Origin: an uncultured delta proteobacterium
Lineage (GTDB): Bacteria > Desulfobacterota > Binatia > UBA9968
Direction: 5' to 3'
DNA length: 64,000 nucleotides
Assembly (NCBI GenBank): GCA_963727625.1
Contig: CAVSHR010000004.1
Location: 891,850 to 955,849, forward strand
Shown here: positions 1 to 64,000 of the stretch, piece by piece
Layout of the letters: each line of letters starts with the position of its first letter
Numbering within the stretch: the stretch's first letter is position 1
Notes under the pieces: generated by a model
Told to the model about the DNA's origin: nothing
The model's database searches: none
The model's input: the letters and a program-made list of their open reading frames with translations, nothing else
Made by a program: the position numbers and the translations under genes

Positions 1-849
1 ATAACCGGGATAATCGCTGAATGGCTCGCCGCGCTCCTTGCGGTCAATCGAGATTTCTCCTTCGATGACGATCTCGGCGTCGGCGGGAACTTCCAGTGGA
101 ATCGTTTTGCATGGGACGACGTCGACCGGGCGGCCGCGAATGCCGCCGGCAACAGCGAGCTCGTCGACGCCGTAGGGGAGATTTGCCGCGGACACGAAAT
201 TGATGTCCGGCAAAGCACCGAGCACAATCGCTACGGGCAGCGGTTCATTGCGGCTAACGGCACCGCGATGATGATAAAGAATTGCGTGGTGGGTAGGCGC
301 GATGCCGGCGATGAGCCGGTCCTCGCCACGGAAATGGCCGCTGTACATACCGACGTTGCGCATGCCGGACTCGGCATCCTGGGTGATGAACGGTGCGGTG
401 GCCCGGATGCCTCCGCTGAAACCGGGCTCTTCTACAGGCGCAGGTAAGCCGGTGACGCCAAATTTTTTCAGCGCTTCTCCCGCATAAACAACCTCATGGA
501 CCGGCGCGCCGGCGACGCGCCGCGGTTCAAAGGGCTTCGCTAGCGCGTGGCGCCACTTTTCATAGATGTCCATGGGATCGTCGCAACCCAGCCCCAACGT
601 GGCGATGTCTCGCGACGACCCGTACATACCCGTAGCGACCCTGATGTCGTAGCGACGACCCCGGCTGTCGACGACGTTTTCAAACAAAAAAGCTTGCCGC
701 TTATCGTCGGGAATACCACGGTATTGCAGGCGCATGAGCGGCATCAGTTCGGTGTCTTTATTGATCGGCTGCGGCCAGCGATGCAATTTGCCGTGTTTTT
801 CGAGCTCGTCCAGGTACGCACGGAAGTCGTCATAATAAGGGCGGGCCAT
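1..849 (-). CDS. UbiD-family (prFMN-dependent) decarboxylase, N-terminal 283 codons; the gene runs off the left edge
   Basis: Own translation of the minus strand from the ATG at 849..847 gives MARPYYDDFRAYLDELEKHGKLHRWPQPINKDTELMPLMRLQYRGIPDDKRQAFLFENV... and stays open to position 1. It is collinear with the N-terminus of the complete paralogue at 6764..8422. It is absent from the ORF track because there is no stop in the window. Confidence 0.8.
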   Translation of the reverse strand, partial: MARPYYDDFRAYLDELEKHGKLHRWPQPINKDTELMPLMRLQYRGIPDDKRQAFLFENVVDSRGRRYDIRVATGMYGSSRDIATLGLGCDDPMDIYEKWRHALAKPFEPRRVAGAPVHEVVYAGEALKKFGVTGLPAPVEEPGFSGGIRATAPFITQDAESGMRNVGMYSGHFRGEDRLIAGIAPTHHAILYHHRGAVSRNEPLPVAIVLGALPDINFVSAANLPYGVDELAVAGGIRGRPVDVVPCKTIPLEVPADAEIVIEGEISIDRKERGEPFSDYPGY

Positions 850-1440
850 TTGCGGAAATTCCTTTCGGAGCCGAGTGAACGTTCTCTATTTCAATAGCAA
901 GTGCGCGATTTTTTTGCCGGCTCGCGGACCTTATCGAGCTTTTCTTCCGATTGACTTTCCACCTGTAAAAATTCTTTGACTGACATCCGATCCTTGGCGG
1001 AAATCGATACCGTGACCTTGCCCGCTTTTCTCGCCCGGCACTTTTCCCCACTCTGATTGGCACGCCGATTTACGTGATTGCGCGTCGAGTCGAAGCGGTA
1101 TTAAGAGCGTTGCGAACAACAGCAGATAAAAACAGCGGGGGATCAAAACCGTCATGGTTCGGAAAATCTTTCCAGTGTGAGGCTTGTCAATCAACTGCTT
1201 CACCGGCTTTTGATCTGGCACTCAAACCTGGGCTGGATAGAGAATTATTTATAGACAAACATTTCATATGTCAAGTAATTTAGCCGAAAGATTTAAGGCA
1301 ATTGCGAATGTCACGGCAAGAATAGCCCGCGCGAAGTTAAACTTTTAGACAGCCTGCGACCCTCGTCGTGTGTCCGCGCTGTGCCTTGCCGATTCAGCGT
1401 TATTTAGGGAGGATTTTTATTGCGAAGCTTAAGGAAGGAA

Positions 1441-1517
1441 TGGAGCGGGTGATCGGGGTCGAACCGACGACCTTATGCTTGGCAAGCATACGCTCTAGCC
1501 AACTGAGCTACACCCGC
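1441..1517 (-). tRNA. tRNA-Gly (anticodon GCC)
   Basis: The reverse complement GCGGGTGTAGCTCAGTTGGCTAGAGCGTATGCTTGCCAAGCATAAGGTCGTCGGTTCGACCCCGATCACCCGCTCCA folds as a cloverleaf. It has a 7-bp acceptor stem GCGGGTG/CACCCGC, anticodon loop TTGCCAA, a TTCGA T-loop and an encoded CCA. Confidence 0.9.
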
Positions 1518-1567
1518 GTCAGTGTTTTTTCTACCTGAAGCAGATGGTTTTGTCAATTTCAGCGCTG

Positions 1568-2140
1568 TTAGGCGCGCCCCAGACGGGATTGTCGCAAACG
1601 GAAAAATTGCAAGTGATAATTGACGCCGGACCAAATAGCAATCACGGCGGATAAAACAAGGAAGTACATGCCGGCGGCGAAGAAATCCACGCTCCAATAG
1701 CGGTAATGCACCAGCAAACCAACCACCGCAAAGGCTTGCAAAATGAATTTGTACTTACCGAGAGTTTCCGACTGCATTACGATTCCCTCGCTCAGAGCGA
1801 TACCGCGCAGCACCGTGACCGCACTTTCACGCGCCAGCACGACGACCACGAGCCATGCCGGCACGTTAGGCTCTCCGGGGCGATTCATCGCGGCCAACAT
1901 GATCAACGCCGAGGCGACCATCAATTTGTCGGCCAACGGATCGAGAATCTTACCGACATCGGATACCGATTTGTTACGCCGAGCCAGATAGCCGTCGAAA
2001 TAGTCTGTAATCGAAGCAACGAGAAACAACGTGGCGGCCAGGAGTGATGATGATCGATCCGGAAAAGTAAGCAGATAAACCAATACCGGGATGATCAATA
2101 TTCGAATGAGACTCAACAGGTTAGGGAAAGTCCATACCAC
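1568..2140 (-). CDS. pgsA: CDP-diacylglycerol--glycerol-3-phosphate 3-phosphatidyltransferase
   Basis: The 190-aa ORF carries the CDP-alcohol phosphatidyltransferase motif (DYFDGYLARR...GKILDPLADK) and multiple TM segments, with the size typical of PgsA. Confidence 0.85.
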   Translation of the reverse strand: MVWTFPNLLSLIRILIIPVLVYLLTFPDRSSSLLAATLFLVASITDYFDGYLARRNKSVSDVGKILDPLADKLMVASALIMLAAMNRPGEPNVPAWLVVVVLARESAVTVLRGIALSEGIVMQSETLGKYKFILQAFAVVGLLVHYRYWSVDFFAAGMYFLVLSAVIAIWSGVNYHLQFFRLRQSRLGRA

Positions 2141-2180
2141 GGCAGACTCGGTCGACGGAAAAAACCGAAGAAATTATTCT

Positions 2181-2786
2181 CTAACGGACTTGCTTGACGA
2201 CTTGGAAGCCGTCGCCACGGTAAGAGTCGTAAAAACGCAAAACGCGGCGCACATACTCTCGCGTTTCGGCGAAAGGCGGAATGCCGGCGTATTTTTCGAC
2301 TGCCGCGCTGCCCGCGTTATATGCTGCCAGAGATAATTCGAGATCGCCTTGGTAACGGTCCAGAAGCATCCGCAAATGGCGCACCCCGCCTTCGACATTT
2401 TCGCCCGGATCATAGGCATCGGCGACTTGATGCAAGCGCGCCGTGTCCGGCATCAGCTGCATAAGTCCCATGGCGCCCTTTCGCGAACGGGCGGCGGCGT
2501 TGAAATCGGACTCGGCCTTGATCACCGCGCGCACCAGATCAGAGTCGACGTTGTAGCGGTGCGATGCGCTGCGAATGAGGGGGTCATAGGAAGTACTCAA
2601 AGACGTGGCCGATCCCGGCGCACCGTTATTTTCCCTTAGCACCCGACGGTATCCCTGATGATTGGGCACGTTGGTAAATGTGACGACGCCGTTTGCGTCC
2701 TTGTAAACGTAGACGTCGCCCCGCGCTCCATCCGGCACCGCAACGACGGCTCCGACAAGCGCTAATATGAAGACTATGTTTGTCAT
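2181..2786 (-). CDS. Lytic transglycosylase (SLT domain), secreted
   Basis: SLT motifs AESDFNAAARS...GAMGLMQLMP...AYNAG are present. The start was trimmed to MTNIVFILALVGAVVA, which has a signal-peptide-like N-terminus. The ORF track extends to 2858. Confidence 0.8.
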   Translation of the reverse strand: MTNIVFILALVGAVVAVPDGARGDVYVYKDANGVVTFTNVPNHQGYRRVLRENNGAPGSATSLSTSYDPLIRSASHRYNVDSDLVRAVIKAESDFNAAARSRKGAMGLMQLMPDTARLHQVADAYDPGENVEGGVRHLRMLLDRYQGDLELSLAAYNAGSAAVEKYAGIPPFAETREYVRRVLRFYDSYRGDGFQVVKQVR

Positions 2787-2903
2787 TGTTGAAAATCTCA
2801 AAGCGGTCGTAGGATAACCGCACAGCCCATGGCTGTCAATTCTCCTGATTGCGCGCACGCTTATTTTGTTGCCCAGACTTTCTTTAGAAACCGGAAAATA
2901 TCG

Positions 2904-3326
2904 TTAGAACCGGTCGCGGCCGCGGTCTGACATGAGTCGCGCGATGATCGGCCGATCCCCCTCGAGGAAGTCGAAGCGGTCAAACTCGGCGACCTCGGCC
3001 CAGACGATCTGCTGGAAAATCAAGTTCCGCGGCTCACCGTCAAATGCCTTCACTTCGTAAAAACACAGCGAAACGGTCGGCCCGTTCGGATAGGAGTGCT
3101 CATATTGGCAAACGAACTCCATTTGGCGCGCATCGACGGCCAATTCTTCGTGCAACTCGCGACGCAGGGCATCGGTGTCCGACTCCCCTTTTTCGACCTT
3201 GCCGCCGGGAAACTCCCATTTCAAAGGAAACGCACCATCGGCGCGGCGCTGACAAACCAAAACGCGCTGATCGCGAAACATCAGAGCGGCAACGACTCTG
3301 ATCGCTACTCGATTTTTAGCATTCAT
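2904..3326 (-). CDS. NUDIX hydrolase (MutT-like)
   Basis: A Nudix box is present (GGKVEKGESDTDALRRELHEELAV). The track ORF (to 3401) overlaps tRNA-Arg, so the start was trimmed to MNAKNRV at 3326. Confidence 0.8.
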   Translation of the reverse strand: MNAKNRVAIRVVAALMFRDQRVLVCQRRADGAFPLKWEFPGGKVEKGESDTDALRRELHEELAVDARQMEFVCQYEHSYPNGPTVSLCFYEVKAFDGEPRNLIFQQIVWAEVAEFDRFDFLEGDRPIIARLMSDRGRDRF

Positions 3327-3371
3327 AGCTTGGAGATAAACTTGGCCGAGATACAAGGAAGCTAGTTTTTC

Positions 3372-3448
3372 TGGCGCGCCTGGAGGGATTCGAACCCCCA
3401 ACCCTCAGATCCGAAGTCTGATGCTCTGTCCAGTTGAGCTACAGGCGC
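3372..3448 (-). tRNA. tRNA-Arg (anticodon TCG)
   Basis: The reverse complement is GCGCCTGTAGCTCAACTGGACAGAGCATCAGACTTCGGATCTGAGGGTTGGGGGTTCGAATCCCTCCAGGCGCGCCA. It has acceptor stem GCGCCTG/CAGGCGC, anticodon stem TCAGA/TCTGA with loop CTTCGGA, and an encoded CCA. Confidence 0.85.
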
Positions 3449-3466
3449 CTAGAAAACCGCAGCGGC

Positions 3467-5263
3467 CTATCGAAAATAAACGATTTCGAGCCCTTTTTCA
3501 AAAAAGAATCGATGCAGCGCCGCGGGGATTTGGCGGTCGGTGACAAACATTGCTTTCTCAGGCAAGTTGAAACCCCAAGCTTTTATAGTAAGCCAATCTC
3601 GATTCGAGGTCTGCGCCGTCGGAAATCTATACTCTCGGTAAACTGCCGGGTCACCGAGGACGCCGAGCATGCGCGCAATCAGCTCGCGCGACGACAAAGA
3701 CTGAAGCTCCAGTTCGACCACCCTGATCCCCTGCCGATCTTGCAGCGCTTTACGAATCTCCGGGTCCGCGCGCTGAAAGAACAGCGCCGTCCGCTTACCG
3801 TTGGACTCGAAAACACGGTCAGCTCGGATGTCCACACGCAAACCGTCGCTCACTTCTGCCGAAAGCGTTTCGGCGACGCCGAATGGAATGCCGAATGAAA
3901 GCAACAGCTCGTCGACCAGCTCGCTTTTGTCCGCCGGCCAATTTTTGATCTGACCAGCGTCGCTCTTGGGATCGGCGTTTGGTTTATTGTTTGGTTGCGC
4001 GTCGACGCGCCGCGGCGATATCACGCCGCGCAGATTCAAGCCCAGCTTGGCCAGCTCGGCTCGTACGTAATCGGGGATCTCGTCGGGGCGATCCGTGAGA
4101 TTGATGACAAAGACATCCTGAGTTTTGTTACTTACCTCGGGCGCCAAAGCCATCCAGTCTCCTTTCGCTTCGAAAGCGATCCCTCCGTCTTGCACGACGA
4201 CCGGCCGCTCGGCCGGCAGAGGCTTGTATCCCAGCGCGAAAAGCAACTGGGTGACAGCTTCTTGCAGCGACACACCATCGGCCATCGACAACACCGGTGT
4301 GCCGATGCTTGGATCGTTTAGTTTGGCTTTGAGAGATGCCGGGATATTGCCGTTAGGGTCGACGACCACGCGTTGTCGCAGATCCGGATTGTAGATAACC
4401 GGGTAGGTGCTCCTGTCAAAATGCACCGTGCCAGCCGGCAGCTTGATAGTTTCCTCACCGCTCTCTTGGATTTCGCCGCCGATGGCGGCGACGACGCGGC
4501 CCAAGAGCGGCATGTTTTCCCTTGCCGGCGTGCTCAACACTTGTTCGCTATCCACCGGCGCCGTGGGCGCGACAACGGGTTCGGCCGCGTCCGACGCGCC
4601 AACCGCCGCAGCCGAACTCTGCGAAGCGGACCGGCTTGCAATTTTTGCACTTGCCGTTTCGCCGACTGAGCGTGGCGCCGGCAAGTGAATAATCTCCCCC
4701 TCGTGGAGCGTATCCCAATCTCCCTTGCGTTGCGGATTGAGATCCTTCACCAGGGAAGCGTATTGGGCAAGCTCCCGCAGGTTCATAAGGTTGAATTCCT
4801 GACGCAGGATCCGATAAAGAGATTCGCCAGATTTGACTCGATAGCTTATCGTGCGCCCGGAACTCGATCGCTGAGCCTCTCGGGTTGTCGCTGCGGCGAC
4901 CGACGGCGCATCGCCGACGTCATCGAGGCGCAGCGGAATAAAGATCTTATCGCCGATACGTAGCAGGTCGAGTTTCTTAACCTGCGGGTTCAAGCCGCGA
5001 ATGACCACTAAATAGCTCTGGAACTTTTTGCTCGACAGGCCCTTTTCTTCGATCAAGATTCTCCAAAGGGAGTCGCCGCGGCCGATTTGGCGCTCCTCGC
5101 CGGTCACATGCCGGCCGTGAAATTCGCGCACCTCAACCGACTTGCGCAGACTCATTTCGGTTCCGCCGCGCGCCGGCGCCTGCTCCTGCGCTTCAGTAGC
5201 GGATGCGAACGGGAGCGAAACGAAAAGAAGCAACAGTAAACAATCGAGGCGCGCCCGAATCAT
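3467..5263 (-). CDS. Secreted LysM-repeat protein
   Basis: It has a signal-like N-terminus (MIRARLDCLLLLLFVSLPFASA) and two LysM-like segments (DSLWRILIEEKGL...GDKIFIPL and ESLYRILRQEF...GEIIHLP). The ATG at 5263 overlaps the cysS stop (ATGA); the track start at 5275 is an alternative. Confidence 0.65.
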   Translation of the reverse strand: MIRARLDCLLLLLFVSLPFASATEAQEQAPARGGTEMSLRKSVEVREFHGRHVTGEERQIGRGDSLWRILIEEKGLSSKKFQSYLVVIRGLNPQVKKLDLLRIGDKIFIPLRLDDVGDAPSVAAATTREAQRSSSGRTISYRVKSGESLYRILRQEFNLMNLRELAQYASLVKDLNPQRKGDWDTLHEGEIIHLPAPRSVGETASAKIASRSASQSSAAAVGASDAAEPVVAPTAPVDSEQVLSTPARENMPLLGRVVAAIGGEIQESGEETIKLPAGTVHFDRSTYPVIYNPDLRQRVVVDPNGNIPASLKAKLNDPSIGTPVLSMADGVSLQEAVTQLLFALGYKPLPAERPVVVQDGGIAFEAKGDWMALAPEVSNKTQDVFVINLTDRPDEIPDYVRAELAKLGLNLRGVISPRRVDAQPNNKPNADPKSDAGQIKNWPADKSELVDELLLSFGIPFGVAETLSAEVSDGLRVDIRADRVFESNGKRTALFFQRADPEIRKALQDRQGIRVVELELQSLSSRELIARMLGVLGDPAVYREYRFPTAQTSNRDWLTIKAWGFNLPEKAMFVTDRQIPAALHRFFFEKGLEIVYFR

Positions 5264-6663
5264 TTCACCTTCCACACCGTCCCTTTGGGGGTATCCTCGA
5301 TGACGACTCCGATCTCTTGAAGTTGATTGCGGATTCGGTCCGCTTCTTGCCAGTTTTTACTTTGACGCGCCGCACTGCGCTCGGCAATCAAGCTCTCGAT
5401 CCGCGCCTCAGAAACTTTGCCGTTTTTTAGCCAACGGCTTTTTTTCCGTTCAAAGTAACCTTCTTGAAGCAGTCCGAGGGTGTCGCAAATAGCGCAGAAA
5501 GCCGCAGCGCGAGCCTCGAGTCCTGCTTGTTTCTTGGCGTCGAACAGGCGATTCAAGGCGCGCACTTCGTCAAAAATGAGCGCCAATGCGCGCGGCGTGT
5601 TGAAGTCATCGTCCATTTCGTTTCGGTACGACTTCATGAGCTCCGGGTCGGGCGCGACTGGAGAACCGTCCTTAAACAAGTGTGCGGCGCGATCGATGGT
5701 TTCAAATATTCGCTCGGCGGCTCGAGCCGCCTCCGCAAGTCCCTCCTTGGAAAAATCCATCGGGCTGCGATAATGGCTGGAGAGAAAATAGTGGCGTAGC
5801 GCCAAGCCGTCGAACTGTTCCAAGATCTCCCGAACGGTAAAAAAATTGCCGAGCGATTTGGACATTTTCTCCTGGTCGATATTCAGAAACCCGTTGTGAA
5901 TCCAATAGCGCGCCAGCGGCTTGTCATATGCGCCTTCGGATTGAGCGATTTCGTTTTCGTGGTGCGGAAAGATCAAATCGCGACCGCCGCCGTGAATGTC
6001 GAAGGGTTGGCCTAGATATTTAGTGCTCATTGCCGAACATTCGACATGCCAGCCTGGACGGCCGGGTCCCCACGGGCTATCCCAGGTCGGTTCGCCGGGC
6101 TTGCTCGATTTCCACAAGGCGAAATCGAGCGGCGAACGTTTCCGCGCATCGATTTCGACCCGCGCGCCGGCTTCCAATTCATCAATATTTTTTCGCGAGA
6201 GCTTGCCGTAACCGGAGAATCCAGCCACGGAATAAAACACATCGCCGTCGACTCGATAGGCAACGTCTTTGGCTTCTAACTGTTTGATGATTTCGATGAT
6301 CTCGGCAATATGTTGCGTAGCGCGTGGCTCGACGGTTGGGGCTAGCAGGCCGAGGGCTTGGCTGTCCCTTTGAAACTCGGCAATGTAACGATCCGTGATC
6401 GCCTCACAGCTGATCTGTTCTTCGTTGGCGCGCTTGATAATCTTGTCGTCGACATCGGTAAAGTTACGCACATAGGTGACGTCGAAGCCGCAAGAGCGCA
6501 GATAACGGCAGATGACATCAAACGTTAAAAGGAAGCGGCAATGGCCGAGATGGGCCGAATCGTAAACCGTGACGCCGCACACATACATGCGCACTTTTCC
6601 CGGGGTGAGCGGCGCAAATATCTCTTTCTCTCCGCTTAACGTATTAAAGATCTTCAATGCCAT
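5260..6663 (-). CDS. cysS: Cysteine--tRNA ligase
   Basis: The 467-aa ORF has the class-I motifs HLGH (SAHLGHCR) and KMSKS (KMSKSLGN), and the overall CysS architecture. Confidence 0.95.
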   Translation of the reverse strand: MALKIFNTLSGEKEIFAPLTPGKVRMYVCGVTVYDSAHLGHCRFLLTFDVICRYLRSCGFDVTYVRNFTDVDDKIIKRANEEQISCEAITDRYIAEFQRDSQALGLLAPTVEPRATQHIAEIIEIIKQLEAKDVAYRVDGDVFYSVAGFSGYGKLSRKNIDELEAGARVEIDARKRSPLDFALWKSSKPGEPTWDSPWGPGRPGWHVECSAMSTKYLGQPFDIHGGGRDLIFPHHENEIAQSEGAYDKPLARYWIHNGFLNIDQEKMSKSLGNFFTVREILEQFDGLALRHYFLSSHYRSPMDFSKEGLAEAARAAERIFETIDRAAHLFKDGSPVAPDPELMKSYRNEMDDDFNTPRALALIFDEVRALNRLFDAKKQAGLEARAAAFCAICDTLGLLQEGYFERKKSRWLKNGKVSEARIESLIAERSAARQSKNWQEADRIRNQLQEIGVVIEDTPKGTVWKVK

Positions 6664-6763
6664 CTTGGTGGATGCTCAATCTTACGGATCAAATGGTTTT
6701 ATGCAAGCGATCTGCGATTGTCCAGCTTGATAAAGCGGGAAAAAAAGCATAGACAAAAGTCCT

Positions 6764-8422
6764 ATGAATTTCGCTAAACCTTATGAAGACTTACGCGAGT
6801 TTATCGCGGCTCTGGATGAACATGACAAATTGTACCGGATCCACCATGAAATCAACAAAGACAGCGAGCTGCAGCCGCTGGTTCGCTGGCAATTTAGAGG
6901 CGGTATCCCTGAACGGGAGCGCCGCGGCTTTCTGTTCGATAATGTAACAGACGGCAAGAAACGCAAATACAATTGTCAAGTGCTCGTCGGCGGGCTTTCG
7001 AGCTCCGAAGAGATTTATTGCCTGGGGCTCAAATGCCAGCCCGAGGAAGTCCCCGACCGCTGGATCTACGCGATGGATCATCTGATCGATCCGGTGCTTG
7101 TCGACTCAGGCTCCTGCCAGGAGGAAATTCACAAGGGCGATGGGCTACTCGCCCACGGCGGATTATTGGAATTTGCCGTTCCCATGTCGACTCCCGGCTT
7201 CGACAATGGGCCATACATTACCGCCGGACATTGGATCACCAAAGATCCGGAAACCGGCAAACGCAATGTCGGAAACTATCGCGGCTTGATCAAAGGGTCC
7301 ACCTGCGCTGGCTTGATGTCCGGAACACCGCAGGATTTGTCGAGCCATTGGGAGAAATGCCGCAAGCTGGGCAAGCCCTTGGAAGTGGCGATCGTCGTCG
7401 GCACGATTCCCGCCGTCTCCTATTGCGCGACGCAAAAAGTGCCGCCGGACGTCGACGAATTGGCGCTCGCCGGAGGGCTGATGGGCGGGCCGGTGAAGCT
7501 GGTGAAATGTCAGACCGTCGACCTGGAAGTGCCGGCCAGCGCCGAGATCGTCCTCGAAGGCATCATCCCGACCAACTACATGGAAGAAGAGGGCCCCTAC
7601 GGCGAGTCCATGGGCTACGTCGATCCGCGCACCTTGAGCACCGTGTTCGAGCTCAAATGCGTGACCCATCGAAAAAACCCGATCTGGGTCTCGATCATCA
7701 GCCAGGTGACGCCCAGCGAAAGCTCCAAGATCAAGGCGATGGGAATGGCCACGCTGGTCAAGCGCTTCATCATCAGCAAAGGCTACGACTGCGTCAAGGA
7801 AGTGCATATGATCGAACCGCTGGTCAATCTGCGCCCTTATGTCGCCGTGAGTTTGAAGAAGCGCAACGACGAGGATCCCTGGGGCGTCATGCAAGCCGTG
7901 CTCGATTACGGCGACCGCGTCGGCAAGATGATCGTCGCCGTCGACGAAGACATCAACGTGAAAGATCCGGTGGCAGTCACCTGGGCGATTACCCATCGCT
8001 CGCAACCGCACAGGGACGTAAGAATCGTGCGCGACCGTCCCTTCGGCGCCACGCCCATAGGCATGGTTGCCACCCATCCGTCGAGCCGTTACGACAACTC
8101 CGAGTCATCGCTTTTGATCGACGCTACGCGCAAAGCCGACTTCCCCCCGCTTTCGTTGCCCAAGGAAGAATTCATGGTCCGGGCCAAACAATTATGGGAG
8201 GAGCTCGGCTTGCCGAAGCTCACCCCGGAGGAGCCCTGGCATGGTTATTTGATGGGACTCTGGCCGGAAAACCTCAATTACGAGGCGGAACTCGCGGCCC
8301 GGAGCGAACATGAAAAGGTCTGGGAGATACTGCGCAAAACCCGCGTGCAGGTCGGCGAAGGCGAAACTTTGAAATCCATGCGCGCGAAATGGGGCAAGAC
8401 CCATTCCGGCAGAGCTGAGTAA
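6764..8422 (+). CDS. UbiD-family (prFMN-dependent) decarboxylase
   Basis: The 552-aa ORF has a UbiD-like N-terminus (LREFIAALDEHDKLYRIHHEINKDSELQPLVRWQFRGG) and UbiD-family length. It is a paralogue of the partial gene at 1..849. Confidence 0.85.
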   Translation: MNFAKPYEDLREFIAALDEHDKLYRIHHEINKDSELQPLVRWQFRGGIPERERRGFLFDNVTDGKKRKYNCQVLVGGLSSSEEIYCLGLKCQPEEVPDRWIYAMDHLIDPVLVDSGSCQEEIHKGDGLLAHGGLLEFAVPMSTPGFDNGPYITAGHWITKDPETGKRNVGNYRGLIKGSTCAGLMSGTPQDLSSHWEKCRKLGKPLEVAIVVGTIPAVSYCATQKVPPDVDELALAGGLMGGPVKLVKCQTVDLEVPASAEIVLEGIIPTNYMEEEGPYGESMGYVDPRTLSTVFELKCVTHRKNPIWVSIISQVTPSESSKIKAMGMATLVKRFIISKGYDCVKEVHMIEPLVNLRPYVAVSLKKRNDEDPWGVMQAVLDYGDRVGKMIVAVDEDINVKDPVAVTWAITHRSQPHRDVRIVRDRPFGATPIGMVATHPSSRYDNSESSLLIDATRKADFPPLSLPKEEFMVRAKQLWEELGLPKLTPEEPWHGYLMGLWPENLNYEAELAARSEHEKVWEILRKTRVQVGEGETLKSMRAKWGKTHSGRAE

Positions 8423-8823
8423 GCTCCCCTAAAGCGATCGAAACGCCAGTGCGGCAATTCAGACATCAGCCCGCGCCGCTTCATGAGCTTCACCCCGGGG
8501 TACGTGACTCGGAGACAACCCACCGCCGCCACCGCTTGCTCGCGTTCGAGCGTGACCATCCAAATCGCAAATAACCACGCGCCACTTGTAAGCTTGCCGA
8601 TCATTGGGCAAGCAGGCCTCAATTTATGTGGGATATGAGTTTCCAGGGCAAACGCTCGGCTCGCTCACGGTAAAAGACCAATAATTATGCAGCGCCGCTA
8701 CCCATTTGACGCGCGACTCAACATCATGCGAACGAGTTTTGTTACCATTCGGTAAGCAATTTGCGCCGCTCGCACGCTGCCATTTTTAGCGGCGTTGTGT
8801 TGAATCCTAACCGGACAAAGGCT

Positions 8824-9387
8824 ATGTTTCCGTTCATGAAACGGCTGGTAAAATTCACCGTGAACGGCGAGGAACACGAGGTAGAAATCGAGCCCAATCG
8901 TCTCTTGCTGCAAGTTCTGCGCGACAATCTCGGCCTCACCGGCACCAAAGAGGGTTGCAGCATCGGCGTTTGCGGCGCTTGCAGCGTGATCGTCGATGGC
9001 CGTCTGGTCAGCTCCTGTTTGACCCTGGCGGCGGGTTGCGCCGGCAAGAAAATCGAAACCATCGAAGGACTCGCCAAGGACGGCGACCTCCATCCGCTGC
9101 AGCAGGCCTTCATCGAATATGGCGGTTTTCAGTGCGGCATCTGCACGCCCGGCCAAATCATGGCGGCCAAAGCGCTGCTCGACGAAAATCCCAAGCCGAG
9201 CGAAGAAGAAGTCAAGGAATGGATGTCGGGAAATCTCTGCCGCTGCACCGGTTATTACAAGATTCTCGAATCCGTCATGGCCGTGGTCAACGGCAAGACC
9301 GACCCCGAATACAAGTTTCGCAAGCGCGAAACCACGGCGAAGATCCAGAGCCTCGACGTTTATAAATCAGTCGCCAAGACAAATTAA
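8824..9387 (+). CDS. Molybdenum hydroxylase small subunit, [2Fe-2S]-binding (CoxS/XdhC-iron-sulfur type), cluster 1
   Basis: The two 2Fe-2S cysteine motifs are present (CSIGVCGACSV and CGICTPG...CRCTGY). The start is at 8824 (MFPFMKRL) or 8836. Confidence 0.9.
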   Translation: MFPFMKRLVKFTVNGEEHEVEIEPNRLLLQVLRDNLGLTGTKEGCSIGVCGACSVIVDGRLVSSCLTLAAGCAGKKIETIEGLAKDGDLHPLQQAFIEYGGFQCGICTPGQIMAAKALLDENPKPSEEEVKEWMSGNLCRCTGYYKILESVMAVVNGKTDPEYKFRKRETTAKIQSLDVYKSVAKTN

Positions 9388-9400
9388 AATTAAGAAAGAA

Positions 9401-9488
9401 TCTCTCGCAAAGACGCCCAGTTAAGAGATCCGGAGAAACAACTCCTCCCATCTGCGAGCTTTGCGCCTTTGCGGGAGACAATCCGAGC
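9401..9488. repeat. Palindromic intergenic repeat, copy A (between the small and large subunit genes)
   Basis: The left arm TCTCTCGCAAAGACGC (9401..9416) pairs with GCGCCTTTGCGGGAGA (9463..9478). It shares the arms and the tail GAGACA-N-TCCGAGC with copy B at 11882..11968. Confidence 0.6.
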
Positions 9489-9511
9489 GACCACCAAAAC
9501 CTACAACAACC

Positions 9512-11797
9512 ATGGCTAAATCAGAAAACTACTCGGTTATCGGCAAGCGCGTTCAGCGCGTCGAAGGTTTCGACAAGGTGACCGGCGACTCGGAATACAT
9601 CGCCGACATCTACCTTCCCGGCATGCTCGTCGGTAAAGTCTTGCGCAGCCCCTATCCCCACGCACGCATTCGCCATATCGACACGACCAAAGCCGAGAAA
9701 CTTCCAGGAGTGCGCGCAGTCGTGACTGCCGAGGACACGATCAAAAAGCCCTGGGGGGCGTTCTTTGCCGACCAATATATTCTCTCCGTCGGGAAGACTC
9801 GTTATGTCGGCGAGGAAGTCGCCGCCGTCGCCGCCATCGACCCGGATATTGCCGAAGAAGCGATCGATCTCATCGAGGTCGATTGGGAGCCCCTCCCCGG
9901 CGTCTTCGACGCCGAAGAAGCGATGCAAGACGGCGCCCCCTTGGTGCACGACGACAAGCCAAACAACATTGCCATGCAAATGGATTTAGAGCGCGGCAAT
10001 GTCGCCGCGGCTTTCGCCGACTCCGATGTGATCGTCGAAGACACTTTCACCAGCATGCCCCAGTGGCACTGTTCCATCGAGACCATCGGCAGCGTCGCCG
10101 AATACGCGCCCAGCGGCAAGTACACCATTTACATGAACACCCAGACGCTGTTTAACGCGCGCTACCGCATCGCCGCGGCCTTGGGTGTACCCGAGACCGA
10201 CGTGCGGATCATTCAGAGCGCGGTCGGCGGCGGTTTCGGCGGCAAGTCCTGCGATGACAACAACGCTCTGGTCGCCGCAGTTTTGGCGAAAAAAGCGCGC
10301 AAGCCGGTCAAGCTGATCAATACTCGCGAAGAGGAATTTCTCGCCGGCTGCCGGCCGCGCGTCTTCATGAAGATCAACGTCAAGATCGGCTTTAAAAAAG
10401 ACGGCCATATCCGCGCCAAGGAATTGAAGGTCATCGCCGACAACGGCGCCTACTCGGCCAAAGCGCCGGCGATCACCGGCGTCGCGGCGATGCGCCACGA
10501 TACTTGCTATAAATATTCCGACGTCAAGATCGACGCCAAGTTGGTCTATACCAACAAAATCCCCACCGGCGCCTTTCGCGGCTTCGGTAATCCGTCGGCG
10601 GAGTGGGCGGTCGAGCAAGCCATCGACTTGGGCGCTCATGCGCTCGGAATCGACCCTATCGAGCTCGCCCGCATCAACGCCGCCGAGACCGGCTACGTGT
10701 CGCCCCATGGCAACCGCGTGACTAGCTGCGAGCTCAAGCAATGTCTCGACATGGCCGAGCAAATGATCGACTGGAAAGCTAAGCGCGCCAACAAGCAGCC
10801 GAATACCGGCCTCGGTTTGGCCTGCACCGTTCACGTCAGCGGCAAGCGCCATTTCGGCGATTACGACGGCAGTTCGGCTACGATCAAGATCAACGAGGAC
10901 GGCAAGGCGCTGATCTTGAGCGGCGAGGGAGAATGCGGCCAGGGCGCTCACACGGCCATGTGCCAAATCGCCGCCGAAGAGCTCGGCGTGCCGGTCGAAG
11001 ATGTGGAGATTTCCCGCGCCGACACCGATCTCACGACTTTTTGCTTGGGAGCGTTCGCGAGCCGGCTGACCTATGTCAGCGGCAACGCGGTCAAAAACGC
11101 CGCGGCTAACGTCAAGCAACAACTGTTCGAACAAGCCGCAGAGATGCTGGAGGCCAACGCCGCGGATCTCATCTCGCGCGACGGCAGGATCTTCGTCAAA
11201 GGCGCCGAAGGCAAATCGGTCACCGTCGGCGACGCGGCGCGGGCGCGACTCTTCCGTCACAACGGCGCGCCCATCGTCGGCTCGGGGAGCTTCGATGCCG
11301 ATTCGGTCCTGCCCGACAGCGTGCGCTTCGGCAACGAGTCCGGCGCCTACAACTACGGCGTGCAGGCCGCTCAGGTGCGCGTCGATCGCGAAACCGGCCA
11401 GGTAAAACTTTTGAGCTACGTCATTGCCTCGGATTGCGGCACGGTGATCTACCCGATCGGCGCTGAAGGCCAGGTCGAAGGCGGGCTGGCTCAAGGCATC
11501 GGCTACGCGCTCACCGAGGGACTGCAAATCGATGAAGGCCGGCCGCTCAATCCGAATTTTTCCGACTATCGCATTCCCTCCATGCGCGACATGCCGCCGC
11601 TGCAGCATGCCTTCGCCGATTCCTACGAGCCGACGGGCCCTTTCGGCGCCAAGGGATTGGGCGAGCTCAACATGGACCCCACGGCCGCCGTGATCAACAA
11701 CGCGATCTTCGATGCCGTCGGCGTGCGCGTCAAAACCTTGCCGATCACGCCGGAAAAAATATTGCGGGCTCTGAAAGAAAAGCAGGGCGAAAAATAA
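9512..11797 (+). CDS. Molybdenum hydroxylase large (molybdopterin-binding) subunit, cluster 1
   Basis: This is a 761-aa protein from MAKSENYSVIGKRVQRVEGFDKVTG. It has xanthine dehydrogenase-family motifs (GGGFGGK, GAFRGFG), and its start follows the repeat. Confidence 0.9.
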   Translation: MAKSENYSVIGKRVQRVEGFDKVTGDSEYIADIYLPGMLVGKVLRSPYPHARIRHIDTTKAEKLPGVRAVVTAEDTIKKPWGAFFADQYILSVGKTRYVGEEVAAVAAIDPDIAEEAIDLIEVDWEPLPGVFDAEEAMQDGAPLVHDDKPNNIAMQMDLERGNVAAAFADSDVIVEDTFTSMPQWHCSIETIGSVAEYAPSGKYTIYMNTQTLFNARYRIAAALGVPETDVRIIQSAVGGGFGGKSCDDNNALVAAVLAKKARKPVKLINTREEEFLAGCRPRVFMKINVKIGFKKDGHIRAKELKVIADNGAYSAKAPAITGVAAMRHDTCYKYSDVKIDAKLVYTNKIPTGAFRGFGNPSAEWAVEQAIDLGAHALGIDPIELARINAAETGYVSPHGNRVTSCELKQCLDMAEQMIDWKAKRANKQPNTGLGLACTVHVSGKRHFGDYDGSSATIKINEDGKALILSGEGECGQGAHTAMCQIAAEELGVPVEDVEISRADTDLTTFCLGAFASRLTYVSGNAVKNAAANVKQQLFEQAAEMLEANAADLISRDGRIFVKGAEGKSVTVGDAARARLFRHNGAPIVGSGSFDADSVLPDSVRFGNESGAYNYGVQAAQVRVDRETGQVKLLSYVIASDCGTVIYPIGAEGQVEGGLAQGIGYALTEGLQIDEGRPLNPNFSDYRIPSMRDMPPLQHAFADSYEPTGPFGAKGLGELNMDPTAAVINNAIFDAVGVRVKTLPITPEKILRALKEKQGEK

Positions 11798-11881
11798 TCG
11801 TCACACCGAAATGGAATCGCACAAAACTCGTTTCACCACGAAGATCCCAATGCAGCGAAATCCTAACCCTATCTCGGAGTA

Positions 11882-11968
11882 TTTCTCGCAAAGACGCAAA
11901 GTCGCCAAGTTCGGAAATCCGTTTTATTTCTTTGCGGCCTTTGCGTCTTCGCGAGAGACATTCCGAGC
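11882..11968. repeat. Palindromic intergenic repeat, copy B (between the large and medium subunit genes)
   Basis: TCTCGCAAAGACGCAAAG (11884..11901) pairs with CTTTGCGTCTTCGCGAGA (11939..11956) with one mismatch. The tail GAGACATTCCGAGC matches copy A. Confidence 0.6.
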
Positions 11969-12040
11969 ACTTTGTGCGGCTGCGCCGTGCTGGGATCTTC
12001 GTGGTGTCTCCCTCGTTGCGGCCCGCTCGCGAGAACGCGC

Positions 12041-12901
12041 ATGATTAGATTCGACTACCAGGAACCGACGACGCTTAAAAAAGCCTTCGCCTTGATGGAA
12101 AAACACGGCGACGACGGGCGCGTCATCGCCGGCGGCACTTCGTTGCTCATCATGATGCGCCAGCGGTTGCTCATGCCCAAGGTGGTGATCAGTCTGGGCC
12201 GGATTCCCAAGTTGGACCGTATCACCTACAAGGCCAAGGACGGCCTGCGTATCGGCGCCGGCGCGCGCCACCGCGACATCGAGCTCTCGCCCGCCGTGCG
12301 CAAGCATTATCCCCTGCTCCACGAGACTTTTCGCAAAGTCGCCCAGCCGCGCATTCGTAACATGGGCACGGTCGGCGGCAACCTTGCCTGCGGCGATCCG
12401 CTGACCGATCCGGGCGCAAGCCTGATCGCCCTCGACGCCGAAGTGACGCTAACCAGCAGCAAGGGAAAACGAACGTTGCCGCTGGACGAATTTTTCATCG
12501 ATTACTACCAAACCGCGTTGGAACCGGGCGAATTGTTAACCGAGATCCGCGTCCCGCCGTCCCAGCGCCCGGGCTGGTCGCATATCAAATTCACGCCGCG
12601 CAGCGTCGAAGACTTTGCCACGGTGGGCGTCGCGATCACTTTGAAGGCCGACAACGGCACCTGCGACGATATTCGCATCGGTCTCAACTCGGTTTCCTCG
12701 ACCATCGTCCATGCTCGAAAAGCGGAGGACGTTTTGCGCGGCAAACCGATAAGCGACGCTGCGCTCCGGGAAATGGGCGAAGTCGCCGCCAGCGAATGCG
12801 ATCCGACCGACGACAACCGCGGCTCCGCCGAGTACAAGCGCGAGATGGTCAAAGTCTTGGTGCGCCGCGCCGCACAAGAAGCGCTCCAACGCGCACGTTG
12901 A
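12041..12901 (+). CDS. Molybdenum hydroxylase medium (FAD-binding) subunit, cluster 1
   Basis: The protein MIRFDYQEPTTLKKAFALMEKHGDDGRVIAGGTSLL... has the CoxM/XdhB FAD-binding (PCMH-type) pattern. The start was trimmed from 11972. Confidence 0.9.
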   Translation: MIRFDYQEPTTLKKAFALMEKHGDDGRVIAGGTSLLIMMRQRLLMPKVVISLGRIPKLDRITYKAKDGLRIGAGARHRDIELSPAVRKHYPLLHETFRKVAQPRIRNMGTVGGNLACGDPLTDPGASLIALDAEVTLTSSKGKRTLPLDEFFIDYYQTALEPGELLTEIRVPPSQRPGWSHIKFTPRSVEDFATVGVAITLKADNGTCDDIRIGLNSVSSTIVHARKAEDVLRGKPISDAALREMGEVAASECDPTDDNRGSAEYKREMVKVLVRRAAQEALQRAR

Positions 12902-13421
12902 TCCGTAACATTTCTGGTCAATTCTCGACCGAATACCCAATAAGTTAAAGACCGCACTGGCTTCCGCCGAGCATCTCGCGTTCCTGCCGTTCGACATATT
13001 CGATCTGGCCATTCGACGAGATCGCTCCCATCCTGAGGCGCTCGCCGACTGCGGCAAGGCAGCTCGCGGGCACCACACGCCCGCGGAGTGCATGGTCCGG
13101 CCACGGTTCCCGACGCCGATCTCACCACCAGCGAGAAGTTATCGTCACTTACCTGGCTTTCGATACGTGCCGGTGACTTCGAAGCACCCATCGCGGTGCT
13201 CGATCCGCACCGCGGATCTCTCTCTCAGTAATCGAGACTTGTCAACGGGAGTTCTCATAGCTCCGCCGGGACAACTATTTAGGAGGGGTCGTCCAATCTG
13301 TGGGAAAGTTCGCCCAGCTGTCAGGCTCGACATGCACCCACGACACAGTTACAAGTCCATTGACTAAGGAAATCGGGCTAGTAGTGTTGTGTTCACGTTC
13401 AAGCGGGAAGGAGATAAAGCC

Positions 13422-14294
13422 ATGGACTTCGCGTTACGACGTAATCGAAAGAAAGTGCGGATTAACCCGGTTTGGATTGCTTCAATAATCGCACTGATTA
13501 TGGTCTTTTCTGCCGTGGCGCTACTCCCGGAACAAGCGAGTGGCCGAGTCGTGAAATTTCCCTTCGACGCGGGGAATTTTCCGCTCTCTCCCCTGATAAA
13601 CAACCGATACTGGCCCCTTCCCGCCGGCGCCGTCTTCGTCTACCGCGCACAAAGTGCCGAAGAATGCAGCTTCGACAAGATAACAGTCACACAGAACACT
13701 AGGTCTGTGTTGGGCGTGGAAACACGAGTCGTCCGGGACCAGGCCTGGGTCACGGAAGTCAACGATGATGGCTCGTGTAATTTGGCAACGGCAACGATGA
13801 CGGAAGATACCGAGGACTACTACGCGCAGGATATCTTCGGGAACATCTGGTATTTCGGTGAAGCCACCCGCGCGCAGGATCAAGAATCCGGAGTGTGCAG
13901 CAGCGAAGGCTCGTGGGAGGCGGGAGGAACTATCACCCCCGCAGCGCAACCCGGGATCATCATGCTGGACCGGCCCCGTAAAGGGGACCGATACCAACAA
14001 GAGTTCGCTGAAGACGTGGCTGAGGACATGGCTTCGGTGTTGCGGCTGAAAGATTCCGTATCAATCGCTCTCGGCGAATTCGATCAGTGTCTGGTGACCA
14101 AGGAGTGGACGCCGCTCGGGCCGGGGGATATAGAGCACAAGTTCTACTGCTTCGACGCCTGGGGCAATTCCGCCGGTCTCGTCTACATCGAAGAGCTGAA
14201 AGGTAAAACGGTCAAAGTCGAGTTCATCGGCGACTCTCTGCCAGCGGCGTTTCCGGGCGAGTCAACCCCCTTCCCGGCGATCTGCATGCCGTAG
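13422..14294 (+). CDS. Hypothetical secreted or membrane-anchored protein
   Basis: The ORF has a basic N-terminus followed by a hydrophobic helix (RRNRKKVRINPVWIASIIALIMVFSAVALL). I recognised no family. The start is at the ATG 13422 or the GTG 13389. Confidence 0.5.
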   Translation: MDFALRRNRKKVRINPVWIASIIALIMVFSAVALLPEQASGRVVKFPFDAGNFPLSPLINNRYWPLPAGAVFVYRAQSAEECSFDKITVTQNTRSVLGVETRVVRDQAWVTEVNDDGSCNLATATMTEDTEDYYAQDIFGNIWYFGEATRAQDQESGVCSSEGSWEAGGTITPAAQPGIIMLDRPRKGDRYQQEFAEDVAEDMASVLRLKDSVSIALGEFDQCLVTKEWTPLGPGDIEHKFYCFDAWGNSAGLVYIEELKGKTVKVEFIGDSLPAAFPGESTPFPAICMP

Positions 14295-14543
14295 TCGCGG
14301 GCATGATTGCTGCGGAGGTGGCAATCAAAACGAGGCTGCCTTTGTCGCATGTCACGCCGGCGCAGGGTTGGGATTATGTATGTCTGGCTTCTTTGATGTT
14401 TTTGCAGTCCCCGTCTCTTTGCATTCACGCCGATCAAACAGTAAATATCTAGGTCGTGGCGCAGTGAAGATAAGATTTTCGCCAAATCAATGTTTTGTCG
14501 TCAATTGATGATCCGAAAAGCGTTTCCATTACTTCCTTTCCAC

Positions 14544-15704
14544 CTAGGGATGGAGCTTGGAGAGGGTGGCACTAAGAGCAGCTACGATGAGCTGGAATAA
14601 TTCTTTGTATTCCTCTGGATCGGGTCGATAAGGCCATGCCAGGGAATGACCGGTGGTGTTCCGAATTCCCCAGGTCGCGCGAACCGCTCTCTGGGTGAAG
14701 TCAGGCGTAGTATCGTTCTTGATCTCTGCGATGACATCGTCGAACGTCTGCGCACCAAACCCTTGGGGAGCCGCGGTGAACCCAAATGCCGAATAAATAC
14801 TGCCATCATTCAGGAAGTTATTGATAGTAGCCTTGCGGTTGACACTTTTAATCACCCCGCCAGCCGGCGAAGTTTTGAGAAGAGTTTCAAAAAGGAGCGC
14901 TCCCTTGAAGAGATGAAGAAAAAACGGTTCGCCGGTGCTCGTCGGAGTTCCTGCAAGCGAAAGTTCCTTTGCCCTCGATGAAAATTCTAATAGAAAAGTA
15001 AAAACTCCGGTAACAGCTGATCTCTTGATGGAGCCGGGCGTCATCGCTGGCTTGACCAATTTATCTCGAAGTTCGTCGAGAGAGAGACTAATTCCGCTGG
15101 AGCTAGTCACCTCCCTCATAACATCCTCGAAGATTTTGCGAGTAATAGTCACTAGCTCCTTGGCAGCCTGATTATTAGTCCTGTCGTCAAATAGTACGAA
15201 TTTTCCCGATGGAAGCTCGAACCATCGGTCTTTGTGAAGCCGCAAGTCTTCTTCCAATGCAGCATCCATATAAAACAAGGCCTTCTCGAAATCCCGCGCC
15301 AAATACGAGGCCATCCCCAAGAAATAAAAAGGAGTTCCTTTGTGAATGTTCTGATATTTTGCCGGGTCATCTGCGGCCATTATTCCAAGCACATGTTCCC
15401 ATGCGTTGATCTGGGCCACCGGCGAGTACCATAGTCTGCGTATGATCCCGGTTGAAGAAAATAAATCATCCGCGACCCCAGCGGCCATAAGAGCGTCAGC
15501 AGGGTCAATTTGTAGTTTTCTAAAATCTTCTATAAGCAACTTCTTATAGTCGTTGGTATAGAGATATACTTCGATCACCGACTTCCCCGCGGATTGATTA
15601 AGAAAATCCACTGACAGGAAAGAATTCGCCTGAGGCGATAACACTGGATCCGGTCCGCCAGGGCCATCGGTTTCTGTTAGGCTCGTGTTTGTTTCCCCGA
15701 CCAT
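14544..15704 (-). CDS. Hypothetical 386-aa protein with a C-terminal HEPN-like R-x4-H motif
   Basis: The ORF is clean with an SD (AAGGGG) 7 nt upstream. The motif RNTTGH is encoded at 14646..14663 within ...AVRATWGIRNTTGHSLAWPYRPDPEEYKELFQLIVAALSATL. I recognised no other family. Confidence 0.6.
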   Translation of the reverse strand: MVGETNTSLTETDGPGGPDPVLSPQANSFLSVDFLNQSAGKSVIEVYLYTNDYKKLLIEDFRKLQIDPADALMAAGVADDLFSSTGIIRRLWYSPVAQINAWEHVLGIMAADDPAKYQNIHKGTPFYFLGMASYLARDFEKALFYMDAALEEDLRLHKDRWFELPSGKFVLFDDRTNNQAAKELVTITRKIFEDVMREVTSSSGISLSLDELRDKLVKPAMTPGSIKRSAVTGVFTFLLEFSSRAKELSLAGTPTSTGEPFFLHLFKGALLFETLLKTSPAGGVIKSVNRKATINNFLNDGSIYSAFGFTAAPQGFGAQTFDDVIAEIKNDTTPDFTQRAVRATWGIRNTTGHSLAWPYRPDPEEYKELFQLIVAALSATLSKLHP

Positions 15705-15735
15705 TTGCTACCCCTTGAGAGTTTACGGCCTTTAT

Positions 15736-16008
15736 TCAAATTACTTTAAACGCGGCCAAAAGACCGATTATTCCCACTGTTACTAGAACCAATCCAAATC
15801 GCTTGAACGTTCGTAAGATACCGTGCAATCTTCGCTCCGAATTGGGCCAGGATTCATCGGGCACCACTCTATACAAAGCCGCCGTTACGATGTCCGCCCA
15901 TTGCGCGTTCCACCGCTTTTTTGCGGTCACCGCATATAAGTAGTTCGCGTACGCGCCAATTACGATCATTACAATGCTTCCGATCAGAAGCGACACATCT
16001 TCTACCAA
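15736..16008 (-). CDS. Hypothetical 90-aa two-TM membrane miniprotein
   Basis: Hydrophobic helices sit at both ends (LLIGSIVMIVIGAYANYLYAV and FGLVLVTVGIIGLLAAF). It has a TTG start with GGAG upstream and lies 31 bp upstream of the 386-aa ORF on the same strand. Confidence 0.4.
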   Translation of the reverse strand: MVEDVSLLIGSIVMIVIGAYANYLYAVTAKKRWNAQWADIVTAALYRVVPDESWPNSERRLHGILRTFKRFGLVLVTVGIIGLLAAFKVI

Positions 16009-16336
16009 TGCTCGGTCTCCGCAAAAACTCCGTAAAAGTCGGTTCTATGGCGTGCCCCTGGTCGTCGTTCGCGGCACGAATTACTATAGACCTTCAGCGT
16101 GATCGCGCAATCCGAATGCCCCTCGCTGTTATTCCGCTGTTTATCAGGCAATGCCGCAATAGGGCCGAAAGCGATGAGGTGGTGTTTTTGATCGCGTTTT
16201 TCTGCAGATTCCTTAGTCGCGCTTCTAATTTCCGCCAAGGTGCAAAAATGGGATGGTCAAGTCTTTCATCTTGCTCTTTCAAAATGGTCGCTGAATATTC
16301 TGAAGTCTGCCGTGTTGAACGGCACGGAGGTAAACT

Positions 16337-16612
16337 ATGAATTTTCGTACACACAAGGGAAAACTATTGAAGAACCCAAAAGTAAAGAAGGAGTACGAAA
16401 AACTCGGTCCGGAGTTCCACCTCGCGCAAAGCTTGATCAAAGCCCGTATGAAGAAAGGCTGGACACAAGCAGAACTGGCCCGCCGAGTCGGCATGCAACA
16501 ACCAAATATCGCGCGACTCGAAGGCGGAAACTACGACCGGGTTTCATTACCTACTTTAAAAAAAGTCGCCCGCGCCCTGGGAGCAGAGATCGAGATCAAG
16601 CTCTCCGCGTAA
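16337..16612 (+). CDS. XRE-family helix-turn-helix transcriptional regulator or antitoxin-like protein
   Basis: The HTH reads GWTQAELARRVGMQQPNIARLEGG. A strong SD (GGAGG) lies 7 nt upstream. It is divergent from the 15736..16008 / 14544..15704 pair. Confidence 0.8.
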   Translation: MNFRTHKGKLLKNPKVKKEYEKLGPEFHLAQSLIKARMKKGWTQAELARRVGMQQPNIARLEGGNYDRVSLPTLKKVARALGAEIEIKLSA

Positions 16613-16875
16613 ATAAGGCTGTTGCTCTCAAAACAACAGTTGGGGCGTCATTTCGCGTCTGAGGCCATGGACGCCTATTTCCTAGTTCCGGTCCTCCGAG
16701 GTGAAGCGTTGATGGCGCGAGGTATTGAGAGTTCGACGGCAGCGCAAATGTTGATCACGAGTCCGCGTTACCCGCCCAATCCTCACTTTAGAGCCTCCAG
16801 AACGCGGCACGCCCTATGATGCTACCTACCGAAACGACGCTAGTCATAAGGATGACCTGAAGATCACGGCCGACT

Positions 16876-17310
16876 TCACCCGGCCCAAATAATATCGAGT
16901 TCCAGAAGTAACCCAGCGTCTCGTTGCCGGCCATCTCCCGTTACGAATGGGATGCGGAAACCCGCGGCGGCTTGAAATGCCATCAATGACGCGACATGGA
17001 TCGCATCCAAGGCTGTTACCGGCACGGTCCCTTGAACAATCTCTTCAGCCCGGTTCAAAACGGTTTCGCCCACCTCGACCAACTCCCAGCGGGTGCGATC
17101 ACTCCGAACCCTGCTCAGCGTCGCAACGAAGGCCTCTTCGGACAACTCTCTATCGCGTCTTCGTCTCCCCAAGGCGGACATGATTTCAACGGGCGTAATC
17201 GCCGAGGAGAGCAAGTCGTGCTGGCGCAACAAAGACACAACCCGAGCAGAGCCCGGCTCTCTCACATATCGTTTGATCAGAGCGCTGGTATCGAAATAGG
17301 CGAATTTCAC
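16876..17310 (-). CDS. vapC: PIN-domain ribonuclease toxin VapC
   Basis: The protein MKFAYFDTSALIKRY... has the PIN acidic residues (D7 and later D..D). It overlaps the upstream antitoxin gene by 4 nt. Confidence 0.85.
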   Translation of the reverse strand: MKFAYFDTSALIKRYVREPGSARVVSLLRQHDLLSSAITPVEIMSALGRRRRDRELSEEAFVATLSRVRSDRTRWELVEVGETVLNRAEEIVQGTVPVTALDAIHVASLMAFQAAAGFRIPFVTGDGRQRDAGLLLELDIIWAG

Positions 17311-17591
17311 CGCTCGTTGCGCTCCTCGCTGATGGTCTGCGACAGGGGTTTCCCCTTAACGCGAATTGCCTTCCAGGTCGGCTTTCCCATGGGTCCTCGC
17401 TGCCGAGCCGGACGCAGCAAGCCCTCCGACTCCAGACGGCGAATGATCGTTTCTTGATCTTCCTTGGTTTCAAGCGGCTTGATGACCGCGATAGGCTTCC
17501 CCCGCTCGGTCAATACGACTTCCTTGCCCTGCTTCACCGCTTTCATCGCTTTAGAAAAACTCTGGTTAGCCTCTCTCAATCCCATGCGCAT
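17307..17591 (-). CDS. vapB: Phd/YefM-type antitoxin (VapB partner)
   Basis: The N-terminus ANQSFSKAMKAVKQGKEVVLTERGKPIAVIKP is typical of Phd/YefM antitoxins. A GAGGA SD is present, and the gene is translationally coupled to vapC. Confidence 0.8.
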   Translation of the reverse strand: MRMGLREANQSFSKAMKAVKQGKEVVLTERGKPIAVIKPLETKEDQETIIRRLESEGLLRPARQRGPMGKPTWKAIRVKGKPLSQTISEERNER

Positions 17592-17607
17592 ATCGATCCT
17601 CTAATTT

Positions 17608-17623
17608 GTAGTGATATCACTAC
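17608..17623. promoter_or_regulatory. Perfect 16-bp palindrome, candidate VapB operator
   Basis: GTAGTGATATCACTAC lies directly upstream of the vapB SD and start codon. Confidence 0.4.
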
Positions 17624-17753
17624 CTAGTGTACGCTTCCTCTCTCGGGACGTCAAATTCTGTATGTGGACTCCCACTCCAGAACTTGATGGGAGACTAACT
17701 GGCGTGTGTTCTTGACCACGAACTCCGCATTACCGGCCCAATCATCGCTTTAG

Positions 17754-18389
17754 ATCAGCAAGAAGATCCTGTGCTCGATTCCCACTGACAAACGGATCAA
17801 CTATGGTCGAGTCCCACTTTCTGGCGTTCTTGTTTGGGATCGAGGCCTGGGGCCAGGACTCGATCCCTTGCGAGACGTGAGACTCATTGCGTTCGGCCGG
17901 ATCGGTCTGGTCTCGCAGTCGCTCTTCACCGGTGTGGTCGATGCGGCGCTTTTGGCGGCGGCCGATACTGTCGAAGCGAAGAAATATGGCATGCGCATGC
18001 TCATGGATATGGCTACGGAGCGCATCCCCTGCCCGTTCACTTCGGTGGTGACGATGAAAACGGTGCTGGACAAATCGCCCGTGCTGCTGGACCGATTTCT
18101 CAGAGGCATCCTGCACGGGATCAAACTTGCGCTGACCAATCCGGATATGGCAAAGAAGGCCTTGAGCAGACATATGCGGCTCGGTGAAGGCGAGACTCTC
18201 GATGAAGTTTATCAACGGGCCGTGTTGGCCTACGAGCGCGTGCCCATGGTCCCCAAAGAGGCAATCGAGACCGTGGTGAAGGTTTCGCCCATCCCTTCGA
18301 ATCGAAACCCGTTCGGCGTGTTGGACATGGCTGTGCTCGAGCGCATCGATAACGAAGGTTTTATTCGCTCGCTTTACGCGGCAAAATAG
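17754..18389 (+). pseudogene. NMT1/THI5-like ABC substrate-binding protein, 5'-truncated remnant (C-terminal about 210 codons)
   Basis: The frame is open from the TAG at 17751. GLDPLRDVRLIAFG...DAALL...NEGFIRSLYAAK aligns with the C-terminal halves of the intact paralogues at 48438, 57401 and 38532(-), which end SGFIKRLYKK, SGFVSRLYRQK and SGFIDKVYQ. There is no signal peptide or N-terminal lobe. Confidence 0.6.
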
Positions 18390-18409
18390 GGAATTTTCAG
18401 GAGGCTGTC

Positions 18410-19258
18410 ATGACGGATATCCGAGGCGTTGGGAAGAAGATCACCTACAGCGAGGACAATCCGATCAGCGCGGAGATCGACGCGCTGCGCAAAAACCGCG
18501 ACAACATCAAGCGGCCGCCCAAAGGCGACGAGGAGCGCGAGCGGTTGGCGCGCTGGCTCGCGCACCGCGGCCGCGACGAGCTCGAAGTTACGGTCGGCAC
18601 CGCGTGTTACGCCATGGCGCACTTCGAAATGGATTGCGAGTGGCGTTACTTTCTTGCCGAGCATGCCGGCACCGAGGCGGGCCACGGCTGGGGTTACATC
18701 CGCCAGGCCAATACCATCGACCCAAGCCGCGATCACTCGAAACCCGACCCGGAATTCGAGCGCCAGTACGGCCTGACGCCGCGCACCGAACACCACCAGA
18801 TCATGAAGCGCGATTTTTTGAGCTACATTTTTTCCGGCAACTTGTGGCCTTACGGCCATGTCACCGCGGCGAGCATCCAGAGCATCCAGATCACGACACC
18901 GAAACTGCTCGATTTCGAAGAGCGCGTGGTGCACGCCGAGGAGCGCACTCATCACGACGCGATTTTGCAGAAAATCCACGACTACGTGTGGGAGCAGATC
19001 GAGATTTGGGGCGAAGCGCCGATTCGCCGGCGCATCGGCGAGATCGAGAAGCAGGCGCTCAACAGCCGCCCGCGCACGGTCTTCGATCCGCCGCGACGGG
19101 AGTTCCTACGCAAATACTTCAATGTGCCGGTAGAGAACGTGCGTAAATTTCCCGCGTGGCGGGAATATCTCTATCTCAACGTTCTCGGCTTTCCGCCCGA
19201 GCCGGTTTACATCGAGAACTGGCCCGCGGAAATTCCCCAACCCAAAGCGGGGCTGTAA
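18410..19258 (+). CDS. Hypothetical protein, possibly a ferritin-like di-iron fold
   Basis: The 282-aa ORF has an SD (CAGGAGG). It carries two E-x-x-H motifs (TEAGH at residues 89-92 and EERTH at 178-181). I recognised no family. Confidence 0.5.
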   Translation: MTDIRGVGKKITYSEDNPISAEIDALRKNRDNIKRPPKGDEERERLARWLAHRGRDELEVTVGTACYAMAHFEMDCEWRYFLAEHAGTEAGHGWGYIRQANTIDPSRDHSKPDPEFERQYGLTPRTEHHQIMKRDFLSYIFSGNLWPYGHVTAASIQSIQITTPKLLDFEERVVHAEERTHHDAILQKIHDYVWEQIEIWGEAPIRRRIGEIEKQALNSRPRTVFDPPRREFLRKYFNVPVENVRKFPAWREYLYLNVLGFPPEPVYIENWPAEIPQPKAGL

Positions 19259-19489
19259 AACGCATTGCCGACTTGAGGAGAAATTCTTTCAACGGCAGCC
19301 CCGCGTCGTGTTTTTCACTTAGCCGTTTTGACCGCCAGCAAGGATACCGTCGGGCTCGCGGTGCTTCGATCAGGTCTCAAGCATCGGGCGAGGTCCGCTC
19401 CAAATCATTGACATCGTGGCAGAACCGCCTTTCGCGCAAGTTGTCACCAAGCTTGATTCACCGAATCTCTAAAGATATTCTGCTATTTT

Positions 19490-19963
19490 ATGAAACAAAC
19501 GATCCATGTCACGGTTAACGGCCGGCTCTACGAAGAAGACGTCGAGCCCCGTCTACTCTTGGCCCATTTTCTCCGCGAGAAAATCGGTCTCACCGGCACT
19601 CACATCGGCTGCGTCGTCGGCGAGTGCGGCGCCTGCTCGGTGCTGCTCGACGGTAAAGTGGTGAAATCCTGCCTCCATTTCGCCGTGCAGGCGGACGGCC
19701 GGGAAGTCACCACCATCGAAGGGCTCGCGAAAAACGGCGAGCTCAATCCGGTGCAGGAAGCGTTTGTGAAGAACTATGCATTTCAGTGCGGCTATTGCAC
19801 GCCGGGCATGGTGATGACGAGCTACGCTCTTTTGCAAACCAATCCCAACCCGTCGGAAGCGGAGATCCGCAAGGCGCTCGCCGGCAATCTTTGTATGTGC
19901 ACCGGCTATGTGCAGATCGTCGAAGCGGTCAAAGAAGCGGCAAAGGGAATGAAAAATGGCTAA
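19490..19963 (+). CDS. Molybdenum hydroxylase small [2Fe-2S] subunit, cluster 2
   Basis: It has CVVGECGACSV and CGYCTPG...CMCTGY motifs and is 157 aa long. Confidence 0.9.
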   Translation: MKQTIHVTVNGRLYEEDVEPRLLLAHFLREKIGLTGTHIGCVVGECGACSVLLDGKVVKSCLHFAVQADGREVTTIEGLAKNGELNPVQEAFVKNYAFQCGYCTPGMVMTSYALLQTNPNPSEAEIRKALAGNLCMCTGYVQIVEAVKEAAKGMKNG

Positions 19964-22382
19964 GTTTGTCGGCAATCGTTCACGAAGCAAAGAAGGTCCG
20001 CGACATGTTACGGGCAGAGGGTTATTCACCGACGATTTCACCCTGCCCGGCATGCTCCAGGCGATGATCCTGCGCAGCCCCCATGCTCACGCTAAAATTT
20101 TGTCCGTCGATCCGGCCGAGGCGCTCAAGAATCCCAACGTCTTTGCCACGATCACGCCGGATGATGTCAAGAAAATGACCAAACCCTTCAAACCCGGCCG
20201 TTACGCCGCGGGGTTGAAACGTCCCATCGATGAATACGCCGGAGCGGTGGACAAAGTCCGCTATGTCGGCGAGCCGCTCGGCGCGGTGGCGGCCAAAGAT
20301 CGGGGCACGGCGGAAGACGCTCTGGAATTGATCCAAGTCGAGTATGAGCCCCTCCGCGCCAATGTCGATGTCCATGAAGCGATCAAGCCGTCGTCCGCGG
20401 TGCTCTTCGATGAGCTCGGCACCAATCTCGCGTGGACCGGTTCGCTGCAATACGGCGACATCGATGCAGCGTTCCAATCTGCCGACCGAATCGTCAAAGA
20501 GAATTTAAAAATTCACCGTTACAGCTCGACGCCGCTCGAACCTTTCGTGGTCATCGCGTCCTACGACGCGGCGAGCAAGCGCTTGACCGTATGGGTCACG
20601 GCGCAAGTGCCGGAAGTGATCTACGACGGACTGCGCGAAACCCTCGGCCTGCAGGATGTCCGCGTGATCATTCCGGATGTCGGCGGCGGCTTCGGCCAGA
20701 AGATTCATCTGATTCGCAAATACGTCATCCTGATTTCGCTGCTGGCGATGAAAACCGGCCGGCCGGTGAAATGGATCGAAGACCGCACCGAGCATATGAT
20801 GGCCGGCGGCCACGCTTGCAACCAAGACGTCGAAGCCCAAGCCGCGGTGAAAAACGACGGCACCGTGCTCGGTCTCAAGTTCAAAGAATACGACGACGTC
20901 GGCGGCTCGATCAGCACCCTGACGATCCACTTCACCAACAAGCTCAATAATCTGTCGAACACTTACAAAACACCGGCCATATCCATGGAAGGCCACGCGG
21001 TGGTGACCAACAAGTGCCCGGTGGTTCCCAACCGCGGCATCGGCAAGCCCGGCATGTGCTTTATCTGGGAACGGATGATGGACCGGGTCGCCCAGGCGCT
21101 TAACTTGAGCCCCATCGAAGTGCGGCGCAAAAATTTGATCCAGGCCGACCAGATGCCCTACACCACGATCAGCGGCAACGTTTACGACAGCGGCGATTAT
21201 CCCGGCCTGCTGAAAACGCTCCTGGAAAAAATCGACTACGACAAGCTCCGCGACGATCAGAAAAAAGCCCGCGCGGAAGGCAAGCTCATGGGCATCGGCG
21301 TCGTCATCGGTGTCGAGCCCGGCGGACGCAACGCCGCGCGCGACATGGCGATCTTTCCGGAAATGAAAGAGCCGCCCGGCTCCGGCGGCATCAACGGCGC
21401 AAAAATCAAACTCGAGAAGAACGGCACGCTCTCGCTCCATCTGGGCTCGCCCAACTGCGGCCAGGCCCATGAGACCACCACCGCGCAGGTCGCCGCCGAG
21501 ATTCTCGGCTCGACGCCGGACAGAATCAGCACCAGCATCCCCTTCGATAGCGATCTGTCTTCGTGGGGCGTGGCGGCGGCCAACAGCGGCAATAATTTTC
21601 ATCTCTACGACATCGGCGCGATTCACGGCGCGGCCCATAAGCTGCGCGATAAAATCCTCAAGCTCGCGGCCTACAATCTCAAAGTCGAGCCGTCGGCGTT
21701 ATCCATCGAAGACAGCGTAGTGAAAGTGCCCGGCGCGCCGGCCAAACAAATCACCTTCGCCGAGCTCGGCCGGATCGCCTACAACAACCAGCATCTGATT
21801 CCAGACGATATGGAGGCCGGACTGGAGGCGACCCATTACTACACGTTTCCCCACGCCAAGCCCAATATCGTGCCCGGCGCCGACCGCAGGGTGCGCGCCC
21901 AGTTCTCCTTTTCCGCCGGTGCCCACGCGGCCATCGTGGAAGTGGACAAGAATACCGGCTCGGTGCATGTGCTGCGCTATCTGATCGTCGGCGACAACGG
22001 CGTGGTGATCAATCCGGACGTGGTCAACGGGCAGGTCTACGGCTCCGCCGCGCACGGTATCGCTGTCGCGCTCGGCGAGGGGTTCATGTACAGCCCGGAA
22101 GGGCAGCCGTTGACGATCACTTATCTCGACTACGGCAAATGTTCGACAGCCGAGACACCGCGGGTCGAGGTCATCCATCAGCCCTCCCCCTCGCCGTTTA
22201 CGGCGCTGGGGCAGAAGGCCGCCGGCGAAGGCGCGGCGATCCCCTCGCCCGCCGCCATCGCCAGCGCGGTGGAAGACGCGCTCCAACCGTTCGGCGTGAA
22301 AGTTTGCGATCTTCCGATCACACCGGAATCGGTGTGGCGCTTGATCAACCACAATCCGGAAAAAGAGCGGAGGACCTTCTAG
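19956..22382 (+). CDS. Molybdenum hydroxylase large subunit, cluster 2
   Basis: The 808-aa ORF has a GGGFGQK motif and the family architecture. It overlaps the small-subunit gene by 8 nt. Confidence 0.9.
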   Translation: MAKFVGNRSRSKEGPRHVTGRGLFTDDFTLPGMLQAMILRSPHAHAKILSVDPAEALKNPNVFATITPDDVKKMTKPFKPGRYAAGLKRPIDEYAGAVDKVRYVGEPLGAVAAKDRGTAEDALELIQVEYEPLRANVDVHEAIKPSSAVLFDELGTNLAWTGSLQYGDIDAAFQSADRIVKENLKIHRYSSTPLEPFVVIASYDAASKRLTVWVTAQVPEVIYDGLRETLGLQDVRVIIPDVGGGFGQKIHLIRKYVILISLLAMKTGRPVKWIEDRTEHMMAGGHACNQDVEAQAAVKNDGTVLGLKFKEYDDVGGSISTLTIHFTNKLNNLSNTYKTPAISMEGHAVVTNKCPVVPNRGIGKPGMCFIWERMMDRVAQALNLSPIEVRRKNLIQADQMPYTTISGNVYDSGDYPGLLKTLLEKIDYDKLRDDQKKARAEGKLMGIGVVIGVEPGGRNAARDMAIFPEMKEPPGSGGINGAKIKLEKNGTLSLHLGSPNCGQAHETTTAQVAAEILGSTPDRISTSIPFDSDLSSWGVAAANSGNNFHLYDIGAIHGAAHKLRDKILKLAAYNLKVEPSALSIEDSVVKVPGAPAKQITFAELGRIAYNNQHLIPDDMEAGLEATHYYTFPHAKPNIVPGADRRVRAQFSFSAGAHAAIVEVDKNTGSVHVLRYLIVGDNGVVINPDVVNGQVYGSAAHGIAVALGEGFMYSPEGQPLTITYLDYGKCSTAETPRVEVIHQPSPSPFTALGQKAAGEGAAIPSPAAIASAVEDALQPFGVKVCDLPITPESVWRLINHNPEKERRTF

Positions 22383-23240
22383 ATGATTCCCGGTGCTTTC
22401 GAATACTATGCGCCCCGCACTTTGAGCGATGCGGTGAGATTCCTCGCCGACCATAGAGACGATGTAAAAATACTTTCCGGCGGCCAGAGCCTGCTGCCGC
22501 TCATGAAGATGCGCTTGTCCAAGCCCGCTTTTGTCGTCGACATCGGCCGCATACCCGGTCTCGACACCATCCAACAGGAAGGCGACGATCTCGTCGTCGG
22601 CGCGCTGGTGACCCACGAACAAATCGAGCACTCCGATCTGCTCAAATTGAAATGCCCGCTACTGCCTCAGACCGCGACGACCATCGCCGACGTCCAGGTG
22701 CGTAACCGCGGCACCATCGGAGGCAGCGTCGCCCACGCCGATCCGGCCGGGGATTGGCCGGCAACCGTTATGGCGCTGGACGCGGAAATCAAGATCGTCG
22801 GGCCCAACGGCGAGCGCTGGATTAAATGCGATGAGTTTTTTCTCGGGTTGCTCATGAGCGTGCTCGAGCCGGACGAGATCGTCACGGCGATAAAGGTGCC
22901 GGTTACCGGCGCGGATAAAACCGCTTATTTAAAAGCCGCGCCGCGCTCTTCCGGTTTTGCCGTCGTCGGCGTCGCCGTACGACTGGCTCTGGATTCTGCG
23001 GGAACTTGCAGTGGCGCTACGGTCGGCATCACCGGCGTCACCGATAAGGCCTACCGTGCCGACCGCGTCGAACAAATACTTACGGGCAAGAAGCTGGAAG
23101 CAGCCGTGATTCAACAAGCAGCTGCCCAAGCCTGCCGCAACATCGAAGTGATCGAAGACATCAACGGCTCTTCCGAGTACCGCAAGCACTTGACCGAAGT
23201 GTATGTGGCGCGGACTATAGAGACGGCGCTGCGGCGCTAG
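22383..23240 (+). CDS. Molybdenum hydroxylase medium (FAD-binding) subunit, cluster 2
   Basis: The start is immediately adjacent to the large-subunit stop. It shows the pattern ...KILSGGQSLLPLMKMRL... and the C-terminal SSEYRKHL typical of CoxM/XdhB-like subunits. Confidence 0.9.
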   Translation: MIPGAFEYYAPRTLSDAVRFLADHRDDVKILSGGQSLLPLMKMRLSKPAFVVDIGRIPGLDTIQQEGDDLVVGALVTHEQIEHSDLLKLKCPLLPQTATTIADVQVRNRGTIGGSVAHADPAGDWPATVMALDAEIKIVGPNGERWIKCDEFFLGLLMSVLEPDEIVTAIKVPVTGADKTAYLKAAPRSSGFAVVGVAVRLALDSAGTCSGATVGITGVTDKAYRADRVEQILTGKKLEAAVIQQAAAQACRNIEVIEDINGSSEYRKHLTEVYVARTIETALRR

Positions 23241-23321
23241 CCAACCTCGCTACCCCCTTTCAACCCGCTTCGAGACGACGACCGGCGCTCCCGCCGCGCA
23301 AGTTCCCCCCGGGAAACGCGG

Positions 23322-24206
23322 CTAAAGCATCCGTCTCCGTAAATACGAACTTAGGTAATCCACCAGCGTTACCAGAATATAGATCGCCATGATCAGCGTC
23401 AGCAACTGATTTTCGAGAAACAAGCTGATGGCGATATAGATGCGCTGTCCCAGGCCGCCCGCGCCGACAAAGCCGAGGACGGCGGCGACGCGGATATTCA
23501 CCTCCCAACGATAAAGCGTGTAAGAAATAAATTGCGGCAGGACCTGCGGCACGATCCCGTAGAAAAAAATTTGCAACTTGTTGGCGCCAGTGGCTTGCAG
23601 CGATTCGATGGGCTGAGGATCGACGTCCTCCAGAACCTCACCGAACAATTTGCCGAGCACGCCGCCCGTGTGAACGCCCAGAGCCAAGACACCGGGAAAT
23701 GGGCCTAAACCGACGAGGAATACAAAAATCAACGCCCAAACCATTTCCGGTATCGTGCGCAGGATATTAAGCAAGCTCTTGGCAACTAGGTAGGGCAGGA
23801 AACGCAGGCCGCGGCGCCAGCCCTGTTTAGGCTCCATCTCGTATAGCAGTCCCGAGTAAATCAGATTGCGCGACGCAAAAAAGACCATCGCCAGCGCGAT
23901 CACCACCGCCATCAGGGTGCCCATGAACGATATTGCGAAGGTCTCGACCGAGCCCGTGGCCGCTTCGCGCAGAACGGTGGGCGAAAAATCGGGCGGGACG
24001 AGCCTCGTCATGTAGATAAGAATCTGCTCGCCGCCATCGCGACTGAAGAGCTGGGTGAGATCGATGCCGGCACCGCGGTAACTCCACACGAGAAATACCA
24101 ACATGCCGGCAAGAACCAGCGTGTTGGCGATCTTCGAACTCTTCCCGGATACCGCACCCGAGACCGGTATCGTCTCGCAGCTATTGGGATTCATCGGCCG
24201 GCTCAT
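23322..24206 (-). CDS. phnE: Phosphonate ABC transporter permease
   Basis: This multi-TM protein is a paralogue of the upstream permease. Its start overlaps the upstream stop (ATGA), and it sits in the phnDCEE gene order. Confidence 0.85.
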   Translation of the reverse strand: MSRPMNPNSCETIPVSGAVSGKSSKIANTLVLAGMLVFLVWSYRGAGIDLTQLFSRDGGEQILIYMTRLVPPDFSPTVLREAATGSVETFAISFMGTLMAVVIALAMVFFASRNLIYSGLLYEMEPKQGWRRGLRFLPYLVAKSLLNILRTIPEMVWALIFVFLVGLGPFPGVLALGVHTGGVLGKLFGEVLEDVDPQPIESLQATGANKLQIFFYGIVPQVLPQFISYTLYRWEVNIRVAAVLGFVGAGGLGQRIYIAISLFLENQLLTLIMAIYILVTLVDYLSSYLRRRML

Positions 24207-25057
24207 ATCATCGCGCGCACCTTGGCGCTCACGTAATCGACCGCCGCCACCATGACGAACAGAATCATGAGAATCGTCAGCACCTCGTTGAAATTGAACA
24301 TGCGCATGGAAATCTCAATCTGCTGGCCCAAGCCCCCCGCGCCGACCAGGCCAAGAATCGCCGACGCGCGCACCGCGCATTCCCAACGGTATAAAGTGTA
24401 GGAGACGAAATTTGGCAGGGCTTGGGGAAACCAGCCGTAGAAAAAAATTTGCAGCTTGTTGGCGCCGACGGCCTGCAGCGCCTCGAGCGGGCGGTGATTG
24501 ACCGCTTCGAAAATTTCAGAATATACCTTGCCGAGCATACCGCCGTAAGCGACACCGATCGCCAGCACGCCCGGAAACGGCCCCAGTCCGACAGCGCGCA
24601 CGAACATAAATGCCCAGACAAACTCGGGGATACAGCGAAACAGGCTAAGGACGCCGCGCGCGAAAGCATAGGCAGCGTAGCGCATCCCCTTGCGCAGCGG
24701 CGTTCCCTGCAACTCCGCTTCATTGAGGATGCCCCGAACGGTCAGCGTATTGGTGCCGAGCAAGCCGAGCGGAAAGCCAATCAGCACGGCGATGAGAATG
24801 CCCCAAAAAGAGATTTGAATGGTTTCCAGGGTCGGTCGCAGCATGAGCGACAAAAAACTGCCGGAAAGCTCCGGCGGAAACATTCCGGTAATGAATTTTC
24901 CCAACGCCGCTCTGCCGCGCGGCTCGAAGAAAATCATCGGATCGACACCAGCCCGCCGCCAGCTTTCGACCACGGCGAAAATGAAGAGCCCGATAAAAAC
25001 GTAAGGGAAAAGAGACTTATCCGACTGACGGATAGGCGACTGGACCGATTCTTTCAC
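24203..25057 (-). CDS. phnE: Phosphonate ABC transporter permease
   Basis: This is a multi-TM PhnE-like protein. The track start at 25120 overlaps phnC by 104 nt, so the start was trimmed to the GTG at 25057 (uncertain). Confidence 0.8.
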   Translation of the reverse strand: MKESVQSPIRQSDKSLFPYVFIGLFIFAVVESWRRAGVDPMIFFEPRGRAALGKFITGMFPPELSGSFLSLMLRPTLETIQISFWGILIAVLIGFPLGLLGTNTLTVRGILNEAELQGTPLRKGMRYAAYAFARGVLSLFRCIPEFVWAFMFVRAVGLGPFPGVLAIGVAYGGMLGKVYSEIFEAVNHRPLEALQAVGANKLQIFFYGWFPQALPNFVSYTLYRWECAVRASAILGLVGAGGLGQQIEISMRMFNFNEVLTILMILFVMVAAVDYVSAKVRAMI

Positions 25058-25847
25058 TCGCTCCCTCGACGCTGGAGTGATCGCGGAAATTGCCGGAGTA
25101 CAAATCCTCGAGCATCGCATCCGTGATCTTGTCAGGCGCGAGATCGAAGGCTATCTTGCCCGCTTTTATACCAATGACGCGGGGGAAATAGGCCAGGGCC
25201 AGGTCGACGCTGTGAAGACTGACGATCAGTGTTTTCGCGGTGTTTTGGCTGATTTCGATCAACAACCGAACGATGGTTGTGGCCAGCGTGGGATCGACCG
25301 AAGAAACCGGTTCATCGGCGAGAACCACCTCAGGACCTTGCATCAACACCCGGGCGATCGCGACCCGTTGCTGTTGCCCGCCGGACAGCTCGTCGGTGCG
25401 CTCGAAAAGTTTCTCACCGATGCCAACCCGGCTGAGCGCTTCGTGGGCCAGCGTCACATTCGCAGGTTTCACCAAAGACCACAGCGAACGGAGTGTCGAC
25501 CAGCCGCCCAGTTGCCCGGCCAGGACGTTGTGAATCACGCGCAGGCGGGGCACGAGATTGTGCTGCTGGTATACACTGCCGATAAGACGGCGCGTGCGCC
25601 GCAAATCCTTACCGTGCAGCGCTTGTACATCTTCCCCGCTGATCCAGAGCTTCCCCGAGGTCGGCCTTAACGTACAATTTAGCAGGCGAAACAGTGTAGT
25701 CTTACCGGCACCGCTCGGTCCGATCAGAGCGACGCGCTGGCCTTTGGCGATCTCAACACTGACGCCATCGAGGGCAACTTGATGGCGGCCAAACAGCTTG
25801 CGGACGTTTTCTAAGCGATACTGGAACTTCGATGGCAATGGACTCAC
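25017..25847 (-). CDS. phnC: Phosphonate ABC transporter ATP-binding protein
   Basis: It has Walker A GPSGAGKTT, the signature LSGGQQQR and Walker B VVLADEP. Confidence 0.9.
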   Translation of the reverse strand: MSPLPSKFQYRLENVRKLFGRHQVALDGVSVEIAKGQRVALIGPSGAGKTTLFRLLNCTLRPTSGKLWISGEDVQALHGKDLRRTRRLIGSVYQQHNLVPRLRVIHNVLAGQLGGWSTLRSLWSLVKPANVTLAHEALSRVGIGEKLFERTDELSGGQQQRVAIARVLMQGPEVVLADEPVSSVDPTLATTIVRLLIEISQNTAKTLIVSLHSVDLALAYFPRVIGIKAGKIAFDLAPDKITDAMLEDLYSGNFRDHSSVEGASERIGPVAYPSVG

Positions 25848-25850
25848 GCG

Positions 25851-26708
25851 TTATTTAAGCAACCCCGCGGCAATCGCCGCTTCTTCGATGCCCTTCCAGT
25901 CCGCATCCTTGGCGACGATGTAGCCTTTGGTCCGATGCAGATCGAGAAGTTTCTTGTCTTTCGGTTTTCTGTAGTCGAGCTTCAAAAACGCCTTGGTAAT
26001 CTTGTCGACCGTCCCTTTGTCGACTCCGGCGCGCACCATCCAGACATAATCAACATAAGGAGGAGTCGTCCAGAAAATCACCACCTTTTTGGTGTCCACC
26101 TTCTTGGATTGCACCAGCTTGTCCCAAACCAGAAAATTGAGCGCGCCCGCGTCTACCTGCCCCGCTTCAACCCAAGCCGCGGTGGCGTCATGAGCGCCGC
26201 TGAAACTGAACTTGGAAAAATCCTTTTCAGGATTGATTCCGTTCTTAAGCAGATAATAACGCGGCATGAGATGCCCGGAGGTTGAGCTGACGCTGCCGAA
26301 GGCGAAGGTTTTGCCCTTGAGATCCTTCAAAGACTTGATACCGGTTTCTTTGCGGGTAATGAAATAACTTTTGAATTGCGCGTCCTCTTTGCGCATGATG
26401 ATGCGGTGCGCTCCTTTGGCCTGTTTCGCTGCTTGGACGGAGGTCAAGCCGCCGTACCACACCATCTCCAAGCGATTCGCCGCCAGGCCTTCCACCGTCG
26501 CGGCGTAATCGACCACAGGGGTGAATTTCACCGGTATCCCGATCTCTTTGGTCAGATAATCCGCGAACGGCTGGTAAATCCGCAGCATTTCTTGCGGGTT
26601 TTCATCCGGGATCGCCGAAATCCGCAGCGCTTTCAAAGCTTGAGCTGAAACGTTCTGAGTGAACAGTGCGAGCAGCAGCGCGAAACCCATTGTGAGTGTT
26701 TTATTCAT
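25851..26708 (-). CDS. phnD: Phosphonate/phosphite ABC transporter substrate-binding protein
   Basis: It is PhnD-like (...TPVVDYAATVEGLAANRLEMVWYGG...), with signal peptide MNKTLTMGFALLLALFTQNVSAQA and a GGAGG SD before the ATG at 26708. Confidence 0.85.
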   Translation of the reverse strand: MNKTLTMGFALLLALFTQNVSAQALKALRISAIPDENPQEMLRIYQPFADYLTKEIGIPVKFTPVVDYAATVEGLAANRLEMVWYGGLTSVQAAKQAKGAHRIIMRKEDAQFKSYFITRKETGIKSLKDLKGKTFAFGSVSSTSGHLMPRYYLLKNGINPEKDFSKFSFSGAHDATAAWVEAGQVDAGALNFLVWDKLVQSKKVDTKKVVIFWTTPPYVDYVWMVRAGVDKGTVDKITKAFLKLDYRKPKDKKLLDLHRTKGYIVAKDADWKGIEEAAIAAGLLK

Positions 26709-26746
26709 CGACAATTCCTCCAAGACTCCATCGACGGTTAATTAAA

Positions 26747-26775
26747 CTTAAATAACAAGAAAAACTATATGTCAA
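26747..26775 (-). promoter_or_regulatory. Candidate sigma70 promoter of phnDCEE
   Basis: On the minus strand there is TTGACA (26775..26770), a 17-nt spacer and TTTAAG (26752..26747), in an AT-rich spacer upstream of phnD. Confidence 0.3.
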
Positions 26776-26880
26776 ATAGAATTGATCTATGGACCCGGAC
26801 AAGTCCGGCTTCGCAACCATCGAATTGCCGATTTCAACGGCAGGAAGGGTCTGAATCCAGTCCAAAGGCGCAGAACGGTG

Positions 26881-27351
26881 CTAAGAATTTTCCCTGAGAA
26901 ACGCCAAAACTTCTTGGGGATGGGCCTCGGCTTTCTTAACGGCAGGCCAATGTTTGACGACTTCGCCCTTCGGTCCGATCACAACGGTGGAACGGATCGT
27001 GCCTTCGACTTCTTTGCCGTACATCATCTTCCGTCCCCACGCGCCGTATTTCTTCATCATTTCGGTTTTCGGGTCCGACAACAAAACGAAGGGCAGCTTG
27101 AAACTTTCAACGAACTTGTTATGCGACGCGATGCTGTCCTTGCTCACACCGAGCACGACAACACCGGACTTTTTCAAGTTCGGTGTCAGATCGCGGAACC
27201 CACAGGCTTCTTTGGCGCAGCCCGGGGTGTTGTCCTTGGGATAGAAATACAACACCAGAGTCCTGCCCTTGTAATCGTCCAGCGAGTGTTTTTTCCCGTC
27301 GTTGCCATCGAGGCTGAACGCCGGCGCTTTTTTGCCTTCAAGATTTTTCAT
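26881..27351 (-). CDS. bcp: Thioredoxin-dependent peroxiredoxin Bcp (Cys form)
   Basis: It reads [20 protein letters not shown], with peroxidatic and resolving Cys spaced C-x4-C, and is 156 aa long. Confidence 0.9.
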   Translation of the reverse strand: MKNLEGKKAPAFSLDGNDGKKHSLDDYKGRTLVLYFYPKDNTPGCAKEACGFRDLTPNLKKSGVVVLGVSKDSIASHNKFVESFKLPFVLLSDPKTEMMKKYGAWGRKMMYGKEVEGTIRSTVVIGPKGEVVKHWPAVKKAEAHPQEVLAFLRENS

Positions 27352-27488
27352 CGGTATTTAATTCCTCCTCGATGGCTGCCGTAATTTTTCTTAGATAACG
27401 GAAATACCCGTCATGCCAACAGAGCCGGCTCGGCGTTGCCTGTCTAAAAGAGGCTCATCTGAGCCGATCCATGGGACATTCCCGGTGT

Positions 27489-27770
27489 TCATTCGGTCAC
27501 GTTGACGCCACGCCAAAACGCGACGTAGTTCCTGATTCGCTGTGCCGCCTGCTTGGGCTCGGGGTAGTACCAGGCGGCGTCTTGATTCAACTGGTCGCCG
27601 ACCTGCACGTGATAGTAGCTGGCCAGTCCCTTCCATGGGCAGGTCGTGTGCTTGTCGCTGGGACGAAAAAGGTCTCGCTTCACCGAGTTCGGCGGAAAAT
27701 AGTGATTGCCCTCCACTTGAAGGGTTTGATCAGACTCTGCCAAGACCGCCCCGTGCCAAATTGCCTTCAT
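27489..27770 (-). CDS. DUF427-domain protein
   Basis: The pattern MKAIWHGAVLAESDQTLQVEGNHYFP...CPWKGLASYY is the DUF427 pattern. A GGAGGAG SD precedes the ATG at 27770. Confidence 0.8.
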   Translation of the reverse strand: MKAIWHGAVLAESDQTLQVEGNHYFPPNSVKRDLFRPSDKHTTCPWKGLASYYHVQVGDQLNQDAAWYYPEPKQAAQRIRNYVAFWRGVNVTE

Positions 27771-27799
27771 TTGATTCTCCTCCCAAGGTCCGACGACTG

Positions 27800-29156
27800 C
27801 TATGAGACACAGCGAAACTTTGCAAAGACATAGGGATAATGAGCCTGATACCAATTGCGGAAGCTTGGCCGCAACAAATTCGCATCCGTCGCCCAGGATG
27901 CGCCTTTGAGGACAAAATGCTTGCCGTCGAAAAAATCCCGCGAATAATCCGGATAGCTTTCAATATAGGATGAAAAGCCTGGAAAGGGCTCAAACGGCGT
28001 GTCGGTCAGCTCCCAGCCATTGCCGACCAGTTCGAGCACTCCCCAGCGGCTCGCTCCCGCCAGGCGGGAGCCAACGGGTAGCGGCGCCCAGGAAAGAAAA
28101 TCAAAATTACCATGGCGAGCGCCGGGAGCTGAATTGCCCCATGGATGTTCCGACTTCCGCCCGTCGGGGCCGTAATAGGCCGCGCGGTGAAATTCTGCCT
28201 CGGTCGGCAAGCGCTTGCCCGCCCAGCGCGCATAAGCCCGGGCCTCCGCCAAGCTCACGTATACCGGCCAGCTAGCCGCCTGTTGCAGTGGAAAGCTGTC
28301 GAACATCGCACGATAAAACCATGCGCCGTCGCGCTGAAACCAACACGCGGGACAGCGCTTTCCTTCGAGATTTTTCCAGCGCCAATCTTCCCGCCGCCAG
28401 TGGCGCGCGTCCTGGTAGCCCCCGGATGCGACAAATTCGAAAAACGTCCCCGTTGCTAACCGGTAGCGAGTCGATTTTGAATGCCGGCACGTCAACGAAC
28501 CTCTCGTCGAATTCATTGTCCCAACCGAAAGATATCTCGCCGAGTTTTGCGCCCAACCTTGCGCGACCGGCGGGAATCGTGATGGCGTGCGAAAACGCCG
28601 CGGTCTGAAACGAGTACTGAGGCGCGAACTTGGCCCGTCGCTTCCGTGCCGGCGGCACTCGCTGAAGCATGTAAGCGAGCGTCTCCTGATGCATGTACTC
28701 ATGCTCCAGGATCATTTGAAACACCCGCCCGTTCTGCGCCATGGGACTGTTCGATCGCGAGCCGCCGAGCGCTTCCAATGACTCCAAAATCGCCCCACGC
28801 ACATGATCGCGGTACTCAAGCGTCTCCGCCAGACTCGGCCAGCTCTCCGGCACTTCCGGGTGCCAGTGGCATTCCCCTGTGTCCACGTCCGGATCGATAC
28901 CGCGGCAGAAAAGATCGTCGAAATAGGGATTGAAGGATTTCCAATGGAGCAAAGCGCCGCAAACCTGGTTCCAGGAAAACGCCGGCAGATGGCCGATATA
29001 GAATATAAACGGATGGCGCCAAACGATCGGCTGGGCCTGGATCTCGTCGGCCGGAAGCATCGCAAAGATTTTATCGGTGCGCGCCCAGGCGGCAAGAAAC
29101 AGGCCGCGAAGCTCCTCCATCGTGTCAAGCACATTGCGGATAACCGGTAGTGCCAT
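27800..29156 (-). pseudogene. EgtB/OvoA-like sulfoxide synthase (DinB_2 + FGE-sulfatase domains) interrupted by a 1-nt frameshift
   Basis: The N-terminal frame (29156..28272) carries H-x3-H-x-E (EHEYMHQE) and GWDNEF. The C-terminal frame (28702..27800) carries the FGE-type domain. The frames switch at ...PVSNG|(T)FFEFVASGGY within the homopolymer context GGGGACGTTTTT (28440..28451). Confidence 0.75.
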
Positions 29157-29255
29157 GGCCCCTCCCTTCGTAAATCGTTTTTAACTATTTACTAAATAGC
29201 TACAGTCTATGGAAGAGCGCGAAGAGATTTTTTGGGGGCGACGGAATGAGGGAAT

Positions 29256-30167
29256 CTAGGCCTGTTTGAGAAACTCTCTGAAGGCTTGCGCGATCGGATG
29301 GAGCGGCCGGCGGCGATGATAGACTTCGTAAAATCCCCGTTCCATCTTCAAGCCGCGAATCGGCACTTCAACGATGCTACCCTCGGCCAGCTCGCGGCGA
29401 ATGGATATGCGCGACAGAATGGAGATGCCGAAGCCGCCCATCAACGACTCCTTGACTGCTTCCGTGCTGCCCAGCTCCATCGAAATATGCAGCAACTCGG
29501 CTCGCGAGCGCCGCCCCTTGGCAAGCAGCTGATTGATCGAATCAAGGGTTCCCGAGCCATGCTCCCGCGAAATGAAGTTCTCGCTGTGTAAATCGGCGAC
29601 CTCGACGAACTCCCGCAGGCACCAGTGATGGCCATGGGGAACCGCGAGTACCATCTCATCGTCCCAAATTTTTTTGAAACAGAGTCTTTCATCGCTGCCT
29701 TTGAAACCGACAAAGCCAAGCTCGACCTTGCCCTCGAAAACGTCTTCGATGATGCCGGACGAATCGCCGATGCGCAGTATCGGTTTCACCGCGGGATATT
29801 TTTTCGTGAACGCGCCGAGCTTTTGCGGCAACAGATACTCGCCGGGAATGTTGCTGCCGCCGATCCAAAGTTCGCCGCTGAGCGTGCCATGAAATTGCTC
29901 AACGGCGGCCATGGCTTCGCGTTTGAAGGCAAGCAGGGTTTTAGCCCGTTCCGCCAAGAGCTGCCCCAACGGAGTCAGGCTGATCCGGCCATGCAGTCGA
30001 TAAAGCAGCTGGCCGCCGACGGCTTCTTCCAATTCCTGCACATGGGCGCTGACCGTGGGCTGGCGCAAATCGAGCAGCTCGGCGGCCTGAGAAAAGCTCC
30101 GCATTTCAGCGACCCAGTAGAATATTTCTAGCTTGTGAAGATCTAAATCTGTTTTGAGCTTGGCCAT
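29256..30167 (-). CDS. LysR-family transcriptional regulator
   Basis: It has the N-terminal HTH LEIFYWVAEMRSFSQAAELLDLRQPTVSAHVQELE and a LysR substrate domain. The start was trimmed to MAKLKTDL. Confidence 0.85.
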   Translation of the reverse strand: MAKLKTDLDLHKLEIFYWVAEMRSFSQAAELLDLRQPTVSAHVQELEEAVGGQLLYRLHGRISLTPLGQLLAERAKTLLAFKREAMAAVEQFHGTLSGELWIGGSNIPGEYLLPQKLGAFTKKYPAVKPILRIGDSSGIIEDVFEGKVELGFVGFKGSDERLCFKKIWDDEMVLAVPHGHHWCLREFVEVADLHSENFISREHGSGTLDSINQLLAKGRRSRAELLHISMELGSTEAVKESLMGGFGISILSRISIRRELAEGSIVEVPIRGLKMERGFYEVYHRRRPLHPIAQAFREFLKQA

Positions 30168-30275
30168 CGAGATTGGCGCGCGGCGCGGTTTTAATCGAGG
30201 AATCGGTCTGCAACAAGAAACCGGGGAGCATGGCACGCACTGAACGCGCCATGCTCCGCGGCGACAGCGTTGCCG

Positions 30276-30743
30276 CTACTTGGTTAAAAACTCCAGAACC
30301 TCGGCTGGATGCGCGCCGGCATCGGTGACTGGAATCCAATGCTTCTTAATCGTGCCGTCGGGACCGATCAAGGCCGTCGAGCGAATCGTCCCGTCAGAGA
30401 CTTCGCCCTGGGCATTCTTGCGCGGCCCCCAGGCTCCGTAGACTTTCATCGTGTCCTTTTGCTGGTCAGCCAAGAGCACAAACGGAAGGTTAAACTTGCT
30501 GATGAATTGATTGTGCGAATCGATGCCATCCGGGCTGACACCCACCACCACGGTATTCGCTTTAGTCACGGTATCGATAGCGTCGCGGAACCCGCACGCT
30601 TCCTTGGTTCAGCCCGGAGTATCGTCTTTAGGATAAAACCAAAGAATCACATTTTTGCCGGCGTAGTCGGCCAGCGAGTGTTGCTTTCCGTCGCTTCCCG
30701 CTAGTGTGAACGCCGGCGCTTTTTGTCCTTCAAGTCCTGCCAT
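30276..30743 (-). CDS. Bcp-type peroxiredoxin with in-frame TGA (probable selenocysteine) at the peroxidatic position
   Basis: Track ORFs 30609..30800 and 30276..30569 are in the same frame and are separated by a single TGA (30609..30611). The joined protein reads ...[20 protein letters not shown]..., collinear with the Cys paralogue. GGAGG lies 6 nt before the ATG at 30743. Confidence 0.7.
30580..30599 (-). promoter_or_regulatory. Candidate bacterial SECIS hairpin
   Basis: The mRNA reads UGA ACC AAG GAA GCGUGCGG-GUU-CCGC(G)ACGC. This is an 8-bp stem with one bulged G that begins 10 nt after the UGA, with a G/U apical loop. Confidence 0.45.
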
Positions 30744-30864
30744 TTGCCACCTCCGTGTATAATTAGATGTCTGGTTTCTATCACACCGAGAAAGTATCAA
30801 TCAAACATCGAGTAACCAAGAGGCGCATTGTCATCAGCGCCGGTTGCAGCTATATTTCCCGAGA

Positions 30865-31947
30865 ATGGCAAAGCAATCGTTACTGACGGAATCGCATCGG
30901 CGATCCGGCGCGATCCTGGTCGAAAAGGATGGCTGGCTGTTGCCGGATCACTTTGGCGACCCTAGCGCCGAATACGAATCCGTTCGCAGCGCGGCTGGCA
31001 TATTCGATTTCTCACATCGCGCGCTGCTTCAATTCACGGGGGCGGATCGCGTGTCCTTTCTCCAGGGCATGTTGTCGAACGACCTCAGGCCGCTGAAAAT
31101 GTTCGGCGGCCAGCTGGCCGCCGTCTTAACCCAGCAGGGCAAAGTCATCGCCGACGTCCGTGTGCTGTGCGCCTTGAATTCGCTCTATTTGGACTTCTGG
31201 GAGCCGCTCAAAGAGAAAATTACCGCGCATCTCAATCGCTACCTGGTCGCCGACGAAGTGGAGATCAACGATCCGAACGACCAGTGGAAAATGATTTCTC
31301 TGCAAGGACCGCAAGCCCGGAAAATGCTCGACCAGCTCTTGGCCCCTGCGGATTTGCCCACCCAGCCTAATCAACATGCGATGGTCCAGTTCGATGGCGC
31401 GCCGATCTGCGTCGTGCGCGCCGATCACAGCGGCGAAGGTGGCTTTGACTTGATTTTGCAGAATGGCCAATTGGACGCTTTCGCTCGGCGGCTCAAGCAA
31501 CGCGGCGCCTCGTGGGTGGGGGGGCGCGCGCAGAACATTTTGCGCATCGAAGCCGGTATCCCGCTTTACGGCAGCGACTTCAATGAGGAGAACTTGCTGC
31601 TGGAAGTCGGGCTTGAAAATTCCTATAGCTATACCAAAGGCTGTTATCTCGGCCAGGAAGTCGTCGAGCGCATTCGCTCGCGCGGCCATGTCAACAAAAA
31701 ACTCTGCGGTCTATTGATCGACGGGGACAAAGCCGCCACACCCGGTGATAAAATCACGGTAGAACAAAAAGAAATCGGCGTAATCACCAGCTCGGTTGTC
31801 TCACCCAGGCTGAATCGTCCCGTGGCGCTGGGCTATATCGGCAAGGAACATTGGACCCCGGGGACGGAAGTGTCAATCGAACGCGACGGCGTACCCTGTC
31901 ACGCGAGCGTGACGGCCTTGCCGTTTCAAAGTTCCAGCTCCTCTTGA
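30865..31947 (+). CDS. Folate-binding GcvT/YgfZ-family aminomethyltransferase-like protein
   Basis: It has the GcvT-fold pattern (AGIFDFSHRALLQFTGADRVSFLQGMLSNDL ... KGCYLGQE). Confidence 0.8.
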   Translation: MAKQSLLTESHRRSGAILVEKDGWLLPDHFGDPSAEYESVRSAAGIFDFSHRALLQFTGADRVSFLQGMLSNDLRPLKMFGGQLAAVLTQQGKVIADVRVLCALNSLYLDFWEPLKEKITAHLNRYLVADEVEINDPNDQWKMISLQGPQARKMLDQLLAPADLPTQPNQHAMVQFDGAPICVVRADHSGEGGFDLILQNGQLDAFARRLKQRGASWVGGRAQNILRIEAGIPLYGSDFNEENLLLEVGLENSYSYTKGCYLGQEVVERIRSRGHVNKKLCGLLIDGDKAATPGDKITVEQKEIGVITSSVVSPRLNRPVALGYIGKEHWTPGTEVSIERDGVPCHASVTALPFQSSSSS

Positions 31948-32008
31948 ATCCTGACTTCAAGTTCGTATAGTAAGCGGAATTTTCGCGCTGACAGAAAGGA
32001 AGCTTGAA

Positions 32009-32317
32009 ATGGGTCATTTCGTCAAAGTTTGTAACGCCGCCGAAGTCAAGTCGGGTTGCGGCAAAAGTCTCGATATCGAGGGTAAAGCCATCGGCATATT
32101 CAATGTTGACGGCAAGTTCTACGCCATTAACGACGTGTGCGGCCACCGCGGCGGGCCGTTGGGCGAAGGCGAATTGGACGGCACGACGGTCATCTGCCCC
32201 TGGCATGGCTGGCGCTACAACGTCACCACCGGGGAGAACGAATTACTGCCCAACCTGCCGACGGAAAAATACGAAGTGAAGCTCGAAGGCGACGACGTTC
32301 TGGTCGATCTACCGTAA
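32009..32317 (+). CDS. Rieske [2Fe-2S] ferredoxin-like protein (NirD-like, or ferredoxin component of a non-heme oxygenase)
   Basis: The Rieske motifs CGHRGGPL and CPWHGW are present in a 102-aa protein. Confidence 0.85.
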   Translation: MGHFVKVCNAAEVKSGCGKSLDIEGKAIGIFNVDGKFYAINDVCGHRGGPLGEGELDGTTVICPWHGWRYNVTTGENELLPNLPTEKYEVKLEGDDVLVDLP

Positions 32318-32340
32318 TCTCCCAAATCGCGACTATCCAG

Positions 32341-32376
32341 AGGCCCAGGGTCCGCCGGGATCATGGGCCTTTTTTG
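32341..32376 (+). terminator. Rho-independent terminator after the Rieske gene
   Basis: A perfect 7-bp outer stem AGGCCCA/TGGGCCT (32341..32347 and 32364..32370) is followed by a T-run. Confidence 0.55.
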
Positions 32377-32380
32377 CGCT

Positions 32381-32932
32381 CTAGGCTTTCAAGAACTCAT
32401 TGATGTAATCGTGCAGCGCCTCTTTGGTACTGTCAAAACCGAGTTCTTGCCAAGGTACTTCCTTCGGAGAGAAAATCGCGGCATCGGTTGATTCATCGGC
32501 GGCCGTCAATTCGCCGCCGATTACTTCTGCCGTGTAAACTACGATGACGTTGGGTGATCGGGGATAGGAATAAACGTTTAGCAATGGCCCCAGTTTCACG
32601 TCGAGCTGCGATTCCTCTTTAGTCTCGCGCACCGCGGCGTCCTGCACGCTCTCGCCGCGATCGACATAGCCGCCGGGGAAAACCCATTTGCCGAGGGCCG
32701 GCTCGACGCCACGTTTGAGCAGGACGATCCCGCCATCGAGAGTGAAAACCGTACCGGCGACAACTTTAGGATCTTGATAAAAGATGAAGGCGCAAACTTG
32801 ACATACCAAACGTCTCGGCTCGTTAAGCTTAATCACGCGTAAGTCCAAACCGCCGCCGCAGCGCGGGCAAAAACGGTATTCCACATGACCGTGAGCGTGC
32901 TCCTTGTGGTGTTGATGATGGTCTGATGGCAT
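32381..32932 (-). CDS. NUDIX hydrolase with an N-terminal zinc ribbon
   Basis: It has C-x2-C...C-x2-C (CPRCGG...CQVCAF) and a Nudix box GGYVDRGESVQDAAVRETKEES. Confidence 0.8.
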   Translation of the reverse strand: MPSDHHQHHKEHAHGHVEYRFCPRCGGGLDLRVIKLNEPRRLVCQVCAFIFYQDPKVVAGTVFTLDGGIVLLKRGVEPALGKWVFPGGYVDRGESVQDAAVRETKEESQLDVKLGPLLNVYSYPRSPNVIVVYTAEVIGGELTAADESTDAAIFSPKEVPWQELGFDSTKEALHDYINEFLKA

Positions 32933-32991
32933 ACTTTCCCTACTAGCGCATATTCGTTTGAAATAAAAGGAGTTTTCTGTAAACCTGTTTT

Positions 32992-33663
32992 ATGCTTCGC
33001 GCGGTTATTTTTGACTTCAACGGCATCATCGTCGACGACGAGCCGATTCATTTCAAGCTGTTCCAAAGAGTGTTCGGCGAGGAGGGAATCCCACTCGCCG
33101 AAGACGCCTATTACGCCCGTTACCTCGGCTTCGACGACCGCGGCGTTTTCAGCTTCGGCTATCGCGAGCACCATCACCCATTGAGCGACGAGAAGCTCGC
33201 CCAACTCATCGAACGCAAGGCGGTTTACTACCAGGAGGCGATCCGTAATCACGTCGCCATATTTCCCGGAGTCAAACCGCTGGTCGCGAAGCTCGCCGCC
33301 AGCCTGCCCCTGGCTGTCGCCTCCGGCGCGCTGCGCCACGAAATCGAAACCATACTGACTACCGCCGGATTGATCGGCTATTTCGAAGCGATCGTCGGCG
33401 CCGAAGATGTCGAACGGGGTAAACCGGAACCGGATATCTTTCTAAAAGCGCTGGCGGCGCTGAATTCGCAAAGCGCCAAACCGATCCAAGCGAACGAATG
33501 CGTGGTCATCGAAGATTCCAAGGAAGGCGTGCGCGGCGCGCGCCGCGCCGGCATGAAATGCTTGGCGGTAACCAATTCCCACGGCGCGGATTTGCTCCAC
33601 GAAGCCAACGCCGTGGTCGGCAGTCTGGAAGAAGTCGAGCTCGCTTTCTTGCAGACACTTTGA
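32992..33663 (+). CDS. HAD-superfamily hydrolase (beta-phosphoglucomutase-like subfamily IA)
   Basis: Motif I is FDFNGIIVDD and motif IV is EDSKEGVRGARRAGM. Confidence 0.85.
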   Translation: MLRAVIFDFNGIIVDDEPIHFKLFQRVFGEEGIPLAEDAYYARYLGFDDRGVFSFGYREHHHPLSDEKLAQLIERKAVYYQEAIRNHVAIFPGVKPLVAKLAASLPLAVASGALRHEIETILTTAGLIGYFEAIVGAEDVERGKPEPDIFLKALAALNSQSAKPIQANECVVIEDSKEGVRGARRAGMKCLAVTNSHGADLLHEANAVVGSLEEVELAFLQTL

Positions 33664-33665
33664 CT

Positions 33666-34106
33666 CTACAAGAGTTTCCTCGACTGCACAGGCACCGACT
33701 CGGATCGAATCCCCAGACCGGCAAATACCTCGATGATTCGTTCGGCCTTTTGGCTTTTGATCGTGATCAATTCACCCACCTGATCGACATGGCGGTGAAG
33801 CCAAGCCTCCTTGGAGTTTTGAAAGTCTTTCAATTCTACTTTGTCGATGTCCCGGTAAGCTATCAGATCCTGTGAAAATAGCCCGAGAACCATGAATTCC
33901 GGGTACAAAGACACTCGCCACAAGAACATGTTTCGCCCCACCGAACTCCGCGAGCCGGAGTCCCGATGGACGGCACACCATTCCTCAAACAGCGGTGTCA
34001 GATTCTTTTCCTCAGCGCGCTTTATCCGCGACAAGAAAGCTGGTGAAACCAAAACCAATACGATCAAAATTAAGAACAGAAATAGGAAGGCGAACGTTAT
34101 ATCCAT
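33666..34106 (-). CDS. Hypothetical membrane-anchored protein
   Basis: It has an N-terminal TM helix (ITFAFLFLFLILIVLVLVSPAFL). I recognised no family. Confidence 0.45.
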   Translation of the reverse strand: MDITFAFLFLFLILIVLVLVSPAFLSRIKRAEEKNLTPLFEEWCAVHRDSGSRSSVGRNMFLWRVSLYPEFMVLGLFSQDLIAYRDIDKVELKDFQNSKEAWLHRHVDQVGELITIKSQKAERIIEVFAGLGIRSESVPVQSRKLL

Positions 34107-34150
34107 GACGGCATCCTCCGCTGGTGCCCAAGTGGCGTCGCAGCCCCGGG

Positions 34151-34867
34151 TTATCGGTATGGTGATTTCTGCGGCCGAACGGTAATTTCAACCGGACAGC
34201 TCGTCACCGGCGCATTGAGTATATAGAGAACCCCTTGCGCCACGTCGTCGGCCTGGATCATTTTGCTGCGATCCAAATGTTTAACCGGCGGAATCATCGG
34301 CGTATCAACAAAGCCGGGGAGAAGGACGCTGACCTTGATGCCGTATTCCCGAACTTCCTCGTAAAGCGACTGGGTGAAACCGATGAGACCGAACTTCGAA
34401 GCCGAATAGGCGGCGCCGTTAGCTTCACCGCTCTTGCCGGATACGGAACCGATGTTGATCACAGCGCCCTCGCCCTTCTCGATCATCGCCGGCAAATAGC
34501 GCTGCGCAAGGATCATCGGCGCGCGTAGATTGAGACGAAAAGTCTGATCCCAGTCCTCGATCTTGGCTTTGATTACCGGCGCCCGTTTACCCCAGCCCGC
34601 ATTGTTGATCAGGATACCGACACCGCCAAAGGCGCGCAGACTTTCGCGAACAAGAATTTCAATCGCGGCATCTTCGGTGAGATCGGCGGCAATGATTGTC
34701 GCAGTGCCGCCCTCTCGATGAATTTCCCGTTCGACCGCTTCGAGCTGTGCTATCGTGCGGCTCGATAATATGACGCGGCAACCGGATCGCGCTAGCGAGA
34801 GCGCGACGGCTCTGCCGATCCCCCGTCCGGCCCCGGTCACCAGCGCGACTTTGCCGTCGAGTTTCAT
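34151..34867 (-). CDS. SDR-family oxidoreductase
   Basis: TGAGRGIGRA, NNAG and Y-x3-K (YSASK) motifs are present. Confidence 0.85.
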   Translation of the reverse strand: MKLDGKVALVTGAGRGIGRAVALSLARSGCRVILSSRTIAQLEAVEREIHREGGTATIIAADLTEDAAIEILVRESLRAFGGVGILINNAGWGKRAPVIKAKIEDWDQTFRLNLRAPMILAQRYLPAMIEKGEGAVINIGSVSGKSGEANGAAYSASKFGLIGFTQSLYEEVREYGIKVSVLLPGFVDTPMIPPVKHLDRSKMIQADDVAQGVLYILNAPVTSCPVEITVRPQKSPYR

Positions 34868-34892
34868 AAATACTCAAACCGAGCGACGTCAA

Positions 34893-35315
34893 TCAGTGTA
34901 CCGTGGGCGTGTCGTCTTGGGGTGACGCTTGCGCCACTGAGGACCCGTGATGGTGAATCATGCGCCAGCCCTCGGCACTTTTGCGGAATATATTAGTGGT
35001 AAGAATGGTCGCGGCGACCTTTTGGCCTTCGATCGCACTATTTAGGTTTTCGTAAAGCGTCACCCAAGCCAGCTCGCCGCACACTTCGATCGCAACGTCG
35101 GTCAACATAAAACGAATCGCCGGCGTGTTCTCGAAGATTCGTCGCCAGCTCTCCATCACCGGCTTCCGGCCGCGCTGGATTCGCCAGCCGGGATGGCCGC
35201 ATTGAATCTCGGCGTCCCTGGCCCAAACCGCCTCCATCCGCTGCATATCGAGGGATTCAAAGGCGCGGTAGAAGCTTTCGTTGACCTCGGCGACCGCTTT
35301 TTCTTCTTGGCTCAT
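34893..35315 (-). CDS. SnoaL-like / NTF2-fold (DUF4440-like) protein
   Basis: The 140-aa ORF follows the pattern EVNESFYRAFESLDMQRMEAVWA...AWVTLYENL...GWRMIHHH. Confidence 0.7.
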   Translation of the reverse strand: MSQEEKAVAEVNESFYRAFESLDMQRMEAVWARDAEIQCGHPGWRIQRGRKPVMESWRRIFENTPAIRFMLTDVAIEVCGELAWVTLYENLNSAIEGQKVAATILTTNIFRKSAEGWRMIHHHGSSVAQASPQDDTPTVH

Positions 35316-35322
35316 CAGCGAT

Positions 35323-35649
35323 TTAATGATGCGGCTTGGGAGTCACGAATACTAGGGTCACTAGTTTCTGATGGCTGCGATTAGCCACTCCATGATTCTG
35401 TCCCGCCGGCGCCAGGGCGATCTCACCGGGGCCCAACTCGCGCTCTTCATCGCCGACTTTAAACACGCCTCGTCCTTCGAGCACGCAATAAACTTTGTCC
35501 TGACCGGCGTGAGTATGCGGACTCTGCTCCTGGCCTGGCTCGAAACAATAGGTGTCGCAAAAAAACCTGTCGGTCTCAAAGATGCCGTTTTTCTTCATCT
35601 TCTCAGGAGAAAACTGCATCGCGTCTGAAAGTTTTTTGAAGTTGCTCAT
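35323..35649 (-). CDS. Cupin-domain protein
   Basis: It has cupin motifs (SPHTHAGQDKVYCVLEG...GEIALAPAGQNHG). The start was trimmed to MSNFKKL. Confidence 0.75.
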   Translation of the reverse strand: MSNFKKLSDAMQFSPEKMKKNGIFETDRFFCDTYCFEPGQEQSPHTHAGQDKVYCVLEGRGVFKVGDEERELGPGEIALAPAGQNHGVANRSHQKLVTLVFVTPKPHH

Positions 35650-35735
35650 GACCGCTCCTGTTTGGTCGATTTCGAGCGATACTACCATAGGGGTCGTTAC
35701 ATGCAAAACCACTGTGAATCTGTTATCTGTGGCCC

Positions 35736-36908
35736 ATGGATTCAGTGCTTATTCGTTACCATGAAATCGCCCTCAAGAAAGGCAACCGGGCCTATTTCAC
35801 AGAGCTGCTCAAGAGAAATCTTCTCGCCGCGGTCAAGGACTTGGGCGCGAAGGAAATTCGCAGCCTACCGGCGCGCCTGTTGCTCACTTTCAAAAACGAC
35901 GTAGCCCAGGCCACGCTCACTGAGCGCATGGGCTCGGTGTTCGGCGTGGCGAATTTCTCCATCGTCGAACGAACCGCACGAGAAATCGACGTGCTGCGCA
36001 GTCGCATCTTAGATTCGTTGAACGGCCACCGCTTCGAATCTTTTCGCATCGAAACCCAACGAGGCGACAAGACCTTTCCCCTGACCTCCCCAGAGATCAA
36101 TCGTCAGCTCGGCGCTGCGGTCAAGGCCAAATCCGGCGCCAAGGTCGATCTCGAAAATCCCGAATTCACGGTAACGGTGGAAATTCTGCCGCGCGACGCG
36201 TTTTTTGGTTTTAACAAACTCCCCGGCGCGGGAGGATTACCCGTGGGTGCCAGCGGGCGCGTCGTCTCGCTGATCTCCGGCGGCTTCGATTCCCCCGTCG
36301 CTGCCTACCGAATGATGCAGCGCGGCTGCCGCATCGTCTTTGTCCATTTTCATAGCGCGCCGTTTCAGGACAGAACCTCCCAGGACAAAGTTCGACAGCT
36401 CATTAAACTTTTGACCAGGCATCAATTTCTCTCGCGCCTTTACCTCGTCCCCTTCGGCGAAATCCAACGCCAGATCGTCGCCGCGGTCGCCCGGCCGCTG
36501 CGCGTCGTCTTATATAGGCGCATGATGCTGCGCATCGCCGAGGCGATCGCCAGGAAGGAAAAAGCCAAGGCGCTGGTCACCGGCGAAAGCCTCGGCCAGG
36601 TCGCTTCGCAAACTCTGGACAATATGGCGGCGATCCAGCAAGCCGCGCGCCTGCCGATCCTGCGGCCACTTGTCGGCATGGACAAACAAGAGATCATCGA
36701 TCAGTCGCGCCGGATTGGAACCTTTGAAATTTCCTCGGTCCCCGATCAGGACTGCTGCCAGCTCTTCGTGCCCAAGCACCCGGCAACCAAAGCAAGATTC
36801 GTCGATGTGGAAAAGGATGAAAGCAAACTGGATATAAAAGAGCTGCTACGCTACGGATTCGATAACGCCACTAACGAGGACTTCATTTTCCCCGTGCAAA
36901 AGAATTGA
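35736..36908 (+). CDS. thiI: tRNA 4-thiouridine(8) synthase
   Basis: It has a THUMP-like N-terminus and the PP-loop SGGFDSPVAAY, and is 390 aa long (no rhodanese domain). Confidence 0.9.
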   Translation: MDSVLIRYHEIALKKGNRAYFTELLKRNLLAAVKDLGAKEIRSLPARLLLTFKNDVAQATLTERMGSVFGVANFSIVERTAREIDVLRSRILDSLNGHRFESFRIETQRGDKTFPLTSPEINRQLGAAVKAKSGAKVDLENPEFTVTVEILPRDAFFGFNKLPGAGGLPVGASGRVVSLISGGFDSPVAAYRMMQRGCRIVFVHFHSAPFQDRTSQDKVRQLIKLLTRHQFLSRLYLVPFGEIQRQIVAAVARPLRVVLYRRMMLRIAEAIARKEKAKALVTGESLGQVASQTLDNMAAIQQAARLPILRPLVGMDKQEIIDQSRRIGTFEISSVPDQDCCQLFVPKHPATKARFVDVEKDESKLDIKELLRYGFDNATNEDFIFPVQKN

Positions 36909-36953
36909 ACGGCTTGAACGATTGGAACGATTTGAACCAGTCGGCTTCCGCCG

Positions 36954-37925
36954 CTACACATAGTGCTGAATCCGCTCCAGGCTGGGCGCGAAGAACAGCT
37001 CTTCGACCTTCGGCTTTTTCTTGATCATCCCCTGCTCATACTCGTACCGAATCACCGCTTCAAGCGCCTTGCGGTTTTCTTCGAGATTGTAAGGCCAGGG
37101 ATCGGCGCCGAAGATTTCCTTCTGCTCGCGCATCAGATCCTGCACCCAGACCAGCGCGAAACTGCGCGGGTCGCTGTTGCGCGCGTAGCAGATTTCCTTG
37201 GCCTTCTGAAACGCCCGCACCAGGCTGATGCCCACCCAGGGATGCCTTTCGAGAATCGGATTCTTGACCACCACGGTATGCATGATCGGAAAGAAGCCGC
37301 CGTTTTTGTAGTATTCGATTTCCGCTTTTTTCGGCGCGGGGAAAAGCAACGCAACCTTCGGGTTGCTGTTTCGGATCGACGGCAGGGTTTCCGGGTAGAG
37401 CGCCGCATCGAGCTCGCCATCGAGCAACATCTGATCGACGTTTTTCCCCGTCGGCACGCGTCGCACGTTCATCCACTTGGCCGGCTCAAAGGCAATATCC
37501 TCCTCTTCCTGACACCACCATTCGATGGTCTTGAGATCGACGTCGTAATGATCCTGCAAGATGCCGCGCATCCATAGCCCCGCGGAATTTTGCAGCGTGT
37601 CCAGGCCGACTCGTTTGCCGTTCAGATCGGACGGTTTTTCGATATCGCAGCCGGTGCGCTTCACCATGTACTGATGGCGAAACCGGCGGTGCGGAAAGAC
37701 CGGAATCGCGTTGTAGTTGCAGCCCTTGTCGCGGGACACGAGATAGCCAACCAGGGACAATTCACAGACATCAAATTCCTCGTGCCGCAGCATGCGGCCA
37801 TGGCGCTCAGGCGACGGCATCGTCAAGACGTTGAGCTCGATGCCCTGAGGTTGAATTTCGCCGTTGATCAGCGGCCGCAGAAAATCGTAATCGCCGCAGG
37901 CGAGCGTGAGTTGCAGTTTGGCCAT
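36954..37925 (-). CDS. Periplasmic-binding-protein-fold enzyme similar to 4,5-dihydroxyphthalate decarboxylase
   Basis: The N-terminus LACGDYDFLRPLINGEIQPQGIEL...FDVCELSL...IPVFPHRRFRH matches my recollection of PhtD-type decarboxylases. There is no signal peptide. Confidence 0.65.
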   Translation of the reverse strand: MAKLQLTLACGDYDFLRPLINGEIQPQGIELNVLTMPSPERHGRMLRHEEFDVCELSLVGYLVSRDKGCNYNAIPVFPHRRFRHQYMVKRTGCDIEKPSDLNGKRVGLDTLQNSAGLWMRGILQDHYDVDLKTIEWWCQEEEDIAFEPAKWMNVRRVPTGKNVDQMLLDGELDAALYPETLPSIRNSNPKVALLFPAPKKAEIEYYKNGGFFPIMHTVVVKNPILERHPWVGISLVRAFQKAKEICYARNSDPRSFALVWVQDLMREQKEIFGADPWPYNLEENRKALEAVIRYEYEQGMIKKKPKVEELFFAPSLERIQHYV

Positions 37926-38516
37926 TCATTCTCCTTTGACATGTTGACGGAAAAGCTCGGGAGTGTCGATGTCGACCGTGATCCCTTCCTGGTCGGTCTC
38001 GATCTCGAGGGTGTCATCACGGTGCGCATTCACGACGGCTTTGGCACCTTGATCCATCGGCGCCGCCAGCAGTTCGGCGAAAAGAGCCCGCGAAAAAATC
38101 ACCGGGTGTCCTCTCCTGCCCTCGCGGCGAGGCACCACGATAAGTTTTTGCGACTCATAAAAGCGACGTATCATCTCATCGACCAATATGGGATCGATGT
38201 AGGGATGATCGACCAGATGGACCAGCATCCCCTCGCAATCGGCTTCCGACTCTAAGCGCCGCACGGCAACTTGCAGCGAGGATAATTGGCCGCGCATATA
38301 ATCCGAATTGACTAAAATTTCGACGGGAAGATGCTCGATGCGCCGCCTCATGTCCTCGGCGTTGTGGCCGAGAATCACGATCACCTTGCTGACAGAGCTC
38401 TGCTTAAGGGCGCTGACGATTCTCTCGATGAACGTTTGACCATCAATTGGCAACAGCGCTTTGGGCCGGCCCATGCGGCTCGATTCGCCCGCGGACAGAA
38501 CGACGGCAACGATCAT
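37926..38516 (-). CDS. mocA: MobA-like NTP transferase, probably molybdenum cofactor cytidylyltransferase
   Basis: It reads LSAGESSRMGRPKALLPIDGQTF... The stop abuts the start of the downstream gene. Confidence 0.7.
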   Translation of the reverse strand: MIVAVVLSAGESSRMGRPKALLPIDGQTFIERIVSALKQSSVSKVIVILGHNAEDMRRRIEHLPVEILVNSDYMRGQLSSLQVAVRRLESEADCEGMLVHLVDHPYIDPILVDEMIRRFYESQKLIVVPRREGRRGHPVIFSRALFAELLAAPMDQGAKAVVNAHRDDTLEIETDQEGITVDIDTPELFRQHVKGE

Positions 38517-38531
38517 GGCCTGGTTTAAGAC

Positions 38532-39524
38532 CTATTGATAAACCTTATCGATAAAGCCGCTCTTATCGAGCTCCCTTACGATGCTGTTGTCGACGATGTC
38601 GTCGACGCGCAATGAAGCGCCTCTTCTTCTTGCCAGCGCGTCCTTGATCTGGACTTCGGTGCCTTCCCGCGTGACCAGCGGCACTTTGTCATAGAGCTTG
38701 GCCACCGCGTTGTAAGAATCTTCCAGATAGGCAGGATTGGTCTGCTTGCTGTATCTGGCGATCAGTTTTTTGCTCTCTTCTTTACGGGTTTTGAAATAGT
38801 GGGTAGCCTCGATCAAACCCATCAGGACCCGCTTGACGGTGTCCCGATGGCCGGTGAGATAGGACTTGGTCGTGGTGGCGCAAATATAAGGAAACTCGAA
38901 GCGCGTTTGGAAATCGGCGGTGCTGATCAACACCCGATGGGGCATTCCCTGGGCCAATTGAATAATCCCCGGCGGAGAAGGAAAGCCAGCGATTCGGCCG
39001 CTCCGAAAGGCGCCGGCTCTCTCGGGCGCGCCGCCCACTTGCAGAATCGGCACGTCTTTAACCGGCTCCAGACCCAGTCCCCTGATCAGAACCCGCGCCG
39101 CTACGTCCGACGCGCTGCCCACTCGGCTGATGCCGATGCTTTTCCCTTTAAGATCCTCCGCGGATTTGATCGACTGCTGCACAACCAGCTCGTAGGGAAG
39201 CGTGTTGAGCATGCAGCCTACCATCACGAGATGTGCACCGCCTACGGCGGCGCTGGCCACGCCTCCCCCGGACGCGTTCCCGATCGGAACGTCACCGGCA
39301 ATGATGCTGGAAACGGCTGTCGTGGTGCTCGGAATATAGATCAGTTGGCTGTCAAGGCCGTTCTTCTTGAAAAAACCCGCGTCCTGGGCCGTATACCAAA
39401 CCGCGTTGCTCGCATCCACCGAGCTATAGTCCATTTTGATTTGCACTTGCGCGCGGGCGGCGGCGTGCCAGCACAACATACTCCAGAACAATGCGAAGAT
39501 TACCGTCCTCCAACGCATATCCAT
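38532..39524 (-). CDS. NMT1/THI5-like ABC substrate-binding protein
   Basis: It has signal peptide MDMRWRTVIFALFWSMLCWHAAARA and is a paralogue of 48438 and 57401. The start was trimmed from 39590. Confidence 0.75.
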   Translation of the reverse strand: MDMRWRTVIFALFWSMLCWHAAARAQVQIKMDYSSVDASNAVWYTAQDAGFFKKNGLDSQLIYIPSTTTAVSSIIAGDVPIGNASGGGVASAAVGGAHLVMVGCMLNTLPYELVVQQSIKSAEDLKGKSIGISRVGSASDVAARVLIRGLGLEPVKDVPILQVGGAPERAGAFRSGRIAGFPSPPGIIQLAQGMPHRVLISTADFQTRFEFPYICATTTKSYLTGHRDTVKRVLMGLIEATHYFKTRKEESKKLIARYSKQTNPAYLEDSYNAVAKLYDKVPLVTREGTEVQIKDALARRRGASLRVDDIVDNSIVRELDKSGFIDKVYQ

Positions 39525-39662
39525 GTATCGCGATCCTCCTGTCAAGAATATTTGCCGGAAACCTATCCTTTTTCCCTGGCAGAGAACCAATTAAACTCTA
39601 CAGCGCAGAATGAATCAACCAATTCGGCGAGCGGGAAGAAGGGATTGCGCAAGCCAGGGCAC

Positions 39663-40763
39663 TTATTCAGCCGGCAGCGCCATGCATTCGCCGGCCGGCA
39701 GCTCAACCCAAACCGGCGTGCCGCGGCGCACTTGCAAGGTGTAACGTTGGTGGGTCTGCAAGGTATTCTTACCGAGCTCGATGGCGCATTCGAGATATTC
39801 GCCGAGAAACATCGCCGCGCCGACTTTGCCCTCGATAACATTGCCGTCCTTTGCGGGTTTTTCCAGAAGTACATTGATGCTTTCCGGCCGCACCACCACG
39901 ACGACCTTGCTGCCCACCGACAGGCCATCAAGCAACATGCATTTGAGCCTGCCGTCATCGGTCTTAACCTCTCCCGAGCCGTCGGATTCGACTTTGGAAA
40001 CCTCGCCGGTCATCTGATTGGTTGAACCGATAAAGTTGGCGACGAATTTACTTTTTGGCTGCAGGTAAACCTCGCGCGGCGCGCCTTCCTGGATGATCAC
40101 GCCGGCATTCATGATCGCGATTTTATTCGACATCGACAGCGCTTCGATCTGATCGTGGGTAACGTAAAGCGTGGTGATCCTCAGGCGGCGCTGCAGTTCA
40201 CGCAGCTCGAAGCGCATGCGTTCGCGTAGCTTGGCGTCCAAATTGCTCAAAGGTTCGTCCAGTAGCAAGACCTGCGGCTCGCGCACCAGCGCCCGAGCCA
40301 ACGCGAGGCGCTGCTGCTGGCCGCCGGACAACTGCGTCGCCATGCGTTCTTCGTAGCTGTCTAACTCCACCTGGGCGAGCGCGTTGCGCACTTTCTTATG
40401 GACATCACTATTGCTAAAGCGCTGCTTGCCGACGCGCAAGGGAAATGCCACGTTTTCGAACACGGTAAGATGAGGCCAGATCGCGTAGCTTTGGAATACC
40501 ATGCCAATCGGCCGGCGATAGGCAGGCACAAAGGTTCGTTCAGAAGCTGAATAAACCTTTGTTCCCGACACGATGATTTCACCCTCATTGGCTTTTTCCA
40601 AACCGGCGATACAGCGAAGCGTCGTGGTTTTACCGCAGCCGGATGGCCCGAGCAGCGTATAAAAGCGACCTTCCTCGACGGTGAACGAAATGTCGTTGAC
40701 CGCCTTGACGCCGGCATTGTCGCCATCCTCGTATATCTTAACCAGAGACTTAACCTCTACCAC
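39663..40763 (-). CDS. ABC transporter ATP-binding protein (Fe3+/spermidine-putrescine PotA/FbpC type)
   Basis: It has Walker A GPSGCGKTT, LSGGQQQR, LLLDEP and a C-terminal TOBE-like region. Confidence 0.9.
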   Translation of the reverse strand: MVEVKSLVKIYEDGDNAGVKAVNDISFTVEEGRFYTLLGPSGCGKTTTLRCIAGLEKANEGEIIVSGTKVYSASERTFVPAYRRPIGMVFQSYAIWPHLTVFENVAFPLRVGKQRFSNSDVHKKVRNALAQVELDSYEERMATQLSGGQQQRLALARALVREPQVLLLDEPLSNLDAKLRERMRFELRELQRRLRITTLYVTHDQIEALSMSNKIAIMNAGVIIQEGAPREVYLQPKSKFVANFIGSTNQMTGEVSKVESDGSGEVKTDDGRLKCMLLDGLSVGSKVVVVVRPESINVLLEKPAKDGNVIEGKVGAAMFLGEYLECAIELGKNTLQTHQRYTLQVRRGTPVWVELPAGECMALPAE

Positions 40764-40781
40764 AGACAGCCTCGTAAATTC

Positions 40782-42506
40782 TTATGATTGAATACCGACC
40801 TTGCCGGTAAGCTTGTAAAAGAGCGCCACGATGCTCAATAGCGTGGCAATCATCAAGACACCGATCGCGGCAACGACCGTGACTTGGCCCTGCTCGAACA
40901 TGGTAAACAATAAAATCGACAGCACCCGGCTTTCGCCGGTGGCAAGCAGAACCGAAGTGGAAAATTCCCGAAACGAAACGATAAAGATGTAAATCCAGCC
41001 CGCCACCAGTCCTGGCCGCAACAGCGGCAAGGTCACCCGCTTGAAGCTTTCCCACCACGAAGCGCCGGAAGCCGACGCGGCCTCCTCAAGCTCGCTGTGA
41101 ATTTGCAGGATCGAGCCTGAAGCCGAGCGCATGCCGTAGGGTATATAGCGGGTTACATAGGCAATCAGCAAAACCCAGATGGTGCCGTAGATCGGAATCG
41201 GAAAAGCGACGTAGAGCAGAATCAGCGCCATGCCCATGACGATACCCGGAATCGTAATCGGCACAAAAGCGAGAAAGTCCAGTATCCAAGCACCGCGGAG
41301 CTTGCTCTTGTAGACGATCCACGCGACCAATGACGTCAACACCATCGCAACCGTCGCAGTAAGCGTCGCCAGGATGATGCTGTTTTTCATCGCGTCCCAA
41401 AATGGCCGAAAGCTCCCAAGATAGCGATAATTGTCGAGGCTGAGTTTATCCAGAGCGTCCCATCCAGGCGTGGCAAAAAATGGCAGGAACGAAGCCCAAA
41501 ACAATACCAGAAAAGGCAGCAGCACAACGCATAGAAAATAAGTCAGTAAAAAGCCCAGGCCGACCCAGCGCCAGGTGCCCAGGTCGAATTGGCGCGGCCT
41601 AAACGCCTTGCCCGTAACGGTTTGAAACTTCTTGCCTTCCTTGGTCGCCCGCGTATACAGCCACACGCCGACCGCGCTTAATAACAGCAGCCCCACCGCC
41701 AATGCACCGCCGCGGCCGTAGTCGGGGGGGTACTCGTTGAAAGCCAGGTAAATTTCACTGGTGTAAACGTAAATTCGCGCCGGAATACCGATCAGCGCGG
41801 GGGTCTCGAACGACTCGAGAGTGCGGACAAAGAGAATCAACAAGACCGATCCGGCAGTCGGCATGAGCAAGCGCAGAGTGATGCGCTTGAAGGTTTGTAA
41901 GGTGCCGGCGCCGGACATCATGGCCGATTCCTCAAGAGACGGATCCATGGACTTGAACGCAGCCACCATGAGCAGAAACGCCAGCGGCACCTGTCCCACC
42001 GAGTGCACCCAAATCATCCCGGGCAGGGAAAAAACGTTGAACGGCGCCGACTGCAGTCCAAACAGGCTCATCAGCCACACGTTAAGGTAGCCGAATTTCG
42101 GACTGAGCAGAAAAATCCACGCGATGGCCTCCAATACCCCCGGAAGAATCAACGGCACGACGGCAAGCGGAACGAAGATCGCCCGCAGCGGCGTATTGGT
42201 GCGCTCGGTCAGCCAAGCGAGCGATGTTCCAAGGAGAAAGGATAATATCGCCGAGCCCGACGCGAAGATCAAGGAATTCATGAACGTCGAGTAGGTGTAC
42301 TGGCTGGCGTACGCGGCCTGATAGTTCTTCAGAGTATATACGAACTCGCGCGGCGCCACCTCGGCTTGAAAGCTGCCGATGAGCAGCATCAACAGCGGCA
42401 AGACCGCCAGATAGATGAGGATTCCGGCGCCGACCAACGGAATCAGCAACGCCGGATCCAAAGAAAAGCTCACTCTGCCGGTGCGAGGCAATGTGGCAGT
42501 CGCCAT
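40782..42506 (-). CDS. ABC transporter permease, fused double-domain (FbpB-like)
   Basis: The 574-aa ORF has about 12 TM helices and two repeated permease halves. Confidence 0.85.
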   Translation of the reverse strand: MATATLPRTGRVSFSLDPALLIPLVGAGILIYLAVLPLLMLLIGSFQAEVAPREFVYTLKNYQAAYASQYTYSTFMNSLIFASGSAILSFLLGTSLAWLTERTNTPLRAIFVPLAVVPLILPGVLEAIAWIFLLSPKFGYLNVWLMSLFGLQSAPFNVFSLPGMIWVHSVGQVPLAFLLMVAAFKSMDPSLEESAMMSGAGTLQTFKRITLRLLMPTAGSVLLILFVRTLESFETPALIGIPARIYVYTSEIYLAFNEYPPDYGRGGALAVGLLLLSAVGVWLYTRATKEGKKFQTVTGKAFRPRQFDLGTWRWVGLGFLLTYFLCVVLLPFLVLFWASFLPFFATPGWDALDKLSLDNYRYLGSFRPFWDAMKNSIILATLTATVAMVLTSLVAWIVYKSKLRGAWILDFLAFVPITIPGIVMGMALILLYVAFPIPIYGTIWVLLIAYVTRYIPYGMRSASGSILQIHSELEEAASASGASWWESFKRVTLPLLRPGLVAGWIYIFIVSFREFSTSVLLATGESRVLSILLFTMFEQGQVTVVAAIGVLMIATLLSIVALFYKLTGKVGIQS

Positions 42507-42562
42507 AGATCACCTTTATGAGATAACTGCTATGAGATAACTGCGGTGAAGTTTAGCCGCAG

Positions 42563-43579
42563 TTATCTCAACCTGAAAATTTCCTTCCAAATCTTCTCGT
42601 ATTTCGGAAATTCTTTGATGTCATTTGCGGTGATAAAATAGGTTTTTTCCGTGCGGGTCTTCTCGACCGGTTCGACCTTGGGATGAGCCGGGGTGCGCCC
42701 GCCTTGTGACATGACTTTTTGCCCCTCGAGGCTCGCTATCCAGCGGGCGAACAACAGCGCGGTGTTCGGATGTGGCGCATCTTTGAAGATCGCCGTACCG
42801 TTGATCGAAGCCACGCCTTCGGTCAACATGTAATTGACCGGCGCGCCTTTCTTGATCCGGCGCGGGTAATGGTGCGAGTAGCAGGTCAAACAAGCCGCCG
42901 CTTGGCCGGCGACCAACAATTCGGCCAACTGGGAATGTCCCTTGTGAAATTCGACATTTTGCGCGGCGATTTTTTTCCAGAAATCGATCGCCTTCTCGTC
43001 GCTCTTGAACCGATACTTAGCGAAGGCCAGAAGCATTTCCAGGTCCCGCGGCTCGGCGATCAAGCGATTCTTCCAGCGCGGCTGGAGAAAATCGTCGTAG
43101 GATTTAGGCTCCTCGTCTTTCTTGACCAGATTGGTATTCCAGGCTGCGATAAAATACTGCAAGTCCGACGCTACCCAAAACGGACCCTTTAAGCCAGTGG
43201 GATACGCCGCGGATTCAGGTAATTGGGTATCGAGCAGCAAGCGCTGATCGTGGGCTTGGACGACATTTTCCAATGGGATCTGTAAAATATCGCCAAAAGT
43301 TTTGCCACCGCGCGCCTCGGTTACGGCGCGAGCGACCAATTTATCGGATGTCGCATCGACATGATTGACTTTTATGCCGGGAAAACGCTTTTCAAATACC
43401 GGTAAGATCCTCTCGGCATTGATCTGCGCCAGGGTGCCGTAGAAATTGAGCGTGCCGCCTTCTTTCACCGCCTTTTTATGGATTTCATCGAGGGTTTCGG
43501 CTCTCGCGCTGGAAACGCTTATCAGCCCAAGCAACAACACTGCTAAATTCAAAAAGCAAAATCGCTTCACCAATACCAT
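42563..43579 (-). CDS. Extracellular solute-binding protein (ferric-type family 1), tandem paralogue 1
   Basis: It has a signal peptide (MVLVKRFCFLNLAVLLLGLISVSSARA) and a GGAGG SD before the ATG at 43579. It is collinear with the three upstream paralogues. Confidence 0.85.
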   Translation of the reverse strand: MVLVKRFCFLNLAVLLLGLISVSSARAETLDEIHKKAVKEGGTLNFYGTLAQINAERILPVFEKRFPGIKVNHVDATSDKLVARAVTEARGGKTFGDILQIPLENVVQAHDQRLLLDTQLPESAAYPTGLKGPFWVASDLQYFIAAWNTNLVKKDEEPKSYDDFLQPRWKNRLIAEPRDLEMLLAFAKYRFKSDEKAIDFWKKIAAQNVEFHKGHSQLAELLVAGQAAACLTCYSHHYPRRIKKGAPVNYMLTEGVASINGTAIFKDAPHPNTALLFARWIASLEGQKVMSQGGRTPAHPKVEPVEKTRTEKTYFITANDIKEFPKYEKIWKEIFRLR

Positions 43580-43609
43580 ATCAAAAAACCTCCAGTTAAA
43601 TTTGTAGCG

Positions 43610-43658
43610 ACGGCGGGCGCCAACCACGTCCGGTTTTCTACCAATTGGCGCCCGCCGT
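43610..43658. repeat. Perfect 14-bp inverted repeat (intercistronic stem-loop)
   Basis: ACGGCGGGCGCCAA (43610..43623) pairs with TTGGCGCCCGCCGT (43645..43658) around a 21-nt loop. It lies between binding-protein genes 2 and 1. Confidence 0.55.
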
Positions 43659-43686
43659 TTCAATACACCGATCCTATTGGGGAGGG

Positions 43687-44709
43687 TTACCTCAGCTTGA
43701 AGATTTCCTTCCAAATCTTTTCGTACTTGGCAAATTGCGCTACGTCGTCGGCACCGATGGCGTAAATCTTCTTAGGCCGCACGGGAGACACGGGTTCGAC
43801 CTTGGGATGCGCAGGCGTGCGGCCGCCCTTGGCATAAACCTCCTGGCCCCCCTTGGACTCCGCCCAGCGCGCAAACAGCCTAGCCGTATTCGGATGGGGC
43901 GCGTCTTTCGCAACCGCGACCGCTATGATTCCGGCTATCCCTTCCGACAGCATATAACCCAACGGCGCACCTTTCTTAATTCGCGGGGGATAATGATGCG
44001 AGTAACAAGTAAAACAAGCCGCCGCCTGTCCCGCTACCAGCAGCTCCGCGAGATCTGAGTGCCCCTTGTGAAACTCGACGTTATTCGCGGCGATTTTCGT
44101 CAGGGTGGCACGGGCCTTTTCCAGGCTATTGTATTTATGCATCAAGCCGATGACCATCTCGGCGTCGCGCGGCTCGGCGATCAGCCGGTTCTTCCAGCGC
44201 GGATCGGCAAAGTCATCGAAGGTTTTCGGTTCCTCCGACTTTTTGACCTTGTCGGTGTTCCAGGCGCCGACGAAAAAGATCAGATTGTTGGCGAGCCAAT
44301 AGCTGCCCTTCATATCCTTGGGATAGTCGGCCGCTTCGGGGATCGGTTTATCCAATAATAACTTCTGCTCGTACAGCTGATTGATATTCTCGAGACCGAA
44401 TTCAAACACGTCGGAGAATACTTTGCCGCCGCGAGCCTCGGTAATCGCTCTCACTGCTAGCTTGTCGGAAGTCGCGTCGACATGGTTGATTTTGATGCCC
44501 GGAAAACGCTTTTCGAATACCGGGTAAATTTTTTCCGCGTTGATCTGCGCCAGCGAACAATAGCAATTGAGCACGCCTTCTTCCTTGAGCGCCTTCTTAT
44601 AAAGCTCGTCCATTGTCTCCGCGCGCGTCCCTTGCGCTAGGCCGAGCAGAAATAAAGCGGTCAGACCACCGAGAAACAAACCTTTCTTCATACTTCCTTT
44701 ATCTACCAT
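43687..44709 (-). CDS. Extracellular solute-binding protein, tandem paralogue 2
   Basis: It has an AAGGAGG SD and a signal peptide, and ends KYEKIWKEIFKLR like its neighbours. Confidence 0.85.
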   Translation of the reverse strand: MVDKGSMKKGLFLGGLTALFLLGLAQGTRAETMDELYKKALKEEGVLNCYCSLAQINAEKIYPVFEKRFPGIKINHVDATSDKLAVRAITEARGGKVFSDVFEFGLENINQLYEQKLLLDKPIPEAADYPKDMKGSYWLANNLIFFVGAWNTDKVKKSEEPKTFDDFADPRWKNRLIAEPRDAEMVIGLMHKYNSLEKARATLTKIAANNVEFHKGHSDLAELLVAGQAAACFTCYSHHYPPRIKKGAPLGYMLSEGIAGIIAVAVAKDAPHPNTARLFARWAESKGGQEVYAKGGRTPAHPKVEPVSPVRPKKIYAIGADDVAQFAKYEKIWKEIFKLR

Positions 44710-44822
44710 GAATCCTCCTTGGTTATTTCAATTGAGCATTTGCAGCCGCTTAGAGCCCTGGGCTCCCCACGCCTTTGTAACTGCCTACAGGCCTAAATCA
44801 AGCGACTTGGCCCAAAACTCAG

Positions 44823-45848
44823 CTATCGCAGTTTGAAAACGTCCCTCCATATCTTCTCGTACTTCTTCCAGTCTTTGATCTCTTCGGTGCCGATCGGATA
44901 GATTTTCTCTGGACGAATTTTGTCCTTGGGATCCACCTTGGGATGTGCCGGATTTCGGCCACCTTGCGCATAGACCTTCTGTCCCTCCTCGCTGCCCGCC
45001 CATCGCGCGAAAAGCAGCGCGGTATTCGGGTGCGGTGCCCCCTTGGCCAGCGCCGTCGCGTTTATCGTTGCGATCCCTTCAGTCAGCATGTACCCCACCG
45101 GAGCACCTTTCCTTATGCGCGACGGGTAATGATGAGAATAGCAGGTGATGCAGGCCGCGGACTGTCCGGCCACCAGCAACTCCGCGAGATCGGAGTGACC
45201 TTTGTGAAACTCGACATTATTGGCGGCAATTTTCTTGATCAGGCTAATAGCCTTCTCATCGTTTTTGAATTTATGCCGGGCCAACCCTATGAGCAACTCA
45301 ACGTCCCGCGGCTCGCCGATCAATTTGCCTTTCCATTTAGGATCAGCGAAATCGTCGAATTGCGTCGGCTCATCGCCTTTTTTAACTTTGTTTGTATTCC
45401 AAGCCGCTGTCATGATCGTTATCGAGCTAGCCAGCCAATATGTGCCTTTCATGTTGGCCGGATAGGCGGCAGCCTCCGGTTGGGCTTGATCGAGCGTCAG
45501 CTTTTGTTCGTGAAGCTGCAAGATATTTTCCAAAGAGATTTGAAAAACATCTGCAAATATCCTGCCGCCGCGGGCTTCGGTGATCGCTCGCACCGCCAGT
45601 TTATCCGCGGTCGCGTCGACGTGATTGATTTTAATGCCGGGAAAGCGCTTCTCGAACACTGGCAGTATTTTGGCCGCGTTGATCTGTGCGAGGGTACCGT
45701 AAAAATTAAGCGTGCCTTTTTCTTTAAGGGCTTTCTGATAGAGCTCGTCTAAGGTTTCGGCGCGTGCTCCCGGTGTCACGCCGAGCAGAAATAGCGCTAT
45801 CGCCCCAACGAACGTAGTTAGGGATCGCATTTTTCGCATACCGACCAT
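44823..45848 (-). CDS. Extracellular solute-binding protein, tandem paralogue 3
   Basis: An AAGGAGG SD precedes the ATG at 45848 (MVGMRKMRS...). It is very similar to paralogue 4. Confidence 0.85.
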   Translation of the reverse strand: MVGMRKMRSLTTFVGAIALFLLGVTPGARAETLDELYQKALKEKGTLNFYGTLAQINAAKILPVFEKRFPGIKINHVDATADKLAVRAITEARGGRIFADVFQISLENILQLHEQKLTLDQAQPEAAAYPANMKGTYWLASSITIMTAAWNTNKVKKGDEPTQFDDFADPKWKGKLIGEPRDVELLIGLARHKFKNDEKAISLIKKIAANNVEFHKGHSDLAELLVAGQSAACITCYSHHYPSRIRKGAPVGYMLTEGIATINATALAKGAPHPNTALLFARWAGSEEGQKVYAQGGRNPAHPKVDPKDKIRPEKIYPIGTEEIKDWKKYEKIWRDVFKLR

Positions 45849-45969
45849 GAAACCTCCTTTTTCTACGGTCACCACAATACTGCGAGACTACTATCGATTC
45901 ACCCGCTCGCTCTAAACTGAATCGCTCCGTCCACGCCCTTGGGTCACAATGCCCAGGGGCAAACCAAAT

Positions 45970-46986
45970 TTACCGGAGTTTAAATACTTCTTTCCAGATC
46001 TTCTCGTATTTTTTCCAGTCTTTGATCTCTTCGGTGCCGATCGGATAGATCTTATCCGGTTTGATCTTTTCGACGGGATCGACCTTTGGATGCGGCGGGG
46101 TGCGGCCGCCTGCCGCATAAACCTTTTGCCCTTCTTCGCTCGCCGACCAGCGCGAAAAGAGCAGCGCGGTGTTCGGATGCGGCGCGCCCTTTGCCAGCGC
46201 CGTGGCGTTTATCGTCGCGATTCCCTCGGTCAGCATGAACCCCACGGGAGCGCCTTTTTTGATGCGCGGCGGATAATGATGCGCGTAACAGGTGATACAA
46301 GCGGCGGCCTGACCCGCTACTAACAACTCTGCGAGATCCGAATGGCCTTTGTGAAATTCCACGCCGTTCGCAGCGATTGCTTTGATCAAGCTGACGGCCT
46401 TCTCGTCGTTTTTGAATTTATGTCGCGCCAACCCGATAAGAAGCTCGACGTCGCGCGGCTCACCGATCAACTTTCCCTTCCATCTAGGGTCCGCAAAATC
46501 GTCGAACTGCTTGGGCTCTTCGCTTTTTTTGACCGAATTCGTATTCCATGCCGCGGTGATAAAGATTAAATCCGCGGCGAGCCAATAGGTCCCTTTTAGA
46601 TTAGCCGGATACGCGGCCGCCTCCGGCGGAATCTTTTCCAGAGTCAGTTTTTGTTCGTGCAGCTGCAAGATATTCTCGAGGGACATTTGAAAAATATCCG
46701 CCAGCACTTTGCCGCCGCGGGCCTCAGTGATGGCCCGAACCGCGAGCTTGTCGGCGGTCGCGTCCACATGATTTATTTTTATGCCGGGGAAACGTTTCTC
46801 GAAGACCGGAAGGATCCTGGCCGCGTTAATTTGCGCCAGCGTGCCGTAAAAATTGAGCGTCCCGCCTTCTTTAACCGCCTTCTTATAAACGTCGTCCAGG
46901 CTGTCGCTCTGCGCCGAACTAATCGCCGGAAACAACACACCAAGGAGAACCAGCCAGATCCCTATGTGTCTTTTTTTAACAAACAT
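45970..46986 (-). CDS. Extracellular solute-binding protein, tandem paralogue 4
   Basis: It has a GGAGGAAG SD and signal peptide MFVKKRHIGIWLVLLGVLFPAISSA. Confidence 0.85.
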   Translation of the reverse strand: MFVKKRHIGIWLVLLGVLFPAISSAQSDSLDDVYKKAVKEGGTLNFYGTLAQINAARILPVFEKRFPGIKINHVDATADKLAVRAITEARGGKVLADIFQMSLENILQLHEQKLTLEKIPPEAAAYPANLKGTYWLAADLIFITAAWNTNSVKKSEEPKQFDDFADPRWKGKLIGEPRDVELLIGLARHKFKNDEKAVSLIKAIAANGVEFHKGHSDLAELLVAGQAAACITCYAHHYPPRIKKGAPVGFMLTEGIATINATALAKGAPHPNTALLFSRWSASEEGQKVYAAGGRTPPHPKVDPVEKIKPDKIYPIGTEEIKDWKKYEKIWKEVFKLR

Positions 46987-47167
46987 ATCGACTTCCTCCG
47001 CTGTTTGTAATTATCCATCCCAGAGTTACTTTATCCGCCTTCGCCCCATTTCCTCTGTTACTTGTCCGAGCGAAAATGGAGTGCGCCACCGACCTATACC
47101 CAACTCACCATGATCCTTAGACGACCATCCCGGTGTAAAGCTTCAGCCTGATTTTGCTGCGACACGA

Positions 47168-48148
47168 TTATAAATTCTCCAATTTTTTCAATGTCGCGCC
47201 GTAATCCCGCACCGCTTTGTCGACGGAATACTCAGGTTCGTAGCCGAGTTCCTCCTTGGCGCGGGAAAAATCGCTGGCAAGACGCGACTCGGGATAGGGC
47301 ATAGGATTGTTTCCCTTGCGCAACGTAATCGCCGATCCGGGAAACACCTTGCGAACCGCGGCGACGATATCGTCGCCGCTAAGCGTATCCCCGTTGCCGA
47401 TGTGAAACAGAGTCTCTTTGAACTTGTCCTTGAGCACGGCCAATACCGTGCCCTTGGCGGCGTCTTTGCCGTAAAGAATCTCCGCGGGGCCATAGGGCCA
47501 GCTGATGGTTGCGCTCTCGCCTTTCACCGCCGCGCGGATCATCTGCTGGATGGCGATCTCGCGGGTCGCCTTGAGGCCGGCCGGCGACGGACCGTAGAGA
47601 CCGCCGGTGTAGCGCAGACAAATAAAGTCAAAACCATATCGCTTAGAGTAAGCCCGTCCCATAAACTCGCAGCTCGCCTTGGTCGCGGCATAAACGGATG
47701 GGGGATTTAACGGAATGGATTCGTCGATTGCCTTTATCCCTTCGCCAAGCGAACCCAAATACACCGTTCCGGAGCTGGGAAACACCACGCGCGCAACTTT
47801 TTCCAGTCGCGCTGCCTCGAAGACATTAACCGTGCCCATGAAATTCAAACGCACGCCGCTGTAGGGACGGCGCTGCACTTCCTCGCCGAGAAAGGCGGCG
47901 AGATGAATGATGCGATCGCAGTCGTGATCGCGCAGAGCGGAAATGATCGCGGGCAGATCCATCATATCACCGCGAATCAGCGCGACCTTTTCGAGATCGA
48001 CGCCCACGGCGCTGAGCAGCCGCTCGTTGAGGGCGACGTCAAAAACGACCGGTCGCTCGCCCCGCTCCAACAACATCGCGACCGCGTAGGCTCCGACCAG
48101 GCCCGACCCCCCGGTGATGAGTATTCCCTTCTTGGGCATGACGACCAT
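47168..48148 (-). CDS. NAD-dependent epimerase/dehydratase (extended SDR)
   Basis: It has GGSGLVG and Y-x3-K (YAATK) motifs in a 326-aa protein. Confidence 0.85.
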   Translation of the reverse strand: MVVMPKKGILITGGSGLVGAYAVAMLLERGERPVVFDVALNERLLSAVGVDLEKVALIRGDMMDLPAIISALRDHDCDRIIHLAAFLGEEVQRRPYSGVRLNFMGTVNVFEAARLEKVARVVFPSSGTVYLGSLGEGIKAIDESIPLNPPSVYAATKASCEFMGRAYSKRYGFDFICLRYTGGLYGPSPAGLKATREIAIQQMIRAAVKGESATISWPYGPAEILYGKDAAKGTVLAVLKDKFKETLFHIGNGDTLSGDDIVAAVRKVFPGSAITLRKGNNPMPYPESRLASDFSRAKEELGYEPEYSVDKAVRDYGATLKKLENL

Positions 48149-48437
48149 TTTATAACCAGCGGACCGTGCCTCTAGTATACTAAAGATGCGCTTGAGTCAA
48201 TGCCGCAACCTTGCTTTTTGGATCGTTGTTTTGAACGGACAAACAAAATCCCGTCTTCCCATAAACTGATTGATCGCAATGAAACAGCTCTTACTATTTG
48301 GCAATTCAGAGGCAAGCCAAACCTCGACGTTTTGAAGTGAGCTCTTTGATAGATATGATGCGCTGCGTCTTGACCCAGCGCATTTTTAGCGCCATATGTC
48401 ATCCCACTTGTCTATACCCTGAGGAGGAGAACCCGTT

Positions 48438-49427
48438 ATGTCGCACCGTCGAATATTTTCTTTGCTCGCCTTGATCGCCTTTCTGAGCACAAGCGCAACC
48501 GCAAGCTCACAGGAAAAACTGCGGCTCGCTTGGGCGGGCTTCAGTCCGACCAACAGCCCGATCTGGACGATTGAGGACAGAAAATTATTAGAGAAACAAG
48601 GCGTCGACCCGGAAATCATCGCGATCAATGCCAGCCCAACGGTGCTTCAGGCGCTGTTGGCGAACGAGATCGATGCCGCCAGCATTTCGGTCACGACTCT
48701 AACCAGCTCGCGCCTCCAGGGCGCCGACACGGTGATGATCGTCGGTGTCGTGCCGACTTTCGTCGACCACATCATTTCGCTCTCGAGCATCACCAAGGTC
48801 GAACAATTGAAAGGTAAAATCGGCGGCGTCAATCGTCTCGGCAGTACTTCCGATCTCGGCCTTCGGCTTGCGCTTCGGAAACTCGGCGTGGATCCGGAGA
48901 AAGACGTAAAGATTATTCCGGTAGGCGGCAATGCGGAACGTTTTGCAGCGTTGTCCAAGGGACTCACGCAATTTACCATCATGCCCGAACCGTTCTTGAC
49001 CCAGGCCGAACGGCTCGGCTTTCACAACTTCTACAACGTAAGCGAGCTGAAGATTCCGTTTTGGTGGAATGGGATTATCACGCGCGAAAGCATTCTTAAA
49101 AAGAAACGGCCGCTGATGCTCAAGCTTGCCCGCGCCATGGTCGAAGCGATTCACATCATCAAGACGGAAAAGAGCTACGCGATCAACCTTATCAAGAAAC
49201 ATCTGGGCGTGAATGACCCCGAAGGGTTGGAGCGCGCGTACCGAGATTACTCCAGCATCTTTCCGGAAGTCCCCTACCCGACTCCTGATGGAGTCAAGAC
49301 CATGCTCGACGATCTCGCGCCAAAGAACCCCAAGGCGGCAACCGCGGATCCAAAAGCGTTTGTCGATCCGAGCCTGATTAAAGAATTGGATTCGTCCGGG
49401 TTCATCAAACGGCTGTACAAGAAGTAA
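48438..49427 (+). CDS. NMT1/THI5-like ABC substrate-binding protein
   Basis: It has a signal peptide and is a paralogue of 57401 and 38532(-). Confidence 0.8.
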   Translation: MSHRRIFSLLALIAFLSTSATASSQEKLRLAWAGFSPTNSPIWTIEDRKLLEKQGVDPEIIAINASPTVLQALLANEIDAASISVTTLTSSRLQGADTVMIVGVVPTFVDHIISLSSITKVEQLKGKIGGVNRLGSTSDLGLRLALRKLGVDPEKDVKIIPVGGNAERFAALSKGLTQFTIMPEPFLTQAERLGFHNFYNVSELKIPFWWNGIITRESILKKKRPLMLKLARAMVEAIHIIKTEKSYAINLIKKHLGVNDPEGLERAYRDYSSIFPEVPYPTPDGVKTMLDDLAPKNPKAATADPKAFVDPSLIKELDSSGFIKRLYKK

Positions 49428-49447
49428 TCACGCCAAGAACACATACG

Positions 49448-49497
49448 TGGAGCGATGGAGTATCGGGCTTGCGAAAACCCGGGTCTCCATCACTCCA
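49448..49497. repeat. Hairpin repeat of the TGGAG(T/C)GATGGAG family
   Basis: TGGAGCGATGGAG (49448..49460) pairs with CTCCATCACTCCA (49485..49497) in a 13-bp stem with one mismatch. It encloses an inner CGGG/CCCG hairpin, and the arms match the inverted repeats at 61922 and 62442. Confidence 0.55.
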
Positions 49498-49606
49498 GTA
49501 ATCCGAACTTGCCGCGCCCGTTGAAATACCGCGCCGGTCTAAGATAAGACATAGTGTCGCGTCGCAGTAATCTTGCGCGGCGGTACCTTTCAGGAGGCAC
49601 TCAATC

Positions 49607-50437
49607 ATGGCGGAAATTCTCACAGACGAACATGCGCTGTTGCGCCCCGGGCTGGGCCGTTTGAAAGGCAAAGTGGCGATTATCACCGGCGCCAATAGCG
49701 GCATTGGCCGGGCCACCGCCCGTCTATTTGCGCGCGAAGGCGCGAAGGTGGTTTGCTGCGACATTCAAGAGACCATCTCGCCGCGCATCGACCAGCTGAT
49801 AAAAAACAACGAAGGCGGAGAAGCGATCTTTGCCAAGGTCGACGTCACCAAGCAGGAAGACTTGGACCGGATGGTCCAAACCGCACTGGACAGCTTCGGC
49901 GATCTCGATATTCTCTATAACAACGCCGGCGCCGGCATCCGCAAGAAACTCCACGAGCACAGCGACGAAGAGTGGAATTTCGTGTTGAACACGAATCTCA
50001 ACGCCATGTTCCGCGGCTCCCGCGCGGTCCTACCCCATTTCATCAGGAAAAAAAGCGGCAACATTGTGACCACGGCTTCGACCTTCGGACTGTTAGCCTC
50101 GGCGGAATATCCCGGCTACTGCGCAACCAAGGCGGCGATCATCAACTTGACCCGCGAGATGGCACTGGATTACGGGCCGCTCGGCATCCGAATCAACTGT
50201 GTCTGTCCCGGCGCCATCGAAACTCCGCGATTTCGCGGATTCCCTCCCAGGCCGACACTCGGCGAAGGCATGACAGAAGAACAGCGAAAGACCATGGGCG
50301 CGAGCAACAAAGCACTCCTGCGCATGGGCCGCCCGGAAGAGATCGCCTACGGCGTGCTGTTTTTGGTTTCGGACGAAGCGTCCTTCGTCACCGGCCATGC
50401 GCTGGTGGTCGACGGCGGCCAGACGATCGACGCGTGA
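49607..50437 (+). CDS. SDR-family oxidoreductase
   Basis: TGANSGIGRA, NNAG and Y-x3-K (YCATK) motifs are present. Confidence 0.85.
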   Translation: MAEILTDEHALLRPGLGRLKGKVAIITGANSGIGRATARLFAREGAKVVCCDIQETISPRIDQLIKNNEGGEAIFAKVDVTKQEDLDRMVQTALDSFGDLDILYNNAGAGIRKKLHEHSDEEWNFVLNTNLNAMFRGSRAVLPHFIRKKSGNIVTTASTFGLLASAEYPGYCATKAAIINLTREMALDYGPLGIRINCVCPGAIETPRFRGFPPRPTLGEGMTEEQRKTMGASNKALLRMGRPEEIAYGVLFLVSDEASFVTGHALVVDGGQTIDA

Positions 50438-50477
50438 GCGAGAATGGGGTCATGTCCCCGTCCCACACTTCGATTTC

Positions 50478-51560
50478 CTACTTGCGCACCACGTACCAGT
50501 TGTTTTGAATATCGTGCGCCAGCGCGTGCTTTTCGATCGAGCGAAAACCGGCCTTCGCCAAATATTCTTTGGTCTTCTCTTCGCCCCACATCGCGCCCAA
50601 GCCCTCGCCGCGCTGCGCCAGCGACACCGTCATACAGTGCATGCAGGAGATCGTGTAAAGTAGCGACCCGAGCGGATGATCGAGGTTTTTGTGCACATGA
50701 CTCGATCCTTTGATGTCTTGCATCAAGTAAGTCGCGCCGGGACGAAGCGTACGGTGGATTCCCCGCAGCACGTTCAGCGGCTTAGCCTGGTCATGAACAG
50801 CATCGAACGTGGTGACCCAATCGAATGCTTCGAATTCGGCCGTTTCATCGAAGCGGCTCAAATCGGCGACGATGAACTCCACGTTGCGCAATTTTTTGTC
50901 GGCCGCCTCCTGCCACGCGGCAAGAATTGCTTCGGCAGACAAATCCATTCCCGTGAATCGGCTATTGGGATAGAGCTCGGCCAATCGATTAATAATTCGG
51001 CCGCGACCGCAACCGACATCTAGCATATGAACGCCGCGCGTGAGCTGATCCGCCAAACCTGGAACCAGCGGTACGATATGGGATTGCAACGATGAGAGGA
51101 CGGACTGCCCGCTGTCTTCCGCCATGACCTCATGAAAACGCGGAAACCTGGCGTAGGGAACACCGCCGCCCTTCTTGAAGCATTCAACGATATCGTCCTC
51201 GACGCCGCCGAGCACAGCGATGTACTGCGAAAAGACCGCGACATTGTCAGCGCCCGCAGCGCGCGTGAGATAAGCCGCGTGTTCCGCAGGCAAATGAAAG
51301 CGCCCGCCGGTTGAATCAACTTCGACAATCCGTCCGGTAACCATGGCCCCCAGCCACTCGCGTACATAGCGCTCGTTCAGCCCGCTCTTCGCGGCGATCT
51401 CCGGTGAAGTGGCAGGCGGCTGATCTTTCATCGCATCGAATAAACCGGTGCGATGGCCCACTGAAATCATCAAGCACAGCGCGCCTCGGTTGAGCGTTCC
51501 TAAGAGTTCCTCGGCGAAGGCGCCGGCCTTGTCGGCGTTAAAGTTCGCGTCTTTCGACAT
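50478..51560 (-). CDS. Class I SAM-dependent methyltransferase with an N-terminal winged-helix-like domain
   Basis: SAM motif I is LDVGCGRGR, in a 360-aa protein. Confidence 0.8.
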   Translation of the reverse strand: MSKDANFNADKAGAFAEELLGTLNRGALCLMISVGHRTGLFDAMKDQPPATSPEIAAKSGLNERYVREWLGAMVTGRIVEVDSTGGRFHLPAEHAAYLTRAAGADNVAVFSQYIAVLGGVEDDIVECFKKGGGVPYARFPRFHEVMAEDSGQSVLSSLQSHIVPLVPGLADQLTRGVHMLDVGCGRGRIINRLAELYPNSRFTGMDLSAEAILAAWQEAADKKLRNVEFIVADLSRFDETAEFEAFDWVTTFDAVHDQAKPLNVLRGIHRTLRPGATYLMQDIKGSSHVHKNLDHPLGSLLYTISCMHCMTVSLAQRGEGLGAMWGEEKTKEYLAKAGFRSIEKHALAHDIQNNWYVVRK

Positions 51561-51702
51561 CTGTATCCTCCGTAATTACGATCAGTGCAGCCGTCTCTCT
51601 TAAAGCGGACGGCGAAGAGAATGCCGTGCAATCCTAACCTAGCCAAAGTTCAGGCCTGAATTGTAGCCCCTCATGTGGCCGAATCAATATCATCGGCCGG
51701 GG

Positions 51703-52344
51703 TTACTCCCAGGAGGGAAAATTCCCTTCGTCGGCCAGCTGGGTCATGCGCTGATCGAGGGCACGCAAGTAAGAGCGCCGATCGCCGGCCCACACTAGGC
51801 GCTCGCCAACAAAGATATCGCAAAAGAACGGCACGAGCAGCGCTTCGCCTTTCGGCAGCGCTTTTCCCAAACCATGTAGGAAAACCGGGATCACCGGCAC
51901 CGTCGGATTGCTCGCAGCCAAGCGCGCGATGCCGCCTTTGAAGCTCTGCAGTCGTTCCGGCTCGCCGCGGCTGCCTTCAGGGAAGATGATCAACACCGCT
52001 CCTTTGGACAACGCTTCGTTGCACGGCCCGAGCGGATTGTCGTCGCCCCGGGAAACGGTCCGCTTGATCGGCAGGATACCGATCACTTTCAATGTGAACC
52101 AGGAAAACAGCCGCGAGCCGAGAAAATAGTCCACCGCTGCGACCGGACGCAGCTTTGGTAAGAGCCGCAGCGGAAAAAGGCTCATCAGCACCATGGTATC
52201 GAGATGGCTGTTGTGATTGGCGACGATGATCGCCGGGCCGCCGTCCGGCAGGCGTTCCCGATGGCGCACGTTGAGACCGAGAACGATCAGCACCAGCAGT
52301 CGGATAAACACGCCGTAAAATAAAAATCGCAGCAACGGAGCCAT
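51703..52344 (-). CDS. plsC: Lysophospholipid (1-acyl-sn-glycerol-3-phosphate) acyltransferase
   Basis: It has the H-x4-D motif (NHNSHLD) and an FPEGSRG motif. Confidence 0.8.
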   Translation of the reverse strand: MAPLLRFLFYGVFIRLLVLIVLGLNVRHRERLPDGGPAIIVANHNSHLDTMVLMSLFPLRLLPKLRPVAAVDYFLGSRLFSWFTLKVIGILPIKRTVSRGDDNPLGPCNEALSKGAVLIIFPEGSRGEPERLQSFKGGIARLAASNPTVPVIPVFLHGLGKALPKGEALLVPFFCDIFVGERLVWAGDRRSYLRALDQRMTQLADEGNFPSWE

Positions 52345-52345
52345 C

Positions 52346-53284
52346 TCAATAATAGAGATAATAAACGAAGTGGAAGAACAACGGCGCGGTATAGGTCAAG
52401 CTGTCGATGCGGTCCAAAATACCGCCGTGGCCCGGCAACATGCTGCCGCTGTCTTTAAGACCGATGTCGCGTTTGAGTGCCGAGATCGTCACGTCGCCGA
52501 TAAAACCGGCGACACTGATCAACACGCCGGCCAGCAGCGCGGTATCGAGATGCAGCGGCGTCAACCACCCCGATAAGAACACCGCAAGAAGCGTGGTTGT
52601 AGCCACGCCGCCGAGAAAACCTTCCCAGGTCTTGTTTGGGCTTACTTTCGGAACGATTTTATTGCGGCCGAATATTTTCCCCCAAACATATTGCGCGACG
52701 TCGTTGAACTCGGTGAGAAAGACCAGAAACAAGACCAGACCGGCGCCGCCGGCGCTGGAATTTTTCTCCTCGGGCAGAACCAAAAGATAAGCGATATGGC
52801 TGATCCCAAACACCAGTGTCATGACACCCCAATGAATCGTTCCCGCCGCGCGCAGAAAATCCCTCGTCTCACCGATCATCACCATGCGCATGGGCAGTAA
52901 GAGAAAGACGTACACGGGTACGAATATGATAAACATGCCATACCAAGCCTGCGCCACCCAGTAATATTGCAGAGGAATGGCGAGATAGGCCCAGAACAGC
53001 ACACGCCGATCGGCGCGCCGGGTCGGAATGATCGAGAAATACTCTTTGAGCGCCAAAAAGCTCACGAAACCGAAGAATGCCACGGACAGGTTGCGGCTCA
53101 TCACCATGGCCGCCGTGAAGATCGTGACGATCACCCACCAGGAGCGAATGCGCAGCGCCAATTCGCTCCGGTCTTTTTCCGCTTTACGCCAGCGCAGCCA
53201 TAGCAGGGACGCGGAAGCGAGGACGAGAATCGCATAGAGGCCGCCGAGCGACCACAGAACCGCGGGAGCGACCCCGAGCTGCAT
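52346..53284 (-). CDS. cdsA: Phosphatidate cytidylyltransferase
   Basis: This multi-TM protein has a C-terminal CdsA signature region (SALKRDIGLKDSGSMLPGHGGILDRIDS). The ATG at 53284 overlaps the upstream stop. Confidence 0.8.
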   Translation of the reverse strand: MQLGVAPAVLWSLGGLYAILVLASASLLWLRWRKAEKDRSELALRIRSWWVIVTIFTAAMVMSRNLSVAFFGFVSFLALKEYFSIIPTRRADRRVLFWAYLAIPLQYYWVAQAWYGMFIIFVPVYVFLLLPMRMVMIGETRDFLRAAGTIHWGVMTLVFGISHIAYLLVLPEEKNSSAGGAGLVLFLVFLTEFNDVAQYVWGKIFGRNKIVPKVSPNKTWEGFLGGVATTTLLAVFLSGWLTPLHLDTALLAGVLISVAGFIGDVTISALKRDIGLKDSGSMLPGHGGILDRIDSLTYTAPLFFHFVYYLYY

Positions 53285-53886
53285 CAGCGAAGCTCCGCCA
53301 GCGCGCCGCGCGCGCGATTGACGATGGTGACGACCAATAAAATTGCAGTTAAGATGAGCAGACCCGTTATCCAGTGGCCCGGCTTCAGGCCGACCCCCAA
53401 GAGCAGGCATAGAAGGCCAAAGACAAACGCGCGATCGCTCTTACCCATCGGTCCATCGAAGCGGCGCGCCGCACCGACTTGCACGGCAACCACTCCGGTC
53501 ATTTCACTAATGATCGCGAGGATTACGATGATCACGACCCAGACCGCCTCCACACCCGGCAGCAAAGCCAATGGCAGATAAAGCACCGTGTCCGAAAGCA
53601 CGTCGCCCAGTTCATTGAGAATGGCGCCAAGTGAGCTTTGCATGCCATGCTCGCGCGCCAGCATGCCGTCGATGGCGTTGAGCGCCATGCGCAAAAATAA
53701 CGCCACCGGCATGAGCAGCAGCGGCCATTTGGCATTTGGATTGAATGCGATCGATGTGCCGACGAGACATGACAGCACCAGCGCCGCGACAGTCACTTGA
53801 TTTGCGCTGACTCCAACCCGAGCGAGCCATCCGACCAAGGGGCGGAGCGAGGTTTGGAAGCGCGGCTTAAGAGCGTAGATCGAAGC
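53284..53886 (-). CDS. CDP-alcohol phosphatidyltransferase family protein (second copy besides pgsA)
   Basis: It has the motif DGMLAREHGMQSSLGAILNELGDVLSD. The start was taken as the GTG at 53886 with a GAGGA SD; the track start at 53988 overlaps the upstream gene. Confidence 0.7.
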   Translation of the reverse strand, partial: ASIYALKPRFQTSLRPLVGWLARVGVSANQVTVAALVLSCLVGTSIAFNPNAKWPLLLMPVALFLRMALNAIDGMLAREHGMQSSLGAILNELGDVLSDTVLYLPLALLPGVEAVWVVIIVILAIISEMTGVVAVQVGAARRFDGPMGKSDRAFVFGLLCLLLGVGLKPGHWITGLLILTAILLVVTIVNRARGALAELR

Positions 53887-53965
53887 CACCGGCGATCCTC
53901 GTTGTAAATTGGAAATTGCTGCAAAGCCTGGCCCGATGGCCTCGCAAGTGTCGAGTGCACGCAGT

Positions 53966-54808
53966 TCAGGGACGAGCCGGCTCGGCACTCACCGCCAGAA
54001 AGGCGCGCGCAAACTTTTCGATGGCTTCGGCCAAATCGTTGGCCGTGCGCTCGAAATTCCGCCGCGCGCGCAGATTACTGCCCAGTTCCAGCTGAATCGC
54101 GTCGATCTTGCTGCCGCGATGGCTGCCGTAGGTCCGCGTCGTGTAGCCGCCGGTATAGCGTCGTTCCCGCTCGACGCCGGCCGTATCGGGAAGAATCTTG
54201 TAGCCCTTGGAAGCGAGCTGGCCCAAAATGCTGTTGGGTCCGCCAATCGCCGCCGCTCCATGTCGCTGCTGCAATGCCGCGACGCTCTTGCCGTTGTCGG
54301 TGCCGCGGAAGATCGCGTCCGGCTCGGCGCCCTGACCGTGGACGTCGAGCAACAAGCCTTCGCCCCAACGGCTGCGAATTCGTTCCGCCGCGGTTGCAAC
54401 CGCACGGTGATAAGCGTCGTAATAAGGCTTCGCCGCCGCGGACTCATAGGCGCTCGATTCGGGCCTGTTGGCGTCAAGATATTTCCGTTCGAAATGAGCG
54501 ATGACGAGAAAAGGCCTGGCGCCGAGCCGTTGGTCGATTTTCACGCCGACCGCCTCGGCGAGCTCGGCTGTATTGTTATCGCGCTCCGCGGTGAATTGCG
54601 CCACGCCGACACCGCGCCGCCGCGGCACACCGGGAAGCGACACTCTGCCACCGTGGGGCGCCGCCAGAATTATCGGCAGCATACCGGACCACACCGTAAG
54701 CAAATCTGCCGGGTTCTTAAATTCCTGAGCCCAGACCGATCCATACAGCAACAGCAGGATGGCTATCAATAAAGATCTCGCGGCAAGGGTTCGGCAAAGC
54801 TTCAGCAT
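53966..54808 (-). CDS. Secreted N-formylglutamate amidohydrolase-family-like protein
   Basis: It has a signal peptide (MLKLCRTLAARSLLIAILLLLYGSVWA). The pattern ILAAPHGG...DANR...DVHGQ resembles the FGase family as I recall it. Confidence 0.55.
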   Translation of the reverse strand: MLKLCRTLAARSLLIAILLLLYGSVWAQEFKNPADLLTVWSGMLPIILAAPHGGRVSLPGVPRRRGVGVAQFTAERDNNTAELAEAVGVKIDQRLGARPFLVIAHFERKYLDANRPESSAYESAAAKPYYDAYHRAVATAAERIRSRWGEGLLLDVHGQGAEPDAIFRGTDNGKSVAALQQRHGAAAIGGPNSILGQLASKGYKILPDTAGVERERRYTGGYTTRTYGSHRGSKIDAIQLELGSNLRARRNFERTANDLAEAIEKFARAFLAVSAEPARP

Positions 54809-54901
54809 ATTTTTAAGGCAGCCCAAGTGAAAGTCACAGCCCCGAACGCGCCATTCTGCCGGGAAGAGGCCGAACCGGCAATGAAGTCAAAAAATTAGAT
54901 T

Positions 54902-55657
54902 TTAAGGTTTTGGCTCCGGCATCTTGGCCGACAATTTTTTGAGAAAGTCCGCTGGAAACGGCTCGGCTTGCAGTTCTTGCGCTTGCCTGACCTTGTTCCA
55001 AGCCTCGGAGTAACGTTCCTGCTCATACAACGAGATCGCCCATTCGCGCCAACTCATGGCGTATTTGGGATTGTTTTCTAAACTCTCGGTAAAGCGGCTG
55101 TTGCCCAGCACGAAATGCTGCGCCCGCTCCAGCTCGCGATCGGGCGGCAAACGGGCGGCGTACTCCGAGTGCAACGTGCCGAGATCGCATAGCAATGGCA
55201 CCCGTTGGGTCGGATCGTCGAGCAACTCGCGCGCCGTTTCTAGGAGCTCGATGGCCTCGTACAATTTACCGCGCTGGCTCAGCACCGCGCCGAATCCCCA
55301 GAAAGCGCGAAAATTTTTCGGATTGACCAACCAGGACTGATTGAAGCGCAGCATCGCCAGATCCGACTGCCCGGAGCGCAGTGCCGTCCAACCCTGAGCC
55401 GCCAGCGCATTGCTGCCCGCCTGACGGCTTCCGAACCGCAAAGTCACGCCGCGAATGAAATTCTCGTCGGCTTTCTTTAGCTTGTCGGGCCTTGCGATCT
55501 TCGGCTGGCCGAACATCGGCAATTTATCGACGTCATCGCTCTGCGCTTGCGCCGTTCCGAGGGTGAACAACAAACCACCCAAGCACCCGGCTGCTGCGAA
55601 TATGCGCGCGCGCGCCGCAAGACCCTTGATTGGCAATGGAAACCTTAATTTCATCAA
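54902..55657 (-). CDS. Secreted TPR-repeat protein
   Basis: It has a signal peptide and TPR-like helical repeats. Confidence 0.6.
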   Translation of the reverse strand: MMKLRFPLPIKGLAARARIFAAAGCLGGLLFTLGTAQAQSDDVDKLPMFGQPKIARPDKLKKADENFIRGVTLRFGSRQAGSNALAAQGWTALRSGQSDLAMLRFNQSWLVNPKNFRAFWGFGAVLSQRGKLYEAIELLETARELLDDPTQRVPLLCDLGTLHSEYAARLPPDRELERAQHFVLGNSRFTESLENNPKYAMSWREWAISLYEQERYSEAWNKVRQAQELQAEPFPADFLKKLSAKMPEPKP

Positions 55658-55773
55658 TAATTCCGCCTTAGGGTCAACTTATCACATAACTTAACCGGTC
55701 CAGTGCCAAGCTTTCCTTGACACCCTAAAACTTCTAGGGCTATTTTGACGGCAAATCAAACCGAGGAGCCTCC

Positions 55774-56544
55774 ATGATCGAAGGACTGAAAGATAAAATT
55801 GTCATTGTTACCGGCGGCGGCCACGGCATCGGCCGGGCCTATTGCCATGGATTTGCCGAAGCCGGCGCAAAAGTCGTGGTTGCCGACATCGACGCGCCGG
55901 CTGCGGAAAAGGTCGCCGGCGAAGTCATTCAACAGTACGACGGCAAAGCGCTGGCCGCCAAAGTCGACGTTGCCAATGAACCATCGACCAAGGACATGGT
56001 CAAGCTCGTGCTCGACAAGTACGGCCGCATCGACGTCTTGATCAACAACGCCGCGATCTTCGCCACCATACCGATGAACCGTGGCGGCATCGATACCATC
56101 GACCCGGCGGAATGGGACCGTATGATGCTGGTTAATCTCAAGGGCTTGTTTTTCTGCTGCCGCGCCGTCCTGCCGACCATGCGCCAACAGAAGTCCGGGA
56201 AGATCATCAACATTTCTTCGGGAACCGTCATGAACGGCAGTGCCGGTCGCATCCACTACGTGACCTCCAAAGCCGGCGTCATCGGCTTCACCCGTACGCT
56301 GGCGCGAGAAGTCGGCGATGACAACATCAACGTCAACGCCATCGCGCCGGGCTCGACATTGTCCGAGGACAATCCCAGCGAAGAAGTGCTCAAGATGCGC
56401 GGCGCGCGCGTCGGCGATCGCTGTTTGAAACGCGTTCAGCTGCCGAAGGATTTGGTCGGCGCCATGCTGTTTCTCGCTTCACCGTTGAGCGATTTCATGA
56501 CCGGCCAGACCGTCGCCGTGGACGGCGGCTCAGCGTTTCTTTAG
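55774..56544 (+). CDS. SDR-family oxidoreductase (FabG-like)
   Basis: TGGGHGIGRA, NNAA and Y-x3-K (YVTSK) motifs are present. Confidence 0.85.
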   Translation: MIEGLKDKIVIVTGGGHGIGRAYCHGFAEAGAKVVVADIDAPAAEKVAGEVIQQYDGKALAAKVDVANEPSTKDMVKLVLDKYGRIDVLINNAAIFATIPMNRGGIDTIDPAEWDRMMLVNLKGLFFCCRAVLPTMRQQKSGKIINISSGTVMNGSAGRIHYVTSKAGVIGFTRTLAREVGDDNINVNAIAPGSTLSEDNPSEEVLKMRGARVGDRCLKRVQLPKDLVGAMLFLASPLSDFMTGQTVAVDGGSAFL

Positions 56545-56556
56545 AAATTACCTTTC

Positions 56557-57378
56557 ATGGCTGCGTACCAGCGCCGAACGATCATTGCCGGCGATATTAA
56601 AACCCATTTTCTGGAGGCCGGCAGCGGGCCGGATCTCGTATTGCTGCACGGCGGCGAATACGGCGCCTCGGCGGAAATCACCTGGCGCTCCAACATCGAA
56701 GCCCTCGCCCAGCGCTTTCATGTCGTCGCTCCCGACCTGCTCGGCTGGGGGCAGACCGACAAGATCTACAGTTTTTCCGACCCGGCCGGTTTGCGGATCA
56801 AGCACCTGCAACGCTTTCTCGAAGCCTTGGCCATCGGCCCGGCCTACTTTGTAGGCAATTCGGCCGGCGGCGGCCTCGTTCTGCGCGCGAGCGTTCGTCA
56901 GCCGGCGCCGATACAAATAAAAAAAATGGTCACCATCTGCGGTAACGCCAGCGTGTTCAAGACCACTTCCCAAGCCGATCTAGAAAACTACACGCCTTCG
57001 CCGGAGAACATGAAGAAGATCGTGGCGTTGCTCTATCACGATGCCAAATGGCAGTCCGAGGAGCACATCCGCGAGCGTTATGAGGCCTCGATCATCCCGG
57101 GCGCTTGGGAAACCTTATCCGCCGCCCGTTTGCGCAGTCCGGTCCATCAAGCGCGCTCGACCACGGACGAATTCGTCAAACTGCTTTCGCGCCTACAGAT
57201 TCCCCTGCTGATCATGTCCTGTGAACACGATCCGGCGAATCAACCGGATTGGGACGTTAACTTTCAGAAGATCGTGCCGGGCTCCAAGGTCCACCGCTTC
57301 AGGCGTTCCGCGCACGAGCCGCAGATCGAAGAGACCGACGAGTTCAATCGGGTATTGACCGAATTTTTGTTGAGTTGA
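56557..57378 (+). CDS. Alpha/beta hydrolase (meta-cleavage-product hydrolase-like)
   Basis: It has HGGEYG, the nucleophile elbow GNSAGG and a C-terminal His. Confidence 0.85.
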   Translation: MAAYQRRTIIAGDIKTHFLEAGSGPDLVLLHGGEYGASAEITWRSNIEALAQRFHVVAPDLLGWGQTDKIYSFSDPAGLRIKHLQRFLEALAIGPAYFVGNSAGGGLVLRASVRQPAPIQIKKMVTICGNASVFKTTSQADLENYTPSPENMKKIVALLYHDAKWQSEEHIRERYEASIIPGAWETLSAARLRSPVHQARSTTDEFVKLLSRLQIPLLIMSCEHDPANQPDWDVNFQKIVPGSKVHRFRRSAHEPQIEETDEFNRVLTEFLLS

Positions 57379-57400
57379 AATATTCTCCACAGGAGACCCT

Positions 57401-58405
57401 ATGACCGCGCCGCGCTTACGCTACAAGATTTCGATCTTCTCTTTCATTCTGAGTTTTATCGCCGGCGGCAACGCTGCGGCGCAATTGACCAAGCTCAAGA
57501 CCTCCTACAGCGCGCTCACCGCCAACATGGGTGCCTACTGGTTGGCCAAGGACACCAAGATCTTTGAAAAGTACGGACTGGATGTCGACGTCGTGCTGAT
57601 CGAGAGCGGCACGATCACGATCCAGGCTTTGGTTGCCGGTGAAACCGATATCGCCATGGGCGGCGGCACGGTCGCCGTGAGCAGCGCGCTGGGCGGCAGC
57701 GATCTAGTGTCGATCTCGAGCATCGAAAGCCGACTTCCCTACGGGTTGCTCGCGCAGAAAAACATCAAAACCATCGGCCAGCTGAAAGGCAAGAAACACG
57801 CGATTTCGCGTTTCGGCAGTGTGTCCGATCTCGGCTCGCGATTGATCCTGCAAAAATTTGGTCTGTTGCCGGAGAGAGATGTGACGCTGCTACAGATTGG
57901 CGGCACCAGCACGCGTCTCGCGGCTTTGAGCAAGGGCACCGTCGACTCGACGATTTTGACCCCGGAGTTCTTTCTACTGGCGAAAAAAGCCGGCTTTACC
58001 ATCCTGGTCGACCCGACCCAGTACCAGATCGATTTTCCCCAGCTCGAAGTCGTTACCACGCGCCGTTTATTGAATTCGCGGCGCGACGTCGCGATGCGCT
58101 ATTTGCGGGCGATTCTCGAAGGCATTCACAACTACAAGAACGACCGAGAAGGCAGCATCCGAGCCCTCGGCAAATATCTCAGAATCAACGACCGCGAAGC
58201 CCTGGAAGAAGTATATAAAATCTATTACAAGATCTATCAGCCGATCCCCTATCCTTCCGCCGCGGCGATCCAGACCCAGCTCACCTGGATGGCCGAGCGC
58301 GATGCGCGCGCGAAGGCCGCTAAACCGGAGCAATTCATCGACGGCTCGATTCTGCGCGAGATTGAAAAAAGCGGATTCGTGTCCCGCCTTTACCGGCAAA
58401 AATAG
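57401..58405 (+). CDS. NMT1/THI5-like ABC substrate-binding protein
   Basis: It has a signal peptide and a paralogous pattern, and ends EKSGFVSRLYRQK. Confidence 0.8.
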   Translation: MTAPRLRYKISIFSFILSFIAGGNAAAQLTKLKTSYSALTANMGAYWLAKDTKIFEKYGLDVDVVLIESGTITIQALVAGETDIAMGGGTVAVSSALGGSDLVSISSIESRLPYGLLAQKNIKTIGQLKGKKHAISRFGSVSDLGSRLILQKFGLLPERDVTLLQIGGTSTRLAALSKGTVDSTILTPEFFLLAKKAGFTILVDPTQYQIDFPQLEVVTTRRLLNSRRDVAMRYLRAILEGIHNYKNDREGSIRALGKYLRINDREALEEVYKIYYKIYQPIPYPSAAAIQTQLTWMAERDARAKAAKPEQFIDGSILREIEKSGFVSRLYRQK

Positions 58406-58413
58406 TCATTGAG

Positions 58414-59862
58414 TCAAGCCAGTTTTGGCTGGGCGACTGCTATCGGCGGCCGTTTTTTACCGAAGCCGGTCGCCTGCTCAAACGCGTGACCGATTTGCAG
58501 CACTCCCAGATCGTCGCGATAGCGCCCGACGATTTGAATGCCGATGGGCAAGCCGTCATCGGTAAATCCGGCGGGGACTGAGACCGCGGGACAAAACGTC
58601 GGCGTGATCCAATAGGCGCTCTTCATCCAATCGAGATAACTCGTCATCCGCACACCGTCGATTTCACCCGGCCAGTGAAGACTTGCGTCGAAGGGCGGCA
58701 CTTGATTGACGGCGCAAAGCAGAAATTCATATTTTTGCTGAAACAGGCGCACGCGCTGCATCAACTCGCCGTGCCGCGCCATCGCATTGGCAATATCGCT
58801 GCCGCTGAATTTACTGCCTGATTCTATTTGCCAGACCGCTTCGGGTTTCATTTCATGGCGGTGTTTGACCAGCAGTGGACCGAGCGTGTGCCAGTAGTTC
58901 CAAGCGCGAAGGGTACGAAATATTTCGTCGCTGCCGGTTAAATCCGGAGTAGCTTTTTCGACGATGCAGCCAAGATCTGAAAAGGTTTGTCGCCGCGCGT
59001 CCAGAACAGACCGCACACGGCGATCGAGCGGCAAATTGCCCAGATCAGGCGACCAGGCGACGCGTACACCTTTAAAATCGCGACCCAAGGGTTGCGCGAA
59101 CAGTGACCGATCACATGGATAAACCGCGGGGTCGCGAGTATCCGCACCCGCCATCGCGCTGAGCAGAAAAGCAACATCACCGACCGACCGCGCCATCGGC
59201 CCTTTGACCGTGAATCCCAAAAACGGCATCGCCGTCGGCGCGGCAGGCACCAGACCGACGGTCGGCCGCAGCGCCACAATGTTGTTAAAGTTGGCGGGAT
59301 TGCGCAGCGAGCCGCCAAGGTCGCTGCCGCTCGCCAAGGGCAACAGCCCCGCAGCCAGCGCCGCGCCGGCGCCGCCGCTCGAGCCCCCGGCGGTTTTGCT
59401 TAAGTCGTACGGATTGAGCGTCGTGCCGTAAACCTCGTTGTAGGTATGCGAGCCCATACCGAACTCGGATACGTTCGTTTTGCCGATAGCGATGACGCCC
59501 CTCTTGCGCAGGCGCTCAACCAACACCGAATCTTCGCTCGGCATGAAATGTTTGAAGATCGCCGAGCCGCGCGTCATCGGGAAACCGACAGCGGCGTCCA
59601 GATCTTTGAAGGCAAACGGCAGGCCGTGGAGCGGTCCAACATCCTCGCCTCGCGCGCACTGACGATCGGCCTCGTCCGCGAGAGCGAGACATCTTTCGTC
59701 GTCCAATTTGGCGACGATGGCGTTGATCTTGGGATTGACCCGCTCTATTTGATTCAGAAACGCGCTCATGATTTCGCGCGCCGAGAGTTTGCCGGTCCGG
59801 AGGAGCGTCGCGAGATCGCGCGCGGCCATGAAGCAGATTTCGAAGTCAGCGCCGGTAGTCAT
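58414..59862 (-). CDS. Amidase (amidase-signature family)
   Basis: The GGSSGG motif lies within the AS signature, in a 482-aa protein. Confidence 0.9.
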   Translation of the reverse strand: MTTGADFEICFMAARDLATLLRTGKLSAREIMSAFLNQIERVNPKINAIVAKLDDERCLALADEADRQCARGEDVGPLHGLPFAFKDLDAAVGFPMTRGSAIFKHFMPSEDSVLVERLRKRGVIAIGKTNVSEFGMGSHTYNEVYGTTLNPYDLSKTAGGSSGGAGAALAAGLLPLASGSDLGGSLRNPANFNNIVALRPTVGLVPAAPTAMPFLGFTVKGPMARSVGDVAFLLSAMAGADTRDPAVYPCDRSLFAQPLGRDFKGVRVAWSPDLGNLPLDRRVRSVLDARRQTFSDLGCIVEKATPDLTGSDEIFRTLRAWNYWHTLGPLLVKHRHEMKPEAVWQIESGSKFSGSDIANAMARHGELMQRVRLFQQKYEFLLCAVNQVPPFDASLHWPGEIDGVRMTSYLDWMKSAYWITPTFCPAVSVPAGFTDDGLPIGIQIVGRYRDDLGVLQIGHAFEQATGFGKKRPPIAVAQPKLA

Positions 59863-60033
59863 CTTGGAGTTCGAGACGAATTGGAAAGTCTCGGCATCGG
59901 GCCGAGCAGTGCACGAGTCTCAGTCAAGCGAATAAGATCCATTCACTGAGAATCGGCTTGTGGGATTGATGTCATTTCGAACCCAGGAGAATTCCTTCTG
60001 TAATAGCGCCAAGTGGAAACACTTCGAGCGAAT

Positions 60034-60579
60034 CTATATCCCCGGCGTCCTCACTCCGACGGGCGGTCGAGCAACGTTCTTCGATATTTCGTCGACGTCC
60101 CACAACCGGGAGAACTTGAGCGCGCGCGGGCAGTGGCTGTAAGACTCTTCAACGTTAAGCAATAATCCTTGAAGCACTTCCGCTTTTTCGTCCGGATCGA
60201 AGACTTCGAGTTTGGTGCCGTTCAATTCCGATCGATCAAGGACCTGAACTCGCCCGTTGATCCGCACCGTGGAATTGTGTCCGGGAATAAAAAATATCAA
60301 TCCGACCTTGGGATTGCTTTCGACGTTGCCGTAACCGTGAAACAGCTTGTTGCCGGCGACGTCCGGGATGAATAACTGCTTGTCGTTGAGAATTTTCACG
60401 AAACCCGGCGTCCCTCCCTTGGGCGAGGCGTCGCAATCACCGTTTGCGTTGCTCGTCGCCATCACGCAGAAGGGCGAATGGCGGATAAAATCTTGGATCC
60501 ACCCGGCCATGTATGCGCGCACTTTGCCTTTTGTCCGTTCCACCGGATATCCGAATTTGTCCTGATACTTGGTGTTCAT
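60034..60579 (-). CDS. Pyridoxamine 5'-phosphate oxidase-family (PPOX-type FMN-binding) protein
   Basis: The 181-aa ORF has a split-barrel-type pattern (FCVMATSNANGDCDASPKGG...LFFIPG). Confidence 0.7.
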   Translation of the reverse strand: MNTKYQDKFGYPVERTKGKVRAYMAGWIQDFIRHSPFCVMATSNANGDCDASPKGGTPGFVKILNDKQLFIPDVAGNKLFHGYGNVESNPKVGLIFFIPGHNSTVRINGRVQVLDRSELNGTKLEVFDPDEKAEVLQGLLLNVEESYSHCPRALKFSRLWDVDEISKNVARPPVGVRTPGI

Positions 60580-60614
60580 ACTCTCTCCTTTTTATCCGCG
60601 GCCGAGCTTTGAAC

Positions 60615-61319
60615 TCAACGTCTTTTGCTTATCTCCGAAAGCAGTTCAAGCTGGATCTCCTGGATCTGCGTCAATCTTTCCCACTGATGAGATATCAAAT
60701 GATCGACTTTCTCGTGCAGGTGTCGAATCTCCAGCTCGGCTTTTAGGTTTACCTGATAATCATGTTGCGACCGCAGCCGGTCTTTGGTCTCCTGGCGATT
60801 CTGGCTCATCATGATCACCGGCGCCTGGATCGCCGCGATGCAGGAGAGAATCAAGTTCAACAAGATATAGGGATAGGGATCGGGCGGGCGGGCATACAAT
60901 ACGAATGAATTAGACCCGATCCAAAGCACTAAGAACACACCGAAGCAGATGAGGAAAATCCAGCTGCCGCCGAACGTCGCGATCCGATCTGCCAGGCGCT
61001 CGCCGAAACTCCACACCTGTTCGAACTCTGTATCGACGTCTTTGGCCAGCGTCTCGTGCTCACGAAGGCTGTGTAAGACTTCTTGCTCGAGCGAGCTCAA
61101 CTCGCCCTTCTCGGACTCAAGCAATCGATGAACATATTGCGACCGGTGGCGGTTGAGGTCGGTCCGGCATATCCACTTGTCCTGCGACCAGTCCGGGTGC
61201 TCACGCAAGATCTCCTCGGCAATCACGTCGCGCACGGCGATCCCGGGTATCAGCTCCCGCGGCGCAAAGCTCTTGGCGCAGATTGCGCAGTTTTTGGTTT
61301 CTTTAGCGGCGGTGACCAT
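60615..61319 (-). CDS. DUF1003-domain membrane protein
   Basis: It shows GGSWIFLICFG...DPYPYILLNLILSCIAAIQAPVIMMSQNRQ, typical of DUF1003. Confidence 0.75.
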   Translation of the reverse strand: MVTAAKETKNCAICAKSFAPRELIPGIAVRDVIAEEILREHPDWSQDKWICRTDLNRHRSQYVHRLLESEKGELSSLEQEVLHSLREHETLAKDVDTEFEQVWSFGERLADRIATFGGSWIFLICFGVFLVLWIGSNSFVLYARPPDPYPYILLNLILSCIAAIQAPVIMMSQNRQETKDRLRSQHDYQVNLKAELEIRHLHEKVDHLISHQWERLTQIQEIQLELLSEISKRR

Positions 61320-61356
61320 GGCGCCATTGCAACTTTGGCAGAGCCAATAATGATCG

Positions 61357-61911
61357 CTAGTTGTTTTCCAAAAAGGTCAGCCGCTCCGCCATCGGCGTTT
61401 CCGGAAAGATATAGCCGCAAGCCCGGCAGGTTCGCAGTTTCGGATCGGCGTTGAATTCGGCATAGACGGCGGAGACCTGCGAAGGGATGTTGCCTTGATT
61501 GACGATTCGCGACAACACCAGCTCATCGCATTTTTCACAGAACCAGGCGAATTCTTCTTTTTCTTCCTGCCGGCGCTTGCGCTCGATCACCAGGCCCCAG
61601 GTGTTTTCGAAGCGGCGCGGCGAGTGCGGCAAGCCGCCCGGACAAACCAAGATTTCCCCTTCTTTAATCCACGCCGACTGCCGGCGCTCCCCGTCCGGTT
61701 TGAGCACCAATTCCATCTGCCCTTCGACCTGATAGAAAAACTCATCTCCCGGCTCGATATGAAAATCCAGCCGAGTATTCGGCCCGCGCAGCATCATGAC
61801 AAGAAAGTCTTTGTGATGAACCATGAGCTTGTTGGTGCGAAACGGCGGGTTGAACAGATGCGCGTTCTCTTTAACCCAATTCCTCAAATGGACTGTGGAT
61901 AGTAATTCCAT
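61357..61911 (-). CDS. nbaC: 3-hydroxyanthranilate 3,4-dioxygenase
   Basis: It has a cupin with H/E/H ligand positions (DFHIEPGDEFFYQ...PHSPRR) and a C-terminal rubredoxin-like CEKC...CRAC. It is collinear with the bacterial HAO sequences I recall. Confidence 0.85.
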   Translation of the reverse strand: MELLSTVHLRNWVKENAHLFNPPFRTNKLMVHHKDFLVMMLRGPNTRLDFHIEPGDEFFYQVEGQMELVLKPDGERRQSAWIKEGEILVCPGGLPHSPRRFENTWGLVIERKRRQEEKEEFAWFCEKCDELVLSRIVNQGNIPSQVSAVYAEFNADPKLRTCRACGYIFPETPMAERLTFLENN

Positions 61912-61921
61912 GGAAATCCTT

Positions 61922-61948
61922 TTGGAGTGATGCAGTAGTGGAGTGTTG
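61922..61948. repeat. Left inverted repeat flanking the four-helix-bundle ORF
   Basis: TTGGAGTGATGCAGTAGTGGAGTGTTG pairs with 62442..62476: 21 of 23 positions, plus 4 more after an 8-nt bulge. Confidence 0.55.
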
Positions 61949-61979
61949 AAGTAATGGGTCTCGGAACCTACCCACCCCG

Positions 61980-62327
61980 CTACCCATACGTTTCATTACT
62001 CTCCTTGACGATTAAGTTATCGATCCAGTCTCCATCCAGTTTTTTTCTTTCAAGGCTTTCAACTAACTTTAGCAAACCGTTCTCTAGTTTATAGGCCAGT
62101 TGATCGAGCACCGAAAAGTCTTTATCGCTAATCTGCCCTGCAGTCCGATATGCGTGCAAACCTGAAACGCTCTCGCCCAGTGATCCTAAGGCAATGTTGA
62201 GGAAATTCAGATACTCTCGGATCGATCGACGACAATACCCTTCAGCAATTTTCCGGTGTACCGAATCGCTGGCCGCGATTGCCTGCGATCCGATCCGTTT
62301 CAACTCATAAGGCAGTTTTCCGAACAC
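61980..62327 (-). CDS. Four-helix-bundle protein (23S rRNA IVS protein / Avd-like family), N-terminus apparently disrupted
   Basis: It shows ...IAEGYCRRSIREYLNFLNIALGSLGES..., typical of the family. GC is visibly lower than in the neighbours. An in-frame TGA lies just upstream, and N-terminal-like residues sit in another frame. Confidence 0.7.
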   Translation of the reverse strand: MFGKLPYELKRIGSQAIAASDSVHRKIAEGYCRRSIREYLNFLNIALGSLGESVSGLHAYRTAGQISDKDFSVLDQLAYKLENGLLKLVESLERKKLDGDWIDNLIVKESNETYG

Positions 62328-62441
62328 GTGACTGGACAGGCGATAGAATTCTATGGCATCCTGTCAAATCCGGAGTTGCTGATAGCCACAATTTTTGTTC
62401 TTCAGCGCCTCAAAACTCCATCAGTCCAGTTTTCTCTTGCC

Positions 62442-62476
62442 CAACACTCCAGTACTCCAATACTCCATCACTCCAA
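62442..62476. repeat. Right inverted repeat flanking the four-helix-bundle ORF
   Basis: CAACACTCCAGTACTCCAATACTCCATCACTCCAA contains ACTCCA-type sub-repeats and ends 1 nt before the stop of the upstream gene. Confidence 0.55.
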
Positions 62477-63250
62477 CTACTTTGCCTTCCCTGCTTCCCT
62501 TGCCACCCCGTCGGTCAATGCCCACCAGATCGACAGGCCTTTGCGCAGCGCCTTGAGCACGCGGACTTGTAGTTCATGGGTCGTTGCAAGCTGTTCGACC
62601 AGCTCGTAGCCGATGTTGCTATGCTCGGTGTCGGCCTCGCCATGCTCGGCGAAGAATTCTATGTCGTGAGGCTTGAGTCCGTAATTATCCCGAAACGTCC
62701 GGAAAAACTTTCCGCCGGTCAACTGGTTGGAGAATTCGTTGCAGCAGTTGGTCGACGCCAGCTGTTCGAGAATGTGGTTGCTTCTCAGCGCGATGTCGAG
62801 CCAGCCGACGCGGGCCAAAACCGTCGTTGGCAAAAAATCTTCCTCGGTTTCGCAACGCTCCATTTCCTTGGCTGGGATACCGATGCTCTCGCCGAAGCGC
62901 AGGAACAACGCCCTGTGGCCCAATACTTTTCGCGGTGACCCTTCGAAGTAGCTGTAACCGACTTCCGAATGAATGACATCGACGAACTTCTTGTGGATCT
63001 CCGGATCGTGGATGCCGGACAACTGGCAGCGCACCAGCTTGGCGGTGTTGATCGCCACGTTGTAAGCGAAGATACCCCAGGCTTCCTTGGCCCAAATCTT
63101 CACAGCCTCCAACGGCAGCTTGCCTTGGTAAAGATCCAAGTAGAACGGATGGTGCAAACGGGCATGACCGTTTTTCACCTCGTTGACCAAGACTTCACAG
63201 AATTCTTGAGTCGCTAGAGTCTTTCCTCTCAGTACCGCTTCAGCAGACAT
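62477..63250 (-). CDS. TenA/PqqC-like (heme-oxygenase-like fold) iron-containing redox enzyme family protein
   Basis: It is helical throughout, with HHPFYLDLYQGKLPLEAVKIWAKE... and later E/H-rich helices (FAEHGEADTEH). Confidence 0.6.
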   Translation of the reverse strand: MSAEAVLRGKTLATQEFCEVLVNEVKNGHARLHHPFYLDLYQGKLPLEAVKIWAKEAWGIFAYNVAINTAKLVRCQLSGIHDPEIHKKFVDVIHSEVGYSYFEGSPRKVLGHRALFLRFGESIGIPAKEMERCETEEDFLPTTVLARVGWLDIALRSNHILEQLASTNCCNEFSNQLTGGKFFRTFRDNYGLKPHDIEFFAEHGEADTEHSNIGYELVEQLATTHELQVRVLKALRKGLSIWWALTDGVAREAGKAK

Positions 63251-63280
63251 ATTTGCACCTCTTCGAGTCGTTGCGTTGCT

Positions 63281-63718
63281 TTACGGCTGCGGCCGTCTTC
63301 GATTGTCAAACTTGAACTTGTTGGCATTGCAGGCGATCTCGACCCGGTTGCCGTCGGGGTCGAGAAAACTGATCGAACGGTTACCCGCCACGATCAAGGT
63401 CTCCGGCCCACTGACAATCGGAATTTTTCGCCGCTTCAACACCGGATAGATCTTGTCGATGACCTCGTTCGAATCGACATAGATACAGAAGTGATGCAGC
63501 TTCGGCGCGCCCTTGCCCGAGACATGCCGCACGGCCTTCGGCAGCGCCTGAAGAGCGATATCGTGATGTTCCCTTCCGTAACTCAAGAATGTCATCTTGG
63601 TCTTTAGGTTCCGCGCCGAAACCTTCAACCCGAGAATATCCCGGTAAAACCTCTCCGACTTCTTTAGATCGGCGACATTGAGGACAATGTGACCGAGCAC
63701 TCCGTTGCGAATGTTCAT
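63281..63718 (-). CDS. VOC-family (glyoxalase/extradiol dioxygenase) protein
   Basis: It shows VLGHIVLNVADLKKSERFYRDILGL...HHFCIYV...DPDGNRVE. The start was trimmed to MNIRNG (uncertain). Confidence 0.75.
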   Translation of the reverse strand: MNIRNGVLGHIVLNVADLKKSERFYRDILGLKVSARNLKTKMTFLSYGREHHDIALQALPKAVRHVSGKGAPKLHHFCIYVDSNEVIDKIYPVLKRRKIPIVSGPETLIVAGNRSISFLDPDGNRVEIACNANKFKFDNRRRPQP

Positions 63719-63850
63719 AAACGGCCCTAATAGATAACGGCGCCCGGATTCTGTCAAGCAGCCGCGTGTCCGATCGAATGATTCATTTGACAATGCTTTC
63801 GCGAATACGAGATATTCCGCGCTGGTGCAAAGACTATCGAGGAGTTGCGC

Positions 63851-64000
63851 ATGAAAATTATGGTGGTCATGGGCGAATACCCGCCCGAGGAAGGCGAACG
63901 GCGCCGTAAAGCGGTGCTCAAATGCGCGTCGCCGGGCACAGAGATCGGCTTCGGCGTCATCAAGGCGACTTTTTTTAAGCGCTCCAACTCTCAGGTCAAT
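63851..64000 (+). CDS. Asp/Glu/hydantoin racemase-family protein, N-terminal fragment (runs off the right edge)
   Basis: Own translation gives MKIMVVMGEYPPEEGERRRKAVLKCASPGTEIGFGVIKATFF... Only 50 codons are visible. Confidence 0.45.
   Translation, partial: MKIMVVMGEYPPEEGERRRKAVLKCASPGTEIGFGVIKATFFKRSNSQVN

Follow-up and report, generated by a model that had tools for sequence, protein, structure and literature searches.

What does a 386-aa protein of no recognised family do in a low-GC islet between CODH/XDH-type operons, and does it work alone or with the small genes beside it? The islet lies in a stretch of 64,000 nucleotides from an uncultured delta proteobacterium, which was analysed as a whole and is called the window here. 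An initial annotation, made from the letters alone, had proposed a cassette of three genes next to a vapBC module: the 386-aa protein with a HEPN-like RNTTGH motif, a miniprotein with two transmembrane (TM) segments and a divergent XRE regulator. The parts of this description are sound: its open reading frames, the RNTTGH codons, the 31-bp gap between the first two genes, the XRE gene and the toxin-antitoxin pair were all verified on the sequence (Table 1). The motif is encoded by CGGAACACCACCGGTCAT in the context WGIRNTTGHSLAW, and the pair noted as vapBC is a PIN toxin with a Phd/YefM-type antitoxin (PF01850, PF02604), bracketed by direct repeats of 41 nt. The islet had also been described as lower in GC than its flanks. 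The dip is real, with values of 0.489 in the 386-aa gene, 0.480 in the miniprotein gene and 0.50 in both the spacer and the XRE gene, against a window mean of 0.56 and about 0.60 in the flanking CODH/XDH-type genes; it is narrower than implied, a block of about 2.1 kb made of these three genes, and the PIN and Phd genes (0.57) fall outside it. The three genes may have been acquired jointly at this locus.

Table 1. Features of the islet and of the 386-aa protein, in window positions.
Feature	Position	Strand	Remarks
386-aa gene	14544..15704	-	ORF; sole conserved unit; belongs to an unannotated all-alpha family with two domains
C-terminal HEPN-like domain, residues 222-386	14547..15041	-	folds confidently alone (pLDDT 93.8, pTM 0.90)
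R348-N-T-T-G-H353	14646..14663	-	putative catalytic motif; coordinates and codons checked
E273	14886..14888	-	conserved acidic residue of helix 2 (259-278), in the HLFKGxLLFE motif; E or D in 305/305 aligned
N-terminal helical domain, residues ~85-221	15042..15452	-	includes a single TPR-like hairpin (127-153); putatively sensory or auto-inhibitory
H121-K-G-T-P-F-Y-F128 signature	15321..15344	-	with D147 and D153, a second invariant polar cluster
90-aa 2-TM miniprotein	15736..16008	-	TTG start; hydrophobic segment at either end; followed after 31 bp by the 386-aa gene
XRE/HTH_37 protein, HigA/HipB-antitoxin-like	16337..16612	+	Pfam, NCBIfam and PADLOC matches; divergent from the miniprotein/386-aa pair
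Direct repeat, 41 nt	16762..16802		first copy
PIN toxin + Phd/YefM antitoxin module	16876..17591	-	Pfam; independent neighbour with host-like GC
PIN toxin gene	16876..17310	-	PF01850, E=1.6e-8
Phd/YefM-type antitoxin gene	17307..17591	-	PF02604, E=4.3e-9
Direct repeat, 41 nt	17724..17764		second copy

The family to which the 386-aa protein belongs is undescribed, but real and widespread. A word-indexed search returned 151 homologues, and an exhaustive phmmer search extended the family to about 535 clusters (50% identity), of which 317 reach E<=1e-10; not one member of these clusters is annotated, and our literature search found no described equivalent. The initial statement that the protein belongs to no recognised family is upheld by scans of Pfam, NCBIfam, PADLOC and PHROGs, in which the window protein has no match above threshold. 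When 52 members were scanned individually, only sub-threshold TPR matches emerged, together with one match each to DUF4145 (E=0.06) and PbeC (E=0.0025); in the Pfam scan of these members DUF4145 was the sole match to a HEPN family. The family is scattered over bacterial and archaeal phyla. Most of its occurrences are in lineages of uncultivated bacteria (Acidobacteriota, Chloroflexota, Nitrospirota, Patescibacteria, Desulfobacterota), some in archaea, and one divergent subfamily has archaeal members. Its distribution is patchy: about one match per species-level genome, in a small minority of the 185,579 genomes. Such scatter over phyla and the low GC in the window fit horizontal spread; with tblastn, matches were absent from the plasmids of PLSDB and the phages of INPHARED, and two loci were found in IMG/VR.

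The C-terminal domain holds the motif from which the HEPN proposal had started. In a single sequence this motif is weak evidence, because a generic R-x4-6-H arises in 55% of shuffles of the 386-aa protein, and RN...H in 1.1%. Conservation is more telling. Our alignment comprised 308 sequences, the divergent subfamily included, of which 305 align at the C-terminal motif: R348 and H353 are present in 305/305 and N349 in 303/305, and the spacing from R to H is x4 (R-N-x3-H) in every aligned homologue. Judged on the alignment, this invariance across 305 homologues is what takes R-N-x3-H beyond chance; the conservation of R348 and H353, the lack of which would have counted against the initial proposal, is complete, and supports the view that the motif is functionally constrained. 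The full-length AF2 model (pLDDT 89.4, pTM 0.86) and that of the domain alone are both confident. Predicted helices span residues 228-250, 259-278, 336-351 and 363-384, with a poorly conserved insert of about 50 residues (280-330, short helices) between the second and the third and a loop between the third and the fourth; at the level of secondary structure, DSSP on two AF2 models has helix 336-351 closing with R348-N349, the loop after it holding H353, and 363-384 as the final helix. HEPN domains are described with the motif at the end of helix 3 or in the loop to helix 4, an acidic residue in helix 2, an insert between helices 2 and 3, and a polar residue after the Arg that takes part in catalysis (Anantharaman et al. 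2013, PMC3710099). In its modelled secondary structure, the layout of the C-terminal domain matches this description.

HEPN identity as such is supported in part. An invariant motif stands at the position expected for HEPN; against this, the HMM search for Pfam HEPN models, also named earlier as a check, gave no match for the window protein at E<=1, hhalign of the domain to a HepT profile gave a probability of 2.6%, where 75-98% would mark a recognised HEPN relationship (weak negative evidence, the profile being a shallow one, at least 65% identity, drawn from homologues of the HepT at locus L085), and structural matches are non-significant. In a Foldseek search of the PDB with the C-terminal domain alone, HEPN proteins, among them 7ae6, 7bxo, 2q00, 4nqf and 8xeh, take ranks 1-5, 12, 14 and 17, all at non-significant scores (best E 0.66, TM 0.25-0.41, rmsd 8-10 Å). 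Searched at full length against PDB and BFVD, the model has no match at E<=0.001, the top of the list being TPR noise, with weak matches to Csm6 and a phage HEPN protein; neither the full family nor its C-terminal domain, used as query in sequence-profile searches of the PDB, brought up anything relevant. From the motif and the layout, we infer a HEPN fold for this domain.

The alignment shows that strict selection also acts outside the R-N-x3-H site, on an H-K-G...D...D cluster of the N-terminal domain: H121 is found in 292/308 sequences, K122 in 305/308, G123 in 307/308 and D153 in 308/308, with D147 in 270/308 and a His at that position in 25. The surrounding mid-region had been said to look TPR-like, which sub-threshold matches support: hairpin 127-153 of the window protein resembles Pfam TPR_2 below threshold (E=0.008, 16.7 bits, cutoff 27), as is the case in 30 of the 52 members scanned. 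TPR proteins usually carry three or more repeats in tandem; neither in the window protein nor in these 52 members did Pfam detect a tandem TPR array. A separate idea, that the N-terminal domain is a degenerate HEPN derived by internal duplication, was set aside when hhalign of the N- to the C-terminal domain found nothing.

This second cluster could be the true active site, and the best surviving alternative is built on it: the protein would be an enzyme or sensor that does something other than cleave RNA, with H121-K122-G...D147...D153 as its key site, and R-N-x3-H would serve in substrate or nucleic-acid binding or in inter-domain regulation. D153, G123 and K122 are as strict as R-N-x3-H, and a protein whose HEPN link is significant neither in sequence nor in structure, and whose full-length fold has no significant match in PDB or BFVD, leaves room for such a reading. 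We nevertheless find it unlikely. The sequence that surrounds the cluster suits a TPR hairpin, a fold usually devoted to ligand binding and not to catalysis; a HEPN-like site is hard to avoid as the explanation for an Arg, a polar residue, three further residues and a His combined with a rightly placed helix-2 acid; and HEPN toxins, though at non-significant scores, head the list of structural matches to the C-terminal domain.

Genomic context points to defence. The initial annotation had asked whether the family falls in defence islands, and its genes do lie in defence, toxin-antitoxin and mobile islands at many loci. When all ORFs within 3 kb were clustered over 79 loci, only R-M methyltransferase and specificity subunits recurred, the methyltransferase being nearby in about 11 of the 79. 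L023 is an hsdM-hsdS-family gene-hsdR operon with gaps or overlaps of at most 4 bp, whose HsdR matches EcoR124I (E=6e-40). The family gene directly follows hsdS at L029, L042 and L043 and abuts a Type ISP enzyme at L007; Type IIG enzymes are nearby at L024, L067 and L068, abutting the family gene in the last. Other defence neighbours are SNF2-Mrr (ZorD-like), Hhe, pAgo, a type III MTase, type IV REases and MADS components, and additional loci have NACHT with an integrase, HepT/MNT, OLD-TOPRIM, PLD, MazE-PIN, or a transposase with a D5 primase. At L085 and L096 the MNT genes pair with HepT/HEPN genes of their own. At least 16 HEPN clades have been linked to R-M systems (PMC3710099). No conserved partner gene was found among the immediate neighbours, which implies a self-contained, self-regulated protein.

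Could the protein be a non-catalytic accessory of R-M systems, such as a helical adaptor with a part in the modulation or stability of R-M complexes, in anti-restriction or in immunity, occasionally left alone where the operon has decayed? Its tight operon placement between hsdS and hsdR or after Type ISP enzymes at several loci would suit such a role, as would a TPR-like hairpin for protein interaction. The low frequency of the methyltransferase tells against it; most members, the one in the window included, have no R-M partner, and a pure scaffold would not be expected to keep invariant charged and polar residues of the sort usual in catalysis. We regard it as quite improbable.

The initial proposal itself fares still less well at the level of the family: a HEPN abortive-infection or toxin module, coupled to the membrane and made of three genes, in which the miniprotein is anchor, sensor or antitoxin and the XRE protein controls the pair. 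Seen at the window locus alone, it has its attractions. The miniprotein and 386-aa genes, 31 bp apart on one strand with an AAGGGG Shine-Dalgarno-like element ahead of the ATG of the second, are probably co-transcribed, and the GC of 0.48-0.50 that they share with the spacer and the XRE gene would suit a joint acquisition. Conservation of the miniprotein itself is real: it has two homologues, at 83% and 67% identity, the only ones among 5.8 billion proteins. The XRE gene (HTH_3, E=3.6e-12; HTH_37, E=6.2e-12; Pfam) encodes a protein that resembles CapH-type defence regulators (PADLOC capH, E=1.1e-8). The family also includes P0067, a fusion with a 4-TM ion-channel domain (Ion_trans_2), and small TM ORFs lie upstream of the family gene at L018 and L019.

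The comparison across loci largely refutes this module as a family-level model. Small ORFs with at least two TM segments lie just upstream of the family gene in 3 of 81 loci, and the three are mutually non-homologous; the TM fusion is found in 1 of 249 proteins, and among members with N-terminal extensions no informative fusion besides P0067 was found. The closest relatives of the window protein, at L002 (66% identity), L085 (56%) and L004 (44%), have neither miniprotein nor XRE gene, and homologues of the window's XRE, miniprotein, PIN, Phd and 301-aa genes are absent within 5 kb of other family members. Of the two miniprotein homologues, the one with a readable context (P0252) sits beside DUF2950, MBL-fold and M48 peptidase genes, without a member of the 386-aa family. 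The XRE protein has its best matches in Pfam and NCBIfam among HigA/HipB-type antitoxins; an unrelated Gp49-HTH_37 pair near L097 is another example of an HTH_37-type antitoxin. Searched as the possible half of a degraded HigB-HigA pair, the XRE gene is overlapped at its start, by ATGA, by a 139-aa ORF without Pfam match, and promoter, terminator and repeat scans of the 328-bp spacer between the miniprotein start and the XRE gene gave nothing exceeding shuffled expectation. Because the neighbour genes are not conserved across loci, neither membrane coupling nor XRE control is a property of the family: the miniprotein and the XRE gene are outside its conserved design, and we give the three-gene module very little credence. 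There is a caution in this: locus-specific neighbours, such as a TM miniprotein or an XRE gene, should not be equated with system components without a check of their co-occurrence.

Least likely of all is a housekeeping or niche metabolic helical protein, its defence neighbours being coincidental in variable islands that gather unrelated genes: many loci do have ordinary neighbours (transporters, DinB, PriA, SOR/SNZ, metabolic genes), like the window islet between its CODH/XDH-type operons, but the extremely patchy distribution, the frequent integrase, transposase, toxin-antitoxin and R-M neighbours and the atypical GC in the window all speak against it.

Our best reading, to which we assign a probability of roughly 0.55, is that the family consists of HEPN-like, two-domain, single-gene abortive-infection RNases that are self-inhibited and stand alone in defence islands. 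In this scheme, R-N-x3-H and the invariant Glu/Asp of helix 2 would form a metal-independent RNase site in the C-terminal domain, probably in a homodimer that unites two R-N-x3-H motifs, as in other single-HEPN proteins. The N-terminal domain, or in some genomes the associated restriction enzyme, would hold the enzyme latent until an infection cue activates it; such a cue could be a phage protein, or a neighbouring R-M system being inactivated. The activated enzyme would then cut an essential cellular or phage RNA (tRNA, rRNA or mRNA), and the infection would be aborted. RNase activity, dimerisation, sensing by the N-terminal domain and the abortive outcome are all predicted here from motif, model and context. 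Against the scheme count the failure of the sequence searches to link the family to a recognised HEPN family, the non-significant Foldseek matches, the equally invariant N-terminal cluster, the absence of matches in curated plasmids and phages, and the ordinary metabolic genes beside many members. A bolder version, which we hold only tentatively, sees a single-protein "guard" effector of a new type, whose N-terminal domain, not seen before and with its invariant cluster set on a TPR-like scaffold, senses a phage trigger or the disabling of the restriction enzyme and frees a highly divergent HEPN RNase, PrrC-like in its working but devoid of an ATPase, and widespread in under-sampled uncultivated bacteria and archaea. 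A more radical variant of the guard would make the N-terminal cluster a second, new catalytic site.

If the RNase reading is true, about 535 clusters (50% identity), uncatalogued so far, would be added to the HEPN-type abortive-infection repertoire. The family in any case merits a profile model that would end its "hypothetical protein" calls, and the lineages that carry it are a blind spot of Pfam, PADLOC and similar resources.

How would such a protein relate to known systems? Among type II/VII toxin-antitoxin systems, HepT/MntA (HEPN-MNT) provides the best structural matches to the C-terminal domain, all non-significant (7ae6, 7bxo, 8xeh), and has in common with it a small helical domain with R-x4-H, here a predicted RNase; the 386-aa family differs in having no adjacent MNT, in its hhalign probability of 2.6% and in being three times larger, with an extra N-terminal domain. 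With the LA2681-like and C6orf70/DUF4209-like HEPN proteins it would share the combination of helical TPR-type repeats and a HEPN domain, and it shares the occurrence in bacteria and archaea, although it has a single TPR-like hairpin and these families were compared by description only; C6orf70-like proteins are reported in R-M-related operons (PMC3710099). The HEPN RNases of R-M and Abi systems (AbiU2, AbiJ, DUF4145, ApeA, Ymh; PMC3710099) resemble it in the helix-2 acid, the insert between helices 2 and 3, and the stand-alone genes, found in defence islands and within or next to R-M operons. Unlike them, it has no Pfam or PADLOC HEPN match, its structural match is sub-significant, and it carries a strict N-terminal signature of its own, HKGTP[FY]Y...D...ED.

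With the anticodon nucleases PrrC and RloC it shares the proposed logic, that of a latent RNase as a second line behind R-M. At L023 the family gene occupies the prrC slot (hsdM-hsdS-X-hsdR), and an R-x4-H-type motif lies near the end of the protein. The PrrC-type embedding between hsdS and hsdR is true for L023, holds partly for L029, L042 and L043, and is untrue for the window locus; unlike that of PrrC, R-M linkage is absent in most members. The family also differs in lacking, by Pfam, the N-terminal ABC/Rad50-like ATPase, and with it a P-loop, its N-terminal domain being helical and TPR-like instead. If true, the insertion between hsdS and hsdR and the adjacency to Type ISP and IIG enzymes would represent a further natural, PrrC-style pairing of R-M with a back-up RNase, and with a regulatory domain that is a non-ATPase module, the question of how such enzymes stay silent becomes one that can be asked.

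Judged by its homologues, the 386-aa protein belongs to a real, large and unannotated family. It had been described as matching no known family, and this is borne out against Pfam, NCBIfam, PADLOC and PHROGs, in which no model matched except for one sub-threshold TPR hairpin (residues 127-153). A word-indexed search of 5.8 billion proteins returned 151 homologues and exhaustive phmmer 535 clusters at 50% identity (317 with E<=1e-10); every named homologue is labelled 'hypothetical protein'. In GTDB, taken at one genome per species, 92 loci were found and 80 kept, in Acidobacteriota, Chloroflexota, Nitrospirota, Patescibacteria, Desulfobacterota, Bacteroidota and Planctomycetota as well as in several archaea. 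A few cultured strains carry the family (Bradyrhizobium sp. 141, Paenibacillus nicotianae, Desulfosarcina cetonica); it was not found in curated plasmids or curated phages and is nearly absent from IMG/VR (2 loci).

In a single sequence the RNTTGH motif means little, because a generic R-x4-6-H arises in 55% of shuffles of the 386-aa protein (RN...H in 1.1%). Across the family, however, the motif is constrained: H121, K122, G123, Y127, D147, D153, L239, R348, N349 and H353 are invariant across 52 aligned sequences with identities as low as 27%, and when 308 sequences were aligned to the family HMM, R348, H353 and E273 (as E or D) were each kept in 305/305 aligned sequences and N349 in 303/305. 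Poor conservation of R348 and H353, an outcome that would have spoken against the initial annotation, is thus not seen. The N-terminal half holds another polar cluster, conserved just as strictly (D153 in 308/308 sequences, G123 in 307/308, K122 in 305/308, H121 in 292/308). This alignment includes a divergent subfamily found among loci L053-L083 (e.g. L053, L055, L056, L065, L067-L069, L076, L081), with archaeal members from ANME-1, Halobacteria, Thermoplasmatota, Bathyarchaeia, Nitrosarchaeum and Nanoarchaeota; it has LMHQALEED in place of FYMDAALxED and YGxRNxxAH in place of WGxRNTTGH, and keeps all putative catalytic residues.

An AlphaFold2 model of the full-length protein, built from the family alignment, is confident and helical throughout (pLDDT 89.4, pTM 0.86), and the C-terminal 165 residues (222-386) are modelled equally well alone (pLDDT 93.8, pTM 0.90). 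In this predicted C-domain, long helices span 228-250, 259-278, 336-351 and 363-384, and an insert at 280-330 contains short ones; E273 lies within the second long helix, R348 and N349 at the end of the third, and H353 in the loop before the last. By secondary structure this is exactly the layout of the 2013 HEPN survey, in which inserts are frequent between helices 2 and 3, helix 2 carries a conserved acidic residue and the polar residue directly after the Arg contributes (PMC3710099). The HEPN assignment of the initial annotation thus holds for motif, position and predicted secondary structure, but no significant sequence-profile or Foldseek match accompanies it. When the full-length model was searched with Foldseek in PDB and BFVD, no match reached E<=0.001: TPR proteins head the lists, and far below them stand Csm6, at E of about 2.6, and, at E=3.9, a phage 'HEPN domain-containing protein'. 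With the C-domain, HEPN proteins (HepT toxins 7ae6 and 7bxo; 2q00, 4nqf, 8xeh) take ranks 1-5, 12, 14 and 17 at a non-significant best E of 0.66, with TM-scores of 0.25-0.41 and rmsd of 8-10 A, a suggestive dominance of the ranking. A PDB profile search with the C-domain found nothing relevant, a Pfam scan matched DUF4145 in 1/52 members only (E=0.06), and hhalign gave 2.6% probability against a HepT profile that is itself shallow. Since Foldseek is non-significant and the profile tests negative, we term the domain "HEPN-like" and regard it as a candidate rather than an established member of the superfamily.

The best-supported reading, to which we give a probability of roughly 0.55, is a latent, self-contained HEPN-type RNase that would act in abortive infection. 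The N-terminal domain (about residues 85-221) would then be a likely sensor or auto-inhibitor, because no separate antitoxin is conserved. It bears the signature HKGTP[FY]Y[FW] followed by [FY]xDxAxxED and has no recognisable relatives; that it duplicates the C-domain was ruled out, as the two show no similarity. The mid-region, proposed to be TPR-like, does contain one TPR-like hairpin, with TPR_2 matches in 30/52 members, all of them under gathering score. Activity centred instead on the N-terminal polar cluster, which is as strictly conserved as R348/H353, is a tentative and rather unlikely alternative. Where members are extended at the N-terminus, the extension holds no informative domain, save in protein P0067 (537 aa, from a Logan contig), which has a 4-TM Ion_trans_2 (K+-channel-like) domain fused to its N-terminus and is the only genuine membrane-tethered member among 249 retrieved family proteins.

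The proposed defence-island placement is supported by loci in which R-M, NACHT, pAgo, toxin-antitoxin and integrase/transposase genes are neighbours. After ORF calling at every locus, with the family gene identified by HMM, the ORFs within 3 kb were clustered; the recurrent clusters are R-M components only, including an N6-adenine methyltransferase in 11 loci. HsdS lies directly upstream in four loci (L023, L029, L042, L043), at most 16 bp from the family gene start, which it overlaps by 4 bp in L029. In L007 the family gene immediately follows a 1630-aa Type ISP enzyme, and Type IIG (Eco57I/MmeI-like) enzymes are near it in L024, L067 and L068, abutting it in L068. Other immediate neighbours are SNF2-Mrr (ZorD-like), an Hhe-like helicase-nuclease, pAgo, a type III methyltransferase, type IV restriction enzymes, MADS components and several PADLOC candidate systems. 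In L087, PLD, a 1460-aa NACHT protein and a 293-aa gene precede the family gene and an integrase follows it; other loci contain HepT/MNT, PIN, OLD-TOPRIM and PLD (L085), transposase, D5 primase and integrase (L095), or Mrr, Bro-N, MNT-HEPN and MazE-PIN (L096). In an Acidobacteriota relative (L004, the same as L003; 44% identity), a gene 23 bp downstream (7160-8083, L003 coordinates) encodes a 307-aa protein whose HGCSGGPV resembles, by eye, the motif of a trypsin-like serine protease; no family is given for this protein in the precomputed Pfam record of the contig. No Pfam family occurs in more than 3 of 136 immediate neighbours, and no one partner gene is conserved. A non-catalytic accessory role in R-M is improbable.

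Still less probable is the three-gene, membrane-coupled module under XRE control put forward in the initial annotation, for which the comparison across loci gives no support. Only 3/81 loci (the window, L018, L019) have, just upstream, a small ORF with two or more TM segments, and the three show no similarity to one another. The miniprotein is, by sequence, a genuine conserved protein, but it has just two homologues, 83% and 67% identical, among 5.8 billion sequences. The context could be read for one of them: it is flanked by DUF2950, MBL-fold and M48-peptidase genes, and no family member lies there. Phmmer searches started from the XRE, miniprotein, PIN, Phd and 301-aa proteins of the window gave no homologue at any of the other loci, and the neighbours of the closest 386-aa relatives (66%, 56%, 44% identity) are entirely different. 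The XRE best matches HigA/HipB-type antitoxins (HTH_37, TIGR03070), and a bona fide Gp49-HTH_37 pair also lies near another family member, showing that such genes are common in these islets. The family gene alone is the unit, in neighbourhoods that are defence or mobile; a non-conflict function is the least likely reading of all.

The ORFs, motif, XRE gene and toxin-antitoxin pair reported for the window are all present in the sequence.

Features of the islet and its flanks (window positions)
Feature	Position	Strand	Remark
Left CO-dehydrogenase/xanthine-dehydrogenase-family set	9461-12901		Mo-binding large subunit, FAD subunit; ORF translations, Pfam support for FAD subunit only
386-aa ORF	14544..15704	-	ORF call
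RNTTGH codons	14646..14663	-	within 386-aa gene
90-aa ORF (miniprotein)	15736..16008	-	same strand, 31 bp upstream of 386-aa ORF
139-aa ORF	15921-16340	+	antisense to miniprotein gene
XRE gene	16337..16612	+	beyond 328-bp spacer
41-nt repeat copies	16762-16802, 17724-17764		80% identical, 962 bp apart
PIN + Phd/YefM pair	16876..17591	-
173-aa ORF	17868-18389	+	NMT1/THI5 profile match
Right CO-dehydrogenase/xanthine-dehydrogenase-family set	19490-22382		2Fe-2S subunit, large subunit; ORF translations only

GC dips to 0.48-0.52 at 14-17 kb against 0.56-0.61 around. The low-GC block holds for the 386-aa gene (0.489), miniprotein (0.480), spacer (0.50) and XRE (0.50), but not for the host-like PIN/Phd pair (0.57). 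With their shared low GC, the three genes may have arrived together and may interact in this organism, which would be a property of this locus. The imperfect direct repeat bracketing PIN-Phd/YefM suggests that this pair is a separately inserted cassette. The islet lies between the two dehydrogenase gene sets; the 173-aa ORF, its match confined to NMT1/THI5 profile positions 121-216 of 216 (E=6.8e-7), looks like a 5'-truncated resident gene that would mark the right edge of the islet. The 139-aa ORF overlaps the XRE start codon by 4 bp (ATGA), an arrangement typical of toxin-first HigB-HigA pairs; R/S-rich and with no Pfam match, it is perhaps a spurious ORF or the remnant of a toxin gene.

The family is a solid lead to a defence gene family that is new and comes from lineages so far under-sampled; the proposed membrane-coupled cassette under XRE control would have been the more striking result. 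The kind is already known, namely stand-alone HEPN-type effectors in defence islands and R-M operons. What is new is (i), the family, which has no model in the four databases, no significant structural neighbour and no paper in our literature search, and (ii), its conserved N-terminal module. Many HEPN clades are linked to R-M (PMC3710099) and, by analogy with these and with PrrC, R-M-embedded copies would form a second line behind restriction. In L023 (hsdM-hsdS-FAMILY-hsdR; HsdR matches that of EcoR124I at E=6e-40), the family gene begins 2 bp downstream of hsdS, shares 4 bp with hsdR and occupies the slot between hsdS and hsdR that prrC holds in the prr locus (PMC3710099). In L043 (1344-6176), an hsdM-hsdS-FAMILY operon is followed 14 bp further downstream by an 864-aa AAA_13/SMC-type ATPase weakly similar to the PARIS protein AriA; this recalls the ATPase-HEPN combination that is fused in PrrC/RloC, with the ABC-type ATPase here in a separate, adjoining gene.

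Follow-up and report, generated by a model that had tools for sequence, protein, structure and literature searches.

A Bcp/PrxQ peroxiredoxin gene with a conserved in-frame UGA, very probably read as selenocysteine, in an uncultured bacterial lineage

A split reading frame at a peroxiredoxin locus

The stretch of DNA analysed here, 64 kb in length and referred to below as the window, carries on its minus strand a Bcp/PrxQ-type peroxiredoxin gene with one in-frame TGA. Genes for a LysR-family regulator, an EgtB/OvoA/SenA-like enzyme, a DUF427 protein, a second Bcp and a putative selenate transporter follow it (Table 1). Mechanical open reading frame calling breaks the peroxiredoxin gene into two pieces, 30609..30800 and 30276..30569, which lie in one common frame with the TGA at 30611..30609 as their sole separator. 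Read from the ATG at 30743, the gene consists of 44 sense codons, the TGA, 110 further sense codons and a TAG, and the joined translation begins MAGLEGQ and ends EVLEFLTK. A first-pass annotation of the window had proposed this joined reading, with 155 codons, a start supported by a Shine-Dalgarno sequence and an intact stretch of 110 codons after the TGA. Our re-reading of the minus strand, the GGAGG ahead of the ATG, the full translation and the frame open as far as the TAG all agree with that proposal.

Table 1. Features of the peroxiredoxin locus, in window coordinates.
Feature	Position	Strand	Remarks
Bcp/PrxQ peroxiredoxin CDS, very probably of the Sec type	30276..30743	-	155 codons; ATG 30743..30741, TAG 30278..30276
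In-frame UGA, codon 45, at the peroxidatic position of the PxxxTxxU motif, very probably read as Sec	30609..30611	-	
Resolving Cys, codon 50 (UGC), also within the 5' arm of the hairpin	30594..30596	-	
Shine-Dalgarno-like GGAGG, 6 nt upstream of the ATG	30750..30754	-	Direct sequence reading
SECIS-like hairpin, GCGU-GCGG / GUU / CCGC-(G)-ACGC	30580..30599	-	Folding and comparative data
Terminator-like hairpin of 14 pairs followed by a T-rich tail, 18 nt past the stop codon	30225..30257	-	
Selenium-metabolism-associated LysR-family regulator	29256..30167	-	NCBIfam NF040786, 261.3 bits against a cutoff of 250
EgtB/OvoA/SenA-like sulfoxide-synthase homologue (DinB_2 and FGE-sulfatase domains)	27800..29156	-	Frameshifted near 28440..28450
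DUF427 protein, 93 aa from an internal Met	27489..27770	-	Pfam PF04248, 116 bits; the gene call at L081 has the same 93 aa
Bcp paralogue with Cys (TGC) at the peroxidatic position	26881..27351	-	
Substrate-binding protein of a putative selenate ABC transporter	25851..26723	-	NCBIfam TIGR04553, 340.7 bits against a cutoff of 250
Transporter ATPase and permeases, after the binding protein	ATPase 25017..25847; permeases 23322..25120		PhnC- and PhnE-type partners

The joined protein matches the Pfam family AhpC-TSA (PF00578) with 122.7 bits over residues 6–134, so that the domain spans the UGA. Its best matches in the PDB are BCP structures, and in these alignments codon 45 falls on the peroxidatic residue. 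The motif of the protein reads P38-KDD-T42-PG-U45-TKEA-C50, with the resolving Cys five residues past U45. Both the Cys paralogue and the BCP structure alignments thus bear out the earlier claims that the TGA sits exactly at the position of the peroxidatic Cys and that the resolving Cys is retained at codon 50. The same architecture is found in 28 full-length orthologues.

General reassignment of TGA to a sense codon is excluded, since TGA serves elsewhere in the window as an ordinary stop of genes such as cysS and a GcvT-like gene. It terminates 14 of the 54 large open reading frames of the window, these two included, and the profile alignments of both reach the end of their models. We also went through 118 mechanical candidates for a second TGA-interrupted gene in the window, none of which was convincing.

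TGA is conserved at codon 45 and both halves of the gene are under selection

We scanned one genome per GTDB species for homologues, which returned 80 loci. Codon 45 is TGA in 82 gene copies, the window's own included, and TGC or TGT in 15 copies; the alternation of TGA and TGC that the first-pass annotation had suggested looking for among homologues does occur. The 81 further TGA copies come from about 75 other species-level, independently assembled genomes and one further metagenome contig, and share 41–95% protein identity with the window protein. Twenty-nine close relatives (77–95% protein identity) have TGA here and an otherwise open frame; the labels of these MAGs are Candidatus Binatia, 'uncultured delta proteobacterium', Syntrophobacter sp. 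and similar. More distant TGA loci (41–59% identity) include the labels Acidobacteriota, Planctomycetota, Latescibacterota and Gemmatimonadota, as well as Vulcanimicrobiota/Baltobacteraceae, Dormiibacterota, Polyangia and Actinomycetes. The distant loci were gathered by means of the peptide seed WFYPKDDT, which possibly enriches for Sec forms, and the Sec:Cys ratio found here is therefore no estimate of prevalence. We considered the Trp before PKDDT as a residue linked to Sec and rejected it, as the pattern was created by this seed: Y or F stands at this position in L085 and the Sec paralogues, which are Sec forms, and W in the Cys forms L069 and L077.

Protein databases give a different picture of the family. 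The best 120 homologues found there are all full-length, and 118 have Cys at position 45. The two exceptions are P0001, with 'R' at the Sec position, and P0008, a public gene call that has 'W' at position 45 and so renders as Trp what is TGA in its DNA. Sec forms are missing from such lists because gene callers cannot read through TGA.

Selection acts on the protein before and after the TGA. In comparisons with 28 orthologues, dN/dS was 0.01–0.08 for codons 1–44 and 0.02–0.14 for codons 57–153, with dS at saturation or close to 1, and the protein sequence of both halves is therefore being maintained. Codons 46–58, which lie ahead of any possible restart codon, show protein-level conservation in all orthologues. 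The codon for Cys50 is TGC in 29 of 29 orthologues, and some distant Sec forms (Vulcanimicrobiota/Baltobacteraceae) have Ser at the resolving position.

A hairpin after the UGA is constrained at the RNA level

The first-pass annotation had placed the start of a SECIS-like hairpin 10 nt past the UGA. We found this hairpin, GCGUGCGG-GUU-CCGC(G)ACGC, at 30599..30580, with 9 nt intervening between the UGA and the first base of the stem and 17 nt between the UGA and the apical loop (GUU, G first). Its predicted stability is about -13 to -15 kcal/mol. Bacterial SECIS elements are described as having 16–37 nt from the UGA to the apical loop (PMC10778597) and a small apical loop with a guanosine (PMC1088965), and the geometry of the window hairpin fits this rule. 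As a single sequence, the fold is no more stable than expected by chance (z = -0.51; 55 of 200 shuffles were equally stable), and therefore only comparative data give the hairpin meaning. A search of 30480..30700 with the Rfam SECIS models returned no SECIS family at E <= 10, which carries little weight, since covariance models would easily miss short in-frame bacterial hairpins.

The comparative data are of two kinds. Synonymous sites of codons 48–55 (GAA GCG UGC GGG UUC CGC GAC GCU) are near-invariant across 29 clade sequences including that of the window: mean synonymous entropy is 0.13 bits at these codons, compared with 1.18 bits at the other 105 conserved degenerate codons (Mann-Whitney p = 1.9e-6). 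Base pairing is likewise preserved. In an alignment of 18 sequences, standard pairing of the eight stem pairs was found in 144 of 144 cells, and two pairs had changed on both sides, from G-C to A-U. One clade member alone (L022) has GCG to GCA together with GAC to GAU, turning a G-C pair into A-U, and the same A-U version (GCA...GAU) is seen again in L085. None of 500 shuffles matched the pairing score of the eight-pair stem, and when the register was slid only 19–62% of cells were paired. The structures that we tested were picked after viewing the same sequences, which somewhat inflates these pairing scores; the synonymous-site test is independent of the choice of structure.

The position and sequence of the stem vary across the family. 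In the Vulcanimicrobiota/Baltobacteraceae forms the stem, GCGUCGC-AGUUUC-GCGACGC, is 7 bp long and perfectly paired, and one of its pairs shows compensatory change. In Acidobacteriota and in the Sec versions of the paralogue the stem lies 6 nt further downstream, as (U/G)(C/G)G(C/U)UC - CGUGAUNN - GA(G/A)C(G/C)(A/C), and it keeps its pairing in 132 of 132 cells, with compensatory changes at three pairs. With these, the family has at least three layouts of the hairpin, all over the same codons. A pseudoknot formed by the two alternative Acidobacteriota stems was rejected on geometric grounds, as no nucleotides would be left for a third loop. Cys forms lack the hairpin and choose freely among synonyms at its codons (GCC/GCG/GCA, UGC/UGU, GGA/GGC/GGU/GGG, UUU/UUC, CGU/CGA/CGC and GAU/GAC); their mean minimum free energy is -7.7 kcal/mol (n=15) compared with -11.6 kcal/mol (n=82) for TGA forms. 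The hairpin is under RNA-level constraint with covariation: it is kept in TGA orthologues, the point on which the first-pass annotation had proposed to judge it, with frozen synonymous sites and compensatory changes, and is absent from Cys forms.

The gene belongs to a known family of selenoproteins

A Sec peroxiredoxin family with a TxxU motif, Prx TxxU, which belongs to COG1225 (the Bcp group), has been an established bacterial selenoprotein family since 2004–2006 (PMC1088965; PMC1794560). Data from the Sargasso Sea contained 43 of its genes (PMC1088965), members were reported from the deltaproteobacteria-like anaerobes Syntrophobacter fumaroxidans, Syntrophus aciditrophicus, Anaeromyxobacter dehalogenans and Geobacter metallireducens (PMC1794560), and a 2026 review lists a Sec-Prx family with the motif PxxxTxxU (PMC13188914). 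Judged by its sequence, the window gene is a member of this family, every sequence-level hallmark of which it has. Prx TxxU (COG1225/PF00578) and the window gene share the AhpC/TSA fold, the PxxxTxxU motif, UGA at the peroxidatic position, a SECIS-like hairpin directly after the UGA and widespread Cys homologues, a comparison that we made from the published description of the family. Nothing is different in kind: the window copy stands apart by its origin in an uncultured lineage (MAGs labelled Binatia or 'delta proteobacterium') and by its clade-specific cluster with a selenium-associated LysR regulator, an EgtB-like enzyme, a DUF427 protein and a second Bcp.

Cys-type BCP/PrxQ proteins (E. 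coli BCP; 3drn, 5enu and 3gkk) provide the best PDB matches and are likewise about 155 aa long, but their peroxidatic residue is encoded by UGC or UGU where the window gene has UGA. The CP-x4-CR spacing of the window protein is that of C45 and C50 in E. coli BCP, and its function is presumably thioredoxin-dependent. By best match the protein is in the broad Bcp/PrxQ group and is not an equivalog of two curated NCBIfam PrxQ/BCP models, both of which scored below their cutoffs (NF053650, 153.9 against 260; NF006960, 116 against 140). PrxU of Eubacterium acidaminophilum is likewise a Sec peroxiredoxin with Sec at the peroxidatic position, but belongs to another peroxiredoxin subfamily and measures about 230 aa. 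We rejected PrxU as the identity of the window protein, since its score with NF040737, 43 bits, is far below the cutoff of 270. As for the hairpin, it resembles the fdhF-type SECIS of E. coli in lying within the coding region about 10 nt past the UGA and in its small apical loop with G-U, but differs from it in sequence and has its only bulge, a G, in the 3' arm.

Selenocysteine insertion compared with other readings of the UGA

Could the gene be a relic, disabled by a TGC to TGA mutation, or the TGA an error of assembly or sequencing, so that the full protein is no longer made? The neighbouring EgtB-like gene has at least one probable indel error or real frameshift, and this copy could be dispensable, given a functional Cys paralogue at a distance of 3.4 kb. 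Against this stand the recurrence of TGA in 82 copies from independent assemblies, which also answers the earlier concern about an assembly error, the low dN/dS downstream of the TGA, the absence of further stops or frameshifts from 28 full-length orthologues and the hold on synonymous sites at the hairpin codons. Comparative data effectively refute this reading, and its likelihood appears negligible. We give equally little credit to the idea of two small genes, an N-terminal peptide of 44–63 aa ending at the TGA and an independent protein of 97 aa starting from the GTG at 30569. Mechanical ORF calling and public gene callers do divide such loci in this way, and a 12.6 kb contig, the one carrying P0021, is indeed annotated with AhpC-TSA fragments of 46 aa and 83 aa. 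However, neither piece has a complete thioredoxin fold or active site, the second piece has no Shine-Dalgarno-like sequence or conserved start, the conserved codons 46–58 lie between the TGA and that GTG, and the pieces are always in one frame and exactly one TGA apart.

A third reading, which we consider very unlikely, is that the UGA is recoded as something other than Sec, either through Cys-tRNA(Sec) under selenium limitation or through hairpin-stimulated near-cognate read-through as Trp or Cys without any Sec machinery. The hairpin and the conservation of the TGA prove recoding, whatever the inserted amino acid, and the Sec machinery was not found in the window or in related flanks. ARAGORN and Rfam detected only tRNA-Gly and tRNA-Arg, and no tRNA-Sec, in the 64 kb, and ARAGORN found no tRNA-Sec in 32 related loci. 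None of the roughly 35 larger open reading frames of the window matched SelA, SelB or SelD in NCBIfam or Pfam. A tblastn search for SelD against the window and all loci gave no match, a weak negative as the query was an approximate E. coli sequence. A pair of 467 aa and 602 aa at 3467..6663, considered as selA-selB, was rejected: the former is cysS, and no family match was obtained for the latter. We also searched the literature for Sec use in Binatia and found nothing relevant. In favour of Sec, the UGA stands precisely where a family established as Sec-containing has its redox-active Cys, the hairpin has the geometry of a bacterial SECIS and selenium-associated genes adjoin. Long-term retention of the TGA and its hairpin in many phyla would be hard to explain without Sec, because TGC gives Cys more cheaply. 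We infer from the family that the residue inserted at UGA-45 is Sec, and the organism would then encode the machinery for it.

Taken on the sequence evidence, 30743..30276 on the minus strand is very probably one intact, UGA-recoded gene for a Sec-containing Bcp/PrxQ of the atypical 2-Cys type. TGA conservation, dN/dS and the constraint on the hairpin all favour a Sec-Bcp, as the first-pass annotation had argued, over two genes or a pseudogene. In the mechanism that the family suggests, the hairpin 9 nt past UGA-45 would be bound by SelB-GTP-Sec-tRNA(Sec), and the UGA would then be recoded as selenocysteine and not read as a stop. In the catalytic cycle, likewise modelled on the family, the selenolate of U45 would attack the peroxide, Cys50 would resolve the resulting selenenic acid to an intramolecular selenenylsulfide, and a thioredoxin-type reductant would reduce this bond.

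This gene leaves the current understanding of selenoproteins unchanged. Its bearing is on annotation: as matters stand, the calls for it and for dozens of its orthologues from soil and sediment MAGs are split, cut short or wrongly translated. With Sec-Bcp genes misannotated in this way, antioxidant capacity and selenium dependence are therefore under-reported in Binatia-like lineages, Acidobacteriota, Vulcanimicrobiota, Dormiibacterota and others. The several covarying hairpin layouts over the same codons also form a compact natural data set on how SECIS and protein constrain each other.

A selenium-flavoured gene cluster surrounds the peroxiredoxin

To judge by this gene, the organism probably uses selenium, and the same locus also holds a selenium-associated regulator and a putative selenate importer. 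The first-pass annotation had described the Sec-Bcp gene as heading a same-strand, redox-flavoured run of LysR, EgtB-like, DUF427 and Cys-Bcp genes. The run on one strand is there, and an EgtB-like homologue is part of it, albeit frameshifted in the window. A strong terminator-like hairpin at 30257..30225 lies between the Sec-Bcp and LysR genes, and the Sec-Bcp gene is therefore probably its own transcription unit and not the head of an operon.

The LysR gene, with a probable start Met at 30167 (the mechanical ORF extends to 30236), is syntenic in 32 related loci. The orthologue of the EgtB-like gene in L003 is intact and encodes 452 aa. This enzyme is at about equal distance from OvoA, EgtB and SenA. 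The Cys codon of the Bcp paralogue lies 3392 nt from the TGA of the window gene. Orthologues of the paralogue have TGA at this codon in six loci (L003, L008, L018, L019, L023 and L026) and TGC or TGT in nine other loci and the window.

The cluster arrangement is syntenic inside the clade and not in distant phyla. A conserved cluster of selenium-flavoured genes around an uncharacterised EgtB-like enzyme is a point of some value. One conceivable reading, which we think unlikely, is that the GcvT-like, Sec-Bcp, LysR, EgtB-like, DUF427, second Bcp and selenate transporter genes would form a selenium-responsive pathway that makes or recycles a compound of the thio- or seleno-histidine type; both Bcps would then be dedicated reductases of its sulfoxide, selenoxide or oxidised forms and not general peroxide scavengers, and the EgtB-like enzyme may represent a new branch.

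Among database proteins, the closest Cys forms (for example, P0003, P0007, P0021 and P0046) are encoded directly upstream of an EgtB-like gene in a similar cluster. One contig with a Cys form also carries a split, presumably Sec, Bcp adjoining NUDIX and GcvT genes.

Predicted Sec/Cys alternation in a second Bcp gene

In six related genomes (loci L003, L008, L018, L019, L023 and L026), we found TGA, the predicted Sec form, in the orthologue of the Cys-Bcp paralogue that the window has at 26881..27351 (−); in these genomes this second Bcp lies about 3–4 kb downstream of the first. Four of the six Sec-form genes have a shifted hairpin, GGGUUC-CGUGAUUU-GAAC(C/U)C, and those of L008 and L023 have unbulged stems at the position of the window's hairpin. 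The same codon is TGC or TGT in nine other loci. The second Bcp shows a clean alternation between predicted Sec and Cys forms among orthologues.

Across the distant Sec-Bcp loci (L032–L080), at least three hairpin layouts were observed over the same conserved codons (46–58, after the UGA), in different phyla. In Acidobacteriota Sec-Bcp, some compensatory hairpin changes also alter residues (Phe/Leu with Asn/Ser); these changes suggest that the SECIS element and the protein sequence co-evolve.

Annotation and assembly of predicted Sec-Bcp relatives

The in-frame TGA of the L085 gene (236..703), which encodes the database homologue P0008, is rendered as Trp in the public gene call, apparently made with a TGA=Trp code. 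As a result of this translation, protein database entries show P0008 as a full-length variant with 'W' at that position. Another homologue, P0001, has Arg at the position of Sec and of the P0008 Trp. Frameshifts were found within the Sec-Bcp orthologues of some long-read MAGs of the MFD series (L029, 6001..6467; L025, 6001..6450; L028, about 1900..2360), and these are consistent with assembly indel errors rather than gene decay.

Genes surrounding the predicted Sec-Bcp

The LysR regulator, the putative selenate ABC transporter and the two Bcp genes make up a selenium-flavoured locus.

Features of the window and of the related locus L003
Feature	Coordinates	Strand	Remarks
Second Bcp of L003, Sec form	10097..10562		TGA
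602 aa ORF	3467..5275	−	no NCBIfam or Pfam match
Xanthine-dehydrogenase/CO-dehydrogenase-family molybdenum hydroxylase gene sets (two)	9461..12901; 19956..23240	+; +	
386 aa ORF	14544..15704	−	no NCBIfam match
PhnD/PhnC/PhnE-type ABC transporter	23322..26723	−	binding protein: 'putative selenate ABC transporter', above cutoff
EgtB/OvoA/SenA-like gene	27800..29156	−	DinB_2 + FGE-sulfatase domains
LysR regulator	29256..30167	−	NCBIfam 'selenium metabolism-associated LysR', above cutoff
323 aa ORF	36954..37925	−	no NCBIfam match
MocA/YgfJ-like cytidylyltransferase	37926..38516	−	167 bits, under its cutoff of 186
408 aa ORF	38799..40025	+	no NCBIfam or Pfam match
Fused double ABC permease	40782..42506		adjoins the four solute-binding protein genes
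Extracellular solute-binding protein genes (SBP_bac_1/6/8/11), four tandem paralogues	42563..46986	−	

The EgtB/OvoA/SenA-like gene of the window is split into two overlapping frames, with the shift near 28440..28450 at a GGGG...TTTTT stretch, and its L003 orthologue (7554..8912) is unbroken at 452 aa. The split reflects either a homopolymer indel error of long-read assembly or a true frameshift. The intact protein reached similar scores with the OvoA-N (259), EgtB (224) and SenA (220) models, all of them below cutoff, and because of these near-equal scores it may represent a separate branch of that enzyme family. For the molybdenum hydroxylase gene sets and the cytidylyltransferase, models of selenium-dependent Mo hydroxylases gave weak scores, and no selenium link was established. 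The 602, 386, 323 and 408 aa ORFs matched no NCBIfam family (thresholds of E ≤ 1e-6 to 1e-12), nor did the 602 and 408 aa ORFs match any Pfam family (E ≤ 1e-5). The 602 aa ORF and the end of cysS share 16 nt.
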